The notes under the pieces: generated by a model
Told to the model about the DNA's origin: nothing
What the model saw: the letters and a program-made list of their open reading frames with translations, nothing else
The model's database searches: none
Assembly: GCA_965363545.1 (NCBI GenBank)
Contig: CBDTUD010000011.1
Location: 2,434-66,433 of the forward strand
From: an uncultured Flavobacteriaceae bacterium
GTDB taxonomy: Bacteria > Bacteroidota > Bacteroidia > Flavobacteriales > Flavobacteriaceae
Length of the DNA stretch: 64,000 bases
Reading direction: 5' to 3'
Part shown: in pieces, positions 1-64,000 of the stretch
Numbering within the stretch: position 1 is the stretch's first letter
How the letters are laid out: each line of letters starts with the position of its first letter
Position numbers and translations under genes: made by a program

Positions 1-2
1 TG

Positions 3-194
3 CATGAGCACGATAATAAAACACCTCAAGGTTTCGGAATTTTCTATGAAGGAAATTTGGTTTGTTTTTACGATTATGAATCAGATTTAAATGATGGATG
101 GGAAAATGAAAACACACATAACGACCCGCTAGAAATTCGATTACCAGCACTCAAAATGGGTGCAAATATTATTTCATATGCCTTTAAAAATTAA
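3..194 (+). CDS. 3' end of a gene that starts before the window (C-terminal 63 aa, ...GFGIFYEGNLVCFYDYESDLNDGWENENTHNDP...GANIISYAFKN*). It resembles the C-terminus of DUF4159-type proteins.
   Basis: I translated frame 3 by hand. It is open from the window edge to TAA at 192-194. The family assignment is from memory of the GW-E..-HNDP C-terminal pattern and is tentative. Confidence 0.4.
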   Translation, partial: HEHDNKTPQGFGIFYEGNLVCFYDYESDLNDGWENENTHNDPLEIRLPALKMGANIISYAFKN

Positions 195-206
195 ACCAAG
201 AATACA

Positions 207-1130
207 GTGATATTAGCTATAGAAAATTTAGATCGCCTTCAAATAAATTTCGATTCAGATAGTTTATGGTTAGCCAACCTTACACTTGCCTTGGTCATGT
301 TTGGGGTTGCTTTAGATATCAAAATTTCTGACTTTACCACTTTACTAAAATCACCAAAACCAGTAATTGTTGGCATATTTGCTCAGTTTTTGTTGATTCC
401 GTTTGTGACTTTTGTTTTAGTTTCTATTATTAATCCGTTGCCGAGCATTGCTTTAGGAATGATTATGGTAGCTTCTTGTCCGGGTGGTAACGTTTCTAAT
501 TTCATGTCAAAACTAGCTGGCGGTAATACCGCTCTTTCGATAAGCTTGACGGCATTTGCTTCTTTTGCTGCATTACTCATGACTCCACTTAACTTTGCTA
601 TTTATGGAAATTTGTACGAGCCCACATCCGAAATATTACGATCTGTTTCTTTGAATCCGTTTGAAGTAGCAAAAATTGTGGGATTAATTATTGGAGTTCC
701 TCTCGTTTTAGGAATGGCAATCAAACACTTCTTTTCTGATTTTGCATCAAAAGCTGCTAAATTTTTAAAACCAGTTTCGATTCTAATATTTATTGCCTTT
801 ATTGCAGTAGCACTCTATGAAAATCTCGATATATTTAGAGATTATATTAGCAATGTTTTGTATTTAGTATTGCTTCATAATGCCATTTTAATTCTTCTCG
901 GCTTCTATTCTGGCAAAGTTACCGGCTTAGACTATAACGATCAAAAAACGTTGGCTATTGAAATTGGCATTCAAAATTCCGGACTTGGATTATTATTGGT
1001 ATTTTCCTTTTTTGAGGGCTTAGGCGGCATGGCTTTATTGGTAGCATTTTGGGCGATATGGGATATCGTTTCCGGACTCATTATTTCGTATTATTGGGCT
1101 AGAAAACTACCTAAAGTTATCACTTCATGA
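207..1130 (+). CDS. Bile acid:sodium symporter (BASS/SBF) family transporter
   Basis: 307 aa polytopic membrane protein with the SBF-family signature ASCPGGNVSNF and IGIQNSGLG. GTG start. Its stop overlaps the next start in ATGA at 1127-1130. Confidence 0.85.
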   Translation: MILAIENLDRLQINFDSDSLWLANLTLALVMFGVALDIKISDFTTLLKSPKPVIVGIFAQFLLIPFVTFVLVSIINPLPSIALGMIMVASCPGGNVSNFMSKLAGGNTALSISLTAFASFAALLMTPLNFAIYGNLYEPTSEILRSVSLNPFEVAKIVGLIIGVPLVLGMAIKHFFSDFASKAAKFLKPVSILIFIAFIAVALYENLDIFRDYISNVLYLVLLHNAILILLGFYSGKVTGLDYNDQKTLAIEIGIQNSGLGLLLVFSFFEGLGGMALLVAFWAIWDIVSGLIISYYWARKLPKVITS

Positions 1131-2152
1131 AGACAATCTGGTACCATTTCGTAAAATATTATATCCGAATAGGGTTTGCCTTTTATTTTAAAAAGATTCA
1201 AATTCACAATCCCGAAAATATTCCTAGAAAAAAGGCTGTAGTATTTGTTGCCAATCATCAAAATGCACTTATCGATCCAATTTTAATAGGCTCGACGAAT
1301 CCGCGTGAGATGCATTATTTAACTCGTGCACAAGTATTTAAAAAACCAGTCATAAAAGAACTTTTACATTCTATAAATATGCTGCCTATTTATAGAATTC
1401 GCGACGGATTTGAAACTTTATCAAATAATGAAGCAGTTTTTCAAAATTGTTATACTCTTTTAGAAAAGCAAAAGGCTATCCTTATTTTTCCTGAAGGAAA
1501 TCATAATTTAAAACGAAGAATACGAATTTTAAGCAAAGGATTTACTCGAATTGTTTTCGGAGCGTTGGAACATAATCCGAATAATGATATTGTGATTGTT
1601 CCCGTTGGCTTGAATTATAGCGAACCAACCAAATATGCCAGTAAAGTAAGCTTGTATTTTGGCAAGCCCATCGCAGTAAGGCCTTATTGGGAAAATTATG
1701 GCAAGAATGATTCTGTTACTAACTTAAAAAAAGATGTTCGCGAACAATTAAAACTTTTGACAACGCATATTGAAGATTTAGAAAACTACGATTCAATTTC
1801 TAACCATTTTGTAGCAGATTCGTTTTTATTCCCAGAAATGGTAAACAAAAAAATCGCATCTTCAACCAACTTCCCTACTGCCCTTAAAGCTAAAAAAAAC
1901 CAGTTCAATATTCTTGGATTTCTGGTGAAAATAAATAGTTTTTTTCCGCTTTTGATTTGGAAATTTATTTCTCTAAAAATAGATGAAGAAGAATTTATTG
2001 GTACTTTTAAATTTATTGTCGGAATTACCGCCTTTCCCTTATTTTATGTACTTCAAACCGGTATTATTTTTTACTTTTTCGGAGGAATCTATGCTGTAAT
2101 CTATCTTACAGCAAGCTTATTATCGGTATTTATTTTAACTAAAACCAAGTAA
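1127..2152 (+). CDS. PlsC/GPAT-family lysophospholipid (glycerol-phosphate) acyltransferase with a C-terminal membrane anchor region
   Basis: Contains the acyltransferase blocks ANHQNALIDP and FPEGNHN. The C-terminal ~80 aa are strongly hydrophobic (2-3 predicted TM helices). Confidence 0.8.
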   Translation: MKTIWYHFVKYYIRIGFAFYFKKIQIHNPENIPRKKAVVFVANHQNALIDPILIGSTNPREMHYLTRAQVFKKPVIKELLHSINMLPIYRIRDGFETLSNNEAVFQNCYTLLEKQKAILIFPEGNHNLKRRIRILSKGFTRIVFGALEHNPNNDIVIVPVGLNYSEPTKYASKVSLYFGKPIAVRPYWENYGKNDSVTNLKKDVREQLKLLTTHIEDLENYDSISNHFVADSFLFPEMVNKKIASSTNFPTALKAKKNQFNILGFLVKINSFFPLLIWKFISLKIDEEEFIGTFKFIVGITAFPLFYVLQTGIIFYFFGGIYAVIYLTASLLSVFILTKTK

Positions 2153-2213
2153 AAAACTGCCCTAATTAATTTTCTTTGAGCTGAGATTTCAAAAGAAAAA
2201 CATCTAACAAGAA

Positions 2214-5123
2214 TTAATCAAGTATTGCAGCTTGAATTAAGCCCTGAACTCGGGTTCGGATATCGTGTTTACCTAACAAATTATTCTTTCTTGTTGGATA
2301 CACTCGATTAGATAAGAAAACATAAACGATTTCAGTTTCAGGGTCAACAAAAGTGTAGGTTCCCGTGTAACCACTGTGCCCAAAACTTTTAAAAGAAGTA
2401 CAGCCACATGTTGCCTTTTCTTTCGGATCTAATTGCGGTTTGTCAAAAGTAAGACCTCTTCTGTTGCCTTTATCTTCAAAATATCTAAAATTAAAGGTGT
2501 CTAAAGTCTCTGGTTTTAAGTAGCTTTTTCCACCATAATAGCCATTTTGCATATACATTTGCATCATTTTCGCTACGTCATTCGAAGTTCCGAATAAACC
2601 GGCATTACCACTTACGCCACCCATCATGGCGGCGCCTTCATCATGTACATAACCTTGCAGCAATTGATGTCTGAAAAAATCATCTTTTTCTGTGGGTACA
2701 ATCCGCGCTTTTGGAAATTTCTTTAACGGATTATAGGTTAAAGTTGTTGCTCCGAGAGGTGCGTAAAAATTTTGATTATCCAATTGATCCAATGGCATTT
2801 TATATTGCTTTTGAAGATAATCTACGAATAAGTAAAAAGGCAAACCACTATACACATATTCCAATTTTTCTCGCTGTGGTGCTTCGGCAATCAACTTGTA
2901 AATGGTATCGATGTAATCGGTGCGCAAATACAACTGATCAGCAACTTCTATATTGAATTTTTTGGATCTTTTATGTTGAAAATATTTCTTTTTTGGTTCA
3001 TTATGCTCTCCCTCAACCAAAGCATTATAATAAGAAATATAAGGTTTTAGTTTTGCGTAATGTGATAGGGTTTCTTTGACAGTTAAAGTGTCTTTATTAC
3101 TGTTTTTTAGAGCCGGGAATATTTCACCTAAAGTGGTTTCCAAATTAAATTTACCTTCTTCTTCAGCTTTCATAATCATTGGTAAACCACCTAATATTTT
3201 CGTTACCGATGCTAAATCATAAATGCTGTTATCATCAACTTTTTGAATGTTATCATATGTATAATAGCCAAAACTTTTTCTGTAAACAATCTTACCATGT
3301 CGGGCAACTAAAACCTGCATTCCTGGCGCCATAGCAGAGTCTATAACTATCTTGGCAAGATTATCAATTTCATTAAGCTTTTTGCTATCTAGTTGCACCT
3401 CTTCGGGTATGGAATATCCCAATCTTTTATTATTCGAAACATATAAACCATACCCTTCGGAATAATTATCGTTAATATTTACCGGTAATTTTCCTTTGGC
3501 ATCGACCGCCCCAAAAATCATTTGTGCAGAAATATCTTGAGCTAATTCAGTATTTTGATATGAAACTATAACGGCATCAATATTTTGAAATGTTTTAATT
3601 TTCAACAAACTATAAGGACTCGCAAACACATCTAAAATTACTCGTTTTTCTCTTGCTATTTCTTGTAATTTCACCAAATCTTGATCGGCAATTTGATAAC
3701 TCGAATAGGCACCTAACGAGGTATGAAAACTTACAATCACGGTTTGATAGTTTTTGAGTTTCGTAACAACCTGATCTAAATTCGAAGCTGAAATAACATC
3801 CACTTTGGTGTAATCATTCAAACGGCTTACAAAGGTTTTGTTATCATTTGTTCCCAATTGTACATATGCAATTTTGGTAGAATCGAGGTCTTTTATCGGT
3901 AATACATTGTTTTTATTTTGGATAACTGTAATCGAATTTTCAACCAATTTTCGATTAATTACTTGATATTTTGGAGCATTTATATCTTCTCTTAAATTCT
4001 CTAAACTCGCAGGTTTATAGGCACTTAAACCAACCCAGTATTTGGCTTTCAAAATTTTACGAACAGAATAATCCAAACGTTCAGTGCTGACTTTTTTTGA
4101 TTTTAGAGCTGCTTTAATTTCCTTGATTCCGGCACTTACATCTTCCGGGTATAACAACATATCATTTCCAGCTTCAAAAGCTTTTAAATCAATTTGCCCC
4201 GGTTTGGCAAAGTTGGCAGCACCTTTCATGTTCAAAGCGTCGGTAAAAATCAAGCCTTTAAACTTCATTTTTTCTTTTAATAATTTTGTTACCACATTTT
4301 CTGATAAAGAGGTAGGTAATGACGTATCGGATTCTAAGCTAGGAACACTTAAATGAGCCACCATAACACCTGTTAATCCATTTTTAATCAACTCTTTATA
4401 GGGGTATAATTCTATATTTTCTATTCTGCTTTGTGATAAGTCTACGGTAGGCAAAGTCTTATGCGAGTCTTGTGAGGTATCTCCGTGTCCGGGAAAATGT
4501 TTTGCACTACCTATAATATGTTCACTTTGCAATCCTTTCATAAATTGCATCGCCTTTTGGCTAACATTATATTTATTTTCGCCATACGAACGATTTCCAA
4601 TCACAGGATTTTTTGGGTTTGTATTAATGTCAACGACCGGAGCAAAATCAATATGTATACCTAAACGTTTGTATTGCTCGGCAACCGATTTACCCATATT
4701 AAATAAAAGTTTATCATCGCGGATAGCGCCCAAAGCCATATTGTACGGATAACCGATCGTATTATCTATGCGCATATCTAAGCCCCACTCACCATCTAAA
4801 GAAATGAGTAAGGGTATTTTAGCTTCACTTTGGTATTTATTTATTAAAGTAACATGACCATTTGCTGAGCCTTGAAAAAAGCACAATCCCCCTAAATGGT
4901 GTGTTTTTACCAGGTTAGATATATAATCGGTGTGTTTTTTATCTTTATTAGAAAAAGCGGCTACCATAAATAACTGACCTATTTTTTGGTCAACGCTCAT
5001 TGTTTTTAAAACACTATCTGCCCATCTATTTTGGGCAATACTATCTTTCGCTTGTAGCGGATCGAATTGTGAAAATCCTTGAAAAGAAATTAAAATAAAA
5101 AATAAGAAAAAGATTTTTTTCAT
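2214..5123 (-). CDS. Secreted fusion protein: N-terminal glycoside hydrolase family 3 (NagZ-like beta-N-acetylhexosaminidase) plus C-terminal beta-lactamase-related serine hydrolase domain
   Basis: Has a signal peptide (MKKIFFLFFILISFQGFSQ). GH3 motifs are KHFPGHGDT and GLIFTDAL. The C-terminal half carries the SxxK motif ASVTK and FGHSGYTGT. Confidence 0.85.
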   Translation of the reverse strand: MKKIFFLFFILISFQGFSQFDPLQAKDSIAQNRWADSVLKTMSVDQKIGQLFMVAAFSNKDKKHTDYISNLVKTHHLGGLCFFQGSANGHVTLINKYQSEAKIPLLISLDGEWGLDMRIDNTIGYPYNMALGAIRDDKLLFNMGKSVAEQYKRLGIHIDFAPVVDINTNPKNPVIGNRSYGENKYNVSQKAMQFMKGLQSEHIIGSAKHFPGHGDTSQDSHKTLPTVDLSQSRIENIELYPYKELIKNGLTGVMVAHLSVPSLESDTSLPTSLSENVVTKLLKEKMKFKGLIFTDALNMKGAANFAKPGQIDLKAFEAGNDMLLYPEDVSAGIKEIKAALKSKKVSTERLDYSVRKILKAKYWVGLSAYKPASLENLREDINAPKYQVINRKLVENSITVIQNKNNVLPIKDLDSTKIAYVQLGTNDNKTFVSRLNDYTKVDVISASNLDQVVTKLKNYQTVIVSFHTSLGAYSSYQIADQDLVKLQEIAREKRVILDVFASPYSLLKIKTFQNIDAVIVSYQNTELAQDISAQMIFGAVDAKGKLPVNINDNYSEGYGLYVSNNKRLGYSIPEEVQLDSKKLNEIDNLAKIVIDSAMAPGMQVLVARHGKIVYRKSFGYYTYDNIQKVDDNSIYDLASVTKILGGLPMIMKAEEEGKFNLETTLGEIFPALKNSNKDTLTVKETLSHYAKLKPYISYYNALVEGEHNEPKKKYFQHKRSKKFNIEVADQLYLRTDYIDTIYKLIAEAPQREKLEYVYSGLPFYLFVDYLQKQYKMPLDQLDNQNFYAPLGATTLTYNPLKKFPKARIVPTEKDDFFRHQLLQGYVHDEGAAMMGGVSGNAGLFGTSNDVAKMMQMYMQNGYYGGKSYLKPETLDTFNFRYFEDKGNRRGLTFDKPQLDPKEKATCGCTSFKSFGHSGYTGTYTFVDPETEIVYVFLSNRVYPTRKNNLLGKHDIRTRVQGLIQAAILD

Positions 5124-5196
5124 TAAAAAATTTTTAAACGATTAGTAAAGGTTGAGAGATAGTTTGTTTCAAAAATTTTCTACATACTAGATGCCA

Positions 5197-5682
5197 TCAG
5201 CTAAAATAACGAGCGTGCCAACTTTTTTCTGCTGGAATTTCCCATGCTATTTCCAACTCTTTTTTGGTTTGCACTAAATTATTAAAAACAATGGTTTTTG
5301 AAGTAATTTTTTGTTGGTTCGCATATTTTTGAAAATCTGCTAAAACCACAGAATTGATATGTTCGCCATCTTTAAAAGCGGTATTCATTTTATTTATCAA
5401 TTCAACACCATAAGCCTTTTCGATTTGTTGCATTAGGTGTGTAGAAGCGTCAATAGAACAGCCTGAAATTTCATTAAAATTTTCATCTACTGCCAAAATA
5501 ATAAATTGTTTGTATTTGATTTGATATGAGGCTTTTAAATCTTCGCCATGACGTTTCCAATTTGCGATGAAATCTTCTACTTTTTTACCAATTTCTAGAA
5601 CTTCGGCATCGGTAAATTCTTTGTTGGATTGGTAAATCCAAATTCTTGAAGTATCGGCTAAACTGTCAAAATTAACTAGCAT
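5197..5682 (-). CDS. Conserved hypothetical protein (161 aa)
   Basis: Clean ORF 2 nt downstream of the exonuclease gene on the same strand. No motif that I can assign. Confidence 0.6.
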   Translation of the reverse strand: MLVNFDSLADTSRIWIYQSNKEFTDAEVLEIGKKVEDFIANWKRHGEDLKASYQIKYKQFIILAVDENFNEISGCSIDASTHLMQQIEKAYGVELINKMNTAFKDGEHINSVVLADFQKYANQQKITSKTIVFNNLVQTKKELEIAWEIPAEKSWHARYFS

Positions 5683-5684
5683 AT

Positions 5685-6503
5685 TTATATTTTGTTATTA
5701 AATTTATTTTTTAAATCTTCTAAAGAATTCACCTGCTTTTTTGGACTCGTTTTTTCTTTAATCTGTGTAAGCACTTTTTTGGTATACATTGGGAAATCGG
5801 CATTTTGAATCCATGAGTAATATCCGGGATTATCTCGTAAAACATCACCAACTTTCATACCTCGATATTTACCAAAAGAAAAAATTTCTTCATCGTCATC
5901 ATCAAATTGAATAAAACCGGCAAAATCAGCTCTTTTTCCATGTGTTGAGTATTCGCTTAAAAAATCAATATCATTTTCAATATCTTCATATTTAGAAAGT
6001 TGCGCTTCTAAAATTTCAAAAGTTGCCTTAGTATCCGCTTCTGCCGAATGTGCATTATCAAGGTCTTTATCACAATAAAATTTATACCCTGCACCTAAAG
6101 TACGTTGTTCTTTTTTATGAAAAATCACCTGTACATCAATTGCTTTTCGATCATCCATGTTAAAATCAACCCCTGCTTTCAACATTTCTTCCGCTAAAAG
6201 CGGAATATCAAATCGGTTGGAATTAAAGCCTGCCAAATCACAACCTTCAATGAGCGCGCTAATTTCTGGCGCTAATTCTTTAAATTTAGGTTCCATCACC
6301 ACTTTTTCATTGGTAATTCCGTGAATATCTGATGCTTCTTTCGGTATTTCAATTTCTGGATTTACCAACCAAGTTTTGCTTTCTTTGTTTCCGTTTGGAA
6401 AAACTTTTAAAATGGAAATTTCAACAATTCTATCCGAAGCAATTTGAATTCCGGTAGTTTCTAAATCAAAAAAAATGATAGGTCTTTCAAGCTTTAAATT
6501 CAT
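5685..6503 (-). CDS. DnaQ/DEDDh-type 3'-5' exonuclease domain protein with a C-terminal extension
   Basis: Exo I motif FFDLETTG, Exo II NSNRFDIPLL and Exo III HSAEADT. It is DNA pol III epsilon-like but carries an extra ~80 aa tail. Confidence 0.85.
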   Translation of the reverse strand: MNLKLERPIIFFDLETTGIQIASDRIVEISILKVFPNGNKESKTWLVNPEIEIPKEASDIHGITNEKVVMEPKFKELAPEISALIEGCDLAGFNSNRFDIPLLAEEMLKAGVDFNMDDRKAIDVQVIFHKKEQRTLGAGYKFYCDKDLDNAHSAEADTKATFEILEAQLSKYEDIENDIDFLSEYSTHGKRADFAGFIQFDDDDEEIFSFGKYRGMKVGDVLRDNPGYYSWIQNADFPMYTKKVLTQIKEKTSPKKQVNSLEDLKNKFNNKI

Positions 6504-6550
6504 TCTATTTTTTTTATAGTTGTACAGAAATTAAATTCTGTTATTTTTGG

Positions 6551-7876
6551 TTAAAAATTAGCATTAACATTCCAAGCTTCTAAATAATCTGCCACTTTTT
6601 TGACAAACATTCCTCCAAGAGCACCATTTACTACACGGTGGTCATACGAATGCGACAAGAACATTTTATGTCGGATACCTATAAAATCACCTTCAGGGGT
6701 TTCAATTACCGCAGGTACTTTTCGAATTGCTCCCAAAGCTAAAATAGCAACTTGTGGTTGATTAATAATTGGTGTACCCATAATACTGCCGAATGAACCC
6801 ACATTTGTTACGGTATAGGTACCTCCTTGAATATCATCCGGATTCAGTTTGCCTTCTCGCGCCCGTTTTGCTAAATCATTTACCACTTTAGTCATTCCAA
6901 CCAAATTCAACTGATCAGCATTTTTTATTACCGGAACAATTAAATTGCCATCTGCCAAAGCAGCCGCCATACCTAAGTTGATATTTTTATGTTTGATAAT
7001 TTTATCTCCATCAACAGAAATATTGACCATTGGAAATTCTTTAATCGCCTTCGCAACGGCTTCCATAAAAATAGGTGTAAAGGTTATTTTTTCTCCTTCT
7101 CGTTTGAAAAAATCATCTTTTACACGTTCTCTCCATTTTACCATATTGGTAACATCCACTTCAATAAAACTTTGTACATGAGCAGAGGTCTGCACGGAAT
7201 TCACCATATGTTTGGCAATAAGTTTGCCCATTCTGGTCATTTCTATTACCTCATCCGTACCATTTACAGATACTGATTTTGGAGCAACATAACTTGGTGC
7301 CTTTTGCTCCGTAACCGCTGTTTGTGGAATTACTTTTTCTATAACCTTTGTTGGCGCTGCACTACGATCTCCAATATAAGCCAAAATATCAGTTTTAGTT
7401 ACTCGATCATCTTTGCCGGTACCAACAATATTTTCTAATTCTTCCATAGAGATTCCCTCTGCCTTCGCGATGTTTTTTACCAATGGAGAATAAAACTTTC
7501 CGGAAGCCGAACTCATAGTTCCAATTACCTCCTCTAAATTATTTGAAATTTCCTGACTGGTTACCACTATTGGGGTTTCTTCCTTTTGAATAGTTTTAGA
7601 AACTATTGTTTCATTTTTTTCGTTTGACTCGACTCCATTAATTTCAATAACAGCAAAAGTCTCTCCTACCTTAACTACATCGTTTACTTCGAAAAACTTT
7701 TCTACCAATACACCTTCTACTTCGCTTGGAACTTCACTATCTACTTTATCGGTAGCTATTTCAACAATTACCTCATCCAATTCAATGGTATCTCCAATTT
7801 CTTTTAGCCAAGAAGTTATCGTTGCCTCTGCAACACTTTCTCCCATTTTTGGCAATTTCAATTCGAATCTCGACAT
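6551..7876 (-). CDS. 2-oxoacid dehydrogenase complex E2 component (dihydrolipoyllysine-residue acyltransferase)
   Basis: Lipoyl domain with ATDKV, a peripheral subunit-binding segment and the catalytic motif HSYDHRVVNG. No E1 or E3 gene is adjacent. Confidence 0.9.
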   Translation of the reverse strand: MSRFELKLPKMGESVAEATITSWLKEIGDTIELDEVIVEIATDKVDSEVPSEVEGVLVEKFFEVNDVVKVGETFAVIEINGVESNEKNETIVSKTIQKEETPIVVTSQEISNNLEEVIGTMSSASGKFYSPLVKNIAKAEGISMEELENIVGTGKDDRVTKTDILAYIGDRSAAPTKVIEKVIPQTAVTEQKAPSYVAPKSVSVNGTDEVIEMTRMGKLIAKHMVNSVQTSAHVQSFIEVDVTNMVKWRERVKDDFFKREGEKITFTPIFMEAVAKAIKEFPMVNISVDGDKIIKHKNINLGMAAALADGNLIVPVIKNADQLNLVGMTKVVNDLAKRAREGKLNPDDIQGGTYTVTNVGSFGSIMGTPIINQPQVAILALGAIRKVPAVIETPEGDFIGIRHKMFLSHSYDHRVVNGALGGMFVKKVADYLEAWNVNANF

Positions 7877-8339
7877 AGTTGTTTTTTAATTTTTGATGTG
7901 CAAAGTTAAAAAATAAAAAAGATAATATTTAGTGACCTCCAAGTTATTTATAAATTGAAGGCAAGATACGCTAAATCAGAGAATCTCACCATTTAACTTA
8001 ACTTTTAATGGCGTTTTTAAAGGCTTTAAAAGTAGCCTTTCGCTATAATAATAAAAATATTTTCTTTTTCCATCTTGGATTTAGAATTTAAATCAGAAAC
8101 TACCATTATTAAAGTTGTGTTAACGTTTTCAAAAATCTCGTATGTAACAAAAATTACGCAGTTAAGTAACAAAAGTGGAATAAAAAATGATTGAAATTAA
8201 GTATAATAATTCTAAATAATACTTATATCTCTGTTTTACAGTTACTTAAAAATTTTTGCAAGATGATTAAAATCATGTTTTATATTTTATCATACTCTTA
8301 ACTTTATGGTATAATAACAACATACTAATATCAACTATT

Positions 8340-9401
8340 ATGAAAAATTTAACTTTAAAAGGATTACTATTAATTATAGCATCCAGTTTTCTCTTAATTC
8401 AATGTACCACTGATCCGTTAGAAGGGGTAGCAGGTCAAAATGGAATTGACGGTATTGCGGGCGTTGACGGTATTGACGGTGTAGATGGCACAACAAGCTG
8501 TACATCATGTCACGCTAACAGTCATACAGACCCAATAATTGATGCTTATGCATTATCACGCCACGCCACTGGAAGTAACTGGGCTAGAGGTACCAGCGCC
8601 AGTTGTGCTCAATGCCATAATAATGAAGGATATATAGATTATCTTTCCGGAACTTTTGTTGATGACGATGGTGTACAATCTGCAAACCCTAACGGTTACG
8701 CAGTATCCAACCCTATTACATGTACTGGTTGTCATAGTAATCACAGATCATTCGATTTCGAAAATGATGGCAATGACTATGCGTTAAGAAATATTGATCC
8801 GGTATTTTTAGTTATAGATCCTACAGTTCATATTGACTTTGCAAATGATGTTGATCCATTAGGATTAAGCAATTCATGTACTACTTGTCACCAACCTAGA
8901 AATAGTTATGCAATTCCTGCAGGAACAGAAGATTATGAAATAACCAGTTCAAGATTTGGACCTCATCATAGTCCTCAAGCAACATTGGTTGAAGGTATTA
9001 TGGGAGCAAACATTGCCGGTGCAGTTGGATATCCTGGTGTTGGTTCATCAGCACACAGAGCCGGTTCATCATGTACAGCATGTCATATGGGTGAAACCAC
9101 TGACGGTACTGACGGTGGTCATAGTTGGATGGTAACATCAAACACATGTTTAGAATGTCACTCTAATGTTCCTACAGAAGTAACTGGATTTGCTGCCGAT
9201 ATGCTAACATTACACACCTTATTAGTTGAAGAAGGTGCTATTACTGAAGATGGAAGTACTGTAAGCGGAACTTATCCTGTAAAAGTTGCTCAAGCAACTT
9301 GGAACTATAAGACTTTAGAAGAGGATAAAAGTCATGGTGTACACAATCCAAATTATGCTAAGGCTCTTCTTAAAAATTCAATAGAGGCTCTACAAAATTA
9401 A
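8340..9401 (+). CDS. Hexahaem c-type cytochrome, predicted lipoprotein, with an N-terminal collagen-like Gly-X-Y linker
   Basis: Signal peptide ends in LLIQC. There are six CXXCH motifs (CTSCH, CAQCH, CTGCH, CTTCH, CTACH, CLECH). A G-X-Y x7 stretch follows the lipobox Cys directly. Confidence 0.85.
   Translation: MKNLTLKGLLLIIASSFLLIQCTTDPLEGVAGQNGIDGIAGVDGIDGVDGTTSCTSCHANSHTDPIIDAYALSRHATGSNWARGTSASCAQCHNNEGYIDYLSGTFVDDDGVQSANPNGYAVSNPITCTGCHSNHRSFDFENDGNDYALRNIDPVFLVIDPTVHIDFANDVDPLGLSNSCTTCHQPRNSYAIPAGTEDYEITSSRFGPHHSPQATLVEGIMGANIAGAVGYPGVGSSAHRAGSSCTACHMGETTDGTDGGHSWMVTSNTCLECHSNVPTEVTGFAADMLTLHTLLVEEGAITEDGSTVSGTYPVKVAQATWNYKTLEEDKSHGVHNPNYAKALLKNSIEALQN
8424..8489 (+). repeat. Imperfect 9-bp tandem repeat encoding seven Gly-X-Y triplets (GVAGQNGIDGIAGVDGIDGVDG)
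   Basis: Units such as GACGGTATT / GACGGTGTA recur in the DNA. Glycine falls at every third residue from aa 29 to 50. Confidence 0.7.
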
Positions 9402-9417
9402 TATTTGATATTTAAAT

Positions 9418-9447
9418 GTTAGGGGGTGTTGAAAAGCACCCCCTAAC
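9418..9447 (+). terminator. Perfect 11-bp GC-rich hairpin (GTTAGGGGGTG-N8-CACCCCCTAAC) 17 nt after the hexahaem cytochrome stop. It is a putative terminator, attenuator or mRNA-stabilising stem.
   Basis: I checked complementarity by hand. There is no clear downstream T-tract, so terminator function is not certain. Confidence 0.55.
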
Positions 9448-9552
9448 ATTAAAAATATTAAATCTTTAATAAATCTTTAGTTTCTTAGAATTAATACTTT
9501 GTCTTAATTCAAATGAAAATTCAAAAGGTTTTAATCAAAAAAAATATATAAA

Positions 9553-9939
9553 ATGAAAAAACTTATCAAAATAGTTCTAACTGTTTGCGCTCTTTTCATG
9601 CTGCAATCTTGTTATTACGATACGGTTTATACAGTAGAAGCACCTCCTATTGACCCGGAAGTTGATGTTCTTTATAAAACTGAAATTCAACCTATTTGGG
9701 ATAATAATTGTGTTGATTGCCATAAAGGATTTACTGCGCCAGATTTAAGACCAGAAAATTCTTATGATGACCTTCTTAACAATGGATGGCTAATCCCAGG
9801 AAACTCGGCAGGTAGTATTTTATACGAATCTGTTGCATGGACCGGTGGCGCCTCAAAAATGCCAATTGAATACAAACTAACTGAAACCGAAATTCAACTA
9901 ATTCAACTTTGGATTGATCAAGGAGCTGAGAATAATTAA
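9553..9939 (+). CDS. Small monohaem cytochrome c-domain lipoprotein (PSCyt1-like domain)
   Basis: Lipobox MLQSC and a single CVDCH motif. The pattern IQPIWDNNCVDCH ... MP ... LIQLWIDQGA matches the Planctomycete-type cytochrome c domain as I remember it. Confidence 0.75.
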   Translation: MKKLIKIVLTVCALFMLQSCYYDTVYTVEAPPIDPEVDVLYKTEIQPIWDNNCVDCHKGFTAPDLRPENSYDDLLNNGWLIPGNSAGSILYESVAWTGGASKMPIEYKLTETEIQLIQLWIDQGAENN

Positions 9940-9956
9940 CCTTTAAGAAAATAACC

Positions 9957-10838
9957 ATGAAAAAATATATCTTAATACTCTTTATTTTTTTATCAGTTCC
10001 TTTTTTAGCAATTGCGCAAGAAGATGATTCAAAAAAAGAAGAGGAAACAAAAGAAGTAATTGATAAACCAGAACGTAGAGCGTTCGAAAGTTCTTTTATT
10101 ATTGACAACCCTACTGATGTCGTTTTTGGTAAAAATGCATTGGAAGCTCAAATGGAGCACAGATTTGGCTTAATTGATTTTGATAAACCTGCCGATTTAG
10201 CGGGTATTTACGGACCAGGTGCAAATATTCGTCTTGGGATAAGTTATGCTATTCTTGACAGATTAACATTGGGTTATGGTTTTACTAAAAATCAAAGACT
10301 GCAAGATTTTAATTTGAAATATGCCATACTAAGACAAACTCGATCTGGTAAAATACCTGTGAATGTAACCTATTATGGTAATTTCGCCTATAATTCTAGT
10401 GATCAAAAAACTACACAACCTTTAATTAATTATAATCAGGACAGATTTTCTTATTTTCATCAAATCATAGTGTCCAAAAGGTTCAGCCCAAAATTCTCTA
10501 TGCAAGTCGCGCCTAGTCTTTCTCATTACAATTTAGTTGAGGAAGGAATGAATAATGACTTATTCGCAATTGCAGTTGGTGGTCGCTACAAAGTAACCCC
10601 GAATACGGCACTATTGTTTGATTATAGCCAACCTTTAAGTAGTTTCGATAAACCATATAACCCAGAAGCCGGAATAAGTTTAGGTGTTGAATTTGCAACA
10701 TCAGCGCATGCTTTTCAATTATTCATAAGCAACTATTCAGGAATTGTTCCACAACAAAACTACATGTGGAATCAAAATGATTTCTTTGGTGGTGATATTT
10801 TATTAGGGTTTAATATTACACGAGTCTATAATTTTTAA
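9957..10838 (+). CDS. Predicted outer-membrane beta-barrel protein
   Basis: Signal peptide (FLAIAQ), an acidic linker, alternating hydrophobic/polar strand-like segments, and a C-terminal ...ITRVYNF ending in an aromatic residue. It may belong to the barrel family that databases label DUF5777, which I could not verify here. Confidence 0.65.
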   Translation: MKKYILILFIFLSVPFLAIAQEDDSKKEEETKEVIDKPERRAFESSFIIDNPTDVVFGKNALEAQMEHRFGLIDFDKPADLAGIYGPGANIRLGISYAILDRLTLGYGFTKNQRLQDFNLKYAILRQTRSGKIPVNVTYYGNFAYNSSDQKTTQPLINYNQDRFSYFHQIIVSKRFSPKFSMQVAPSLSHYNLVEEGMNNDLFAIAVGGRYKVTPNTALLFDYSQPLSSFDKPYNPEAGISLGVEFATSAHAFQLFISNYSGIVPQQNYMWNQNDFFGGDILLGFNITRVYNF

Positions 10839-10943
10839 CCAATCTTAAAACTGGCTAATAAAGTTCAAAATCTATTAAAAAATAGTCTCTGATTTTGTTA
10901 GCCTTTTTTAAAAATTTTAATGTGTTAAATTTATTTAACTAGC

Positions 10944-11933
10944 ATGATTATGGAAAATGATAAAAACGAAAAAGGAGCTACAAACAGACGTAAATTCTTA
11001 AAATTAGGATTACTATCTAGTGCAACGGCTGTTGCAGGAGCTTCCTTGGTGTCAAATTTGGCAATAGAAGAAGAAACAGAAACTTCTGGAGAAAAAATGA
11101 GATTATTAACTCCAGATGGTAAAATTGTAGAGGTCGATGCCAAAAATATTAATAATTATCCAGAAGCTTTAGTCACACCTGAAGAATCCCGAAAAGGAAT
11201 TCCAAACAGAAAATTTGTGATGGTCATTGATTTGGCAAAATGTAAAAATGCTAGAAAATGTGTAGAAAGCTGTCAAAAAGCCCACAACTTAGACCATAAT
11301 GAAGAGTTTTTGAAAGTGCAATTGATACAAGATAATGAAGAAGCCTCACCGTATTGGTTACCAAAACCTTGTTTTCATTGTGATGAGCCTCCTTGCGTAA
11401 CTGTTTGCCCTACCGGAGCAACTTTTAAACGAGATGACAATATTGTGTTAGTAGATAATGATAGATGTATTGGATGCAAATTCTGTGTCACAAGTTGTCC
11501 ATATTCTGCCCGAATATTTAATTGGGGACATAAAGATAAATTTGACAATACCGATCAACCATATTCACCTGAAACAAGTGTTCCTGCTGCTGAAGGCACC
11601 GTAATGAAATGTGATTTCTGTCCGGATTTATTACGCGCAGGCAAACTACCTCATTGTGCAAAAGCTTGCCCGATGGGAGTTATTTATTTTGGCGATAAAA
11701 ATGAAGACATCGTTACCAACGGAGAAGAAACAGTTCGTTTTTCTCAACTGATTAAAGATCGCGGTGGCTATCGACATTTAGAACATTTAGGCACCAAGCC
11801 AAATGTGTATTATCTACCTGCTGTAAATCGACAATTTCCGTTAGAAAGAGGGTTAGATATTGAACCAGATATTTTGAAAAGATACGAAAACGTACCTTTT
11901 GTAAAAGACTATATCAAAAAGAATGAAATTTAA
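10944..11933 (+). CDS. Tat-exported 4Fe-4S ferredoxin-type subunit, NrfC/PsrB/HybA-like
   Basis: Twin-arginine signal NRRKFLKLG. Four Cys clusters are present, including CFHCDEPPCVTVCP, CIGCKFCVTSCP and CDFCP...CAKACP. Confidence 0.85.
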   Translation: MIMENDKNEKGATNRRKFLKLGLLSSATAVAGASLVSNLAIEEETETSGEKMRLLTPDGKIVEVDAKNINNYPEALVTPEESRKGIPNRKFVMVIDLAKCKNARKCVESCQKAHNLDHNEEFLKVQLIQDNEEASPYWLPKPCFHCDEPPCVTVCPTGATFKRDDNIVLVDNDRCIGCKFCVTSCPYSARIFNWGHKDKFDNTDQPYSPETSVPAAEGTVMKCDFCPDLLRAGKLPHCAKACPMGVIYFGDKNEDIVTNGEETVRFSQLIKDRGGYRHLEHLGTKPNVYYLPAVNRQFPLERGLDIEPDILKRYENVPFVKDYIKKNEI

Positions 11934-11951
11934 CTGCAATAGTTCTTCATC

Positions 11952-13298
11952 ATGGAAATAAATAAAAGAAAAAGAGAATTAGTTAAAGAATTTTCTCCGA
12001 TGCTTGGAAAATCAAGCACAGCATCCAAAATTTGGATTTGGTCTTTAGTCGCAATTATTTTAGTTGGATTATATGCCTTTATCCTTCAAGCAATTAAAGG
12101 ACATGAAGTTACCGGAATGCGCGACAATGTCGTTTGGGGCGTATATATTATTAATTTTATATTTTTCGTTGGTATTAGTTATTCTGGGGCATTTATCTCA
12201 GGAATTTTACATTTCTTTAAAACCCCTTGGAAAAATTCTGTTTCTAGAATTGTTGAAATCATAACCGTTTTATCATTGATTGTAGGCCCTATATTTATTC
12301 TACTTTGTATCGGAAGATTAGATAGATTACACTATCTATTTTTATACCCTAGAATTCAATCTCCAATTACTTGGGATATTATTGCTATTATGACCGACTT
12401 AGTTGGTTGCTTTATCTACTTATATTTAACATTCATACCTGACTTGGCAATTTTACGAGATAACAGTGATGAAAATACACCAAATTGGAGGAGAAAATTA
12501 TATAAATTTTTAGCAATTGGTTATCAAGACACAACCGTACAACGTGAAAAATTACACAAAATAACACGAACAATGTCTGCAATGATTATTGCAATGGCAA
12601 TTGTTGCTTACACAGTTCTTGCCTGGATTTTCAGTTTAACATTGCAACCGGGTTGGAATAGTACAATTTTTGCACCTTATTTTATTGTTGCCGGATTATA
12701 TTCAGGTGTTGGAGTCATTATTATTACCATGTTTGTCATTCGAAAATACTTGCATCTAGAACAGTACATCCGTAAAGTTCATTTTGTTGGTGCAGGTATT
12801 ATACTTTTAGTAATGTCTTTGCTGTTTGGATACTTTACGTTCAGCGAATATTTTTCTAAATGGTTTAGCCATAAAATTCATGATATTGATTTGTTAAACA
12901 CCCTTTTTAGTGGTTATTTTTGGAGATTTATTTTTGCTAATTATATTGGAGTTTTAATTCCGATAGCAATTTTATTTTTCAAAAAATTCAGAACAATTAA
13001 GGCAATCACATTTGCCGCAGTAGTAGCTGTTTTAGGTCTTTGGCTCAACCGATATTTAATCGTCATCCCTACCTTGGAAACACCATATCTGCCAATTCAA
13101 GATACACGTGCTGAGTTTATTCATTACAGTGCGACTTGGATAGAATGGTCTTTAACCTTTGCCGGAATAGCAGCTTTTTGCTTGATGTTCACACTTATTG
13201 TTAAATTTATTCCCGTAATTCCAATGTCAGGAATAATTGATCACGAAAGAGAACCAAAAATAATAAAAAGACCTGCAAAAAAAATGGTAACTGAATAA
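11952..13298 (+). CDS. NrfD/PsrC-family polytopic membrane quinol-interacting subunit
   Basis: 448 aa with ~10 hydrophobic helices. It lies 18 nt downstream of the NrfC-like gene, the canonical NrfC-NrfD order. Confidence 0.8.
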   Translation: MEINKRKRELVKEFSPMLGKSSTASKIWIWSLVAIILVGLYAFILQAIKGHEVTGMRDNVVWGVYIINFIFFVGISYSGAFISGILHFFKTPWKNSVSRIVEIITVLSLIVGPIFILLCIGRLDRLHYLFLYPRIQSPITWDIIAIMTDLVGCFIYLYLTFIPDLAILRDNSDENTPNWRRKLYKFLAIGYQDTTVQREKLHKITRTMSAMIIAMAIVAYTVLAWIFSLTLQPGWNSTIFAPYFIVAGLYSGVGVIIITMFVIRKYLHLEQYIRKVHFVGAGIILLVMSLLFGYFTFSEYFSKWFSHKIHDIDLLNTLFSGYFWRFIFANYIGVLIPIAILFFKKFRTIKAITFAAVVAVLGLWLNRYLIVIPTLETPYLPIQDTRAEFIHYSATWIEWSLTFAGIAAFCLMFTLIVKFIPVIPMSGIIDHEREPKIIKRPAKKMVTE

Positions 13299-13315
13299 TA
13301 ACAATTGAATTAGAA

Positions 13316-14218
13316 ATGATGAAAAACAACACACATAGAATAACATCCATTGCTTCTTTGATAATTGCCATATTATTTAGTGTAAATGGTATATCTCAAG
13401 ATTTAGATGCAAGTAATTACAAAATGTCATTCAAATTTAAAACTGTAAAACAAGCAGATAATTCAAGATTATTAGAAGTAAGTTTTATTGGACAAAACAA
13501 AAAGGATAGAAAAGATAAAGTTCCGGTTTTTGATGTAGAAATTAATTTTTTCAATATTTTAGATGCAGAAGAAATTTTATTAGGAAAAGCGAAAACCTCG
13601 AATGAAGGAATAGCGCAAATAACACTTCCTGAAAATCAAACGTATTTATCTGATGAAGATGGCGCAATTACAATTGCAGCACGTTTTGACGGATCGGAAG
13701 GATTAGATTCTGAAGAAGAAGAAATTAATTTTAAAAATTTATATTTAAAACTGAATTTAGCAGAAATTGACAGTGTTAAAACAGTATCAGTTAATGCTTT
13801 CACTTTGGATAGCCTAGGCAACGAATATCCCATTGAAGAAGCCGAAATAAAATTTTTTGTTGGAGGAATGTTATCTAAATTAAAAATTAATGAAGGTACT
13901 ATTAGTGAAGGCGAATATGAGTTTAAAATGCCAACGGATATACCTGGTGATACACAAGGAAACTTAACCGTTTACGCAATGATTGATGATAATGACGATT
14001 TTGGCAATTTAATTCAAAAACAAGATATTAACTGGGGAGTTTTTGATAAACACATTGAGCAAGAAGAAAATAAATTATGGTCAGAAGCCGCTCCAATATG
14101 GATGTATATCGTTCTAACCATTTTATTGGTAGGTGTTTGGGCAAATTATATGTACACTATTATATATCTATTTAAAATTAAAAAAGAAAGTAAACATATT
14201 GAAATTCACCTCGAATAA
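13316..14218 (+). CDS. Hypothetical exported protein with a C-terminal transmembrane anchor
   Basis: N-terminal signal sequence, an acidic beta-rich ectodomain and a single C-terminal TM helix (IWMYIVLTILLVGVWANYMYTIIYLF). No family recognised. Confidence 0.6.
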   Translation: MMKNNTHRITSIASLIIAILFSVNGISQDLDASNYKMSFKFKTVKQADNSRLLEVSFIGQNKKDRKDKVPVFDVEINFFNILDAEEILLGKAKTSNEGIAQITLPENQTYLSDEDGAITIAARFDGSEGLDSEEEEINFKNLYLKLNLAEIDSVKTVSVNAFTLDSLGNEYPIEEAEIKFFVGGMLSKLKINEGTISEGEYEFKMPTDIPGDTQGNLTVYAMIDDNDDFGNLIQKQDINWGVFDKHIEQEENKLWSEAAPIWMYIVLTILLVGVWANYMYTIIYLFKIKKESKHIEIHLE

Positions 14219-14297
14219 TAGCTCATAATATAAATAAAATTATTAATATTGTATTACTAATAAAAAATTAAATACCTAACAAAAACTATAACTAAAA

Positions 14298-14699
14298 ATG
14301 AAAACACTTAAATTTTTAATGATTATTTCCTTTGTAAGTTTCGGACTTTTATCATTCACGAAATTCGTTCAAGAGGAATGGAAAGTACCTGCAAAATACG
14401 AAAGCATGAAAAACCCAACGAAAGCAAATGATGAAAATATTGCTATCGGAAAAAACTTATATTCTAAGCATTGTAAATCTTGTCACGGTAAAGAAGGTTT
14501 AGGTGATGGAACAAAAGCAGATGAAGTTGATGGTGATTTAGGAGATTTTTCATCAGCAGAATTTCAATCACAATCTGATGGAGCTTTATTTTACAAAAGC
14601 TATTTCGGAAGAGATGACATGCCTAACTACGAAAAGAAAATTCCTGAACAAGAAGACATGTGGTTAGTAGTTCATTATATTAGAACCTTAAAAAAATAA
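14298..14699 (+). CDS. Class I monohaem cytochrome c
   Basis: Signal peptide, CKSCHG haem motif and a downstream DMPNY Met ligand candidate. Confidence 0.8.
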   Translation: MKTLKFLMIISFVSFGLLSFTKFVQEEWKVPAKYESMKNPTKANDENIAIGKNLYSKHCKSCHGKEGLGDGTKADEVDGDLGDFSSAEFQSQSDGALFYKSYFGRDDMPNYEKKIPEQEDMWLVVHYIRTLKK

Positions 14700-14721
14700 T
14701 AAATCAATTTTTTTATACTTC

Positions 14722-14753
14722 AAAAAACCAAGCGGAAAGGCTTGGTTTTTTTG
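14722..14753. terminator. Bidirectional rho-independent terminator (AACCAAGC-N6-GCTTGGTT, flanked by an A-run and a T-run)
   Basis: 8-bp perfect stem followed by TTTTTT. It sits between the convergent genes ending at 14699 (+) and 14763 (-). Confidence 0.7.
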
Positions 14754-14762
14754 TTTAAGTTA

Positions 14763-15692
14763 TCATCCGTTCTTAACCATTTCCAATCCTTTCGTAGCAT
14801 ATTTTTTTCTAGACCAAAATGTACCTAAAAGTAAACCAGCGATAATATGCCAAATACCCCACCATGCCGCAACTAACGCCATTCCACCCAAGCCATTAAA
14901 AAAATCAAAAATAAGTAACAAGCCTAAACCTGAATTTTGAATTCCTACTTCAAACGCAATCGCTCTTCTATCCCATTCACGTAATCTTGCAACCTTTGCA
15001 GAGAAATATCCTAAAGAAATTGCAACTAAATTATGGATGGCAACAACTAGCATAACATATTTTATATACTTCAAAAAATTATCAAAATTTGCTGAAAACG
15101 CAGATAAAACAAAAACAAAAAAGAAAAGTATCGAAGCAAATTTAAAAGGCTTTTTTAATTTCGCAGCTAGTTTTGGTTTCTTCGTCGATAACCACATTCC
15201 TAAAAAAAGAGGTAATCCTAAAATAACAAAAATGGTAAAAAACATATCCATCGGATTTAAGTCAATTGCCGACAATAAAGCTCTCGTTTTTTGATTGGCA
15301 TTTCCCCAAATGGAAATATTCAAAGGTGTCATAAAAATCGCTAGAACAGTAGAAACTGAAGTCATACTAACCGATAAAGCAGTATTCCCTTTGGCATAAT
15401 GGGTGAAAAAATTAGAAACATTACCTCCCGGACAAGAACTAACCAAAATCATACCTAATGCGATTGAAGGTGCCGGATTCAATAGTAATGTTAAAAGATA
15501 TGTAAATGCCGGCAACAATAAAAATTGTGCGATTAAGCCAATTATTGGGCCTTTCGGTTTTTTGAGTACAGCTGTAAAATCAGTTAATTTTAAATCTAAA
15601 GAAACCCCAAACATGATTATTCCCAAAATAATATTCAATACCAATAAACTATTTGGGTCAAAATTTAAGACTAACTGGTCAACTTCGTTCAT
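14763..15692 (-). CDS. Bile acid:sodium symporter (BASS/SBF) family transporter, paralogue of 207-1130
   Basis: Same signatures (SSCPGGNVSNF, VGIQNSGLGLLL). By eye it is roughly half identical to the first copy along its full length. Confidence 0.85.
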   Translation of the reverse strand: MNEVDQLVLNFDPNSLLVLNIILGIIMFGVSLDLKLTDFTAVLKKPKGPIIGLIAQFLLLPAFTYLLTLLLNPAPSIALGMILVSSCPGGNVSNFFTHYAKGNTALSVSMTSVSTVLAIFMTPLNISIWGNANQKTRALLSAIDLNPMDMFFTIFVILGLPLFLGMWLSTKKPKLAAKLKKPFKFASILFFFVFVLSAFSANFDNFLKYIKYVMLVVAIHNLVAISLGYFSAKVARLREWDRRAIAFEVGIQNSGLGLLLIFDFFNGLGGMALVAAWWGIWHIIAGLLLGTFWSRKKYATKGLEMVKNG

Positions 15693-15819
15693 GCAATTTT
15701 TTAGCGGTCAAAATACATCTTTTATATCGAACGAACAAAGCTCTAACTTTTATAAAAAAAAGGAAGTCTCCTTTCGGAAATTTCCTATTGCAGTATCCCA
15801 AAAAAGTCACCTATTTAGA

Positions 15820-16581
15820 TTATATATTCTTATAAAAATAAGTACTATTAGCCTGAGCTAGAGAGGTGATTTCCAACTCATTAATACAAACATGTTTTGG
15901 TAGATTTGCAACGTAAAAAATATTTGGCGCAATATCTTTTGCCGTTAAAGGTTGATAGCCATTATAAGCCGCAGTTGCTTGATTTTTATCGCCTTTAAAA
16001 CGCACTAAAGAGAATTCGGTTTCTGCCGCTCCAGGAGAAATTTGCGTTACTTTTATACCATATTCGAGCAAATCAATTCGCATGGACTTACTCAAAGCAT
16101 CCACAGCAAACTTGGTTGCGCAATACACATTGCCTTTTTCATAAACCGTTTTTGCAGCAGTAGATCCGATATTTATAATATGCCCTTTTTTATATTTAAT
16201 GAAAAAAGGAATAATTTCATGTGTAACATACAACAAGCCTTTTACATTGGTGTCAATCATTGTTTCCCAATCTTCTTCTTGACCGTTTTGAATTTTATCT
16301 AAACCAACAGCTAGTCCAGCATTGTTAAGTAAAACATCTATTTTTGTCCACTTTTCAGGCAGAGAAGCTATAGCTGCTTTTACATCAACTTTATTTCGAA
16401 CATCAAAACATAGAGGATAAACATCAATTTTACAAGCTTCAGTTAGAGTCTTTGCCAAATCTAACAATCTTTCTTTTCGCCTACCTGTAATAATCACATT
16501 ATAATTATTCTCAGCAAATAATTTTGCAGTCGCTTCACCAATACCGGAAGTTGCACCGGTAATAAAAATAATTTTTCTCAT
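15820..16581 (-). CDS. Short-chain dehydrogenase/reductase (YdfG-like NADP-dependent)
   Basis: TGATSGIGEA cofactor motif, NNAG, and the catalytic YCATKFAV (YxxxK). Confidence 0.85.
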   Translation of the reverse strand: MRKIIFITGATSGIGEATAKLFAENNYNVIITGRRKERLLDLAKTLTEACKIDVYPLCFDVRNKVDVKAAIASLPEKWTKIDVLLNNAGLAVGLDKIQNGQEEDWETMIDTNVKGLLYVTHEIIPFFIKYKKGHIINIGSTAAKTVYEKGNVYCATKFAVDALSKSMRIDLLEYGIKVTQISPGAAETEFSLVRFKGDKNQATAAYNGYQPLTAKDIAPNIFYVANLPKHVCINELEITSLAQANSTYFYKNI

Positions 16582-16675
16582 AATTATAGATACGTTTTGA
16601 TATTTGAATCTCCTAAGAATTTCATTTTCATGGAAAAGTCCATTGCTTGAAAGGATAAAATCTTACCTTTTTTAT

Positions 16676-18034
16676 TTAAATGGTCATCGAAAAAATTCTA
16701 GTTTCCGGTTTGTTTTCAATCAATCGCAAGTCAAAAGCCATACATATATTACGAACAAACATTCGACCACTTTCTTTCACAACTATCTTATCCTCAGAAA
16801 TTATAATCAAATCATCGGCAAATATTTCGGAAAGACGGTCAATAATTTCTGTTTTAGTTTGTGCAGATAAACCTTCCTTAAATTCCGTTTCGAGATTGCA
16901 CATGATATTTAAAATATGCTTTCGAATAACTAGGTCTTGCTTTGTTAATAAATGACCTCTAAAAATTGGTAGAATACCTTGATTTACTTTTTCTGTATAA
17001 GCTTCAATTGTTTTTTCATTTTGTGCAAATGCATACCAAGAATCACTAATAGAAGACATTCCCAAACCGATCATCAATTCGGTTTTACCAGCAGTATACC
17101 CCATAAAATTACGATGCAACTTTTTACTTTTCATTGCCTTATACAAAGTATCTGTAGGCAAAGCAAAGTGATCCATTCCTATTTCAACATAACCCGCGTC
17201 AAAAAACAATTGTTTTCCTAATTCGTATAGCTTTCGTTTTTCTTCATCTTTTGGCAGGTCTTTATCCTCAAAACCTCGCTGCCCTACTCCTTTTATCCAA
17301 GGCACATGCGCATAACTGTAATAGGCAATTCTATCTGGTTTTAAAGCAACTGTTTTCTTAATGGTTTCGCGAATACTTTCTTCATTTTGAAATGGCAATC
17401 CAAAAATTAAATCATGGCTAACCGATTCGTATCCAATTGCTCTAGAATCTTCAGTCACTCGTTGTACATTTTCAAAAGATTGCACCCTGTTAATTGCTAT
17501 TTGCACTTTTGTGTCGTAATCTTGAATTCCGAAACTATTTCTTTTATAACCCAAATCAAAAAGGGTTTGTAGCTGTTCTTTTGTAGTATGATTCGGATGT
17601 CCTTCGTAACTAAACTCAAATTCAGAAAATTTGTCCGCTCTTTTAAAAATACCCTCCGTTAATTTTTTTAAATTTTCCGAAGAAAAAAAAGTTGGTGTAC
17701 CACCACCTAAATGAATTTCTCTAATTTTCGGACGGTCACCCAATAAATCACAATATAAATCCCATTCTTTTAAAACAGTATCTAAATATGGTTCTTCGAC
17801 GCCATGTTGTTTGGTAATTTTTTTATGACAAGCACAAAAAGTGCATAGACTTTCACAAAAAGGCAAATGAATATACAAGCTAATACCCTCTTTACCATTA
17901 CTTTCTTGAAACGATTTGACTACTGAATTTTTCCAATCTTGTAGCTTAATTCCTTCTTTATCCCAAAAAGGGACGGTTGGGTAACTTGTGTACCTCGGAC
18001 CAGGAATATTATATTTTTGGATTAAGTTTGTCAT
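16676..18034 (-). CDS. hemN: Oxygen-independent coproporphyrinogen III oxidase (radical SAM)
   Basis: 452 aa, with the N-terminal YNIPGPRYTSYPT motif and the radical SAM motif CESLCTFCAC. Length fits HemN rather than the shorter HemW. Confidence 0.88.
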   Translation of the reverse strand: MTNLIQKYNIPGPRYTSYPTVPFWDKEGIKLQDWKNSVVKSFQESNGKEGISLYIHLPFCESLCTFCACHKKITKQHGVEEPYLDTVLKEWDLYCDLLGDRPKIREIHLGGGTPTFFSSENLKKLTEGIFKRADKFSEFEFSYEGHPNHTTKEQLQTLFDLGYKRNSFGIQDYDTKVQIAINRVQSFENVQRVTEDSRAIGYESVSHDLIFGLPFQNEESIRETIKKTVALKPDRIAYYSYAHVPWIKGVGQRGFEDKDLPKDEEKRKLYELGKQLFFDAGYVEIGMDHFALPTDTLYKAMKSKKLHRNFMGYTAGKTELMIGLGMSSISDSWYAFAQNEKTIEAYTEKVNQGILPIFRGHLLTKQDLVIRKHILNIMCNLETEFKEGLSAQTKTEIIDRLSEIFADDLIIISEDKIVVKESGRMFVRNICMAFDLRLIENKPETRIFSMTI

Positions 18035-18158
18035 TTTTTAGTTTGTTGTTCGTTTTATGCCAGAAATAGATAATTTCTTCTGTGTTTAGATTCCCATTTT
18101 CAAGGGAATGACAATTTTAATGAAAACTTCGAGGCTCAGCCACCTTTTCAACCATAAA

Positions 18159-19187
18159 TTAGGCGTATTCCTTTACGGCATCTACAAAAGCCTTGGCATG
18201 ATCTAACGGAATATTTGGCAAAATACCGTGCCCTAAATTTACGACATATTTATCTTTTCCAAAATCATTAATCATTTGAGTAACCATTTTTTTAATTACA
18301 TCTGGTGGAGAAAGTAATCTTGCAGGGTCAAAGTTTCCTTGTAAGGTAATTTTATTTTGAGTTAGTTTTCTCGCAATTTGTGGTTTAATTGTCCAATCAA
18401 CACCTAAAGCAGAAGCGTTAGAATTTGCCATTTCTTCTAAAGCAAACCAACATCCTTTACCAAAAGCAATCACGGGAGCATCCTTTTTAAGAGCTTCTAT
18501 AATTTGGTTGATATAGTTCCATGAAAATTCTTGGTAATCTGTTGGAGAAAGCATTCCTCCCCAAGAGTCAAAAATTTGCACAGCATCAACACCAGCTTTC
18601 ACTTTTTCTTTGAGATAAAGAATAGTAGTGTCTGTAATTTTTTGCAATAATGTATGCGCTGCAATTGGTTGTGTAAAACAAAATTCTTTGGCTTTATCAA
18701 ATGTTTTAGACCCTTGACCTTGTACACAATAGCACAAAATTGTCCAAGGAGATCCGGCAAATCCAATCAACGGAATTTCGTCATTCAGTTTTTCTTTTGT
18801 CATTTTAATCGCTTCCATGACATAGCCCAAAGTTTCTTGAATATCTGGAACAATTACATTATCTACATCTTTTTGACTACGAACCGGATTTGGTAAATAA
18901 GGACCAAAATCAGCTTTCATCTGCACGTCAATATTCATAGCTTGAGGAATTACCAGAATATCAGAAAATAAAATCGCTGCATCCATTCCGTACCTTCGAA
19001 TGGGTTGCACGGTAATTTCTGAAGCTAATTCCGGAGTTTGACAGCGTGTAAAAAAATCGTAATCTTTTTTTATGGCTAAAAATTCTGGCAAATATCTTCC
19101 TGCTTGTCGCATCATCCAAACTGGCGGACGAGCAACTATTTCACCCTTTAAAGCTCTTAAAAATAAATCGTTCTTTATATTCCCCAT
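18159..19187 (-). CDS. hemE: Uroporphyrinogen decarboxylase
   Basis: Contains [17 protein letters not shown] prefer the ATG at 19187 (MGNIKND...) over the TTG at 19193 in the ORF track. Confidence 0.9.
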
Positions 19188-19189
19188 TT

Positions 19190-20488
19190 TCAATTTTTAG
19201 TATTTTTAGCAACCGCTTTCATGGCATTTTTTATCGCATGAGACATTTTGTCAAGATCGCTATTTGACAATTCCGTAGATAAAAACCAAGACTCAAATTG
19301 CGATGGAGGTAAAAATACTCCGTCGTGAATCATTTTCCAAAAGAAGGTTTTAAATTGTACGGTATCACTTGTTTGTGCAGACTTAAAATCAACGACTTTC
19401 TCACTTGTAAAAAACGGATTTAGCATAGAACCAAATCTATTCACTTGTAAATCAACACCATTCTCTTTAGCTGCTTTTAACAATTGGTTTTCTATTTGAT
19501 CACCAATACGCTCAAATTTTTCATATGGATTTTGTTTTTTCAATTCTGTAAGAGTTGAAATTCCAGCAGCCATAGCAATCGGATTACCTGATAATGTTCC
19601 GGCTTGATACACAGGACCTAAGGGTGAAACCATTTGCATTATTTCATCTTTTGCACCATAAGCTCCAACCGGAAAACCTCCACCAATCACTTTTCCTAAG
19701 CAAGTAATATCTGCTTTTAAGCCAATTAATTCTTGTGCACCTCCGAATTTTGATCGAAATCCGGTCATCACTTCATCTGCAATAATTAAGATGTCATTTT
19801 CCTTTGCGATTTTATTCAATTCTTTTATGAATTCTTTATCTGGGATAACAACTCCCATATTACCACCAATCGGTTCAATAATTATAGCGGCAATATCCTT
19901 ATTTTTTGCAATGAGATCTTTTACACTTTCAATATTATTATATTCCGCGACAAGCGTATTCTTAACTGCATCATGTGGCACACCTTTACTCCCAGGCAAA
20001 CTCAAAGTTACCAACCCAGAGCCTGCTGCGACCAATAAGGAATCGGCATGACCGTGATAACATCCAGCAAATTTTATGATTTTATCGTTTCCCGTAAAGG
20101 CTCTTGCCAAGCGCAATGCACTGAAAACTGCCTCGGTACCTGAATTTACAAAACGAATTTTATCCATTCTCGGAAAAGCTTCACAGACAATTTTTGCCAG
20201 TTTAATTTCTCCTTTAGTAGAAGCTCCAAAACTATATCCTTTTCTAAGTGCTTTTTTGATAGCTTTTTCAACTTTCTTATTACGATGCCCTAAAATCATC
20301 GGGCCATAAGACAAAACCAAGTCGATATATTCGTTTTTATCCACATCAAAAATCTTGCTTCCTTTCCCTTTTTCGATAAATAACGGAACACCACCTACCG
20401 ATTTAAAAGCTCTAACAGGAGAATTCACAGCCCCTACTAAATGTTTTTGACCTTGTGTAAATAATGCTATGGATTTGTTTAAATTCAT
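19190..20488 (-). CDS. hemL: Glutamate-1-semialdehyde 2,1-aminomutase
   Basis: Class III aminotransferase with the typical HemL N-terminus ([20 protein letters not shown]) and a PLP lysine region (CLGKVIGGG). Confidence 0.92.
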
Positions 20489-20526
20489 ATATAAAATCTA
20501 TATTTTTTCCGATGTCTCGGAAGTCT

Positions 20527-21492
20527 CTATTTTCTGTTCAAAATCTTTGCTACCTCTTTTGCAAAATAGGTAATTATGATATCTGCTCCTGCTCTTTTCA
20601 TGGATAAGAGGCTCTCTAACATTACTTTTTCACCATCTATCCAACCTTTTGCTGCAGCAGCTTTTATCATAGCATATTCTCCGCTAACGTTATAACAAGC
20701 AATCGGTCGGTCGAAATTAGTTTTCAAATCACGAATAATATCTAAATATGCCAAAGCCGGTTTAACCATTAATATATCTGCACCTTCCATATCATCAAAA
20801 GTAGCTTCTCGCATTGCTTCATCGCGATTAGCTGAATCCATTTGATAGGTTCTTCTGTCACCAAAGGATGGCGCAGAATCTGCCGCATCACGGAACGGCC
20901 CATAAAACGCAGACGAAAATTTTACGGAATATGCCATAATTGGTAAATTGACATATCCATGAGAATCCAGTGCCTGACGAACAGTTTCGATAGTTCCATC
21001 CATCATTCCCGAAGGAGCAACCATATCTGCTCCAGCTTTCGCATGAGAGATAACTTGCTTAGCAATATTGACCAAAGTTGCATCATTATCTACGTCATTA
21101 TCATGAATAATACCGCAGTGACCATGACTAGTATATTCACAAAAACAGACATCAGTAATAACAACTAATTCTGGATATTTTTTTTTGATAAGTCGAATTG
21201 CCTTTTGAATAATACCGTTGTCATTCCATGTTTCAGAACCAATTACATCTTTTTTGGTTGGAATTCCGAAAAGTAATACTGAAGGAATATTCAAAGCAAC
21301 AACTTCATCCAATTCTTTTGAAATTCTATCTAAAGAAAATCTCTTTATTCCAGGCATGGAAACTATTTCTGTTTCAATATTCTCTCCTTCCTCAATAAAA
21401 ATTGGGTAAATTAAATCATCTACATGAAGTCGGTTTTCTCGAACCAACCTTCTCATATTTTCCGTTTTACGAAGGCGTCTTGTTCTATTCAT
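20527..21492 (-). CDS. hemB: Porphobilinogen synthase (delta-aminolevulinate dehydratase)
   Basis: RRLR...LIYPIFI N-terminus, MVKPA active-site lysine region and YNVSGEYAM. Confidence 0.92.
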
Positions 21493-21495
21493 GAT

Positions 21496-23085
21496 TTAAG
21501 CTTTATGTTCGTGAAAATAAGTATTTACTGCATTTAAAACACTTTCAACAGTTGCTATTTTTGCAACTATCACTTTATCAAAATGTTTCTTCGCTTCTTC
21601 CGCGGTTGTTCCGCCGATGCAAAATGCAATTTTTCCTAAAGGTTTATTGTCTTGCAAAAAACTTTCAATTCCGGAAGGGCTATAAAAAAGAACAGCCAGA
21701 ACCCCCTTATCTATTACCCTAGGAGTCAAAATAGTTTTATAGCATTCTACTTCGTTGACTAAAATATCGTTTTTTTCTAAAATCGTCGGTAATTCGTCTC
21801 TTCTTTTGTTACTTGTGAAAAAAGTTACTTCTTTTTCTTTTAGATTCTTTATTAAATAGTCCGCCAAACTTTCTGCCGAATTTTCTACTTGTGTAACTTT
21901 ACCTATTTTCTTTTCGATTAACCTCTTTGTTCTTCTACCAACACAATAAATATTGGTGAATCTTAATTCGACACGTGTAAAACTATTCAATAATGCTTCT
22001 ACCGCATTTTGACTTGTAATTACGACATTTTTTATAGGCTCTTTAACCAATACCGGTCGCAAACGATTGTATCGAATAGTAATAAAATCACTCATTGAAA
22101 CACCTAATTCATGCGATATCATCGTTTTTTGCGTAAGGGAAAGTGTTTTTGTAGAAAATATTTTACTTTCTTTTTCGGAAATTAACTCTTCTCGCATTAT
22201 CTTTTTACCACCTCTATCTAAGATATAGTTGGCAGCATACTCGGCTAAATCACCGCATTTCTCAACGGGTAGAGATTTGGCAAATTCAATTTTATTCTTA
22301 CCATCCGGACTAAATAAAACACCCTTAAATTTTAGTTCTCCCTCACGTATTGTTGCTAAAGCACCTATCGGAGCGGTACATCCACCCTCTAATTTATTCA
22401 AAAATTCACGTTCAACCGCTACACAAGTTGCTGTTTCTTCGTGGTTTAATTCTTTGCAAATATCGAGAATGTCTTGATTTTTTTCTAAAGCCGCAATCAT
22501 CACTGTACCCTGTGCCGGAGCAGGAATCATCCAATCTAAACGAATATGATTGTCAGGTAATAAGTTTACTCTTTTCAACCCAGCCATGGCAAAAATTGCC
22601 CCATCCCATTCATTCTCCTCTAATTTTCTCATACGAGTTTGCACATTTCCTCTTATCCCAGTAATGGAATGACTCGGAAAACGGTATAACCACTGTGCTT
22701 TTCTTCGTAAACTTCCCGTTGCAATGGTGGCTTCATTATTTGAAAAAAAATGATCATTCGACTTTAAAACTAAAACATCGTTAAAATCTCCTCTTTTTAA
22801 AACCGCAGCTTGAACAATTCCTAAGGGTAATTTGGTAGGTACATCTTTCATAGAATGCACAGCAATATCAATTTTATCTTGTAATAAAGCGATATCGAGA
22901 TTTTTGGTAAAAACACCAGTAATTCCTAATTCATATAAAGGTTTGTCGAGAACAACATCTCCAAGAGAGTCAATTTTAACTATTTCGGTTTGATACCCTA
23001 AAAACTCTATTTGTTTCGCTACGGTCGTAGCTTGCCATAGGGCTAACTCACTAGATCGAGTACCTATCCTAATAATTTTTGTCAT
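21496..23085 (-). CDS. hemC/hemD: Fused hydroxymethylbilane synthase / uroporphyrinogen-III synthase
   Basis: The N-terminal ~300 aa are HemC (IRIGTRSSELALWQA, GGCTAPIG). The C-terminal ~220 aa are HemD-like. This fusion is common in Bacteroidota. Confidence 0.88.
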   Translation of the reverse strand: MTKIIRIGTRSSELALWQATTVAKQIEFLGYQTEIVKIDSLGDVVLDKPLYELGITGVFTKNLDIALLQDKIDIAVHSMKDVPTKLPLGIVQAAVLKRGDFNDVLVLKSNDHFFSNNEATIATGSLRRKAQWLYRFPSHSITGIRGNVQTRMRKLEENEWDGAIFAMAGLKRVNLLPDNHIRLDWMIPAPAQGTVMIAALEKNQDILDICKELNHEETATCVAVEREFLNKLEGGCTAPIGALATIREGELKFKGVLFSPDGKNKIEFAKSLPVEKCGDLAEYAANYILDRGGKKIMREELISEKESKIFSTKTLSLTQKTMISHELGVSMSDFITIRYNRLRPVLVKEPIKNVVITSQNAVEALLNSFTRVELRFTNIYCVGRRTKRLIEKKIGKVTQVENSAESLADYLIKNLKEKEVTFFTSNKRRDELPTILEKNDILVNEVECYKTILTPRVIDKGVLAVLFYSPSGIESFLQDNKPLGKIAFCIGGTTAEEAKKHFDKVIVAKIATVESVLNAVNTYFHEHKA

Positions 23086-23087
23086 AT

Positions 23088-24341
23088 TTAATTTTGTAAT
23101 ACAGTCGATTTAAATACCTGCTCCATTACTTGAATACTATCTTCCGTATGGTCTTGATCTTCTTTTAAATGCATGGCAAATTTAGAAACAATCTTGTTTA
23201 TAATAAACGTAGAAATTTCTTCAGCATGATCGATATTTAAATTTTCGTATTTTTTTAAGTGTGAAGTGATTGCGTCGTTTTGAATCCCTTCTAAAGCGTG
23301 TTTTAATGAATTTATTGCAGGAATTGCTTTTCTAAAATTTAGCCATTCGTAAAATTCATTTTTATATTTTTCAATGATTGCTTCAACAATTGGTATTTGC
23401 TGTTTTCTATTTTCAAAGGTTAGTTTTGTCTTGTCCGACAGCATGTCAACATCAATAACTGTTTTATTTGGCATTAATTTAACCGCATTATCAACGTTAT
23501 TCGGAATCGATAAATCAATAATTAATTGTTTTTTATCTGAAGAAAACTGATTTGCCAAAACCGTAGGTTTTTCTGCCCCAGTGGCAATGATAATGACATC
23601 AGCATTTTGAATTTCGGATTGTAAATTTTCTTGATTTTTAACATGAACTTTTACTTCTTTCGCTAGTTCATGTGCTTTTGATTCCGTTCTGTTCATAACG
23701 GAAATCGTGCTTTTTTTCAAGTATTTAACACCACTTCTAGCTGTGCTGTCACCAATTTTTCCTAAACCGTAAATTAATACGTTTTGTTTTGGATTCCCTT
23801 TCCAATTATCGCGAACATATTGAATAGCGGCATAAGAAACCGTTGTAATTCCTGAACTTAAACTAGTAGTGTTTTTAACTTCTTTACTGGCTTGTAATGC
23901 TGTATTGTATAATCTTTCTATAAAAGCATTTACCGTATTGGCTTCTTTTGCTTGCGCAAAGGAATTTTTTAATTGCCCAACAATTTCATAATCTCCTAAA
24001 ATCTGACTATCTAATCCTGTCGCAATTCTGATAAAGTGTTCAGCAGCATCTGAATTTTTATAAACGTAAGAAACTTTGGCAAACTCTTCTACGGTTCCTC
24101 CGGAATATTTGCATAATAAAGAGATAAGCTGATATGGATGTTGTGAAAACCCAATTATTTCCGTTCTATTGCAGGTTGAAAGAATTAAAACCCCCTCCAA
24201 TTCTAATTCTTTTGCTTCCAATAGTAATTTATCCCTATCAGCTTTACTTAAACTAAATTTACTTCTTGTAGCAACATCGGCTTTTTTATAACTCAATCCG
24301 ATTACGTAAAAATTATTTTCTTTAGTATTTGTATGCTTCAT
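23088..24341 (-). CDS. hemA: Glutamyl-tRNA reductase
   Basis: Has the LSTCNRTE active-site Cys motif and an NAD(P)-binding GLGKIG motif. Confidence 0.9.
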   Translation of the reverse strand: MKHTNTKENNFYVIGLSYKKADVATRSKFSLSKADRDKLLLEAKELELEGVLILSTCNRTEIIGFSQHPYQLISLLCKYSGGTVEEFAKVSYVYKNSDAAEHFIRIATGLDSQILGDYEIVGQLKNSFAQAKEANTVNAFIERLYNTALQASKEVKNTTSLSSGITTVSYAAIQYVRDNWKGNPKQNVLIYGLGKIGDSTARSGVKYLKKSTISVMNRTESKAHELAKEVKVHVKNQENLQSEIQNADVIIIATGAEKPTVLANQFSSDKKQLIIDLSIPNNVDNAVKLMPNKTVIDVDMLSDKTKLTFENRKQQIPIVEAIIEKYKNEFYEWLNFRKAIPAINSLKHALEGIQNDAITSHLKKYENLNIDHAEEISTFIINKIVSKFAMHLKEDQDHTEDSIQVMEQVFKSTVLQN

Positions 24342-24395
24342 AATGTGACCTAAGATAAAGTTTTAGAACCGAAGTTAACAATGTAACTTATGTAA

Positions 24396-24403
24396 CAAAA
24401 GTA
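24396..24403 (-). promoter_or_regulatory. Candidate Bacteroidota -7 promoter box (TACTTTTG on the minus strand) for the hemA operon
   Basis: Matches the TAnnTTTG consensus and lies 55 bp upstream of the hemA ATG. Confidence 0.4.
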
Positions 24404-24651
24404 AGAAAGATGAGAAAAACAAAATATGATATTTATCATTTTGAAAATCTTGATTTCATTCTTTCTAAATTCAATAGAAAAGTGACACACCTTCTAGGTT
24501 TAATCTTAAAACTTTTCAAAAAAATTAACTATGACAAAATTAAGATTTCTATATACGTATAATATCGTTTGTCCAAAAAAAAGTATCGATGAAAAAAATT
24601 ATAATTTAATCATTTTTGCTGCTTTCATAAAAAGTTACGCTCTTAAAACTT

Positions 24652-24659
24652 TATCTTTG
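24652..24659 (+). promoter_or_regulatory. Candidate Bacteroidota -7 promoter box (TATCTTTG) for hemH-hemJ
   Basis: Matches the TAnnTTTG consensus. It ends 26 nt upstream of the GTG start at 24686. Confidence 0.45.
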
Positions 24660-24685
24660 CCTTTCAAAATTTAAAAAATTAAATC

Positions 24686-25720
24686 GTGCATAAAAAAGGC
24701 GTTCTTCTTGTTAATTTAGGATCTCCGGATTCCACTAAAATCAAAGACATTAAAAAATATTTAGATGAATTTTTGATGGATGAGAGAGTAATTGATATGG
24801 CGTATTGGAAACGTTATTTATTGGTTAAAGGCATTATTTTAAATACTCGTCCGAAAAAAACAGCCGCCGCATACCGAAAAATATGGTGGAAAGAAGGCTC
24901 TCCTCTCATTGTTCTTTCTGAACGTTTTTTCAAAAAAGTACAAGAAAAAGTTGATCTTCCTATAACACTTGCAATGCGATACGGTTCGATGTCGATTGAA
25001 AAAGGTTTAAAAGAATTGGCAGATAAAGGTGTTGAAGATGTTTTGTTAATTCCTCTATATCCTCACTATGCCATGTCGTCTTTTGAAACAGTAGAAGTAA
25101 AAGCAATAGAAATTCAAAAACAGTTATTTTCAAAAATGTCGATTGAAACGTTTCCGGTTTTTTACAATAAACCAGACTATATTTCAGCAATGACAAACAA
25201 TATAAAAAAGGAATTGGGTAATGAAAAATACGATTATATATTGTTCTCTTATCACGGTATTCCTGAGCGCCATATTTATAAAAGTGACACCACAAAAAAC
25301 CATTGTAAATTAGATGGCAGTTGTTGTGATTTGCCAAGCAAAGCACATGAAACTTGTTATCGACACCAATGTTTTGAAACCACGAAAGAAATTGCAAAGT
25401 CTTTACATTTAAAAGAAGGTACTTGGGGCAATTCTTTTCAATCTAGATTATTACGCGACCCTTGGCTAAAACCTTATACCGATTTTGAATTTGAAAAATT
25501 AGCACAAAACGGTGTTGAAAATTTAATTGTTATCACACCTTCTTTTGTTACCGATTGCTTGGAAACTTTAGAAGAAATTGCCATGGAAGGCAAACACCAA
25601 TTTTTAGAGGCAGGAGGAAAAAATTACAAACATATACCATGTTTAAACGATAATCAAGAATGGGTAAATACGGTGTGTAATTGGATTTCCGATTGGGAAA
25701 AGAAATCGAATAACAGATAG
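24686..25720 (+). CDS. hemH: Ferrochelatase
   Basis: Contains GVLLVNLGSPDS, YPHYAMSS and SYHGIPERH. GTG start. Confidence 0.9.
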   Translation: MHKKGVLLVNLGSPDSTKIKDIKKYLDEFLMDERVIDMAYWKRYLLVKGIILNTRPKKTAAAYRKIWWKEGSPLIVLSERFFKKVQEKVDLPITLAMRYGSMSIEKGLKELADKGVEDVLLIPLYPHYAMSSFETVEVKAIEIQKQLFSKMSIETFPVFYNKPDYISAMTNNIKKELGNEKYDYILFSYHGIPERHIYKSDTTKNHCKLDGSCCDLPSKAHETCYRHQCFETTKEIAKSLHLKEGTWGNSFQSRLLRDPWLKPYTDFEFEKLAQNGVENLIVITPSFVTDCLETLEEIAMEGKHQFLEAGGKNYKHIPCLNDNQEWVNTVCNWISDWEKKSNNR

Positions 25721-25727
25721 CCTTAAC

Positions 25728-26288
25728 ATGGAATATCTCTATATAAAATCATTGCATATAATTTTTGTAACCACTTGGTTCGCAGGCCTATTCTATATTA
25801 TTCGACTATTCATCTACTATAAAGAAGCCGAAGAAAAATCAGAAACTGAAAAAGCAATTTTGCTCCCACAATACGAATTAATGATTAAGCGACTTTGGTA
25901 TATCATTACCTGGCCATCTGCAATTTTAGCAACGATTTTTGCAATTTGGCTGCTCGTTCTGCAACCTTTTTGGCTAAAGGAAACATGGATGCTTTTAAAA
26001 TTAGGTTTCGTTGTTTTGCTTTACGGGTATCACTGGAGTTGTCAAATCATGTACAATCAAATTACAAAAGGAAATTTAAAATATTCTTCTTTTGCTTTGC
26101 GAATTTGGAACGAAGTTGCAACTATCATCCTCTTCGCCTGCGTTTTTCTTGTTGTTTTAAAAAGTACTTTAGGTTGGATTTTTGGCGTAGTTGGTATCGT
26201 TGGCGTCTCTGTTTTACTCATGTTGGGTATTAAATTATATAAAAAGATTCGCGCTAAAAAAAGCTGGGATCGAAATGACACCATATAA
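25728..26288 (+). CDS. hemJ: Protoporphyrinogen IX oxidase, HemJ type (CopD-like membrane protein)
   Basis: 186 aa four/five-helix membrane protein with the N-terminal YIKSLHIIFVTTWFAGLFY pattern. It lies directly downstream of hemH. Confidence 0.75.
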   Translation: MEYLYIKSLHIIFVTTWFAGLFYIIRLFIYYKEAEEKSETEKAILLPQYELMIKRLWYIITWPSAILATIFAIWLLVLQPFWLKETWMLLKLGFVVLLYGYHWSCQIMYNQITKGNLKYSSFALRIWNEVATIILFACVFLVVLKSTLGWIFGVVGIVGVSVLLMLGIKLYKKIRAKKSWDRNDTI

Positions 26289-26415
26289 AACCTAATCATT
26301 TGCGCCTTTTTTTTAAAAATCTATCCCAACATTTTCATAATAACTGCATGACTTTTGTCATAAGGTAAAACCGAAGTATTCTTTAATTTTGGTAACTGCC
26401 ATCAAATTAAAGATT

Positions 26416-28029
26416 ATGAAGAATTTAGTTCTTGGTAACGGAGCGATTGCTCAAGGTGCTATTGACGCAGGTATTTCGGGTGTTTACGCATATCCCGGAA
26501 CGCCTTCTACCGAAATTACCGAATATATACAACAATCAGAAACTGCAAAAAAATTAGGCATTCATTCTAGTTGGTCAGTTAATGAAAAAACTGCAATGGA
26601 AGCTGCCTTAGGCATGTCTTTCGCCGGAAAAAGAGCGCTTGTTGTAATGAAACATGTCGGTTTAAATGTCGCTTCTGATGTATTTATGAACATGTCGGTT
26701 TCGGGTGTGAATGGAGGTTTAGTTGTCGCTGTAGCGGATGATCCTTCGATGCATTCTTCTCAAAATGAACAAGATTCAAGATTTTATGGCAAGTTTGCAA
26801 TGGTTCCGATTGTAGAGCCCTCAAATCAACAAGAGGCCTACGATATGATGTCGTATGCTTTTGACCTTTCCGAAGAAACTAAATTACCAGTATTGCTTCG
26901 AATGGTTACACGGTTATCTCATTCAAGAGCGGGAGTTATGTTTGGAGAATCAAGAAAGCAAAATAAAATTTGTTTGCCCGATGACACAACTCCTTTTACG
27001 CTGATTCCATCTAATGCAAAAAAACAATTCGAAAAATTAATCCTAAAAAAAACAGACTTAATTCAAGCTTCAGAAGATTCTCCCTTTAACCAAATCCATC
27101 TAGAAAAGAATAATTTTTTAGGGATTATCGCCTGTGGAATAGGTTATAATTACGTTATGGAAAATTTGGAAGAAGATTTATTAATGCCTTCCATATTAAA
27201 AATTTCACAGTACCCACTTCCTAAAGAAAAAATCAGACAATTATATCAACATTGTGATGAGATAATTATTATTGAAGAAGGTTACCCAATGGTAGAAGAA
27301 ATCTTGCGAGATTATTTCGAAGAAAATATCAAAATTAAAGGAAAATTATCGGGTCATCTACCAGTAACAGGAGAATTAAATCCGAATATCGTAGCAAAAG
27401 CACTAGGAATTACCTTAGAAAAAAATGACAAAATACCAGCTCTTATGACAAATCGACCTCCGCAATTATGTGAAGGTTGCGGTCACACTGATTTATTCAA
27501 TGCCATAAATGATCTAGTACCAGAAATCGGCGAAAAAAAAGTATTTGGTGATATTGGTTGTTATGCTCTTGGTAGCTTACCTCCGCTAAAAACGATTAGT
27601 TCATTAATTGATATGGGAGCCTCGATTACCATGGCAAAAGGCGCAGCAGATGCAGGAGTCGAAAATGCAATTGCAGTTATTGGAGATTCCACATTTACCC
27701 ATTCGGGAATGACTGGTTTGTTAGATGCCGTTTCTGAAAATTCTCCAATTACGGTTATCATCTCTGACAACTCATCGGTAGCGATGACTGGCGGACAAGA
27801 CTCCACAGCAGTTGGCAGATTAAAAGAAATTTGCTTAGGTATTGGTGTACCCATTGAACATCTAAAAACGATAATTCCCTTAAAGAAAAATCATGCATTT
27901 AATGTGAATATTTTAAGAGATGAAATACAATATAAAGGTATTTCTGTAATCATTTCCGAGAGGCCTTGTGTGAGACTTTCTAGGGATAAAAAAGAGGAAA
28001 TAAAAGAAAAAATTGCCTCTTTACATTAA
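26416..28029 (+). CDS. iorA: Indolepyruvate:ferredoxin oxidoreductase alpha subunit (TPP-dependent)
   Basis: Contains GNGAIAQGAIDAG..YPGTPSTEI and the TPP motif GDSTFTHSG. I prefer the ATG at 26416 (MKNLVLGNG) to the TTG at 26389. Confidence 0.85.
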   Translation: MKNLVLGNGAIAQGAIDAGISGVYAYPGTPSTEITEYIQQSETAKKLGIHSSWSVNEKTAMEAALGMSFAGKRALVVMKHVGLNVASDVFMNMSVSGVNGGLVVAVADDPSMHSSQNEQDSRFYGKFAMVPIVEPSNQQEAYDMMSYAFDLSEETKLPVLLRMVTRLSHSRAGVMFGESRKQNKICLPDDTTPFTLIPSNAKKQFEKLILKKTDLIQASEDSPFNQIHLEKNNFLGIIACGIGYNYVMENLEEDLLMPSILKISQYPLPKEKIRQLYQHCDEIIIIEEGYPMVEEILRDYFEENIKIKGKLSGHLPVTGELNPNIVAKALGITLEKNDKIPALMTNRPPQLCEGCGHTDLFNAINDLVPEIGEKKVFGDIGCYALGSLPPLKTISSLIDMGASITMAKGAADAGVENAIAVIGDSTFTHSGMTGLLDAVSENSPITVIISDNSSVAMTGGQDSTAVGRLKEICLGIGVPIEHLKTIIPLKKNHAFNVNILRDEIQYKGISVIISERPCVRLSRDKKEEIKEKIASLH

Positions 28030-28038
28030 AATTATATT

Positions 28039-28629
28039 ATGAAAACAAACCTTATTTTATCAGGCGTTGGCGGACAAGGAATACTAACGATTGCCGCAAT
28101 TTTAGATACTGCAGCCTTGCAACAGAATTTATATGTTAAACAATCGGAAGTTCATGGTATGAGTCAACGCGGCGGCGCAGTACAATCACATGTAAGAATC
28201 TCCAATTTAGAAGTTTACTCTGATTTAATTCCTGAAGGAAAAGCCGATATGGTGCTTTCGGTAGAGCCTTTGGAAGCCTTACGCTATATTCCATTTTTGA
28301 AAAAAGATGGCTGGATTATTACAGATACGCATCCGTTTCGGAATATTCTTGATTACCCGGAAGAATCTGAAATTATCGATGAAATCAAACGACATCCAAA
28401 TCATATTATTATAAATGCTACAGACGAGGCAAAAAAATTGGGCAATTCCAAAGTAGCAAATATGATTTTATTAGGAGCCGCTTCTTCCTTAATTTTCTTA
28501 TCCGACGAAAGTATCTTAGCAGCTATAAAAACATTGTTTCAAACGAAAAGCGAAAAACTTGTCAGTTTAAATGTAGAAGCTTACCAATTAGGAAAAGAAT
28601 TGGCAGAACAACAAAAAATAATGTTATAA
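28039..28629 (+). CDS. iorB: Indolepyruvate oxidoreductase beta subunit
   Basis: Pyruvate/ketoisovalerate oxidoreductase gamma-like fold (GVGGQGILT, SQRGGAV). It starts 9 nt after iorA. Confidence 0.85.
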   Translation: MKTNLILSGVGGQGILTIAAILDTAALQQNLYVKQSEVHGMSQRGGAVQSHVRISNLEVYSDLIPEGKADMVLSVEPLEALRYIPFLKKDGWIITDTHPFRNILDYPEESEIIDEIKRHPNHIIINATDEAKKLGNSKVANMILLGAASSLIFLSDESILAAIKTLFQTKSEKLVSLNVEAYQLGKELAEQQKIML

Positions 28630-28707
28630 ATTCATAATTTATCAGATTAAAACTTACTCATTTATAAACAAAAAAATCAATATTTGCAAATAATAAGAGC
28701 AGATACA

Positions 28708-29922
28708 CTAAGCAGAAACCTCTTGTCGCAACATCACTTTTTTGATGGCTTTTGCCAGTATTTTTGTTCCTTTTTGGATGGTGTTTTTTGGCATATTTGA
28801 AAAAGAAAGTCTAATTCTATCATCTTTCACATTTGCCGGATCAAAAGTTCGTCCGGTAACGAAAACGACTCCTTCTTTTACACCTTCGTTAAAAACATCT
28901 GTAGAATTAATCTTTTCAGGCAACTTTAACCATACATAAAAACCTCCTTTAGGCTCATTCCATGTCACTTCTGTTGGCATGTATTTTTCAAGACTTTTCT
29001 GCAATATTTTTTTTCTGTCAAAATATTCATTTCTTAAAAATTTTAAATAGGATTCTAACTTGTTTTGCTCGACAAACTCATTCGCCAATATTTGCATAAA
29101 ATTAGACGTGCAAGCATCTAAAGATTGCTTCACAGTTTCCGCTTTTTCAAATATTTCTGGAGAAGCAAGCATATAGCCCAATCGAAATCCCGGACCTAAT
29201 ATTTTAGAAAAGGAGCCTGTATAAATAATCTCAACATCTTTCACATCAAAAGATTTCATCGGTTTGGTGAGATATTTATCTTCTTCCTTAAAATACAAAT
29301 CGCTGTACGCATCATCTTCAATTAAAATAATTCCGGTTCCTGCTAAAACTTCCAATAGTTCTTTTTTGCGTTGCAAACTGTAAATTATTCCTGCAGGATT
29401 ATGAAAATTAGGCGTTATATATAAAAACTTAGGTTTCTTTTTTAAGCTTGCCAATTTTTCTTTTAAATCTTTAATAATTATTCCATCTTTATCAATCGGA
29501 ATTCCATGAATCTCAGCGCCATTAGTTTCGAAAACGGATAAGGCGCCAACGAAAGAAGGGTTTTCCGTAAAAATTACATCTCCCTCATTTACAAATTCTT
29601 GCGTAATAATACTGATGGCTTGTAAAGAACCTGTGGTAATTAAAATTTTGTTTTTTTCTACCGGAAGTTCCTTTTTTTTCAAATAATTCTCCAAAGTTTT
29701 AACCAATGGAGGATAACCAGAAGTTGGACCATATTGAAAACATAATTGCTTTAAACTTAATGGTAAATCTTCAAAAATTTCTTCAATTTGACGTACAGGA
29801 AACAAATCATTATTAGGCATTCCTCCTGCAAAAGAAATCAAAATTTTTCCCGAAGATTGTTGCATCAATCTTTTTATATCTTCTGCATGCTTCGAATTTA
29901 CCGCCCTTGAAAACTCATACAT
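28708..29922 (-). CDS. PLP-dependent aminotransferase, class I/II fold
   Basis: 404 aa with the PLP-lysine motif SFSKILGPGFRLGY. Confidence 0.85.
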   Translation of the reverse strand: MYEFSRAVNSKHAEDIKRLMQQSSGKILISFAGGMPNNDLFPVRQIEEIFEDLPLSLKQLCFQYGPTSGYPPLVKTLENYLKKKELPVEKNKILITTGSLQAISIITQEFVNEGDVIFTENPSFVGALSVFETNGAEIHGIPIDKDGIIIKDLKEKLASLKKKPKFLYITPNFHNPAGIIYSLQRKKELLEVLAGTGIILIEDDAYSDLYFKEEDKYLTKPMKSFDVKDVEIIYTGSFSKILGPGFRLGYMLASPEIFEKAETVKQSLDACTSNFMQILANEFVEQNKLESYLKFLRNEYFDRKKILQKSLEKYMPTEVTWNEPKGGFYVWLKLPEKINSTDVFNEGVKEGVVFVTGRTFDPANVKDDRIRLSFSNMPKNTIQKGTKILAKAIKKVMLRQEVSA

Positions 29923-30041
29923 TGTAGTGATTGTTTAAGTTAATTCAAAATAACGAAATTTTGTTCGTTAAAACCTTGACATATATCAGCATTAAGCCCA
30001 TTTTTTTTGTTTTCCTTTACGGGAAGAAATTGAGCTCCATC

Positions 30042-32102
30042 ATGTTACACAAAAATTTGTTACAACCTAAAAGCATCGCAGTAATTGGCGGATCGGATAA
30101 TTTGGAAAGTCCAGGTGGTAGGGTTTTAAAAAACTTAATCGATCATCATTTTAAGGGTGAAATATTTGTTGTTAACCCTAAAAAAGAAGAAGTTCAGGGT
30201 GTAAAATCCTATTCAAATGTTACTGAAATTCCAAAAGTAGATTTGGCAATTATTGCAGTAGCTGCAAAATATATTGTAGAGATAGTAACAGTTCTGACAG
30301 AACAAAAAAACACCAAAGGTTTTATTATTTTTTCTGCCGGATTTAGTGAAAAAGATACGCAAGGCGCAGAACTTGAAAAACAGATTGCCAACTTAATTTC
30401 GAATTCCGGAGGCAGTCTTTTAGGCCCTAATAATATTGGTTTAATAAACACAAATTTTGCTGGTGTATTCACAACACCCATTCCGAAATTAGATAAAAAT
30501 GGTGTAGATTTTATATCAGGTTCCGGTGCAACCGCAGTTTTTATTTTGGAAGCTTCTGCAAGTATCGGACTCACATTTTCGAGTGTTTATACCGTTGGAA
30601 ACAGTACGCAAATCGGAGTGGAAGAAATTTTAGAGCATTTAGATGCTACATTTCATCCAAAAGAAAGTGCTAAAGTCAAAATGCTCTATATCGAAAGTAT
30701 AAAAAATCCGATTAAATTCTTAAAACATACTACTTCACTTATCCAAAAAGGATGCAAAATAGTAGCGGTAAAAGCAGGCTACACAGAAGCTGGAAATCGA
30801 GCAGCTTCTTCACATACCGGAGCTTTAGCTAATTCGGATGTATTCGTCGATGCCTTATTTCAAAAAGCGGGTATCATACGTTGTTATGGGAGAAATGAAT
30901 TAATAACGGTTGCAGGGGTTTTAATGCAAAAAGAAGCCAAAGGAAAAAACTTTGCGATTATTACACATGCCGGTGGACCAGCAGTAATGCTAACCGATGT
31001 TTTATCAAAAAATAAGTTAAGTGTTCCTAAATTAGAAGGAGAATACACTAAACATTTATTATCGGAATTATTTGATGGGTCTTCGGTATCCAACCCCATT
31101 GATTTTTTAGCAACAGGAACGGCAAAACAGCTAGAAATTATTATCGATTACTGCGAAAATAAATTCGAGAATATAGATGCCATGATCGTGATTTTTGGGA
31201 GTCCGGGATTACGTTCTGTCTTTGATGTTTATGATGTAATCGATAAAAAAATTAGAATGTGTAAAAAACCTATTTATGCTATTTTACCCTCAATTGTAAA
31301 TGTAAAAGAAGAGATTGCCGGTTTTATCACACAAGGCAATATCGCCTTTCAAGATGAAGTTCTATTCGGTGAAGCTCTGGCAAAAGTATACAACCAACCT
31401 AAAACGGAAGAATTAAAAAACAATTCATTTCCTGTCGACAAAAATGCCATTCGGAATATTATAAATACTAGTACAAACGGTTATTTACCCGAAGAATTAG
31501 CCTTTGAAATTTTACGAGCTGCGCAAATAAATGTTGTTCCGCAATTTGAGGTAAGCACTAAAAAAGAGCTCTTAAAAGTTGCTAAAAAAATTACGTATCC
31601 GGTGGTCCAAAAAGTAGTTGGCCCATTACATAAGTCAGATATTGGGGGCGTGATTTTAAATGTAAAATCAGAATTAGAAGTCATTGAGAATTTTGACAAA
31701 TTAATGCAACTAAAAGAAGCTACTGCAGTTCGTATGCAACCTATGCAAAAAGGGATAGAATTGTTCATCGGTGCAAAAAAAGAAGACAACTACCCTCCCA
31801 TTATTTTATGCGGATTAGGTGGGATTTTTGTTGAAATATTGAAAGATATTCAAGTAGGAATGATCTCAATATCGAAAAAGGAGGCTTTAAGAATGATTGA
31901 AAATTTAAAGGCTTTTCCAATTTTAAAAGGCATTCGTGGTCAAGAAGGAATTTCTATAAATTCTTTTGTAGAAAACATTTTAAAAGTTGCAGCATTGTTA
32001 GAAATCGCTCCGGAAATAGCAGAATTAGATATCAATCCGTTAATCGCAACAACAAATGAAATTGTAGCCGTAGATGTGAGAATTCGGATAGAAAAAAACT
32101 AA
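30042..32102 (+). CDS. ADP-forming acyl-CoA synthetase (acetate--CoA ligase family; fused CoA-binding, ligase-CoA and ATP-grasp domains)
   Basis: Contains PKSIAVIGGS, the phosphohistidine region SHTGALA and a C-terminal ATP-grasp domain. I prefer the ATG at 30042; the ORF-track start at 29931 adds a non-homologous hydrophobic leader inside the divergent promoter region. Confidence 0.85.
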   Translation: MLHKNLLQPKSIAVIGGSDNLESPGGRVLKNLIDHHFKGEIFVVNPKKEEVQGVKSYSNVTEIPKVDLAIIAVAAKYIVEIVTVLTEQKNTKGFIIFSAGFSEKDTQGAELEKQIANLISNSGGSLLGPNNIGLINTNFAGVFTTPIPKLDKNGVDFISGSGATAVFILEASASIGLTFSSVYTVGNSTQIGVEEILEHLDATFHPKESAKVKMLYIESIKNPIKFLKHTTSLIQKGCKIVAVKAGYTEAGNRAASSHTGALANSDVFVDALFQKAGIIRCYGRNELITVAGVLMQKEAKGKNFAIITHAGGPAVMLTDVLSKNKLSVPKLEGEYTKHLLSELFDGSSVSNPIDFLATGTAKQLEIIIDYCENKFENIDAMIVIFGSPGLRSVFDVYDVIDKKIRMCKKPIYAILPSIVNVKEEIAGFITQGNIAFQDEVLFGEALAKVYNQPKTEELKNNSFPVDKNAIRNIINTSTNGYLPEELAFEILRAAQINVVPQFEVSTKKELLKVAKKITYPVVQKVVGPLHKSDIGGVILNVKSELEVIENFDKLMQLKEATAVRMQPMQKGIELFIGAKKEDNYPPIILCGLGGIFVEILKDIQVGMISISKKEALRMIENLKAFPILKGIRGQEGISINSFVENILKVAALLEIAPEIAELDINPLIATTNEIVAVDVRIRIEKN

Positions 32103-33214
32103 AACTCCACCACTTCTCCTCTTCCTAAAGAAGAATCGCTACCGATATAAAAATTACATTTTTTTGGAATAATCCGTTTAGAAATGGATTCCAATTCTTT
32201 CTTTTGAAACTCTTGAATAATTTGTTTAACAGATAAAAAATCAGCATCAAAAATGATTTGAAAAAAATCAGTTTTATCTGGTATTGTCTTATACATTTCG
32301 AAAATGTTTGTTTGCGTAGATTTTCTCAGCCTATCTAAGGTTTGTCTATTTTCACCGATATAAATAATTGTTCCTGTTTTTAATCTCTTCTGCCCTACTT
32401 CTTTACTATTCAATGACTTGTATATAATAATTGATTTAAAAACTATTTTTGAAATGCACTTAAAAAACCAATTTATTTGAAAGTGTTTTTCATAAAAAAG
32501 TTGCATTGCACCATAAAAATTCGTGAGGTAGGAAATATCTTTATTGGTGCTTTCCCCTTTGTAATGAACAATTGTTGATCCTCCATAATAAAAGTTATCA
32601 TACCCCTTTTTCAACAATTTATAACTCAAATCTACATCTTCACCGTACATAAAATAATCCTCATCGAAACCACCAATATCGCTATAAACTTGTCGCTTCA
32701 TGAGCATAAATGCTCCAGTCAAAATAGGTACTTTAGAAATATCTTTTTCTCCCAACTGAACTGCATAATAATTTTTAGTGATTCCTCTTAACTTTTGGTT
32801 GGCAACTTTTACCGTTGGAACATTCCGTTTACTTTCGGGCAAAAACTTACCAGTTCCATCGATCATGAGAACTCCTAAAGCGCCAAGATTTTTTTGCTCT
32901 TCCGCAAAAGCGATAACCAGATCTAAAGTGTCTTCTGCTAAAAGCGTATCTGGATTTAAAATCAAAACAAATTCTCCATTAGCCTTTTGTATACCTTGAT
33001 TGTTCGCTCTGGCGAATCCGATATTTTCTTTATTGACAATTAGCTGCACTTTCGGGAATTTATCGGAAATCATAGCACAACTCCCATCGGAAGAATTATT
33101 ATCAACCACGATTATTTCATGTGAAATACTTTTAGTCGCTGCGGCAACGCTTTGCAAGCACTGCTCCAAAAAATAGCGAACATTATAATTTAAAATGATT
33201 ATGGAAAGCTTCAC
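32099..33214 (-). CDS. Glycosyltransferase family 2
   Basis: Contains SIIILNYN, VVDNNSSDGS and FMYGEDVDL (the DxD/ED region). Its stop overlaps the convergent upstream gene by 4 nt. Confidence 0.85.
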   Translation of the reverse strand: MKLSIIILNYNVRYFLEQCLQSVAAATKSISHEIIVVDNNSSDGSCAMISDKFPKVQLIVNKENIGFARANNQGIQKANGEFVLILNPDTLLAEDTLDLVIAFAEEQKNLGALGVLMIDGTGKFLPESKRNVPTVKVANQKLRGITKNYYAVQLGEKDISKVPILTGAFMLMKRQVYSDIGGFDEDYFMYGEDVDLSYKLLKKGYDNFYYGGSTIVHYKGESTNKDISYLTNFYGAMQLFYEKHFQINWFFKCISKIVFKSIIIYKSLNSKEVGQKRLKTGTIIYIGENRQTLDRLRKSTQTNIFEMYKTIPDKTDFFQIIFDADFLSVKQIIQEFQKKELESISKRIIPKKCNFYIGSDSSLGRGEVVEF

Positions 33215-33351
33215 GAAAAATATTTTGATAAAATTAAGGCTAAATTTTGCAAAAGAAAAATACCAAATTAATTTTTATTTAGAGATTGAATTCTCTTTAT
33301 TGTTATCAAGATTTACTAATTTTAAACCTATAATTTCAAATCAAAATAGTA

Positions 33352-34344
33352 ATGACATATTCTGCAAATTCTAAACGATACGAAACCATGAAATACAACC
33401 GATGTGGCAATAGTGGCATTCTTTTACCTTTGATTTCACTTGGTTTGTGGCATAACTTTGGCGGTGTCGACACCTTTGAAAATAGTAAAAAAATGGTGTG
33501 TAGAGCCTTTGATTTGGGTATTACTCATTTTGATTTGGCGAATAATTATGGGCCACCTCCCGGATCTGCAGAAGAAACTTTTGGCAAAATTTTAAAAACA
33601 GAATTACACAATTATCGTGATGAGATGATCATAACATCAAAAGCCGGATACACGATGTGGGACGGACCTTATGGTGATTGGGGGTCAAAAAAATATCTAA
33701 TTTCAAGTTGTGATCAAAGTTTGAAAAGAATGGGAGTAGATTACGTCGATATTTTTTACAGTCATCGCCCAGATCCGAGCACTCCTATTGAAGAAACTAT
33801 GGGCGCTTTAGACCATATCGTTCGCTCTGGCAAAGCACTTTATGCAGGAATTTCAAACTATAATGCTGAGGAATCGCAAGAGGCTTTTTCTGTTTTAAAG
33901 TCCTTAGGCACACCATGTTTGGTGCACCAGCCAAAATATAATATGTTCACAAGAGATGTGGAAGAAGGTTTGTTGGATGTTTTAGAAGAAAATGGCGTTG
34001 GCGCAGTAGCATTCAGCCCTTTATTTCAAGGTGTTTTAACCGATAAATATTTAAACGGGATTCCGGAAGGCTCTCGTGCTGCTCTTTCACACGGATTTTT
34101 ACAAGCAAGCCAATTGACACCTAAAGTCTTGAGTAAAGTAAAAAAATTGAATATTATCGCACAAGACCGCGGTCAAAAAATGTCGCAATTAGCTTTGGCA
34201 TGGGTCTTACGAGATAAGAGAATTACTTCGGTAATAGTCGGAGCAAGTAAAGTTTCTCAAATCGAAGATGCCGTTGGAATTCAAGCTAACTTAGAATTGA
34301 GTGCGACAGAGTTGAATGAAATAGAAAAAATCTTGCAAAGTTGA
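33352..34344 (+). CDS. Aldo/keto reductase, YghZ/Gpr-like (L-glyceraldehyde-3-phosphate reductase type)
   Basis: Long colinear similarity to E. coli YghZ as I recall it (GLWHNFG, ITHFDLANNYGPPPGSAEE, AGYTMWDGPYGDWGS). Confidence 0.85.
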   Translation: MTYSANSKRYETMKYNRCGNSGILLPLISLGLWHNFGGVDTFENSKKMVCRAFDLGITHFDLANNYGPPPGSAEETFGKILKTELHNYRDEMIITSKAGYTMWDGPYGDWGSKKYLISSCDQSLKRMGVDYVDIFYSHRPDPSTPIEETMGALDHIVRSGKALYAGISNYNAEESQEAFSVLKSLGTPCLVHQPKYNMFTRDVEEGLLDVLEENGVGAVAFSPLFQGVLTDKYLNGIPEGSRAALSHGFLQASQLTPKVLSKVKKLNIIAQDRGQKMSQLALAWVLRDKRITSVIVGASKVSQIEDAVGIQANLELSATELNEIEKILQS

Positions 34345-34363
34345 TTTTTACTTAAAATTTGAA

Positions 34364-34981
34364 TTAATTTTTTAAACTATTCTCAAACGGCACGCGATTG
34401 ACGATGCTTCGACCAAGAGTCACTTCATCAGTGTATTCTAATTCGTCACCAACAGAAATTCCTCTGGCGATGGTAGAAAGTTGCACTTCTAAACCTTGTA
34501 GTTGACGATAAATATAGAAGTTTGTCGTATCACCTTCCATAGTTGAACTCAGTGCGAAAATTATCTCTTTTACCGAGCCGTTTCTCACTTTTTCAACCAA
34601 ACTTTCGATGGTTAAATTATGCGGCCCAACTCCCTCCATAGGAGAAATTTTTCCTCCTAAAACATGGTAATGCCCTTTAAATTGCGAGGTGTTTTCAATG
34701 GCCATCACGTCGCGAATATCTTCAACAACACAAATTATTTCACCACTTCGCTTTGGATTAGAACATATTTCACAAATTACAACATCTGAAATATTATGGC
34801 AGTTAGCACATAATTTTATATCATTTCTGAAACTTTGCAAGGCATTTGCCAAATGTCCTGTTTGTTCTTTTGGCTGTTTTAACAAATGCAAAACCAAACG
34901 CAATGCTGTACGCTTACCAATTCCAGGAAACTGTGACATTTCATTCACCGCATTTTCCAATAATTTTGAAGAAAAATCCAT
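34364..34981 (-). CDS. recR: Recombination protein RecR
   Basis: Helix-hairpin-helix PGIGKRTA, Cys4 zinc finger CANCHN...CEIC and a Toprim domain. Confidence 0.92.
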
Positions 34982-34999
34982 GCCGCAAATGTACGTTTT

Positions 35000-36112
35000 T
35001 TACACTTTTATAAAAATCTTCTTTTTGTATAAAATATGTGCAATGACATAATAAAAAAGAATCACCAAAATAGCATAAATCAACGAACTCAATTTAGGTA
35101 TTGTAATTACCGATGATAGTGCTTCGTACAAACAACCGTGTAGAGATTGACCATTAGAAAGCTTGATCAAACCAAAACATTTAGATGTAAAACTCGATAA
35201 AAAGTAAACGGTTATAGCATTAGATCCAAAAATAATGGCTGGTTTTCCCCATGTTTGTTTTCCTAAAACATCAGCAACATAAAAGATTACTGCATACATC
35301 ATACAAGCCCAACCTCCGGTAACTAAAACAAAACTGCTCGTCCATAATGCTTTATTTAAAGGAAAACTCAAATTCCATAAATAACCCAATCCTAAACTAA
35401 GCAAACCAATAATCAAAAAATAAACTAATTTTTGATGCTTAGAAATTCCTTTTTTTAATAAAATAATTCCTAAAAACATACCAAAAATAGAAGTTGCAAT
35501 AGAAGGCAAAGTGCTCAATATTCCTTCAGGGTCGTACAAAGTTTTCCACATATGATCCACCGTTAACAATTTCAAATCAACAACAGAACCCAAATTAGAT
35601 TCCGCAGTTAATAAAGGCATTTCTCCATTTATTGGCACTTGTGTCATCAGAAACCAATATGAAGCTAGAATAGCAACAAAAATACCCAACAAAACTTTCC
35701 AATTACAATGTAAAAAAAGCAGAGAAGCAATAAAAAAAACTACACCTATTCTTTGTAAAACTCCAGGAATTCGCAATCCGGAAAGATCTTTTATAAATGG
35801 AAAACTCAATTGAAAAGCAGCCAGAAATAAGCCTAAAAAAATAAGTTTTAAAGTTCTTGAAATAATTTTTTTATAAACATCAGATCCCACTCCCATTGCT
35901 TTCTTTTTCGAATAGGCAAAAGTTATAGACATACCGACAATAAACAGAAAAAACGGAAAAATCAAATCCGTTGGTGTTAACCCATGCCATTCAGCATGCA
36001 AAAAAAGAGCATAAACTTGGCTCCAAGTTCCGGGATTATTAACTAAAATCATTGCTGCAATAGTTAGTCCACGAAAAATATCAACAGAAATAATGCGCAC
36101 TTTCGTCCTCAT
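35000..36112 (-). CDS. Polytopic membrane acyltransferase-like protein (HGSNAT / DUF1624-DUF5009 type)
   Basis: N-terminal RIISVDIFRGLTIAAMILVNNPG pattern and ~10 TM helices. Confidence 0.7.
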   Translation of the reverse strand: MRTKVRIISVDIFRGLTIAAMILVNNPGTWSQVYALFLHAEWHGLTPTDLIFPFFLFIVGMSITFAYSKKKAMGVGSDVYKKIISRTLKLIFLGLFLAAFQLSFPFIKDLSGLRIPGVLQRIGVVFFIASLLFLHCNWKVLLGIFVAILASYWFLMTQVPINGEMPLLTAESNLGSVVDLKLLTVDHMWKTLYDPEGILSTLPSIATSIFGMFLGIILLKKGISKHQKLVYFLIIGLLSLGLGYLWNLSFPLNKALWTSSFVLVTGGWACMMYAVIFYVADVLGKQTWGKPAIIFGSNAITVYFLSSFTSKCFGLIKLSNGQSLHGCLYEALSSVITIPKLSSLIYAILVILFYYVIAHILYKKKIFIKV

Positions 36113-36225
36113 AAATTTGATTTGATTTTTGGTTGAAGATTTATAGGTTTAAAAGTATAAATCTATACATTTTTTTGTTTATTTACATAAAATACCAGCC
36201 AGTATTTGGCAACTTAATTTACCCT

Positions 36226-37686
36226 ATGCAGCCTTTTGCTTTACTTTTTGTCATAATTATTTATTTTGCCATTTTGATTTTCATTTCTTTTCTTACCGGA
36301 AAAGATGATAGCAATAGCACTTTTTTTAAAGCTAACAAAAAATCGCCTTGGTATGTCGTTGCATTTGGCATGATAGGAGCCTCACTTTCTGGTGTTACTT
36401 TTATTTCCGTTCCCGGATGGGTGCAAAGCACTCAATTTAGTTATATGCAAATTGTTTTGGGTTATTTTTTGGGTTATATTATCATTGCTACTGTTTTATT
36501 ACCCTTATATTATCGCTTAAATATTACTTCCATTTATGAATATTTACGGCAGCGTTTTGGTAAAACAAGCCACAAAACGGGCGCATTTTTCTTTTTGGTT
36601 TCCCGAATTTTAATCGCCTCCTTTCGTTTATTTTTGGTCGCCAGTGTTTTGCAATATTTCATTTTCAATGCATGGAAAATTCCTTTCGAAGTCACGGTAA
36701 TTCTTTCCGTATTATTCATTTGGTTATACACTTTTAGAAGCGGAATTAAAACAATAGTCTGGACAGACACCTTGCAAACATTCTTTATGCTATTCTCTGT
36801 AATTGCCTCTATTTTTATCATAATGAAACAGTTAAATTATTCCTTTACAGAAACAATAGCAACAGAAAATTTTAAAAAATATAGCCAGATTCTTTTTACA
36901 GATGATATTAACGATAAAAAACATTTTCTTAAATCTGTTTTGGGAGGTATGTTTATTACCATTGCCATGACAGGTTTAGACCAAGATAACATGCAAAAAA
37001 ATCTTACCTGCAAAAATGTAAAAGAAGCAAAATGGAACGTTATTTCTTTAGGTGTAGTATTACTTTTTGTAAATATGATTTTTCTGTTTTTAGGCGCTTT
37101 ATTATTCATGTATGCCGAAAAATATCAAATCCATATTCCGGAAGTTGCAGGAAAAATAAAAACCGATTTATTATATCCTGAAATTGCTTTGAACGGAAAT
37201 TTAGGCACACCCATCGCGATTCTATTTATTCTTGGATTAATTGCTGCTGCCTATTCGAGTGCCGATAGTGCTTTAACTTCGCTCACAACTTCATTCAGTA
37301 TCGACTTTTTAGATATTGAAAAAAAAGAAGAAAACAAACAAAAAATAATACGTAAAAAGGTACACATTGGTATTTCTGTTGTTTTGATTATTGTTATAAT
37401 TTTATTCCGCTACGTGCTAAAAGACAATGTAATTGGCAATTTGCTACAAGTTGCATCTTATACTTATGGACCACTATTAGGCCTTTTTGCTTTTGGAATT
37501 TTCACGAAATATCAAATCAAAGACCAGCATGTTTGGTGGATTGCATTACTCTCGGTAATTTTTACCTATATCCTTAATCAAAATTCACAGCAATGGTTTC
37601 ACGGATTTGTTTTTGGTTATGAAATATTAATTTTTAACGGATTATTTACGTTTATCGGCTTGTTTTTTATCCGGAAACAAAAATGA
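36226..37686 (+). CDS. Sodium:solute symporter family transporter
   Basis: 12-13 TM helices with an SSS-like layout. I prefer the ATG at 36226 over 36133, which would add an implausible leader. Confidence 0.8.
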
Positions 37687-37738
37687 TTTAAATTTTAAAA
37701 ACTTTTGTTTAATTATATATTACAGCTATTTTTGATCT

Positions 37739-38386
37739 ATGGAAAAAGATTTAGGCGATTATAGAAAAACCTACAAAAAGGATGAGCTTCTAGAGCAAAA
37801 TGTTCCAGAAAATCCTATGGAATTATTTCAGAAATGGTTTTATGAAGTAGATGCTTACGATACCACTGAAGAGACTAACGCCATGACAATTTCAACGATT
37901 GGTTTAGATAATTTTCCTAAAAGCAGAATAGTATTGCTCAAACGTTTTACTTGGGAAGGCTTTATTTTTTATACCAATTACGACAGCGAAAAAGGCAAAG
38001 CAATTAACGAGAATCCAAATGTTTGCCTCTCTTTTTTCTGGCACTCTATTGAGCGTCAAATTATCATAAAAGGTGTTGCCGAAAAAATTGCAGACAATTT
38101 ATCGGACGGATATTTTGAATCAAGACCTGACGGCAGCAAATTGGGCGCTTGGGCATCTGATCAAAGTCAAGTGATTAACTCTCGTGCTAGCTTAGATCAA
38201 AAACTAAAGAACTTCGAAGAAAAATTTAAAAATTCAGAGATTCCTCGACCACCAAATTGGGGCGGTTTTATAGTGAAACCAATTTCTATAGAATTTTGGC
38301 AAGGAAGACCAAATAGAATGCATGATCGAATCAGATATAGCCTGCAAGAAGATTACAATTGGAAAATGGAACGATTAGAACCCTAA
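37739..38386 (+). CDS. pdxH: Pyridoxamine 5'-phosphate oxidase
   Basis: Contains RIVLLK, IEFWQGRPNRMHDRIRY and a C-terminal RLEP. Confidence 0.92.
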   Translation: MEKDLGDYRKTYKKDELLEQNVPENPMELFQKWFYEVDAYDTTEETNAMTISTIGLDNFPKSRIVLLKRFTWEGFIFYTNYDSEKGKAINENPNVCLSFFWHSIERQIIIKGVAEKIADNLSDGYFESRPDGSKLGAWASDQSQVINSRASLDQKLKNFEEKFKNSEIPRPPNWGGFIVKPISIEFWQGRPNRMHDRIRYSLQEDYNWKMERLEP

Positions 38387-38479
38387 ATTTATTAAATTGT
38401 GATCTTAATTTAATAGCACCTTTAGAAAAAAAACATATATTTGAACAGTATATAAATCAAACAATTTACGCTACAATAA

Positions 38480-38974
38480 ATGAAAACCCTTTATATCGTG
38501 CGCCATGCGAAATCATCATGGGAATACGAAGGAATCAAAGATATTGATCGACCTTTAAAAAAAAGAGGAATTGATGACGCTTACTTAGTTTCGTCAGTTT
38601 TAGCAAAACGAATTCAGAAACCTTCTGTATTTATTTCAAGTAGCGCCAACAGAGCTTTGCATACAGCGATGATTTTTAGCTATAGTTTTAATTATGCATT
38701 GGCAAACCTTAGAATAAGCAAATCTTTATACAATTTTAGTGATGGTTACTTAATTAAAACTGTAAAAGCGCTTGACGATAGTTTTGATTCTGCGATAATT
38801 TTTAGTCATGATCACGGTATAAATGATTTCGTGAATAAATTTGGTGACAAATTCGTAAAACACGTTCCAACTTGTGGAGTTATTGGCATCCAATTTAATA
38901 CAGATCATTGGAAGGATATAAAAACAGGTAAAACCTTATTTACGGAATTTCCAAAGGATAATAAAAAGAAATAA
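38480..38974 (+). CDS. Histidine phosphatase superfamily protein (SixA-like)
   Basis: Catalytic RHA motif in LYIVRHAKS and a downstream SHDH region. Confidence 0.75.
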   Translation: MKTLYIVRHAKSSWEYEGIKDIDRPLKKRGIDDAYLVSSVLAKRIQKPSVFISSSANRALHTAMIFSYSFNYALANLRISKSLYNFSDGYLIKTVKALDDSFDSAIIFSHDHGINDFVNKFGDKFVKHVPTCGVIGIQFNTDHWKDIKTGKTLFTEFPKDNKKK

Positions 38975-38977
38975 ATT

Positions 38978-39874
38978 TTGAAATTACATAAGTACGCTGC
39001 GATAGATATAGGTTCAAACGGTGTTAGATTGCTCATCGCTAACGTGATAGTTTTTAAAAAGAAAGAGGCCTTATTTAAAAAATCATCTTTGATTCGTGTT
39101 CCAATTCGTTTGGGTGAAGATGTTTTTATGCAAGGAATTATTTCTGAAAATAATAAAATTCGAATGACAGATGCCATGAAAGCCTATCAATTACTCATGA
39201 AGGTTTATGGAGTCGAACGATTCAAAGCTTGTGCCACTTCTGCCATGCGAGAAGCCGAAAATAGTGCTGAAATCGTTGCTTATATTTATGAGCATTCCGG
39301 AGTCAAAATTGATGTTATCGACGGAGAAAAAGAAGCTGAAATTATTTCTTCCACAGATTTACGCCAATTAATAAAAAATGATAAATCCTATTTATATGTA
39401 GATGTAGGTGGTGGTAGTACGGAATTTACTTTTTTCTCGAAAGGAGAAATTATAGAATCACGTTCTTTTCCGTTAGGAACTGTTCGTTTACTAGATAAAA
39501 AAGTAGATGATCAAGTTTGGGAAGATGCGAAAAAATGGGTAAAGAAAAGAAGTAAAGATTTCAAAAAACTTTCCTTAATAGGATCTGGTGGAAATATCAA
39601 TAAGATTTATAAAATGTCTGGCAAGCTCCCAGGAAAATCACTGTCTTTTGTTTATTTAAATTCCTACTACAATTTTTTAAGTCAAATGACTTACAATCAA
39701 AGAATTACAGAACTTGATTTAAACCCTGATCGTGCTGATGTAATTATTCCGGCAACGAAGATCTATCTCTCTGCCATGAAATGGAGTGATGCTGCCAAAA
39801 TTTATGTGCCTAAAATTGGTTTATCCGATGGTATTATCAAAAGCCTTTATATGGGTAAATTCGACGAAGAATAA
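38978..39874 (+). CDS. Ppx/GppA family phosphatase (exopolyphosphatase-like, short form)
   Basis: Contains AAIDIGSNGVRLLI and VDVGGGSTEF (ASKHA fold). TTG start 3 nt after the upstream stop. Confidence 0.8.
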   Translation: MKLHKYAAIDIGSNGVRLLIANVIVFKKKEALFKKSSLIRVPIRLGEDVFMQGIISENNKIRMTDAMKAYQLLMKVYGVERFKACATSAMREAENSAEIVAYIYEHSGVKIDVIDGEKEAEIISSTDLRQLIKNDKSYLYVDVGGGSTEFTFFSKGEIIESRSFPLGTVRLLDKKVDDQVWEDAKKWVKKRSKDFKKLSLIGSGGNINKIYKMSGKLPGKSLSFVYLNSYYNFLSQMTYNQRITELDLNPDRADVIIPATKIYLSAMKWSDAAKIYVPKIGLSDGIIKSLYMGKFDEE

Positions 39875-40026
39875 AATTCTTTATTTTGTCTGAACCAATT
39901 TTACCGCTTCATTTAAAGCATTTAAAACCGCTAGATCTTTTTTATAGAAATCTTTTTAATGGAATAAATTCATGTACTTATTAACTCCGGCTGTCAAGCA
40001 CAAAATTTAAATAGGCCTTTTATACA

Positions 40027-40383
40027 TTATATATTTTGTCCAAATGTCAATAAATTATTGTCTGGGTCGAGAATTGAAAATTCTTTTTGGCCCCAAGGTT
40101 TTGCTTCTAATTTTCCGTTTGGATGAATACGTGTTCCAATAGTCAACAAAGATTGATAAAGTTCGTCGATATTGTCAGTTCTAATATAGACTTGACCATA
40201 GTTTTCTTTTGGCTCAAGGTTTTTATATTCAAAGAAGTGAATTTGAATATTGTCTCTCTGTACCATTAGATATCCATCGAAGTCGACACTGCCTAATTCC
40301 TTAAACCCTAAACTTTTTAGGTAAAACTCTCGCGTATTGTTTTTATCACGCATTGGCAGTTTAGGGTTAATATCTGTCAGCAT
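40027..40383 (-). CDS. VOC (glyoxalase/bleomycin-resistance) family protein
   Basis: 118 aa with a beta-alpha-beta-beta-beta-like pattern, and the end region KPWGQKEFSILDPDNNLLTF typical of bleomycin-resistance-like VOCs. Confidence 0.75.
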   Translation of the reverse strand: MLTDINPKLPMRDKNNTREFYLKSLGFKELGSVDFDGYLMVQRDNIQIHFFEYKNLEPKENYGQVYIRTDNIDELYQSLLTIGTRIHPNGKLEAKPWGQKEFSILDPDNNLLTFGQNI

Positions 40384-40527
40384 AATTATATTCGTATATT
40401 CAGATTAAATCAAATCTTTAAGTATCACCTTTAGAAAAAATTATTTAATAATAAGCAGGTTTGCGCCATTTTATAAGGAACAACTTTTTTTAGAAACTCC
40501 TTTTTTCAACACTTTTAAACTATTCTT

Positions 40528-41616
40528 TTATTTAAAATAGCTAAAACCTTTTTTAGGATCAATTACCAATAATGATTCATAAATTAGCTTAATCACGTTC
40601 TCTACATCGTCTTTGTGCACCATTTCAACCGTTGTATGCATATAACGTAAGGCTAAAGAAATTAATGCTGACGGAACTCCTCCATTCGAATAAGCAAAAG
40701 CATCGGTATCTGTTCCAGTTGCACGGGAAGATGCCAAACGTTGAAACGGAATCTTATTCTTTTCCGCTGTTTCCAAAACAAGTTCCCGTAAATTATTTTG
40801 AACCGCAGGAGCATATGTAATAACAGGGCCGTCACCCGATTTTGTTTCTCCCTCTTTCTTTTTATCAATCATCGGTGTAGTTGTATCATGACAAACATCG
40901 GTAATAATAGCAAGATTTGGTTGAATGGTATGTGTAATCATTTCAGCACCTCGTAAGCCTATTTCTTCCTGAACTGAATTGGTTATATATAAGCCAAAAG
41001 GTAATTTTTTCTTATTTTCTTTTAATAATCTTGCAACTTCAGCGATCATAAAACCACCCATTCGATTATCTAAAGCACGACAAACAAAATTGTTTTTATT
41101 AAGAATCATGAACTCATCCGGATAGGTAATAACGCAACCCACATGAACACCTAATTCACCCACTTCTTTCTTGTTTTTACATCCAACATCGATAAAAATA
41201 TTATCCAATTTCGGAGCTTCCTCTTTGTCTTTCAATCGAGTATGAATTGCAGGCCATCCAAAAATTCCTTTTACAATTCCCTTTTTTGTATGAATATTTA
41301 CTCTTTTTGAAGGAGCAATAATATGGTCACTTCCTCCATTTCTAATTACATAAATCAAGCCCTCATCTGTAATATAATTAACATACCAAGAAATTTCATC
41401 TGCATGCCCTTCGATGACAACTTTAAATTCTGCATCCGGATTAATAATCCCAACGGCAGTACCATAACTATCTGTGATAAAGGTGTCTACATAAGGTTTT
41501 AAATACTCCATCCAGATTTTTTGTCCTTCTGATTCGTATCCTGTTGGTGAAGCATTATTTAAATATTTTTCTAAAAATTTCATTGAATTTTTAGTCAGTA
41601 ATTCTTGTTTAGCCAT
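40528..41616 (-). CDS. M42 family metallopeptidase (FrvX/glutamyl aminopeptidase-like)
   Basis: Contains EGHADEI, LDNRMGG, VQEEIGLRGA and DVCHDT. Confidence 0.85.
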   Translation of the reverse strand: MAKQELLTKNSMKFLEKYLNNASPTGYESEGQKIWMEYLKPYVDTFITDSYGTAVGIINPDAEFKVVIEGHADEISWYVNYITDEGLIYVIRNGGSDHIIAPSKRVNIHTKKGIVKGIFGWPAIHTRLKDKEEAPKLDNIFIDVGCKNKKEVGELGVHVGCVITYPDEFMILNKNNFVCRALDNRMGGFMIAEVARLLKENKKKLPFGLYITNSVQEEIGLRGAEMITHTIQPNLAIITDVCHDTTTPMIDKKKEGETKSGDGPVITYAPAVQNNLRELVLETAEKNKIPFQRLASSRATGTDTDAFAYSNGGVPSALISLALRYMHTTVEMVHKDDVENVIKLIYESLLVIDPKKGFSYFK

Positions 41617-41684
41617 AGTTCTTAAAATTTATATAAAAGTAAGAATAATCACAGAAATAATGGGAGAATCAACTGACATATTCT

Positions 41685-41692
41685 TAATTTTG
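41685..41692 (+). promoter_or_regulatory. Candidate -7 promoter box TAATTTTG
   Basis: Matches TAnnTTTG and ends 28 nt upstream of the ATG at 41721. Confidence 0.35.
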
Positions 41693-41720
41693 GAATCGTT
41701 TTTGATACCTATAATTTTTC

Positions 41721-42416
41721 ATGAGAAATACTTTATTTATTCTATTTGTTTTGGTTTCATTATCTGGATTTTCGCAAGAGATGAAAACGGACACCATTAT
41801 TAACGACATGCTCATTATTAGAAATGACAGCATGACGATGGCTTTGGATGAAATTGTGCTTTTTAAAAACAGAAATTTTAAATCGAACTCAGAAAAAAAA
41901 TACTATTATTGGTATTATAAAAAAGTTCATAAAGCCTATCCATTTGCTAAATTAGCTTCTGAAAGATTAACCGAAATCAATAAGGATTTAGAAAAAATAA
42001 CTTCGAATAGAAAAAGAAAAAAACATATTAAAGAGATTCAAAAATTCATGGAAGGAGAGTTTACAGATTCTTTAAAAACTTTAACCCGCACAGAAGGTCG
42101 CATTTTAATAAAATTAGTCGACCGGCAAACTGGAGAAACCATGTATGATTTAATCAAAGAGTATCGAAGCGGCTGGAACGCTTTTTGGTATAATTCTACC
42201 GCAAGTTTATTCAAACTATCATTGAAAAGTGAATACCATCCTGAAAGCGACCCTTTAGATTTTATTGTTGAAGATATTTTGCAACGATCCTTTGCTAACG
42301 GTACTTTAAAAAGACAAGAGTCCAAATTATCTGTCGAATATTTTGAATTGTTAGAACATTGGAAAGGTATCAATATGAAAAAAGAAATTGACGCTTATAT
42401 TGAAAAATATAAGTAA
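41721..42416 (+). CDS. Secreted conserved hypothetical protein (DUF4294-like)
   Basis: Signal peptide. The family name is from memory of the KKVHKAYPFA...EGRILIKL pattern and is tentative. Confidence 0.55.
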   Translation: MRNTLFILFVLVSLSGFSQEMKTDTIINDMLIIRNDSMTMALDEIVLFKNRNFKSNSEKKYYYWYYKKVHKAYPFAKLASERLTEINKDLEKITSNRKRKKHIKEIQKFMEGEFTDSLKTLTRTEGRILIKLVDRQTGETMYDLIKEYRSGWNAFWYNSTASLFKLSLKSEYHPESDPLDFIVEDILQRSFANGTLKRQESKLSVEYFELLEHWKGINMKKEIDAYIEKYK

Positions 42417-42419
42417 TTC

Positions 42420-44087
42420 TTAGCTAGATTCTTTAGAAACGTTTGGGTCTTTTTTAGTATCGTCACTTTTAAAATTTGTTAAAATTTCTTCTATTTTACT
42501 AGAAATATTTGCACCATTGGTGTCATATTTCATAGAAATACTATTCTTATCTGGAAACTGTTCAATCATGACCGTTGAACTTGGGAATGCAAATTGAACT
42601 CCCAAAGCAGCTGCCAATTTTACAATTGCCATGTGAAATCGATGTTTGGAGGATTGCTCAATACCCCAGTCCAATTCTTTAAAATAAAGATTTATCATGA
42701 TGAGAAGAGAAGAATCTCCAAAACCAGTAAACTCAACATTATAAGATTCGCTCAATGTTTCTGGATGTGCAATTATCAATTCCCGAACACCGGTCACAAA
42801 AGCCTGAATCAGTTCCGGTGGTGTGTCATATCGAATGCCCAATTCCGTTCGGTATCTTCTATAAATACGCAAACCTTTATTATTTATTTCTGCTTCGGAA
42901 ACTTTACTGTTCGGAATTTGATATAATGAAGTGTCTGCTGCTCGAACTCTTGTCGAACGCAAACCAACATTTTCAACAGTACCAACAACACTTCCAATTT
43001 CAACCCAGTCTCCAATATGAAATGGTTTATCCAAAAATATAACTACAGTTCCGATTAAATTTTTAACCGAATCTTGTGCAGCGAATGCCAATGCTAAACC
43101 ACCAATAGAAGCACCTGCTAAAACAGTGGTTGGATGAACCCCAAATAATGTTAGAACATGCAAAAATCCAACCAACATTACAAGTACCCTAAATATCTTA
43201 TTTAAAATAGGAGCTAATTGTTCATCCAATTTTGAAGGAGTCGTTTGTACATAATTTTGATATAATAAGAATAACAATTTAATCACAACTAAAAATGAAA
43301 AAACCCAAAATACAGTTTCTGCAATGTTTAAACCTAAAAAAAGAAAAGCATTAAAATCAACCAGTTGTAAACTTGGTAATATTCTTTTTATAAAACGTAT
43401 AATTAAAATAAAAACGATAGGACGTGCCAATTGATGCAATAGATCATACGAATTTCTATTAATTTCGTGAACAATGATTTTTTGTATCTTCTTTAATAAA
43501 AAGAAAACTATTGGTATTAAAATAAAATACAACAGAACACAAGCTCCAATTAAAATTAAAAAGCCCAACAATTTCCATATCTCAACACCCAAAAGTTTTC
43601 GATGCTCCAATTTTGGAAATTTCGATTGCACCCATGAAATTTCCCAAGCAAATGTATTGTTATAAAGTTGATCTATTTTGCTTATTGTTTCATAAGAATA
43701 ATACCAATTATCATTTATTTTTTCAACATAAATTTGAGGCATTCTGGTTGGAAATGGAACATATCTGTTTTTAGCTCTTTCTACATTAAGCTGAAGTTTC
43801 AAAATAGTATCCGAATAATTTGGATCACTAGGTATTTTCCCAAAGTCTAGAATCAATCCTTTACCGTCTAGAACCTTTTTTATCTTCTTTACTTTATCAA
43901 TTGCATCCTCTTGCGGTAAATCAAATATAGTAGTCGCAGCTTTCGCCTCGTCATAACTATCAGGTTGCAAGAAATAAATATGTGTATATAAGGTTGCATT
44001 CGGATTGCTTAAGTCAACAGAAACATTTTTTTGACCATAAGTAAACCCAAAAACGAATAAAAATAAAATCAGAAACTTTTTCATCAT
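42420..44087 (-). CDS. Mechanosensitive ion channel (MscS) family protein with a large N-terminal periplasmic domain
   Basis: MscS core PFHIGDWVEIGSVVGTVENVGLRSTRVR, preceded by several TM helices. I prefer the ATG at 44087 over the TTG at 44108. Confidence 0.85.
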   Translation of the reverse strand: MMKKFLILFLFVFGFTYGQKNVSVDLSNPNATLYTHIYFLQPDSYDEAKAATTIFDLPQEDAIDKVKKIKKVLDGKGLILDFGKIPSDPNYSDTILKLQLNVERAKNRYVPFPTRMPQIYVEKINDNWYYSYETISKIDQLYNNTFAWEISWVQSKFPKLEHRKLLGVEIWKLLGFLILIGACVLLYFILIPIVFFLLKKIQKIIVHEINRNSYDLLHQLARPIVFILIIRFIKRILPSLQLVDFNAFLFLGLNIAETVFWVFSFLVVIKLLFLLYQNYVQTTPSKLDEQLAPILNKIFRVLVMLVGFLHVLTLFGVHPTTVLAGASIGGLALAFAAQDSVKNLIGTVVIFLDKPFHIGDWVEIGSVVGTVENVGLRSTRVRAADTSLYQIPNSKVSEAEINNKGLRIYRRYRTELGIRYDTPPELIQAFVTGVRELIIAHPETLSESYNVEFTGFGDSSLLIMINLYFKELDWGIEQSSKHRFHMAIVKLAAALGVQFAFPSSTVMIEQFPDKNSISMKYDTNGANISSKIEEILTNFKSDDTKKDPNVSKESS

Positions 44088-44152
44088 AAAATTGAAAATT
44101 TTGCACAAAAATAAATATAAAATCTTACTGTTACTAGCATAATAATAAGATA

Positions 44153-46096
44153 TTAAACCCGCTTTCTTTTTCTTGATGATTTATCCATAACGCTAACAAA
44201 ACTGTCATTTTTTTTCTTATTTTTTTTAGTTTTAGCAGAATTTCCAAACTCTTTTTTATTCTTTGTAAATAATAGTTTTTCTACCAAATCATTTCTACCT
44301 ACTTTTTGCAAGGTGTTTCTGATCCAAGCTTGATTTTCTTTTTTGTACCAAAAGAAAAAACGATGCTGTTCTTCTTTTTCCTTTTTAGTTTTAGGTGTAA
44401 AAACCTCTTTCATGGTATATGGATGGTATCCACTATAATAGATAACAGTAGCAACCGTCATAGGTGTTGGTGTAAAACCCTGAACCTGCTCCAATTGAAA
44501 ACCCATATCTTTAGTCTCAACTGCCAAATTTGCCATATCTTCCACCTCACAAGCCGGATGATTTGAGATAAAATAAGGTATTAATTGTAAGTTTAATTTT
44601 TTACGAATATTAATTTTGTCAAAATTCTCTTTAAACTTATGAAAATAAGAAAAAGATGGTTTTCGCATTAACTTTAAAACTGCATCAGAAGTATGTTCCG
44701 GAGCAACCTTTAATCTTCCCGAAACATGATTGGTAATCACCTCTTCGGTATATTCATCTAACTCTTTTGGATCAGCATTTTTATTAAACTCAGGCACCAA
44801 CATATCATATCGAATTCCACTACCTATATAAGATTTTTTGACTTTCGGATGAGCATCCACTGCCTGATAAATTTCTGTTAGTGGTTTATGCGAAGTGTCT
44901 AAATTATGACAAATAACCGGTGAAATACACGACGGTGCAACACACTTGTCACAAATACTTTGAATTTTACCCTTCATTTGATACATATTCGCAGAAGGTC
45001 CACCGATATCGGACAAGTTTCCTTTAAAATCAGGCATTTGTGTAACCTTGTCTACTTCTTTTAAAATAGATTCTTTACTTCTGCTTGCAATAAACTTACC
45101 TTGATGGGCAGATATGGTACAAAAACTACACCCACCAAAACAACCTCTATGAATATTAATAGAGAATTTTATCATTTCGTATGCCGGAATCGGTCCGCGG
45201 TTATTGTATTTCGGATGCGGTAATCTAGTATACGGTAAGTCATAAGACGCATCTATTTCTTGCTCTGTCATTGTTTGAAAAACCGGATTAATAACCAATG
45301 TTTTCCCTTTTACTTTTTGCAAAATCCTTCTTCCGAAAATTTTATTTGATTCTTGCTCAATGACCTTAAAATTAGATGCAAACGTTTTCTTATCCTGTAA
45401 ACAGGCTTCATGAGAATTGATTTCTATGTCTTCCCAGTTTTTATTTTTAGGGATTTCTTCATTAGTATCGATTAAAAAAGCAGTTTGTTTAATGGTTTTT
45501 AAAGACGAAAAAGGCACTCCTTTTTGTAATAATTCAACTATTTCCCGCAAAGGTTGTTCGCCCATACCGTACACTAACAAATCAGCTTTTGAATCGGTTA
45601 AAATATTGGGTTTTAAAGTATCGCTCCAATAATCGTAATGTGTTACTCTTCGCAAAGAGGCTTCAATTCCACCAACTACAACAGGAACATCCGGAAATTT
45701 TTCCTTTAAAATTTGAGAATAAACGGTGGCTGCATAATCCGGTCGAAAACCTTTATCCCCATTTGGAGTATAGGCATCTTTGTCTCTTCGGCGTTTACTG
45801 GCAGTATAATTACTCACCATGGAATCCATTGCACCTGCAGTAACTGCAAAAAACATTTTCGGAGCTCCCATTTTAGTAAAATCTTGTAAATTATCATGAA
45901 CGCTTGGCTGCGGAATAATCGCAACCCGCAAACCAAAACTCTCTAAAATTCGACCTAAAACTGCCGGACCAAAAGCCGCATGATCAACATACGCATCTCC
46001 GCTAAAGATGATTACATCCAGTTCTTCCCAACCTCTAATTTTAACTTCTTTGTTAGTAGTTGGCAACCAATCCGAAAGTTGATACGTTTTTTCCAT
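44153..46096 (-). CDS. YgiQ (UPF0313) family radical SAM protein
   Basis: Radical SAM cluster CFGGCSFC, a characteristic N-terminal domain and a Lys/Arg-rich C-terminal tail. Confidence 0.85.
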   Translation of the reverse strand: MEKTYQLSDWLPTTNKEVKIRGWEELDVIIFSGDAYVDHAAFGPAVLGRILESFGLRVAIIPQPSVHDNLQDFTKMGAPKMFFAVTAGAMDSMVSNYTASKRRRDKDAYTPNGDKGFRPDYAATVYSQILKEKFPDVPVVVGGIEASLRRVTHYDYWSDTLKPNILTDSKADLLVYGMGEQPLREIVELLQKGVPFSSLKTIKQTAFLIDTNEEIPKNKNWEDIEINSHEACLQDKKTFASNFKVIEQESNKIFGRRILQKVKGKTLVINPVFQTMTEQEIDASYDLPYTRLPHPKYNNRGPIPAYEMIKFSINIHRGCFGGCSFCTISAHQGKFIASRSKESILKEVDKVTQMPDFKGNLSDIGGPSANMYQMKGKIQSICDKCVAPSCISPVICHNLDTSHKPLTEIYQAVDAHPKVKKSYIGSGIRYDMLVPEFNKNADPKELDEYTEEVITNHVSGRLKVAPEHTSDAVLKLMRKPSFSYFHKFKENFDKINIRKKLNLQLIPYFISNHPACEVEDMANLAVETKDMGFQLEQVQGFTPTPMTVATVIYYSGYHPYTMKEVFTPKTKKEKEEQHRFFFWYKKENQAWIRNTLQKVGRNDLVEKLLFTKNKKEFGNSAKTKKNKKKNDSFVSVMDKSSRKRKRV

Positions 46097-46152
46097 GCTG
46101 CAAAAATACTGTAAAAAAAGAGACTTTTAACCGATATTGATTTTTCGATAGC

Positions 46153-46170
46153 AAAAGTGATATCACTTTT
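46153..46170. promoter_or_regulatory. Perfect 18-bp palindrome AAAAGTGATATCACTTTT in a divergent intergenic region. It is a candidate operator.
   Basis: I verified the palindrome by hand. It lies 57 bp upstream of the ygiQ-like start (minus strand) and 84 bp upstream of the 46254 start (plus strand). Confidence 0.4.
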
Positions 46171-46253
46171 ACGTTAAATTTTTCTTAACGATTAAACTAT
46201 TTTATAAATATATCGTCTTAGAAACATAACAAGAAATATAAAATATATATATC

Positions 46254-46709
46254 ATGAAAAAATTATTTAGCATTATTTTAATAGGATTTACGATGGTTGC
46301 CTTTGCACAAAACACCTCGCCTAAAAAAGGAAACAAAACTCAAATGACACCTGAGCAACAAGCTATTACTCAAACAAAACATATGACATTAGCCCTTGAT
46401 TTAACAGAAAAGCAACAAACTCAGGTTTTGGCATTGAACAAAAAAATAGCTGTTGATCGCGATGCCATGCGAACCAAATACCGAGGTACTCAAAAAAATG
46501 GAACTTCTATGACCTCCGATCAAAAGTTTGAAATGAAAAATGCCAAGTTAGATGCGCAATTGAAGCACCAAACAGAAATGAAAAAAATATTGAATGAAAA
46601 ACAATATGAAGATTGGAAAACCATGCAACAAAAAAATAGAAAAGGACTTGGCATGAAAAGCGGAAGAAAAGGAGGAAACAAGAATCAAAATTTCCAAGGA
46701 AATAGATAA
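46254..46709 (+). CDS. Small secreted basic protein with an LTxxQ-like motif (Spy/CpxP-like periplasmic protein)
   Basis: Signal peptide, LDLTEKQQTQV and a helical K/Q-rich composition. Confidence 0.5.
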   Translation: MKKLFSIILIGFTMVAFAQNTSPKKGNKTQMTPEQQAITQTKHMTLALDLTEKQQTQVLALNKKIAVDRDAMRTKYRGTQKNGTSMTSDQKFEMKNAKLDAQLKHQTEMKKILNEKQYEDWKTMQQKNRKGLGMKSGRKGGNKNQNFQGNR

Positions 46710-46746
46710 TTGATTAATAATTAGTTTAGTAAGTTTACATTTATTT

Positions 46747-46778
46747 AAAAGCATTTGCCGTAAGCAGATGCTTTTTTT
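46747..46778. terminator. Bidirectional rho-independent terminator (AAGCATTTGC-N5-GCAGATGCTT plus a T-run)
   Basis: 10-bp stem with one G-U pair, flanked by AAAA and TTTTTTT. It sits between convergent genes. Confidence 0.65.
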
Positions 46779-47643
46779 ATTCTTTCGTAACATATAATTT
46801 CTGACCAATATTAATTTCATTTGAAGTCAAGTCGTTAATTTCTTTCAAAAAAGTTACGGTCGTACTATTATTTCTTGCAATAGAGTATAACGTATCCCCT
46901 TTTGTTACAATTATAAATTTGCCTTTCTCTGCGATGTCGCTGTCTATATCACTGCTTTCAGCTTCTAATTCAAATCGCTCGCTTCTTTTATAACCTTTGT
47001 TGTCAATTACCAAATCGTCATATGCATACAATTTATAATCTTCAATAAGATTGATCAATTTTGTAGGATATTTCCTATCTGTAGCATAGCCAGCTTTTTT
47101 TAACCCTTTGGCCCATGCCTTGTAATTATCCTTTTTCAAATCAAATAAAAAATCGTAACGACTTCTTGTTGTCAAGAAAAGTGAATGGTCGTTAAAAGAC
47201 CCTACCGGATTATCATATTTTCGAAAACATTCCCCACGTTTATCATCGTCGTGATACACTTTTTTACCTTTCCAATCACTATGACATTTAATACCAAAAT
47301 GATTATTTGCTTTTCTAGTAAGTTCGCTTCTACCGTTTCCTGATTCTAAAATCCCTTGTGCCAATGTGATACTCGCCGGAATTTTATATTCCATCATTTT
47401 TTCAATGGCAATATTCTTGTAATCAGAAATATATGCCAAAGTATAACCATTCAAATTGGAATTTTTTTCTTTAAAATCCCTATAAATAGCATCACTTTGG
47501 GCGTAAATTATATTCTCTTTCCGCTCTATTTCTTGATTTGCCCTTTTACTTTTAGTAGATATTTGTGTGCTTCTTTTAGATGAGCTACAACTTGTTAAAA
47601 AGAGACCTGATAAAATTACTATGATTATATTTATTTTTCGCAT
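46777..47643 (-). CDS. Lipoprotein with a GH73-type N-acetylglucosaminidase domain and a C-terminal LysM domain
   Basis: Lipobox FLTSC, glucosaminidase motif LAQGILESGNG and a LysM domain (VTKGDTLYSIARNN...IGQKLYV). Confidence 0.85.
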   Translation of the reverse strand: MRKINIIIVILSGLFLTSCSSSKRSTQISTKSKRANQEIERKENIIYAQSDAIYRDFKEKNSNLNGYTLAYISDYKNIAIEKMMEYKIPASITLAQGILESGNGRSELTRKANNHFGIKCHSDWKGKKVYHDDDKRGECFRKYDNPVGSFNDHSLFLTTRSRYDFLFDLKKDNYKAWAKGLKKAGYATDRKYPTKLINLIEDYKLYAYDDLVIDNKGYKRSERFELEAESSDIDSDIAEKGKFIIVTKGDTLYSIARNNSTTVTFLKEINDLTSNEINIGQKLYVTKE

Positions 47644-48569
47644 TATTGAAGTAATGGTAATTGTTTTTGATTTAATCTTGTATTCATTCCTGAAATTCCT
47701 TGCAAGCCACCGGTGTGAATTGCCAGAATTTTCGTGCCTTTTTCAAAATAACCTTTCTTGATAAGATCTATTATTCCAAACATCATTTTACCGGTATAAA
47801 TCGGATCCAGAGAAATACCTGTTTCCTCTTTAAAATTGTTGTTAAAATTAATCAATTCTTCATTGATTTTAGCAAAGCCCCCAAAATGATAGTCTATATT
47901 TAAACTCCATTTAACATTTGGTATTGTGTATTTCTCAATTTCCTTTTTTAAAAAATCACCTTTTAAAGCAGGAAAACCAATTACCCTCTGGTTTGATTTT
48001 AAAGAATTTATAATCCCAGCAATGGTACCTCCGGTTCCTATAGAAACACAAACTACATCAAACATTGCATCTTCCGATTGTAATATTTCTTCACAACCTT
48101 TAACTGCCAAACTATTGGTTCCTCCTTCCGGAATCAGATAAAAATCACCAAATTCTTTTGTGATTTTTTCTTTAAACTGTTCTATGTTTTTTAAACGATA
48201 ATCAGTTCTGGTAACAAATTTAAAAATCATGCCGTGCTTATGTGCAATTCTTAAAGTAGGATTATTTCGAATGGTTTCGGAAAAATTTTCTTCCAATTCA
48301 TCTCCTCTAATTACGCCAATAGTTTTAAATCCGTATTCTTTACCCGCAAAGGCAACTGCTGCGATATGATTTGAAAATGCACCACCAAAAGTAAGTAATG
48401 TATTATGCGATTCTTCTTTCGCCTTTAAAATATTATACTTTAATTTTCTATATTTATTTCCCGAAATAAAAGGATGGATACTATCTTCTCTTTTGAGGAA
48501 AAGTGAAACACCCGAATCTTCAATTTCATTTAATCGAATGGCGCTATTTTTAATTTTTTTCTTCAGAAT
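47643..48569 (-). CDS. ACC deaminase / D-cysteine desulfhydrase family PLP enzyme. The 5' end is uncertain because there is no canonical start codon.
   Basis: The ORF track begins at TTG 48296, but the same frame is open up to the TAA at 48576-48578. That upstream stretch encodes the conserved N-terminus LFLKREDSIHPFISGNKYRKLKYN (PLP lysine motif) and TFGGAFSNH. The only possible starts there are ATT (48567-48569) or CTG (48564-48566). Confidence 0.65.
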   Translation of the reverse strand: MLKKKIKNSAIRLNEIEDSGVSLFLKREDSIHPFISGNKYRKLKYNILKAKEESHNTLLTFGGAFSNHIAAVAFAGKEYGFKTIGVIRGDELEENFSETIRNNPTLRIAHKHGMIFKFVTRTDYRLKNIEQFKEKITKEFGDFYLIPEGGTNSLAVKGCEEILQSEDAMFDVVCVSIGTGGTIAGIINSLKSNQRVIGFPALKGDFLKKEIEKYTIPNVKWSLNIDYHFGGFAKINEELINFNNNFKEETGISLDPIYTGKMMFGIIDLIKKGYFEKGTKILAIHTGGLQGISGMNTRLNQKQLPLLQ

Positions 48570-48575
48570 TGCTTG

Positions 48576-48899
48576 TTATAAATAGTTTAAAAAACTCCAA
48601 AATTTTCTGTCGCGAAGATAAGTAAGATTTTTCTCATTTTTATACGCTTCTTTTTCAAAACTAATGTTAAAATATGCGCGCATCCAATTTCTGCTTATGA
48701 CTAATCGAATTAAAAATTCTAACAAATACCAAACAAAAAAAGGAAGTACCAACATTTCAATTTGTTGCCGCAAATGAATTTTTTCATGATGCAGCAAGGT
48801 TTTATTATTTTTTAAAAACCTATCTTTCAAAATGATAAATGGCCAAATAGTTATGGCATTAAATTTCGGTGCTAGAAATATTTTTGAAAAGATTAACAT
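48576..48899 (-). CDS. Small membrane protein with an HExxH motif (putative minimal metalloprotease-like protein)
   Basis: 107 aa with HHEKIHLRQQ followed by a TM helix and ...FEKEAY. Confidence 0.55.
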   Translation of the reverse strand: MLIFSKIFLAPKFNAITIWPFIILKDRFLKNNKTLLHHEKIHLRQQIEMLVLPFFVWYLLEFLIRLVISRNWMRAYFNISFEKEAYKNEKNLTYLRDRKFWSFLNYL

Positions 48900-48943
48900 G
48901 TCCGAAAAGTACGAAAATCAATTCAAAAATTTATTTTTGCATT

Positions 48944-49105
48944 ATGAGTTTCAAACAAGAAGAATTATTGCCTGAAGATTTTTATTTGAGCGATCAAGGT
49001 TTTAAGGTTTTTACCGAGAAATACCATTTAAAACGGGGCTATTGCTGTAAAAATAATTGCCGTCATTGCCCTTACGGATACAATCCTGCAAAAGAAAATT
49101 ATTAA
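48944..49105 (+). CDS. Cys-rich mini-protein (DUF5522-like, 53 aa)
   Basis: Contains FTEKYHLKRGYCCKNNCRHCPYGY. I prefer the ATG at 48944; the longer ORF-track start would overlap the divergent gene. Confidence 0.6.
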   Translation: MSFKQEELLPEDFYLSDQGFKVFTEKYHLKRGYCCKNNCRHCPYGYNPAKENY

Positions 49106-49115
49106 AAATAATTTC

Positions 49116-51170
49116 ATGAACACATTTCAACAACAAATTTTACAAGGAATTCCTGAAAAATTACCACAACCAAAAGAATACGAAGTAGAAATTAATCACG
49201 CGCCCAAGCGAAAAGACATTCTTTCTTTGGATGAAAAAAAATTAGCAATTCGAAATGCCTTGCGCTATTTTGACAAAAAACATCACAAAATTTTAGCCAA
49301 AGAATTTGCACAAGAATTGAAAGAGTACGGACGAATTTACATGCATCGATTTCGACCGGATTATGAAATGTACGCTCGTCCGATTCAAGAATATCCAGGA
49401 AAAAATGAGCAAACCAAAGCCATCATGCATATGATTCAAAACAATTTGAATAAAGCTGTAGCGCAACACCCACATGAGCTGATTACCTATGGCGGTAATG
49501 GTTCGGTTTTTCAAAATTGGGCACAATATCTTTTGACCATGTCTTATTTGGCTCAAATGACAGATGAGCAAACCTTAGCGATCTACTCGGGACATCCAAT
49601 GGGAATATTTCCATCAAATAAAAATGCCCCAAGAGTTGTGGTCACCAACGGAATGATGATTCCAAATTACTCAAAACCTGATGATTGGGAAAAATACAAT
49701 GCGCTTGGCGTAACACAATACGGACAAATGACTGCTGGTAGTTATATGTATATCGGTCCACAAGGCATTGTTCACGGCACAACAATCACTGTTTTAAATG
49801 CAGGTAGAAAAATTGCAAAGCATGGAGAAAATCTTGCAGGAAAATTGTTTGTGACTTCTGGATTAGGTGGAATGAGCGGAGCGCAACCAAAAGCTGGAAA
49901 TATTGCCGGCTGCATTACAGTTTGCGCTGAAATCAATCCGAAAGTTGTTGCAACTCGTCACAGTCAAAATTGGATAGATGAAGTTATCACCAATTTAGAC
50001 AATTTGGTAAAAAGAGTTCAGAAAGCAAAAGAAAAAAAAGAAGTGGTTTCGATTGCTTATACAGGTAATATCGTTGATGTATGGCAAAAATTTGATGAAG
50101 CTTCTGTATTTATTGATTTGGGTAGCGATCAAACATCACTTCATAATCCTTGGGCCGGTGGTTATTATCCGGTTGGATTAAGTTTTGAGGAGAGCAATAA
50201 AATGATGGCAGAAAATCCAGATAAGTTTAAGGAAAAAGTACAAGAATCTTTGCGATTGCAAACTAAATATATTAATAAACATACTGAAAAAGGCACTTAT
50301 TTTTTTGATTATGGAAATGCTTTCTTATTGGAAGCGTCTCGCGCTGGTGCGGATATTTATCTGGATTCCCCTACTTTTCAAAAAAGAAAAAATCCGCCAA
50401 AATCGAGAGGTGCGATTGGCGTACGAGAATTTGCCTATGCATCTTATGTAGAAGATATTATGGGGCCCATGTGTTTTGACTTTGGTTTTGGACCTTTTCG
50501 TTGGGTATGCACTTCCGCGAAAGCAACAGATTTAGAAAAGACCGATGCCATTGCTTTAGAGATTTTATCAAAATTAAAGCTAGAATCTCCTGCTGAAATT
50601 CAACAACAAATGGAGGACAATATGCAATGGATAAAAGGGGCTCAAGAAAATAAATTGGTAGTTGGCTCGCAAGCAAGAATATTATACGCTGATGCCGAAG
50701 GTCGAACTAAAATTGCAGAAGCATTCAATCAAGCGATAAAAAATGGGTTAATTTCAGCTCCAATTGTTTTAGGAAGAGATCATCATGATGTTTCTGGCAC
50801 CGATTCCCCATTTCGAGAAACTTCTAATATTTATGATGGCTCTCAATTCACGGCAGATATGGCGATTCAAAATGTGATTGGCGATAGTTTTAGAGGAGCA
50901 ACTTGGGTTTCTATTCATAATGGCGGTGGCGTTGGATGGGGTGAAGTAATAAATGGCGGTTTTGGTATGGTTCTTGATGGTAGTGAAGAAGCGAGTAAAC
51001 GGTTACAATCCATGCTTTTTTGGGATGTTAATAATGGTATTTCTAGAAGAAGTTGGGCTCGAAATGAAGGTGCAGTTTTTGCGGCAAAAAGAGCGATGAA
51101 AAAAGAGATGAATTTAACAGTTACCTTACCAAATAGTGTTGATTTCGATTTACTCGAAAATTTATTTTAA
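49116..51170 (+). CDS. hutU: Urocanate hydratase (long form, 684 aa)
   Basis: Contains TYGGNGSVFQNW, GLGGMSGAQ and GRDHHDVSGTDSPFRETSN. Confidence 0.92.
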   Translation: MNTFQQQILQGIPEKLPQPKEYEVEINHAPKRKDILSLDEKKLAIRNALRYFDKKHHKILAKEFAQELKEYGRIYMHRFRPDYEMYARPIQEYPGKNEQTKAIMHMIQNNLNKAVAQHPHELITYGGNGSVFQNWAQYLLTMSYLAQMTDEQTLAIYSGHPMGIFPSNKNAPRVVVTNGMMIPNYSKPDDWEKYNALGVTQYGQMTAGSYMYIGPQGIVHGTTITVLNAGRKIAKHGENLAGKLFVTSGLGGMSGAQPKAGNIAGCITVCAEINPKVVATRHSQNWIDEVITNLDNLVKRVQKAKEKKEVVSIAYTGNIVDVWQKFDEASVFIDLGSDQTSLHNPWAGGYYPVGLSFEESNKMMAENPDKFKEKVQESLRLQTKYINKHTEKGTYFFDYGNAFLLEASRAGADIYLDSPTFQKRKNPPKSRGAIGVREFAYASYVEDIMGPMCFDFGFGPFRWVCTSAKATDLEKTDAIALEILSKLKLESPAEIQQQMEDNMQWIKGAQENKLVVGSQARILYADAEGRTKIAEAFNQAIKNGLISAPIVLGRDHHDVSGTDSPFRETSNIYDGSQFTADMAIQNVIGDSFRGATWVSIHNGGGVGWGEVINGGFGMVLDGSEEASKRLQSMLFWDVNNGISRRSWARNEGAVFAAKRAMKKEMNLTVTLPNSVDFDLLENLF

Positions 51171-51181
51171 ATTTTAAACTT

Positions 51182-51745
51182 ATGAAAATCTTAAAATTAC
51201 TTCCGGTTGCAGTACTTTTTTTAATTACTTCTTGCGCATCGGTAAATGTTTCTTCCGATTACAATAAAGCAACAGATTTTTCGCAATTCAAAACCTATGC
51301 TTTTTATAAAAAAGGAATTGACAAGGTGGAAATTTCTGATTTGGATAAAAGAAGAATTTTACGTGCTGTCGAAGCACAAATGGAAGCTAAAGGATTTACA
51401 AAATCAGAAGAGCCTGATTTATTGGTGAGTATTTTTACAAAATCCCGCGAAAAAATTGACGTTTATAATAATAACTATTACGGATGGTATCCGTGGTATT
51501 ATGGCTATGGCTATTACGGTGGTAGATATGGCCCAGGAATGGGTTTTGGTTATAACAATGTTTACAAATCAACCGAAGGAACCTTGTTTATTGACTTGAT
51601 TGATGCAAATAAAAAAGAATTGGTATGGCAAGGTGTTGGTTCAGGAGTTTTATCGTCTTCAAAAAATGTCGTTAAAAAAGAAGCTAGAATCAATGAGTTT
51701 GTTGCACAAATAATGACTGTTTACCCACCTTCTTTAGAGGAGTAG
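51182..51745 (+). CDS. DUF4136-like lipoprotein with a Gly/Tyr/Trp-rich insert
   Basis: Lipobox LITSC, the pattern VSSDYNKATDFSQFKTYAF and the low-complexity stretch NNYYGWYPWYYGYGYYGGRYGPGMGFGY. Confidence 0.7.
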   Translation: MKILKLLPVAVLFLITSCASVNVSSDYNKATDFSQFKTYAFYKKGIDKVEISDLDKRRILRAVEAQMEAKGFTKSEEPDLLVSIFTKSREKIDVYNNNYYGWYPWYYGYGYYGGRYGPGMGFGYNNVYKSTEGTLFIDLIDANKKELVWQGVGSGVLSSSKNVVKKEARINEFVAQIMTVYPPSLEE

Positions 51746-51766
51746 AAAAAATAAAATTATAACATA

Positions 51767-51810
51767 TAAAAAAACCTCGGTAGATAATTATAATTCTATC
51801 GAGGTTTTTT
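51767..51810. terminator. Bidirectional rho-independent terminator (AACCTCGGTAGA-N10-TCTATCGAGGTT, flanked by an A-run and a T-run)
   Basis: 12-bp stem with one G-U pair, between convergent genes. Confidence 0.6.
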
Positions 51811-51840
51811 GTTATGAAGGTTTTAAAAGCAACAAAATTA

Positions 51841-53757
51841 TTAGCCTTCCAATTTTTCGGTAATTTCTTCCCATTCTTCCATCAAAAGATCTAATTTATC
51901 TTTTTTAGATTGATAGTTTTTGAAGAAATTATCATCAGTTCTCAATTTTTCAAAATCCTCAGAAATTTTGACATCGGCTTGTTTTATTTCATTTTCAAGC
52001 TTCGAAATTTCGGTTTCTACTTTGCTCAATTTATTTTGAAATTGCTTTTTTTGTTTGGAATTTTGCAACGATTTTTTGCTACTTTCTTGATCTGCAACAG
52101 ACTTTTTTTCAACTTCTTTTTTCGTGCGTTTTTCTACTTCTCGCATATCTTCTAAATCGTGTTGCTCTAAAAAGTAATTGATATCACCCAAATATTCTTT
52201 GATTTTTTCTTCTTTGAACGAATATACTTTTTGGGTTAATCCAACTAAAAAATCCCGGTCATGAGAAACAACAATCATAGTTCCTTCAAACTGCTGCAAA
52301 GCTCTTTTTAGTACATTTTTTGAAGCAATGTCTAAATGATTTGTTGGCTCATCTAAAATCAACACATTAAAAGGGCTCAACAGCATCTTACATAAAGCCA
52401 ATCGATTTCGTTCACCACCCGAAAGAACTTTAACCTTTTTTTCTACCTCATCACCGCGAAATAAAAACGATCCCAACATATCGCGTACTTTAATTCGATT
52501 GGAATCATTTGCAGCTTCTTCCATGGTTTGAAGTACTGTAATTTCGCCATCTAAATACTCCGATTGATTTTGTGCAAAATAACCCAGCTGTACATTATGC
52601 CCCAATTTTAGTTTTCCTTCATAAGAAATCTCATCCACAATAATTTTTGCTAAAGTAGATTTTCCTTGTCCGTTTTGACCAACAAATGCAATCTTAGCAT
52701 TTCTTTCAATCAATAAATCAATGTTATCCAAAACATTGTTGTCTCCGTAAGTTTTAGAAATATTTTCAGCCTCTATCACAATTTTACCGGGAACAATAGA
52801 AACTGGAAATCGAACATTCATCACTGCATTGTCTTCTTCGTCAACTTCAATACGATCAACTCGGTTCAATTTTTTGATTAAGGATTGCGCCATGGAAGCT
52901 TTATTTGCTTTGGCTCTAAATTTTTCGATCAGCTGTTCTGTTTGTTTGATTTCTTTTTCCTGATTTTTCTGGGCTTGCAACTGCTTTTCTTTGATCTCAT
53001 TTCGTAGTAACAAGTAAGCAGAATAGTGCTTTTTGAAATCGTAAATCCTTCCTAAAGAAATTTCAATCGTTCTATTCGTAACATTATCTAAAAACATTTT
53101 ATCATGCGAAACCATCATGATTCCACCATTAAATCCTTTTAAAAAGTTCTCAAACCAAATAATCGATTCAATGTCTAAATGATTCGTCGGCTCATCGAGT
53201 AATAAGATATCATGATTTTGCAAAAGCAGCTTGGCAAGCTCAATTCGCATTCGCCAACCACCAGAAAAAGTATCAGTTTGTTTGTTAAAATCTTCTTGCG
53301 AAAAACCTAAACCTAATAGTATTTTTTCGGTATCTCCCTGGTAATTATAGCCACCAATTAACTCATAACGATGCGATAACTCATCCAAATCATGCATTAA
53401 ATTGTGGTAATATTCACTCTCGTAATCCGTTCTTTCAGCTAGCTCCGTATTGACATTTTCTAATTTTTTTTCGATACTTCTGATTTCTTCAAAAGCACCA
53501 TAAGCCTCGTCTAAAACTGTATTACCCTCCTTAAAATCAATGTCTTGCTTTAAAAATCCTAAACTAATATCTTTATCAAAAGCTAAAGAACCATCGTTGT
53601 ATTCTTGTTCACCGGCAATAACTTTTAGCAGGGTTGATTTACCTGCTCCGTTTTTTCCTACCAATCCTATTCTATCTCCTGCATTTAATTTGAAAGTTAT
53701 TCCCGAAAATAAATCTTCGCCCCCAAATGAAACGGTTATATTGTGTGCATTAAGCAT
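51841..53757 (-). CDS. ABC-F family ATPase (two ABC domains, no TM domain, C-terminal coiled-coil)
   Basis: Two Walker A motifs (GKNGAGKST, GQNGQGKST) and two signature motifs (FSGGWRMR, LSGGERNR). Confidence 0.9.
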   Translation of the reverse strand: MLNAHNITVSFGGEDLFSGITFKLNAGDRIGLVGKNGAGKSTLLKVIAGEQEYNDGSLAFDKDISLGFLKQDIDFKEGNTVLDEAYGAFEEIRSIEKKLENVNTELAERTDYESEYYHNLMHDLDELSHRYELIGGYNYQGDTEKILLGLGFSQEDFNKQTDTFSGGWRMRIELAKLLLQNHDILLLDEPTNHLDIESIIWFENFLKGFNGGIMMVSHDKMFLDNVTNRTIEISLGRIYDFKKHYSAYLLLRNEIKEKQLQAQKNQEKEIKQTEQLIEKFRAKANKASMAQSLIKKLNRVDRIEVDEEDNAVMNVRFPVSIVPGKIVIEAENISKTYGDNNVLDNIDLLIERNAKIAFVGQNGQGKSTLAKIIVDEISYEGKLKLGHNVQLGYFAQNQSEYLDGEITVLQTMEEAANDSNRIKVRDMLGSFLFRGDEVEKKVKVLSGGERNRLALCKMLLSPFNVLILDEPTNHLDIASKNVLKRALQQFEGTMIVVSHDRDFLVGLTQKVYSFKEEKIKEYLGDINYFLEQHDLEDMREVEKRTKKEVEKKSVADQESSKKSLQNSKQKKQFQNKLSKVETEISKLENEIKQADVKISEDFEKLRTDDNFFKNYQSKKDKLDLLMEEWEEITEKLEG

Positions 53758-53786
53758 TTGCTATCTGATTTTAGAATTTAAAAATT

Positions 53787-53802
53787 TATCTTTGCAAAAG
53801 TA
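53787..53802. promoter_or_regulatory. Back-to-back candidate -7 boxes: TATCTTTG (plus strand, for 53823) and TACTTTTG (minus strand, for the ABC-F gene)
   Basis: Both halves match TAnnTTTG. Together they form the partial palindrome CTTTGCAAAG inside a 65-bp divergent intergenic region. Confidence 0.45.
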
Positions 53803-53822
53803 ACCTAAAAATTAAATTGACA

Positions 53823-54236
53823 ATGTTTAAAATTGGAACTAAATTTTACAGCATTTTTCATAACAAATGTCCGAGATGCCAACAAGGAAAATTCTTCGTT
53901 CATTCCGGACTTTTTTCTTGGAAAAACAATTTAAAGTTACATGAAAGATGTTCTAATTGTGGTTTGAAATATATGATTGAACCTTCCTTTTTTTATGGTG
54001 CTATGTATGTTTCTTATGGGCTTACGGTTGCTATTGCCATTGCAGTTTTTATTATTTGTTATTTGCTAGGTTTAAGTTTGGTTACCAGTTTTATTGCTAT
54101 TGTGATTACATTAATTCTAATGACACCGATTTTAATGCGCATTTCACGAATATTGTACATCAATATGTTTGTACATTTTGAGAAAAAGTATTTAAATAAT
54201 GAAAAAGAGAAGACAGTTGATAGTCAGAATAGCTAA
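53823..54236 (+). CDS. DUF983-like membrane protein with an N-terminal Cys4 motif
   Basis: CPRCQQG...CSNCG followed by two TM helices. I prefer the ATG at 53823 over the TTG at 53817. Confidence 0.7.
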   Translation: MFKIGTKFYSIFHNKCPRCQQGKFFVHSGLFSWKNNLKLHERCSNCGLKYMIEPSFFYGAMYVSYGLTVAIAIAVFIICYLLGLSLVTSFIAIVITLILMTPILMRISRILYINMFVHFEKKYLNNEKEKTVDSQNS

Positions 54237-54250
54237 ACTTTTACAAAAAA

Positions 54251-55300
54251 CTAATTCGGTATTAAAAATCTTTCGATAGAAACGTCTTTTTCGATTACAA
54301 TTCCGTTCTCTAAATGATTTGCTAATTTTTGTGCGGATATTGGAGCAATCATAACTCCTCGAGTTCCTAAACCATTAAGTATTGCAAGTTGTTTTCTTTT
54401 TGGGTGAACTCCTATAAATGGTCTTCTATCTTTCGTTGTTGGTCGAATTCCCGCTACATGATCTACGACGGTATAGGAACAATTGATTACTGTTTCTAAT
54501 TTTTTAATTAATTCTTCTTTTCCTTTCAGCGTTGGCTCTTTTGTCTTATCGACCCAGTTGAATGTTGCACCAACTTTATATAACTCATCGCCAATAGGCA
54601 GAACAAATACAGCTGCTTTAATCAGTCCGTCCAATTTTAAATCGGGGGCATGAATGGTTAGTAATTCTCCTTTTGCTTCTTGCAATGGCAAGTAATTAAA
54701 ATAAGGATTTGCTTTTAAGCCAAAGCCTTCACAAAAAACAATTTTATTGGCTTGAATATCTTTATAAGAAACAAAATTCCCTTCAAATTCAATCAAATCA
54801 TAGTTGAATTTTTCGTTTCTCAATAGGTCTTTTTGCACCAAATCTTGTCGGTAATCTTTTGCCAAACTATTCACATCAATACGACCGGTTTGCACTAATT
54901 TACCCAAATGAAATGGAGCTTGGATATGGTTATTTTCGTTTTTTATTATTCTCGGAACCATATAGTCTTGTAATAATATTTCATCACAAGCAGCGAACCA
55001 ATTATTTTGTTCTTCGATACTTTTGAATACCCTATAAATTGGCACTTTATAATCGTATTTTTTGCCAAATCTTTTTTCTATTTTTTCGTAAAACGGAAGT
55101 GCAATTGCAAGCTGTTCATCGGCATTCCAAACTGGAGTGAATCTTTTTAAAATTACTGGATTATACATTCCGCCGGCCACCAAAGAGGAGTTTTGAGAAC
55201 TATCTTCAAAGACAACAAATGATTTGTTTCGTTCTCGAAGCTCTTCCGCGAAAGCGATACCTGCTAAACCCAAACCAACAATAATATAATCTGTATTCAT
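54251..55300 (-). CDS. FAD-dependent oxidoreductase (DAO family)
   Basis: N-terminal dinucleotide fold DYIIVGLGLAGIAFAEEL. Confidence 0.8.
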   Translation of the reverse strand: MNTDYIIVGLGLAGIAFAEELRERNKSFVVFEDSSQNSSLVAGGMYNPVILKRFTPVWNADEQLAIALPFYEKIEKRFGKKYDYKVPIYRVFKSIEEQNNWFAACDEILLQDYMVPRIIKNENNHIQAPFHLGKLVQTGRIDVNSLAKDYRQDLVQKDLLRNEKFNYDLIEFEGNFVSYKDIQANKIVFCEGFGLKANPYFNYLPLQEAKGELLTIHAPDLKLDGLIKAAVFVLPIGDELYKVGATFNWVDKTKEPTLKGKEELIKKLETVINCSYTVVDHVAGIRPTTKDRRPFIGVHPKRKQLAILNGLGTRGVMIAPISAQKLANHLENGIVIEKDVSIERFLIPN

Positions 55301-55335
55301 AGGTTCAAAGATATGCTATATTCATTTTTAAGCAC

Positions 55336-55362
55336 AAAAAAACTCCTATTTTTCAATAGGAG
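55336..55362 (-). terminator. Rho-independent terminator after gldN (CTCCTAT-N6-ATAGGAG, with a U-run on the minus-strand transcript)
   Basis: 7-bp stem. An A7 run on the plus strand lies immediately 5' of the stem, so it reads as a T-run after the hairpin on the minus strand. Confidence 0.6.
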
Positions 55363-55387
55363 CTCTTCTAACTTAAACTCTCAAAAA

Positions 55388-56284
55388 CTAATAATTCCAC
55401 ATATCGAGTTCTTTGTCTCTGATATCTTCTTTCAGCTTATCAGATTCTAGAACTTGGAACAAAGAATTCCCTTTTATATACTCGGCAACATCACGGTTAC
55501 CATAAATATTTTCTTCACGATAAATAATAGCGTTAAAACGTCTTGCATTCAACAAGTGGTCATAAGACAACGGATATGCTGAATTTTTTTGGTTAAACAC
55601 TTTCATATCATGTGTTGTATATCTTGCACCTGGATACCAAACCCAAAATAATTCAACTAATTCATCTTGACCAGAAGCATTATCAATAAAGTTCACATCG
55701 GGAGCCACAGGAGCTACACCAAGTAATCTATATTTTAATTCGCCTTGACGTTTGTCAAAATACCAAACTCCTTTGACTCTGAAACCAGCTATATCGCCAG
55801 AAGTTATATCTCTTTTATCAATGTATTCATCGGTTAAAACTTCTCCAGCATTTAGTCTTTCAAATCCAGCATCAGAAGTATCAACTCGCGATAAACGAGA
55901 TTGAATATCTTTCATGGTAAGTTTATCTTCGAAATACGAATCATCATAAATATCAATAATTTCACCAGTTCTAATTCCTCTAATAAAGGTATCGTATAAC
56001 GATCTTCTGTTCGAACTAATATTACTAGTATCTATAGGATAATAGAAAGGCATATTAATTTTCTCATTCAAATCTACATACTCCCAAACAACTTTTGACC
56101 ATAAAATATCTCTATCATCAATATAGCCATAAGGCAGAGGTCTGTCATTGTCGGCTGCTAATTGCTCTGGCGTTTTCATTCCTATTTGTTCGGGAATTTT
56201 CGCATTTAGCAAGTTAGCTTGAGCACTTACAAAACCTGTAGAAAGTATTGCTACGACTGCTACAATTAAACTTTTAATTTTCAT
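55388..56284 (-). CDS. gldN: Gliding motility / type IX secretion protein GldN
   Basis: Signal peptide, position directly after gldM, and length and sequence character typical of GldN. Confidence 0.85.
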   Translation of the reverse strand: MKIKSLIVAVVAILSTGFVSAQANLLNAKIPEQIGMKTPEQLAADNDRPLPYGYIDDRDILWSKVVWEYVDLNEKINMPFYYPIDTSNISSNRRSLYDTFIRGIRTGEIIDIYDDSYFEDKLTMKDIQSRLSRVDTSDAGFERLNAGEVLTDEYIDKRDITSGDIAGFRVKGVWYFDKRQGELKYRLLGVAPVAPDVNFIDNASGQDELVELFWVWYPGARYTTHDMKVFNQKNSAYPLSYDHLLNARRFNAIIYREENIYGNRDVAEYIKGNSLFQVLESDKLKEDIRDKELDMWNY

Positions 56285-56296
56285 AACTTCAATTTT

Positions 56297-57841
56297 TTAA
56301 TTTGTTATTTCAATATTCACAGGACTTGCATTTTTCAAGTAATATCCTGAGTTGCCTTGCAATTTTTGTTGGATATCAAATATGATAACCACATCTCCAG
56401 ATCTTGCTTTGTTCAGCACTCTAATCGCTGCTGCATCAAATTTATCACCTCTAACTTTTACTGTTGGTTGACCTGGTACTTTAACGCTAAATCCACTTGT
56501 TTGAATCGTAAGATCAAATACGAAATCAGGTAATACTGAACTTATCGTTGCTTTTTGCAAAGTTGATTTTGGCATTTTAACCATACCATATTCTCCTCTT
56601 ACCGCAGCATTTGGAGCTGGAATATCTTTAATTCTAAATGTTTGACTAGAAGATATTGGAGTTCCGTCAGGTAATTTAGCATTTACAGTAATTTTTACTT
56701 CTCTACCTTGACCCGGACTCATACTATATTTTCCGATACCACTTACTTTTTTCAACCCTGGAGCGCTCGCTTGAACAGCATTATCTGGCACACCTGGAAC
56801 AGAAACTGTAATTGGGTTGTCAACACCACGATAAACAACATTCATCTTATCTGCAGAAATAACTGCGCTATTTGGTTTTGCAACTACAGCATAGCTAGAT
56901 TTAATTGGAATAGAAACAGATTCTCCTTTTTCTTTAAAGATAAATTCTCCTACGATTTCATTTTCACCAACATTTCCTGAAGGAAAGTCTAAAACTGCTC
57001 CACCACCTTGAATATTTGTGATCACTTTACCATTTACAACTACTTTATCTGGCTTTAAGGATGCATCATAACGACCTAAAACAATTTTACCTTTAAAATT
57101 GGCACCTTGTAAAGTTGCAGGGTTATCTGCAATTAAAATTGCTTGATAATTTGTCATGGAAACATCACTTTCTAACTGACCTTGTAACATTGCCGATAAA
57201 ACTTCCGTTTCTGTTGTTTTAATATCAGCTTGAATTTGCGTTAATTTTGTCAAAGAAGCAACTAAAGGAAATCCTTTATAGTTATAATCTAACCAAAAAC
57301 GTTCTTTTTCTTCACGATCTAAAACCTTTTCTGTAGAAAAACGTTCATCAACACTTTGGCCAATTTCATTAAAATCTTTACCAAGAATCGTGCTAACCTG
57401 AGTTCTATAGTTGTTAATTTTATCTAAAAACTCTTGACCGTCTGCTTTATAATCACCGTCATCCCCTTTAAAGAAATGATCATCCAAGAATTTTTCTTTA
57501 TCCATCGTTGTATAATCTTTTGGATCTTCCACGGTGGCTTTCATTTCACTTTTTAAGCTATCGATATAGACGAAAAAGTCTTGTGATAGTTCTTTTATTT
57601 TATCGGCTTTGATTGCTTCATCACCGTACTTTTCTTTTTGCTCTGAAGCCTTATTTGCTAAATTAGCATACGAATTCGTATTTCTTAAATCAGCTGCTTC
57701 GTTGGATGCTGTTAATTTCTCATCCATTAAACCAAAGGCTTGTAAGACTTCCTTAGACATATTTAACGCTAACATTGCGATAAAAATTAAATACATCAAG
57801 TTAATCATTTTCTGCCTTGGTGATAAATTACCTCCTGCCAT
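56297..57841 (-). CDS. gldM: Gliding motility / type IX secretion protein GldM
   Basis: The N-terminus MAGGNLSPRQKMINLMYLIFIAMLALNMSKEVL matches the conserved GldM TM region. Confidence 0.9.
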   Translation of the reverse strand: MAGGNLSPRQKMINLMYLIFIAMLALNMSKEVLQAFGLMDEKLTASNEAADLRNTNSYANLANKASEQKEKYGDEAIKADKIKELSQDFFVYIDSLKSEMKATVEDPKDYTTMDKEKFLDDHFFKGDDGDYKADGQEFLDKINNYRTQVSTILGKDFNEIGQSVDERFSTEKVLDREEKERFWLDYNYKGFPLVASLTKLTQIQADIKTTETEVLSAMLQGQLESDVSMTNYQAILIADNPATLQGANFKGKIVLGRYDASLKPDKVVVNGKVITNIQGGGAVLDFPSGNVGENEIVGEFIFKEKGESVSIPIKSSYAVVAKPNSAVISADKMNVVYRGVDNPITVSVPGVPDNAVQASAPGLKKVSGIGKYSMSPGQGREVKITVNAKLPDGTPISSSQTFRIKDIPAPNAAVRGEYGMVKMPKSTLQKATISSVLPDFVFDLTIQTSGFSVKVPGQPTVKVRGDKFDAAAIRVLNKARSGDVVIIFDIQQKLQGNSGYYLKNASPVNIEITN

Positions 57842-57896
57842 TCTTAATAGTTTTTTTTAGGGTTAATTAATTATTAATTGTTAAAGCCTTAACTAA

Positions 57897-58526
57897 TTAA
57901 GATCTTGTATTTGACATTGCAGATAACATTCCACCATATACGCCATTTAAAGAAGATAAGTTCGTTGCTAAAGATTGCATTTGTTCTTTCAAACGTTCGG
58001 CATTTTCAATGGTTTCGTCATTCAATTCTGACTGACGTTGAGCGCTATTCATTTGAACTTTATATAAACTGTTTAAAGATTCCATTTGACTTGCGGCAAC
58101 CGTTAATTGCTCGCTGTAACGCGTAGTTGCAGTTATTGAATCTGCAGCCGGTGCGATATTCTCAGCAGCACCTGCAAAACTTTGAATACTTGTTGCTAAT
58201 CTTGCCATTTTATCAGAGTCTAAGTTTGCTTGTTGCAACATATCATCTAATTTTTGAGACAATAAACCTTCGGCATCTTTGGAACCTGGTTCGTTACCTT
58301 CTCCACCTGTTAGTTCTGGGTAAACTTTGGCCCAATCCAAATCGTCTTCAACAGGTTCAAAAGCTGAAAGTGCAAAAACCGCTGCTTCTACCATCATTCC
58401 TAATATTAACATTTCGGTACCACCCGGCCAGTGCACAATTTTGAAAAGTGCTCCTAAAATTACTACTGCGGCTCCGAGACCGTACGCCATGTTAAAAATC
58501 TTCTTTGTTTTTTTTGATTGTGCCAT
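57897..58526 (-). CDS. gldL: Gliding motility / type IX secretion protein GldL
   Basis: Two N-terminal TM helices (AYGLGAAVVILGALFKIVHWPGG) and a cytoplasmic coiled tail. Confidence 0.88.
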   Translation of the reverse strand: MAQSKKTKKIFNMAYGLGAAVVILGALFKIVHWPGGTEMLILGMMVEAAVFALSAFEPVEDDLDWAKVYPELTGGEGNEPGSKDAEGLLSQKLDDMLQQANLDSDKMARLATSIQSFAGAAENIAPAADSITATTRYSEQLTVAASQMESLNSLYKVQMNSAQRQSELNDETIENAERLKEQMQSLATNLSSLNGVYGGMLSAMSNTRS

Positions 58527-58579
58527 AATTCTTTTAGTTTTTTAGATTATTATTATTGATAAATTAAGCTACTATATTA

Positions 58580-59980
58580 TTATTTATTTCCTTTCATTTT
58601 TGTTCCCATGAAATCTTGTACTGTTCTAAAGCCAATATAACTTCTGGCTGAATCACCGTATTCGTAATCACGTGTACCTACTTCTAAGAAGTATGCTACA
58701 TCTTTCCAAGATCCACCACGAATTACTTTTCTCTTGTTCGAATTATCTTCCACATTTGGATTGATTGTTGAACCTAAGTAGTAAGAAGATGGGTTGTATG
58801 CTGTATTTGTCCATTCTGCAACATTACCAGCCATATTGTATAAACCATAATCATTTGGGTTATACGATTTTGCTTCTAAAGTATACAAAGCTCCATCTGC
58901 CGCATAATTCCCTCTTTCTGGTTTAAAGTTTGCTAAGAAACAACCTCTATCAGTTGTGGTATAAGGCCCACCCCAAGGGTATTTTGCATATTCCAAACCT
59001 CCTCGAGCAGCATACTCCCACTCGGCTTCTGTTGGAAGTCTAAAACGTGGTTCTCTACCAGAACTCTTTTTTTGAGTTGCCAAATAGTTATTTCTTTTAT
59101 CGGTACGGAAATTACAAAATGCTTTTGCTTGCTCCCAAGTAACACCTACTACCGGATAGTCATTATACGCTTGATGCCAGAAATAATCTTGATGCATCGG
59201 ATCATTATAAGAATAGTTAAAATCTTTTACCCACACTGCTGTGTCCGGATATATTTGTACTTCTGTTTTTTTCAAAAACTCTTTCGTGCCACCATCGGTA
59301 CGTGCAGCCCCTTCTCTATCAAAAGAAACATAAGTATAAACTAATTTTTTAGTATCAATTCTTCTCTTTCTGTCCATGGACTCATCAATAGGTAAATACA
59401 AACTATCCATTGCTTCTGCATAATATTCATCTGGAAACTCACTGGTATTCCAAACTAAATCCACATCCCAATTTAAAAAACGTCCTTCTGTTGGAGAATT
59501 GATATCCCCTAAACTTCCGTAGTTATCCATCATATATTTGTAATATGCATTATCGGTACTGTCTTGTTCTTTAAACTTATATTTTGAGATACCACTCATA
59601 TCCCCTTTCTTTTGCTCAATCGGAGCGCCTCCACCAATATTAGCCTCTTCAGCAAGAATAGCTAATTTTGTTCTTAGTATAGAATCTCTTACTCTAAAAA
59701 CAAATTCGCGATATTCACTATTGGTAATTTCTGTCTCATCCATATAATATGGTCTAACAGTTACTGTTCTTGAAGGAGCACTAAAAGAACCAGCGACATC
59801 TTCATCACCTTTTCCCATGGTAAATGCACCACCAGGAATTAAAACCATTCCGAAAGGCTTTTCAGGAAAGAATTTTTTGTTGGAATTTACTCCTGTCAAT
59901 TGCCCTCTATCATTACCTGATTTACAACTAGATAATAATGCAATCGTAACGAGAAGCAGAATTAGGTTTAACTTTTTCAT
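58580..59980 (-). CDS. gldK: Gliding motility / type IX secretion lipoprotein GldK (FGE-sulfatase fold)
   Basis: Lipobox LLSSC, FGMVLIPGGAFTMG, NVAEWT and RGGSW. I prefer the ATG at 59980 over the TTG at 60001. Confidence 0.88.
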   Translation of the reverse strand: MKKLNLILLLVTIALLSSCKSGNDRGQLTGVNSNKKFFPEKPFGMVLIPGGAFTMGKGDEDVAGSFSAPSRTVTVRPYYMDETEITNSEYREFVFRVRDSILRTKLAILAEEANIGGGAPIEQKKGDMSGISKYKFKEQDSTDNAYYKYMMDNYGSLGDINSPTEGRFLNWDVDLVWNTSEFPDEYYAEAMDSLYLPIDESMDRKRRIDTKKLVYTYVSFDREGAARTDGGTKEFLKKTEVQIYPDTAVWVKDFNYSYNDPMHQDYFWHQAYNDYPVVGVTWEQAKAFCNFRTDKRNNYLATQKKSSGREPRFRLPTEAEWEYAARGGLEYAKYPWGGPYTTTDRGCFLANFKPERGNYAADGALYTLEAKSYNPNDYGLYNMAGNVAEWTNTAYNPSSYYLGSTINPNVEDNSNKRKVIRGGSWKDVAYFLEVGTRDYEYGDSARSYIGFRTVQDFMGTKMKGNK

Positions 59981-60136
59981 AATTTTTACTTTTTCTAACA
60001 AGACTAGGTAATTGTTGTTAAATTAATTTTATTAAGATTTATTTGCTGCTTTTTTTTGCGAATTTATACCACAAGAAATAGCAAAGAATTCATACTTTGT
60101 TCCCTAAGAACGATAAAAAAACTTCTTTAGTGTGTA

Positions 60137-61294
60137 TTAACTTAATTTTCTGAAAGTTTTTAACCACCTTTCGGGATATACCTGATTATTTGCTGTTAAA
60201 TAATCTTGGTACGTACAAGGTATTAACGTGGTTTTATTTGATTTATTATTGCGGTAAGTAATCTCCATCCACCAACGTTCACTTTTATTGCTTTTATAAA
60301 AGTTAATGGATTCATTTTCAATCAATACAATATATTTTTTATATTTCTTTTTTGATTCAAAAGGATATTCTGAGATACGATAGTTAAAGCCCTCCATAAA
60401 ATACCAAATTATTTGCGCTATTAAATGAGCTGTTTGTCCGCGCTCGTCAAATTTAGCATTGAATTCATAAATTCCAAATGAAGATACTTTTTTACTAATG
60501 CCTGCATAGCGCGCAATAGAGCATATCTGATCTCCATAAAAACCATTTGGCACACCGTTACTATTACCAGGAGCATCACTAATACGAACTGCTCCTAAAT
60601 CGACACTCACCATATCCGCATCACGTAAAATAGGTTCAACAATAGTAAGGTCTTTAGTGACTTCTCCCAAACGATAGGCATCAAAATGTAATTTTTCAAT
60701 CAAATCAATTTCCTCTTGAGAGTTAAAAAATGTTTGAAAACCAATATTGCTATAATTAAATAAATTATTGGGATTTTCCATCACTATCTTATGTAAATAA
60801 TTATGTGATGTTATGGTATCTTCCAGTTCTCCTAAATCAAATTTATTATCAACGACCGCCAAATTTACGGTTTGCTCTAATTTATCGTAGGCTCTATAAT
60901 TGGCATAAGTCAAATCTTGGCTTCCACCTATAATAATAGGTATAATATTTTTTTTAAGGAGTATTGCAAGTACTTCTTGCAGTAAAAAATAAGTATCGGT
61001 AACTTCTTTTCCTTGAGGCACATTTCCGAGATCGGCGATTGTGGTATTCCAATTTCCTGGAAACATTTGGTATAAAAACTTTCGAATATGCTCTAAACCC
61101 TTGCCTGTACCAATATTATCAACGGCGTTTCTCCCTTCAAGAACTCCAAGAATAGCAATCTGAACATTATCTAATTCAGGAAGACCATTTTTTTTGGTAT
61201 GAATTTTCATGGTCTTACCAAGCGATAAATCGGATAATAAAGCAGGGTATGCTGCAGCAATGTCTTCAACTGGTAAAAGAAGTTCTAAACTCAT
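60137..61294 (-). CDS. Arginase/ureohydrolase-fold protein with degenerate metal-binding motifs and an extra C-terminal domain
   Basis: The fold-typical blocks are present but substituted: GGSQDLT (canonical GGDHS), VDNKFD (canonical DAHxD) and SVDLGAV..SDAPG (canonical SxDxDxxDP..APG). Confidence 0.7.
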   Translation of the reverse strand: MSLELLLPVEDIAAAYPALLSDLSLGKTMKIHTKKNGLPELDNVQIAILGVLEGRNAVDNIGTGKGLEHIRKFLYQMFPGNWNTTIADLGNVPQGKEVTDTYFLLQEVLAILLKKNIIPIIIGGSQDLTYANYRAYDKLEQTVNLAVVDNKFDLGELEDTITSHNYLHKIVMENPNNLFNYSNIGFQTFFNSQEEIDLIEKLHFDAYRLGEVTKDLTIVEPILRDADMVSVDLGAVRISDAPGNSNGVPNGFYGDQICSIARYAGISKKVSSFGIYEFNAKFDERGQTAHLIAQIIWYFMEGFNYRISEYPFESKKKYKKYIVLIENESINFYKSNKSERWWMEITYRNNKSNKTTLIPCTYQDYLTANNQVYPERWLKTFRKLS

Positions 61295-61490
61295 ACAAAC
61301 GAGTGATTCTAATTGGAAGTTTATTAAATTTATACTTTGTTTATTTCTGAATTTAAGCCCCTATTCTACTTCCCTTCTCCATAATTTGCCAAAGGTTTTG
61401 GGTTAAGATATTGCATAGTTTGAGAACTTAATCCATCCTAAGCAAAATTTAAATAGTTTCTTAATTAGACGCAAAGTTAGCACAAAAAGT

Positions 61491-64000
61491 TTATTTTTTT
61501 ACGCTTTTTCTTTTTGCTGTAGGCTTCTTAGTTACTTTCTTTTTAGCCACTTTCTTTTTAGGTGCATTTTTTTCAATAATCGCCTTAACTTCTTCTAAGG
61601 TCAAACTTGGTGCATCAACCGTTTTCGGAATTTCCACTTTTATTTTTCCTTGCAAAATATGATGTCTGCCCCATCGCGCTTTTTCAACTCGAATTCCTTC
61701 TTCTTTCCAGTTGTGAACAACCTTATCAATTTCTTTTTGCTTTTTAGCCTCAATTAATTCGACAATGTCATCAAAAGACAAGTTATCAAAATCGTATTTC
61801 TTGTTCACATTAATGAACATGCTATTCCATTTTAAAAAGGGACCAAATCTTCCAACTCCTTTTTGTACCGGTAAATTTTCATAACTAGCGATAGGAGCAT
61901 CTGCTTCTTTCTTTTCTTCAATTAATTGGATGGCTCTTTTCAATGTTACATCCATTGGGTTTTCATCTCTATCTAAGGAAACAAACATTGCGTCAAAACG
62001 AATGTACGGACCAAACCTTCCATTTGAAACAACAACTTCTTCCCCTTCATATTCACCCAAAGTTTTTGGCAATTGGAATAAATCCATCGCTTCCTCATAG
62101 GTTATGCTCTCAATATTTTGATCGTTTTGCAGACTTGCGAATTTTGGTTTTTCTTCATCGGTTGCTTCACCAATTTGAACCATAGCACCAAATCGACCTA
62201 AGCGAGCATAAACATTTTTACCACTTTCAGGATCTATTCCTAGTAATCTTTCTCCTTTCGCACGATCAGCATTTGCTGCGACATCTTCTACTGTATGATG
62301 AAAATCACCATAAAACTCTTTAATCATTTGGATCCAATCTCCATTCCCTTCGGCGATGTCATCAAATTCTTTTTCAACTTTTGCAGTAAAACTAAAGTCT
62401 AAAATATTAGAAAAATTCTCTACCAAGAAATCATTTACAATTCTACCAATATCTGTCGGAATTAACTTTCCTTTATCTGCTCCTACTTTCTCCGTTAGGG
62501 TTTTAGTTTCTACCTTATTATTTTCAAGTGCGATTTGGGTATACTCTCTTTCTGCACCTTCAACCACTCCTTTTGCAACATAATCTCTTTTTTGAATGGT
62601 AGAAATTGTTGGCGCATAGGTAGATGGTCTACCAATGCCCAATTCTTCTAACTGCTTAACCAAAGAAGCTTCTGTAAAACGATAAGGTGCTTTTGTATAG
62701 CGCTCGGTTGCAGTTATATAGTTATTCTCTAAAATTTCACCAACTTTTAAGGCCGGTAACATTCCTTCTTGTTCTTCCTCTTCAAAATCCGTTCCTTCCA
62801 AATATACTTTTAAAAAGCCCTCAAATTTGATTACTTCTCCATTTGCAGTGAACACATTTTTATTCTTATTATTTTTGATTCTTACATTGGTACGCTCTAA
62901 TTTCGCGTCACTCATTTGAGATGCCAAAGTTCTTTTCCAGATTAAATCATATAATCGGTCTTGATCATAATTCACTGAAACGGTACGCATGCTCATATCT
63001 GTCGGACGAATAGCTTCGTGCGCCTCTTGTGCACCTTTTGATTTATTTGTAAAATTTCTTGGATGACTAAAATCCCGACCGAATAATGACGTAATTTCTT
63101 CTTTTGCCTCTTTTTTTGCGTCTTCAGATAAATTAACGCTATCTGTTCTCATATAAGTTATCAAACCAGCCTCGTACAAACGCTGCGCTACTTGCATAGT
63201 TTTCGCCACCGGAAAATATAATTTTCTCGATGCTTCTTGCTGTAAAGTTGAAGTGGTAAATGGTGCTGCTGGAGTTTTTTTCGCAGGTTTTGTAGCTAAA
63301 TCATCAACCTTAAATTCTGCCGCAATACAAGTGTTTAAAAATTTCTCAGCCTGTTTGTGCGTTTCAAAATTCTTTGGCAATTGCGCTTTAAACTTTTTAT
63401 CTTCATTTGTTGTGAATTCCGCCGTTACTTTATAAGATGCAACCGGCTGAAAACTTTCAATTTCTCTTTCTCGCTCCACAATCAATCGTACCGCTACAGA
63501 TTGCACTCTACCGGCAGAAAGACCTCCTTTAACTTTACGCCACAATACTGGTGACAATTCATAACCAACTAATCGATCTAAAACTCGTCGAGCTTGTTGT
63601 GCATTTACTAAATTATAATCAATACTTCTTGGATGCTCAACGGCATTTAAAATTGCTTTTTTAGTAATCTCATGAAAAACAATACGCTTTGTCTTTTCAT
63701 CTTTTAAATTTAATTGTTCAGCTAAATGCCATGCAATTGCCTCTCCTTCACGATCTTCATCACTTGCCAACCAAACCATGTCAGCTTTTTTTGCTAAAGA
63801 TTTTAGTTTTTTCACCACTGCCTTCTTATCATCAGAAACACTGTAATTTGGCATAAAGTCTCCATCAACATTTACTCCAAGTTCTTTAGAAGGTAAATCA
63901 GCAATGTGACCAAAACTAGATTCTACAACAAAATCTTTTCCCAAAAATTTCTCAATTGTTTTTGCCTTTGCAGGGGACTCTACGATAACTAAATTCTTCG
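61491..64000 (-). CDS. topA: DNA topoisomerase I, 5' end outside the window
   Basis: Toprim domain, active-site region and four Cys-less C-terminal repeats (GRFGPYIRF etc.), plus a Lys-rich tail. The frame stays open beyond 63944 (..KNLVIVESPAKAKTIEKFLGKDF), so the true start lies past position 64000. Confidence 0.92.
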   Translation of the reverse strand, partial: KNLVIVESPAKAKTIEKFLGKDFVVESSFGHIADLPSKELGVNVDGDFMPNYSVSDDKKAVVKKLKSLAKKADMVWLASDEDREGEAIAWHLAEQLNLKDEKTKRIVFHEITKKAILNAVEHPRSIDYNLVNAQQARRVLDRLVGYELSPVLWRKVKGGLSAGRVQSVAVRLIVEREREIESFQPVASYKVTAEFTTNEDKKFKAQLPKNFETHKQAEKFLNTCIAAEFKVDDLATKPAKKTPAAPFTTSTLQQEASRKLYFPVAKTMQVAQRLYEAGLITYMRTDSVNLSEDAKKEAKEEITSLFGRDFSHPRNFTNKSKGAQEAHEAIRPTDMSMRTVSVNYDQDRLYDLIWKRTLASQMSDAKLERTNVRIKNNKNKNVFTANGEVIKFEGFLKVYLEGTDFEEEEQEGMLPALKVGEILENNYITATERYTKAPYRFTEASLVKQLEELGIGRPSTYAPTISTIQKRDYVAKGVVEGAEREYTQIALENNKVETKTLTEKVGADKGKLIPTDIGRIVNDFLVENFSNILDFSFTAKVEKEFDDIAEGNGDWIQMIKEFYGDFHHTVEDVAANADRAKGERLLGIDPESGKNVYARLGRFGAMVQIGEATDEEKPKFASLQNDQNIESITYEEAMDLFQLPKTLGEYEGEEVVVSNGRFGPYIRFDAMFVSLDRDENPMDVTLKRAIQLIEEKKEADAPIASYENLPVQKGVGRFGPFLKWNSMFINVNKKYDFDNLSFDDIVELIEAKKQKEIDKVVHNWKEEGIRVEKARWGRHHILQGKIKVEIPKTVDAPSLTLEEVKAIIEKNAPKKKVAKKKVTKKPTAKRKSVKK

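Follow-up and report, generated by a model that had tools for sequence, protein, structure and literature searches.

The stretch of DNA analysed here (the window, 64,000 nucleotides from an uncultured Flavobacteriaceae bacterium) contains seven open reading frames, g1 to g7, which lie on the same strand with intergenic gaps of, in order, 151, 17, 105, 18, 17 and 79 nt. These genes and the features connected with them are the following.

8264–8275, no strand: palindromic TGAT-N4-ATCA box of the Crp/Fnr type, about 76 nt 5' of the g1 start
8340–9401, + strand: g1, 353-aa hexahaem c-type cytochrome lipoprotein, assigned to the NrfA/OcwA superfamily
9415–9450, + strand: GAAA-loop hairpin of 16 bp directly 3' of the g1 stop codon, from RNA folding
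9553–9939, + strand: g2, 128-aa monohaem c-type cytochrome lipoprotein
9957–10838, + strand: g3, predicted DUF5777 outer-membrane beta-barrel, 12 modelled strands
10944–11933, + strand: g4, Tat-exported four-cluster Fe-S protein of the NrfC / ActB2 type
11952–13298, + strand: g5, ActC-type quinone-interacting membrane subunit of the NrfD family, 10 helices
13316–14218, + strand: g6, bitopic protein without a family
14298–14699, + strand: g7, class I monohaem cytochrome c
14722–14751, + strand: intrinsic terminator closing the cluster, from the terminator scan (12-pair stem, 6-nt loop, then a T run)
16676–24341, - strand: hemN-hemE-hemL-hemB-hemCD-hemA, from Pfam
24427–24438, between hemA and hemH: second TGAT-N4-ATCA box, from the box search
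24686–26288, divergent from hemA: hemH-hemJ, from Pfam

The seven-gene set described in an earlier note on this DNA is thereby confirmed as a real observation, with exact coordinates, all sequence motifs recovered and the terminator in place, and the adjacent haem biosynthesis locus that it reported is equally real, every gene being identified by Pfam. That the seven genes are transcribed as one unit is doubtful, because a strong and conserved hairpin follows g1. The region 9395–9560 folds with -44.3 kcal/mol (z = -7.6), and in 56 out of 66 related loci the gap between g1 and g2 holds a stem with 8 or more consecutive pairs. Since the hairpin lacks a clean T run it was not called by the terminator scan; it would serve either for attenuation or to stabilise the mRNA.

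Relatives of g1 were found in 402 species-level genomes, and all of the 883 homologues are annotated as hypothetical. When analysing the neighbourhood of the best 80 g1-related loci, all from Flavobacteriaceae, the genes following g1 were recovered in 77 (g2), 76 (g3), 73 (g4), 70 (g5), 60 (g6) and 65 (g7) cases, while the flanking genes of the window recur in at most 13; the co-conservation on which the earlier note had made its reading depend is thus present. A literature search revealed no publication on this seven-gene cluster, which is widely conserved in marine Flavobacteriaceae and unstudied so far. The cluster consists of three units: the hexahaem gene g1, the pair g2 and g3, and the quinol module g4-g7. 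Within the pair, g2 adjoins g3 in 77 of the 80 loci with a gap constant at 17–18 nt or with overlapping genes, and in one locus (L028) the two are duplicated together. The four-gene unit g4-g7 exists as two paralogous types, A and B, arranged as A (15 loci), B (31), BA (11), BB (8) or AB (2), and is duplicated in some genomes; g6 constantly accompanies g4, g5 and g7, also in the duplicated modules. The two halves, g1-g3 and g4-g7, are linked in about 70 of the 80 loci. A high-potential haem b lipoprotein with an EB_dh domain occurs as an optional extra in the cluster. The linkage of the cluster with genes for haem biosynthesis takes several different forms, hemA being situated directly 3' of it on the same strand in 36 of the 80 loci.

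In three genera of Prolixibacteraceae the trio g1-g2-g3 is kept while g4-g7 are swapped for a multihaem protein, a cytochrome b and a NapC/NirT protein, which represent other known kinds of quinol dehydrogenase (CymA/CbcL-like). That here too the trio goes together with a quinol module, though a different one, argues for a functional link between the two. A cytochrome c maturation gene comes next in these loci and a gene for a Crp/Fnr regulator is adjacent. In three loci of this family the palindromic box of the window recurs between the genes for the regulator and the hexahaem protein, twice as a perfect TTGAT-N4-ATCAA. Among the related loci the exact TGAT-N4-ATCA core is found 68–116 nt 5' of g1 in 30 of 75, to be compared with about two expected from a background of 0.079 per kb (an enrichment of about 15-fold). 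Judged by its sequence the conserved box is Fnr-like and not Fur-like. No regulator gene was found when ten small ORFs (151–231 aa) of the window were scanned.

The protein g1 carries six CXXCH motifs and a signal peptide ending at a lipobox cysteine, Cys22, which is conserved in 98% of the family members. Residues 29–52 form eight collagen-like Gly-X-Y triplets, a run that is kept in 132 of 133 members. A CXXCK motif is absent from the sequence and NrfA could for that reason be ruled out, as the earlier note had maintained. In profile searches g1 matched the C-terminal half of NrfA with E 1e-7. This alignment, confined to the C-terminal third of g1, takes in the last two haems, the helices at the C-terminus and the motif W-x-Y...S-x-G-x-H-N-P. 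OcwA was matched by the profile as well (6I5B, E 1.4e-4). OcwA was the top Foldseek match of the structure model as well (E 7e-4, TM 0.40), which is only moderate evidence since the model is poor (pLDDT 60.7). ActA chains were not among the PDB matches of g1. By profile and fold g1 belongs to the NrfA/OcwA cytochrome superfamily, with OcwA of Thermincola, a cell-surface terminal reductase in extracellular electron transfer (PMC6703420), as its closest solved relative. In its C-terminal helices and in how the last two haems are spaced, g1 agrees with the superfamily of OcwA, NrfA, MccA and octahaem cytochromes, but it has six haems instead of nine or five and is a Gly-X-Y-tethered lipoprotein of a Gram-negative host. 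For its six haems there are exactly six histidines outside the motifs, each at least 98% conserved among 133 diverse members, so that all six haems are probably six-coordinate and could be bis-His, giving no sign of an open catalytic site. The His-His pocket of OcwA is not conserved, the second His being present in 60% of the family and replaced by Tyr in 29%. The earlier view that the cluster is without a recognisable catalytic subunit must be modified, as g1 is placed in a superfamily of catalytic and terminal-reductase cytochromes, although its histidine count argues for six-coordinate haems. The signal known to direct lipoproteins to the surface in Bacteroidota was found in only 4 of 77 g1 proteins, leaving the suggested surface exposure of g1, or of any haem in the system, unsupported.

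The monohaem lipoprotein g2 (lipobox Cys20) contains a single CXXCH (CVDCH) and gave weak matches only in family searches (Pfam, NCBIfam). Its orthologue in Mangrovibacterium is 31% identical, and a conserved C-terminal Met-Pro suggests that the haem is His/Met-ligated. The product of g3 starts with a signal peptide, ends in Phe (...YNF) and matches the membrane-bound beta-barrel domain DUF5777 in Pfam (E 3.6e-75). The AlphaFold model (pLDDT 79.5) has 12 long strands. With this model Foldseek matched 166 PDB entries at E<=1e-3, OmpG, FapF, NanC, FadL and autotransporter barrels coming first; the matches are to barrels of 12–14 strands. The membrane barrel proposed earlier for g3 is therefore upheld, and a small outer-membrane beta-barrel can be predicted with confidence. 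The earlier comparison with the conduits MtrCAB and Geobacter Pcc stands in its overall logic, in which a quinol dehydrogenase is combined with multihaem carriers in the periplasm and, in the outer membrane, a barrel and lipoprotein cytochromes, and one Pfam match in the cluster to domain II/IV of MtrC/MtrF is borderline (31.6 bits, cut-off 30). It fails at the barrel, because a size of 12–14 strands is too small to sheathe a multihaem protein; the model of g3 has 12 strands, compared to 20–26 in these conduits (26 in MtrB), a decahaem insert like MtrA is absent, and the fold of g1 resembles NrfA/OcwA and not MtrC.

In g4, a twin-arginine signal (RRKFLK) is followed by four Cys groups, the first with three cysteines only (CxxAxxCxxxC). 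Because the second Cys of this group is absent, one [3Fe-4S] and three [4Fe-4S] clusters are predicted, as expected for the Fe-S half of ActB with its [3Fe-4S] cluster (PMC8076601). The match of g4 to the DsrO model (170 bits) is under the cut-off of 200, and in the PDB it matched PsrB (E 2.3e-24), ArrB and the C-terminal portion of ActB (6BTM, 6F0K). The protein g5 has 10 hydrophobic segments and belongs to the NrfD family (Pfam, E 8.7e-33), with ActC of Rhodothermus (6F0K_C) as the best PDB match over its full length (residues 26–428, E 4.6e-49). Further matches to ActC of Roseiflexus, Chloroflexus and Flavobacterium johnsoniae (6.6e-42) bring the solved ACIII complexes to four, while PsrC was not matched in the PDB search. 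The NrfCD-type pair of the earlier note is thus right as to the NrfD family, but g5 is specifically ActC-type, which makes the inner-membrane part a trimmed relative of ACIII and not a generic NrfCD pair. Of the quinol-site residues named for ActC (PMC8076601), Asp169 is kept in the alignment, as is the gate Arg395, whereas His139 is replaced by Cys119 and Asp253 by Ile226. The bitopic g6 consists of a signal peptide, a domain of about 230 aa in the periplasm and a single helix at the C-terminus. Searched both by itself and with a profile built from 20 sequences, it gave nothing significant in Pfam, NCBIfam or the PDB. In g7, an N-terminal hydrophobic segment precedes a domain matching Cytochrom_C (3.8e-09) and Cytochrome_CBB3 (3.7e-08) in Pfam, resembling cytochromes c associated with cbb3 oxidases.

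Compared to the solved ACIII complexes (ActABCDEF; Rhodothermus marinus 6F0K, Flavobacterium johnsoniae 6BTM, Roseiflexus 6LOD) the cluster has in common the ActC- and ActB-like parts, monohaem and multihaem cytochrome partners and the quinol site, which in ACIII is periplasmic (PMC8076601). It differs in lacking recognisable ActA and ActD and in adding an outer-membrane barrel. A full ACIII was ruled out with Pfam, NCBIfam and PDB searches, since the molybdopterin-like ActB1 domain and the second NrfD-like subunit (ActF) are missing; this agrees with the earlier exclusion of a standard ACIII, and the exclusion of Nos (no NosZ) and of Psr/Ttr (no Mo subunit) holds likewise. Modules of an NrfC/NrfD-type quinol part with multihaem cytochromes and no Mo subunit have been described as ACIII-like in Melioribacter roseus and the candidate phylum MBNT15 and proposed, on genomes only, to be quinol oxidases feeding an outer-membrane Fe(III) reductase (PMC9386147). 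They belong to other phyla and the likeness is by description; a DUF5777 barrel, a collagen-tethered hexahaem protein and an Fnr-type box are not mentioned in the available text of that source.

The earlier note's quinone-coupled multihaem system with an outer-membrane component is supported by these findings. As to its function, the likeliest reading, to which we give an even chance, is a respiratory chain exporting electrons from menaquinol and induced by oxygen limitation, through a putative regulator of the upstream box. Menaquinol would be oxidised by g5 at the outer face of the inner membrane and the electrons relayed by the Fe-S clusters of g4 to the cytochrome c g7, with g6 as a structural subunit, so that g4-g7 jointly would form a trimmed ACIII-like quinol:cytochrome c oxidoreductase. 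With six bis-His haems on a collagen-like tether of about 7 nm, g1 could act as a wire across the periplasm to an outer-membrane unit in which the monohaem g2 would be docked on the barrel g3, and from there electrons would exit to an acceptor located either at the outer membrane or outside it. A fairly high-potential acceptor, e.g. Mn(IV/III) or chelated Fe(III), is favoured because of the two predicted His/Met monohaem cytochromes in the chain. Several points count against this reading. The barrel being too small to enclose a multihaem protein, the crossing of an outer membrane of about 3–4 nm with a single haem is left unexplained; His/Met monohaems would be unusual beside the low-potential bis-His haems of known reductive metal-respiring conduits; of the three ActC quinol-site residues only one is retained; the surface-export signal is lacking in nearly all g1 proteins; the g1 model behind the OcwA fold match is poor; the exact box is found in only 30 of the 75 loci, and the scan of ten small ORFs gave no regulator gene; and most of the host bacteria are described as aerobes.

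The histidine count of g1 also bears on another, unlikely explanation, in which g1 would work in the periplasm as an NrfA/OcwA-family enzyme reducing a soluble compound, e.g. nitrite, hydroxylamine, a sulfur oxyanion or a peroxide, fed by the quinol module as in NrfABCD or MccACD and with the DUF5777 barrel as substrate entry. The NrfA profile match over the last two haems, the substrate channels OmpG, NanC and FadL among the fold matches of g3 and the missing surface-export signal all suit such an enzyme, as do the NrfC/NrfD partners of both NrfA and MccA (PMC8076601) and the reduction of nitrite and hydroxylamine by OcwA, the turnover of which with small molecules is however very slow (PMC6703420). 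With six conserved extra His for six haems an open coordination site is not needed, CXXCK is absent, the OcwA-like His pair is poorly conserved and only the C-terminal third aligns with NrfA. That g4-g7 instead are a second, low-oxygen ACIII isoform feeding a cbb3/caa3 oxidase is improbable. The ActC-type g5, the cbb3-like g7 and the hairpin separating g1 from the remaining genes would fit, and g1-g3 might then have a separate role, e.g. with the barrel as a lipoprotein translocon or anchor, as FapF and autotransporter barrels among the fold matches could suggest; but the halves are linked in most loci, and the joining of the trio to another kind of quinol module in Prolixibacteraceae argues that this link is functional.

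The direction of electron flow could also be inward, which we consider unlikely, with g2 and g3 as a split Cyc2 that takes electrons from Fe(II) or some other donor outside the cell. From there g1 and g7 would lead to a terminal oxidase, and the module resembling ActBC would run backwards to reduce menaquinone. One haem tightly coupled to one small outer-membrane barrel are indeed the parts of Cyc2, the predicted His/Met monohaems and the optional EB_dh lipoprotein suit a high-potential chain, and reverse flow through ACIII has been proposed in iron oxidisers. No similarity to any Cyc2-type model was however detected in Pfam and NCBIfam searches, and the parts fused in Cyc2 are split here, with no DUF5777-cytochrome fusion among the 240 listed homologues. 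Since the hosts are heterotrophic and their menaquinone is of low potential, an uphill quinone reduction would have no obvious use, and the obligate partner of quinol-dehydrogenase type, including the CymA/CbcL-like one in Prolixibacteraceae, is typical of outward pathways. The Fnr-type box is more in keeping with anaerobic respiration than with an iron oxidation that depends on oxygen. Not being Fur-like, it also speaks against an assimilatory ferric reductase that reduces Fe(III) at the outer membrane to provide Fe(II) for uptake. This is highly improbable; one distant homologue (locus L082) lies directly 3' of feoA-feoB, but such a neighbourhood was met only once, none of the genes co-conserved in the 80 loci from Flavobacteriaceae serves iron uptake, and a seven-gene quinol-linked chain would be elaborate for iron assimilation.

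If the electron-export reading is true, marine Flavobacteriaceae that are supposedly aerobic would gain another respiratory route when oxygen is scarce.

Seven open reading frames were found on the + strand at window 8340-14699, at exactly the positions proposed in the earlier note, separated by gaps of 151, 17, 105, 18, 17 and 79 nt and followed by the terminator it had described, a 12-pair hairpin with a T run at 14722-14751. The product assignments made there were upheld as well: g1 encodes a lipoprotein with six CXXCH motifs (the hexahaem protein), g2 a lipoprotein with one CXXCH, g3 a protein ending in Phe, g4 an Fe-S protein with a twin-arginine signal and four Cys groups, g5 an NrfD-family subunit (Pfam NrfD, E 8.7e-33), g6 a bitopic protein and g7 a class I cytochrome c. 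The haem locus close by was confirmed too: hemN, hemE, hemL, hemB, fused hemC-hemD and hemA are on the - strand, and hemH and hemJ are divergent from them; the fusion is a single 529-aa protein (window 21496-23085) with porphobilinogen deaminase and uroporphyrinogen-III synthase domains. The window also encodes the gamma subunit of 2-oxoacid:ferredoxin oxidoreductase (28039-28629), a low-oxygen type of enzyme, and GldL of the gliding / type IX secretion apparatus (57897-58526), which we take to be consistent with a Bacteroidota host.

A search for homologues of g1 gave 883 in a 90%-identity protein collection, with no functional name among the matches listed, and a scan of one genome per species revealed relatives in 402 genomes. 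The best 80 loci all belong to Flavobacteriaceae, with hosts including Lutibacter, Robiginitalea, Muriicola, Eudoraea, Yeosuana, Seonamhaeicola, Gaetbulibacter, Aestuariivivens and Ulvibacterium. In these 80 loci g1 is followed on the same strand by g2 (77 loci), g3 (76), g4 (73), g5 (70), g6 (60) and g7 (65), the missing members mostly reflecting contig ends. The genes flanking the window cluster recur in at most 13 of the 80, Lutibacter being nearest to the window in flank synteny, and all-against-all clustering of the ORFs showed only one other frequent neighbour, hemA, located directly downstream in 36 loci.

When analysing more distant homologues a different gene order appeared, shared by Mangrovibacterium marinum, Sunxiuqinia elliptica and Maribellus maritimus (Prolixibacteraceae): a Crp/Fnr-family regulator, the hexahaem, monohaem and DUF5777 proteins (33%, 31% and 34% identical to g1, g2 and g3), a multihaem cytochrome, a cytochrome b, a NapC/NirT-family protein of 500 aa and ResB-CcsA, a cytochrome maturation fusion. 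At another related locus (L083) the hexahaem homologue adjoins a molybdopterin/Fe-S/NrfD set and further multihaem proteins; its neighbours in L081, from a Fibrobacterales genome, are a multihaem-cytochrome b fusion along with NapC, hemA and ResB/CcsA. This shows that the trio g1-g2-g3 is the core and that the quinol module is swappable, and the exchange of quinol dehydrogenase types around a constant trio is our strongest argument for a link between the quinone pool and the outer membrane.

In two high-GC lineages (L082 7266-12116 and L084 1445-4824) the neighbour of the hexahaem homologue is a DUF1207 protein with a barrel-like C-terminus in place of DUF5777, and L084 1445-4824 also holds a 797-aa fusion carrying 13 CXXCH motifs. 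The hexahaem homologue of L082 is located directly after feoA-feoB; a link to iron uptake was considered and rejected, as feoAB adjoins this one distant homologue and does not recur in the Flavobacteriaceae loci.

The cluster is composed of three units: g1 alone, the pair g2-g3 and the module g4-g7. Directly 3' of the g1 stop codon lies a perfect 16-bp hairpin with a GAAA loop (window 9415-9450, z = -7.6), and a stem of at least 8 pairs is present in the g1-g2 gap of 56 out of 66 related loci, which suggests attenuation or mRNA stabilisation raising g1 above the other products. The hairpin probably governs how much hexahaem protein is made relative to the downstream products and, given its position between g1 and g2, one transcript for the whole cluster should not be assumed. 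Among the related loci the gap between g2 and g3 is constant at 17–18 nt, or the genes overlap, and in L028 the two are doubled together as a pair. The g4-g7 module occurs in two paralogous types, A and B, which are 73–83% and 34–40% identical to the window g5, respectively; the arrangement B was found in 31 loci, A (that of the window) in 15, BA in 11, BB in 8 and AB in 2. An example of tandem modules is the following:

L032 12782-16335: g4-g7 module
L032 16565-20219: g4-g7 module, in tandem with the former

Just upstream of the type-B NrfC genes of 22 loci (L002 12361-12681, for example) there is an ORF of ~100 aa with its own twin-arginine-like motif, which resembles the N-terminal part of the window NrfC (g4) and may stem from a frameshift, represent a split signal region or be a protein in its own right.

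A profile built from 20 g1 homologues matched the C-terminal half of three NrfA structures (E ~1e-7, query 239–354), the match spanning the last two haem motifs, the distal His and the helix motif W-x-Y...S-x-G-x-H-N-P, and it also matched OcwA (6I5B, E 1.4e-4). The AlphaFold model of g1 is poor (pLDDT 60.7) and its only significant Foldseek matches, two OcwA chains (E 7e-4, TM 0.40), count as supporting evidence only because of this low confidence. At fold level g1 is a member of the NrfA/OcwA superfamily, sharing the C-terminal helical bundle, the spacing of the last two haems and the distal His. In Thermincola, OcwA acts at the cell surface as the terminal reductase of extracellular electron transfer; it has an NrfA-like fold and two open haems, each beneath a His-His pair (PMC6703420).

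The g1 family comprises 356 clusters (50% identity) at E<=1e-30 and 1354 at E<=1e-10. CXXCK, which binds the active-site haem of NrfA, is absent from g1 and from 147 family representatives. Among 133 diverse full-length members exactly six His outside the haem motifs are at least 98% conserved (His75, 135, 209, 239, 261 and 335), and Met250 is 89% conserved. With six haems and six or seven candidate ligands an open catalytic site is not needed, and the five-coordinate active-site haem of catalytic members of the NrfA/OcwA/MccA superfamily, which goes with fewer distal ligands than haems, would be missing from g1. A His-His pocket like that of OcwA (GPHH) was rejected as evidence of catalysis: its second position is His in only 60% of members and Tyr in 29%, and there are six further candidates for ligands. 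Judging by these residues, we regard g1 as a putative wire or terminal carrier of electrons rather than as an enzyme acting on small molecules. In 132 of the 133 members 3–16 uninterrupted Gly-X-Y triplets, most commonly eight, follow directly after the lipidated Cys; the window g1 has eight (residues 29–52, window 8424-8495). Such a collagen-like tether would measure ~7 nm if extended and might allow trimerisation, giving a trimeric stalk.

The protein encoded by g3 belongs to DUF5777 (PF19089, "membrane bound beta barrel domain"), matching the full-length model with E 3.6e-75 and 252.8 bits against a gathering score of 23.1. Its AlphaFold model (pLDDT 79.5, pTM 0.77) has 12 long strands and matches 166 PDB chains at E<=1e-3, foremost OmpG, FapF, NanC, FadL and autotransporter barrels, with 12–14-strand barrels as the best matches; judged by this model, g3 is a true outer-membrane barrel. 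It does not qualify as the porin of an Mtr/Pcc conduit, where 20–26 strands surround a periplasmic multihaem cytochrome: whereas MtrB encloses MtrA, g3 with its 12 modelled strands is far too small to hold a multihaem protein. It contains unusually many invariant polar residues, three invariant His (His68, His190 and His251) and a conserved N-terminal segment (39–55). The invariant residues suggest a specific lumen or partner and, together with the segment, could serve as a plug or bind g2 or a metal. No fusion of DUF5777 with a cytochrome, sought as a "Rosetta stone", was present among the 240 homologues listed.

The conserved C-terminal Met-Pro of g2 points to a His/Met-ligated haem. The minimal signal by which Bacteroidota export lipoproteins to the surface is a pair of acidic residues a short way past the Cys (PMC5080379). 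Surface exposure of g1 by this route was rejected and g1 is probably periplasm-facing, because just 4 of 77 orthologues carry the signal, while g2 is ambiguous (39 of 73). In seven loci a further lipoprotein is located between g1 and g2, and in 7/7 it carries the export signal:

L012 11705-12955 (also L013, L015, L072, L079 and L008): accessory lipoprotein of ~415 aa with an EB_dh domain (E 4.6e-29)

The domain is of the haem b-binding, ethylbenzene dehydrogenase gamma-like type, and the start of the protein, CTHDD, fits the export signal. By these signals both g2 and the accessory lipoprotein may reach the surface.

The inner-membrane module g4-g7 is a trimmed relative of alternative complex III (ACIII, ActABCDEF). 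A PDB search matched g5 over residues 26–428 to ActC of Rhodothermus marinus (6F0K_C, E 4.6e-49) and also to ActC of Roseiflexus, Chloroflexus and Flavobacterium johnsoniae (6BTM_C, E 6.6e-42), with no match at all to PsrC. With ten hydrophobic segments, as in ActC, g5 is an ActC-type 10-helix NrfD-family quinol subunit. Among the ActC residues to which PMC8076601 draws attention, Asp169 and the gate Arg395 are kept in the alignment, while His139 is replaced by Cys119 and Asp253 by Ile226, so that two of three quinol-site residues differ. The matches of g4 are PsrB, ArrB and the C-terminal Fe-S part of ActB; with 329 aa it has ferredoxin-type domains only, aligning to just residues 772–945 or 796–1028 of ActB. 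Its first Cys group, CxxAxxCxxxC, misses the second Cys, likewise in type B. The cluster content predicted from this is one [3Fe-4S] and three [4Fe-4S], as reported for ActB (PMC8076601).

A search of ORFs and domains gave no molybdopterin-like ActB B1 domain in g4 and no molybdopterin ORF in the cluster, nor does the window cluster contain a recognisable ActA or ActD or a second NrfD-like subunit (ActF), g5 being its one NrfD-family ORF. The PDB matches of g1 (NrfA, OcwA) include no ActA chain, and g1 has six haems where ActA is pentahaem; g2 is a monohaem lipoprotein like ActE, with no ActE chain among its family hits, all of them weak. Scored with NCBIfam models, g4 and g5 fell below the NrfC and NrfD equivalogs (117.5 bits against a cut-off of 377.6, and 27.1 against 347.6), and both DsrMKJOP and Qrc were rejected (DsrO 170.2 against 200, DsrP 83.2 against 350, QrcC 118 against 400, QrcD 47.8 against 570), the DsrMKJ and QrcAB subunits being absent from the cluster. 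For g6 nothing significant was found in Pfam or NCBIfam, nor in PDB with the single sequence or with a 20-sequence profile.

When analysing the region upstream of g1 a palindrome appeared, and its motif occurs again upstream of hemA:

8264-8275: TGAT-N4-ATCA palindrome (the box), 76 nt upstream of g1
24427-24438: second exact TGAT-N4-ATCA box, between the divergently oriented hemA and hemH, 86 nt upstream of the former

The exact core was found 68–116 nt upstream of g1 in 30 of 75 related loci, with ~2 expected from a background of 0.079 per kb, and a mismatch scan allowing up to two mismatches to TTGAT-N4-ATCAA gave 38 of 77 loci against ~14% of random windows. In Prolixibacteraceae the box lies between the Crp/Fnr gene and the hexahaem gene in 3/3 loci, in two of them as a perfect TTGAT-N4-ATCAA. 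The box fits control by an Fnr-type regulator, in which case induction at low oxygen would be expected. The second box hints at co-regulation of haem synthesis and the cytochrome cluster, a hint that comes from position alone since the window holds three boxes against ~5 expected by chance. No Crp/Fnr regulator gene was found among ten small window ORFs scanned (151–231 aa), and a sigma-70 promoter scan was uninformative (40 sites against 33.8 expected), promoters of Bacteroidota differing from that consensus.

Outward electron flow, from menaquinol to an external or outer-membrane-proximal acceptor, has in our estimate an even chance of being correct. Electrons would pass from menaquinol to g5/g4, through g7 to the tethered hexahaem protein g1, and from there to g2, in or at the g3 barrel, and on to an acceptor outside or near the outer membrane. 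An acceptor of fairly high potential, for instance Mn(IV/III) or chelated Fe(III), is suggested by the His/Met ligation predicted for the monohaem cytochromes and by the optional EB_dh haem b. Outward flow is weakest at the outer membrane, which would have to be spanned by one haem in a small barrel.

Other readings are given in falling order of probability. That g1 is a periplasmic reductase of NrfA/OcwA type, with the barrel as a substrate channel, would agree with its fold and is unlikely, its ligand candidates favouring a carrier. Somewhat less probable is inward oxidation of Fe(II) through a split Cyc2-like unit, for which a single haem and a small barrel are at hand; the module behind them resembles a quinol-oxidising complex. 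A low-oxygen isoform of ACIII, its link to g1-g3 being incidental, would suit the ActC-type g5, and with the trio constant across exchanged quinol modules we consider it improbable. Assimilatory iron reduction, to which the isolated feoA-feoB neighbourhood might be related, is very improbable.

It is tentatively proposed, as possible rather than probable, that Bacteroidota have an outer-membrane conduit of their own, unrelated to Mtr/Pcc, composed of a collagen-stalked, possibly trimeric hexahaem protein of NrfA/OcwA lineage and a monohaem protein in a small DUF5777 barrel, served by interchangeable quinol dehydrogenases.

A literature search gave nothing on DUF5777 (PF19089) or on multihaem cytochromes in Lutibacter, and a broader one only analogous proposals in other phyla. 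For Melioribacter and MBNT15 it has been proposed from genomes that metal reduction is fed by an Fe-S/NrfD module in which multihaem cytochromes take the place of a Mo subunit (PMC9386147). The logic is thus familiar and the new parts are the DUF5777 barrel, the collagen-tethered NrfA/OcwA-type hexahaem protein and the two-core-subunit ACIII relative. If a chain from menaquinol to the outer membrane exists, a function would be given for the first time to DUF5777 and to the collagen-tethered hexahaem cytochromes, two uncharacterised families, and ACIII would be shown to be possible in a trimmed form with two core subunits. Cultured carriers (Lutibacter, Seonamhaeicola, Yeosuana, Gaetbulibacter and Mangrovibacterium) make direct testing possible, and ACIII of Flavobacterium johnsoniae has reportedly been genetically modified.

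Flavobacteriaceae rank with the principal degraders of organic material in coastal sediments; they are generally taken to be aerobes, and the system is widespread among them. If Bacteroidota do have a conduit of their own, hundreds of supposedly aerobic marine species of Flavobacteriaceae and Prolixibacteraceae would be able to respire extracellular metal oxides, or else to exchange electrons with minerals, once oxygen runs out. With a chain from menaquinol to the outer membrane, apparently under an Fnr-type site, respiration could continue in the fluctuating oxic-anoxic zone, and this would alter the taxa to which carbon, manganese and iron cycling are assigned.
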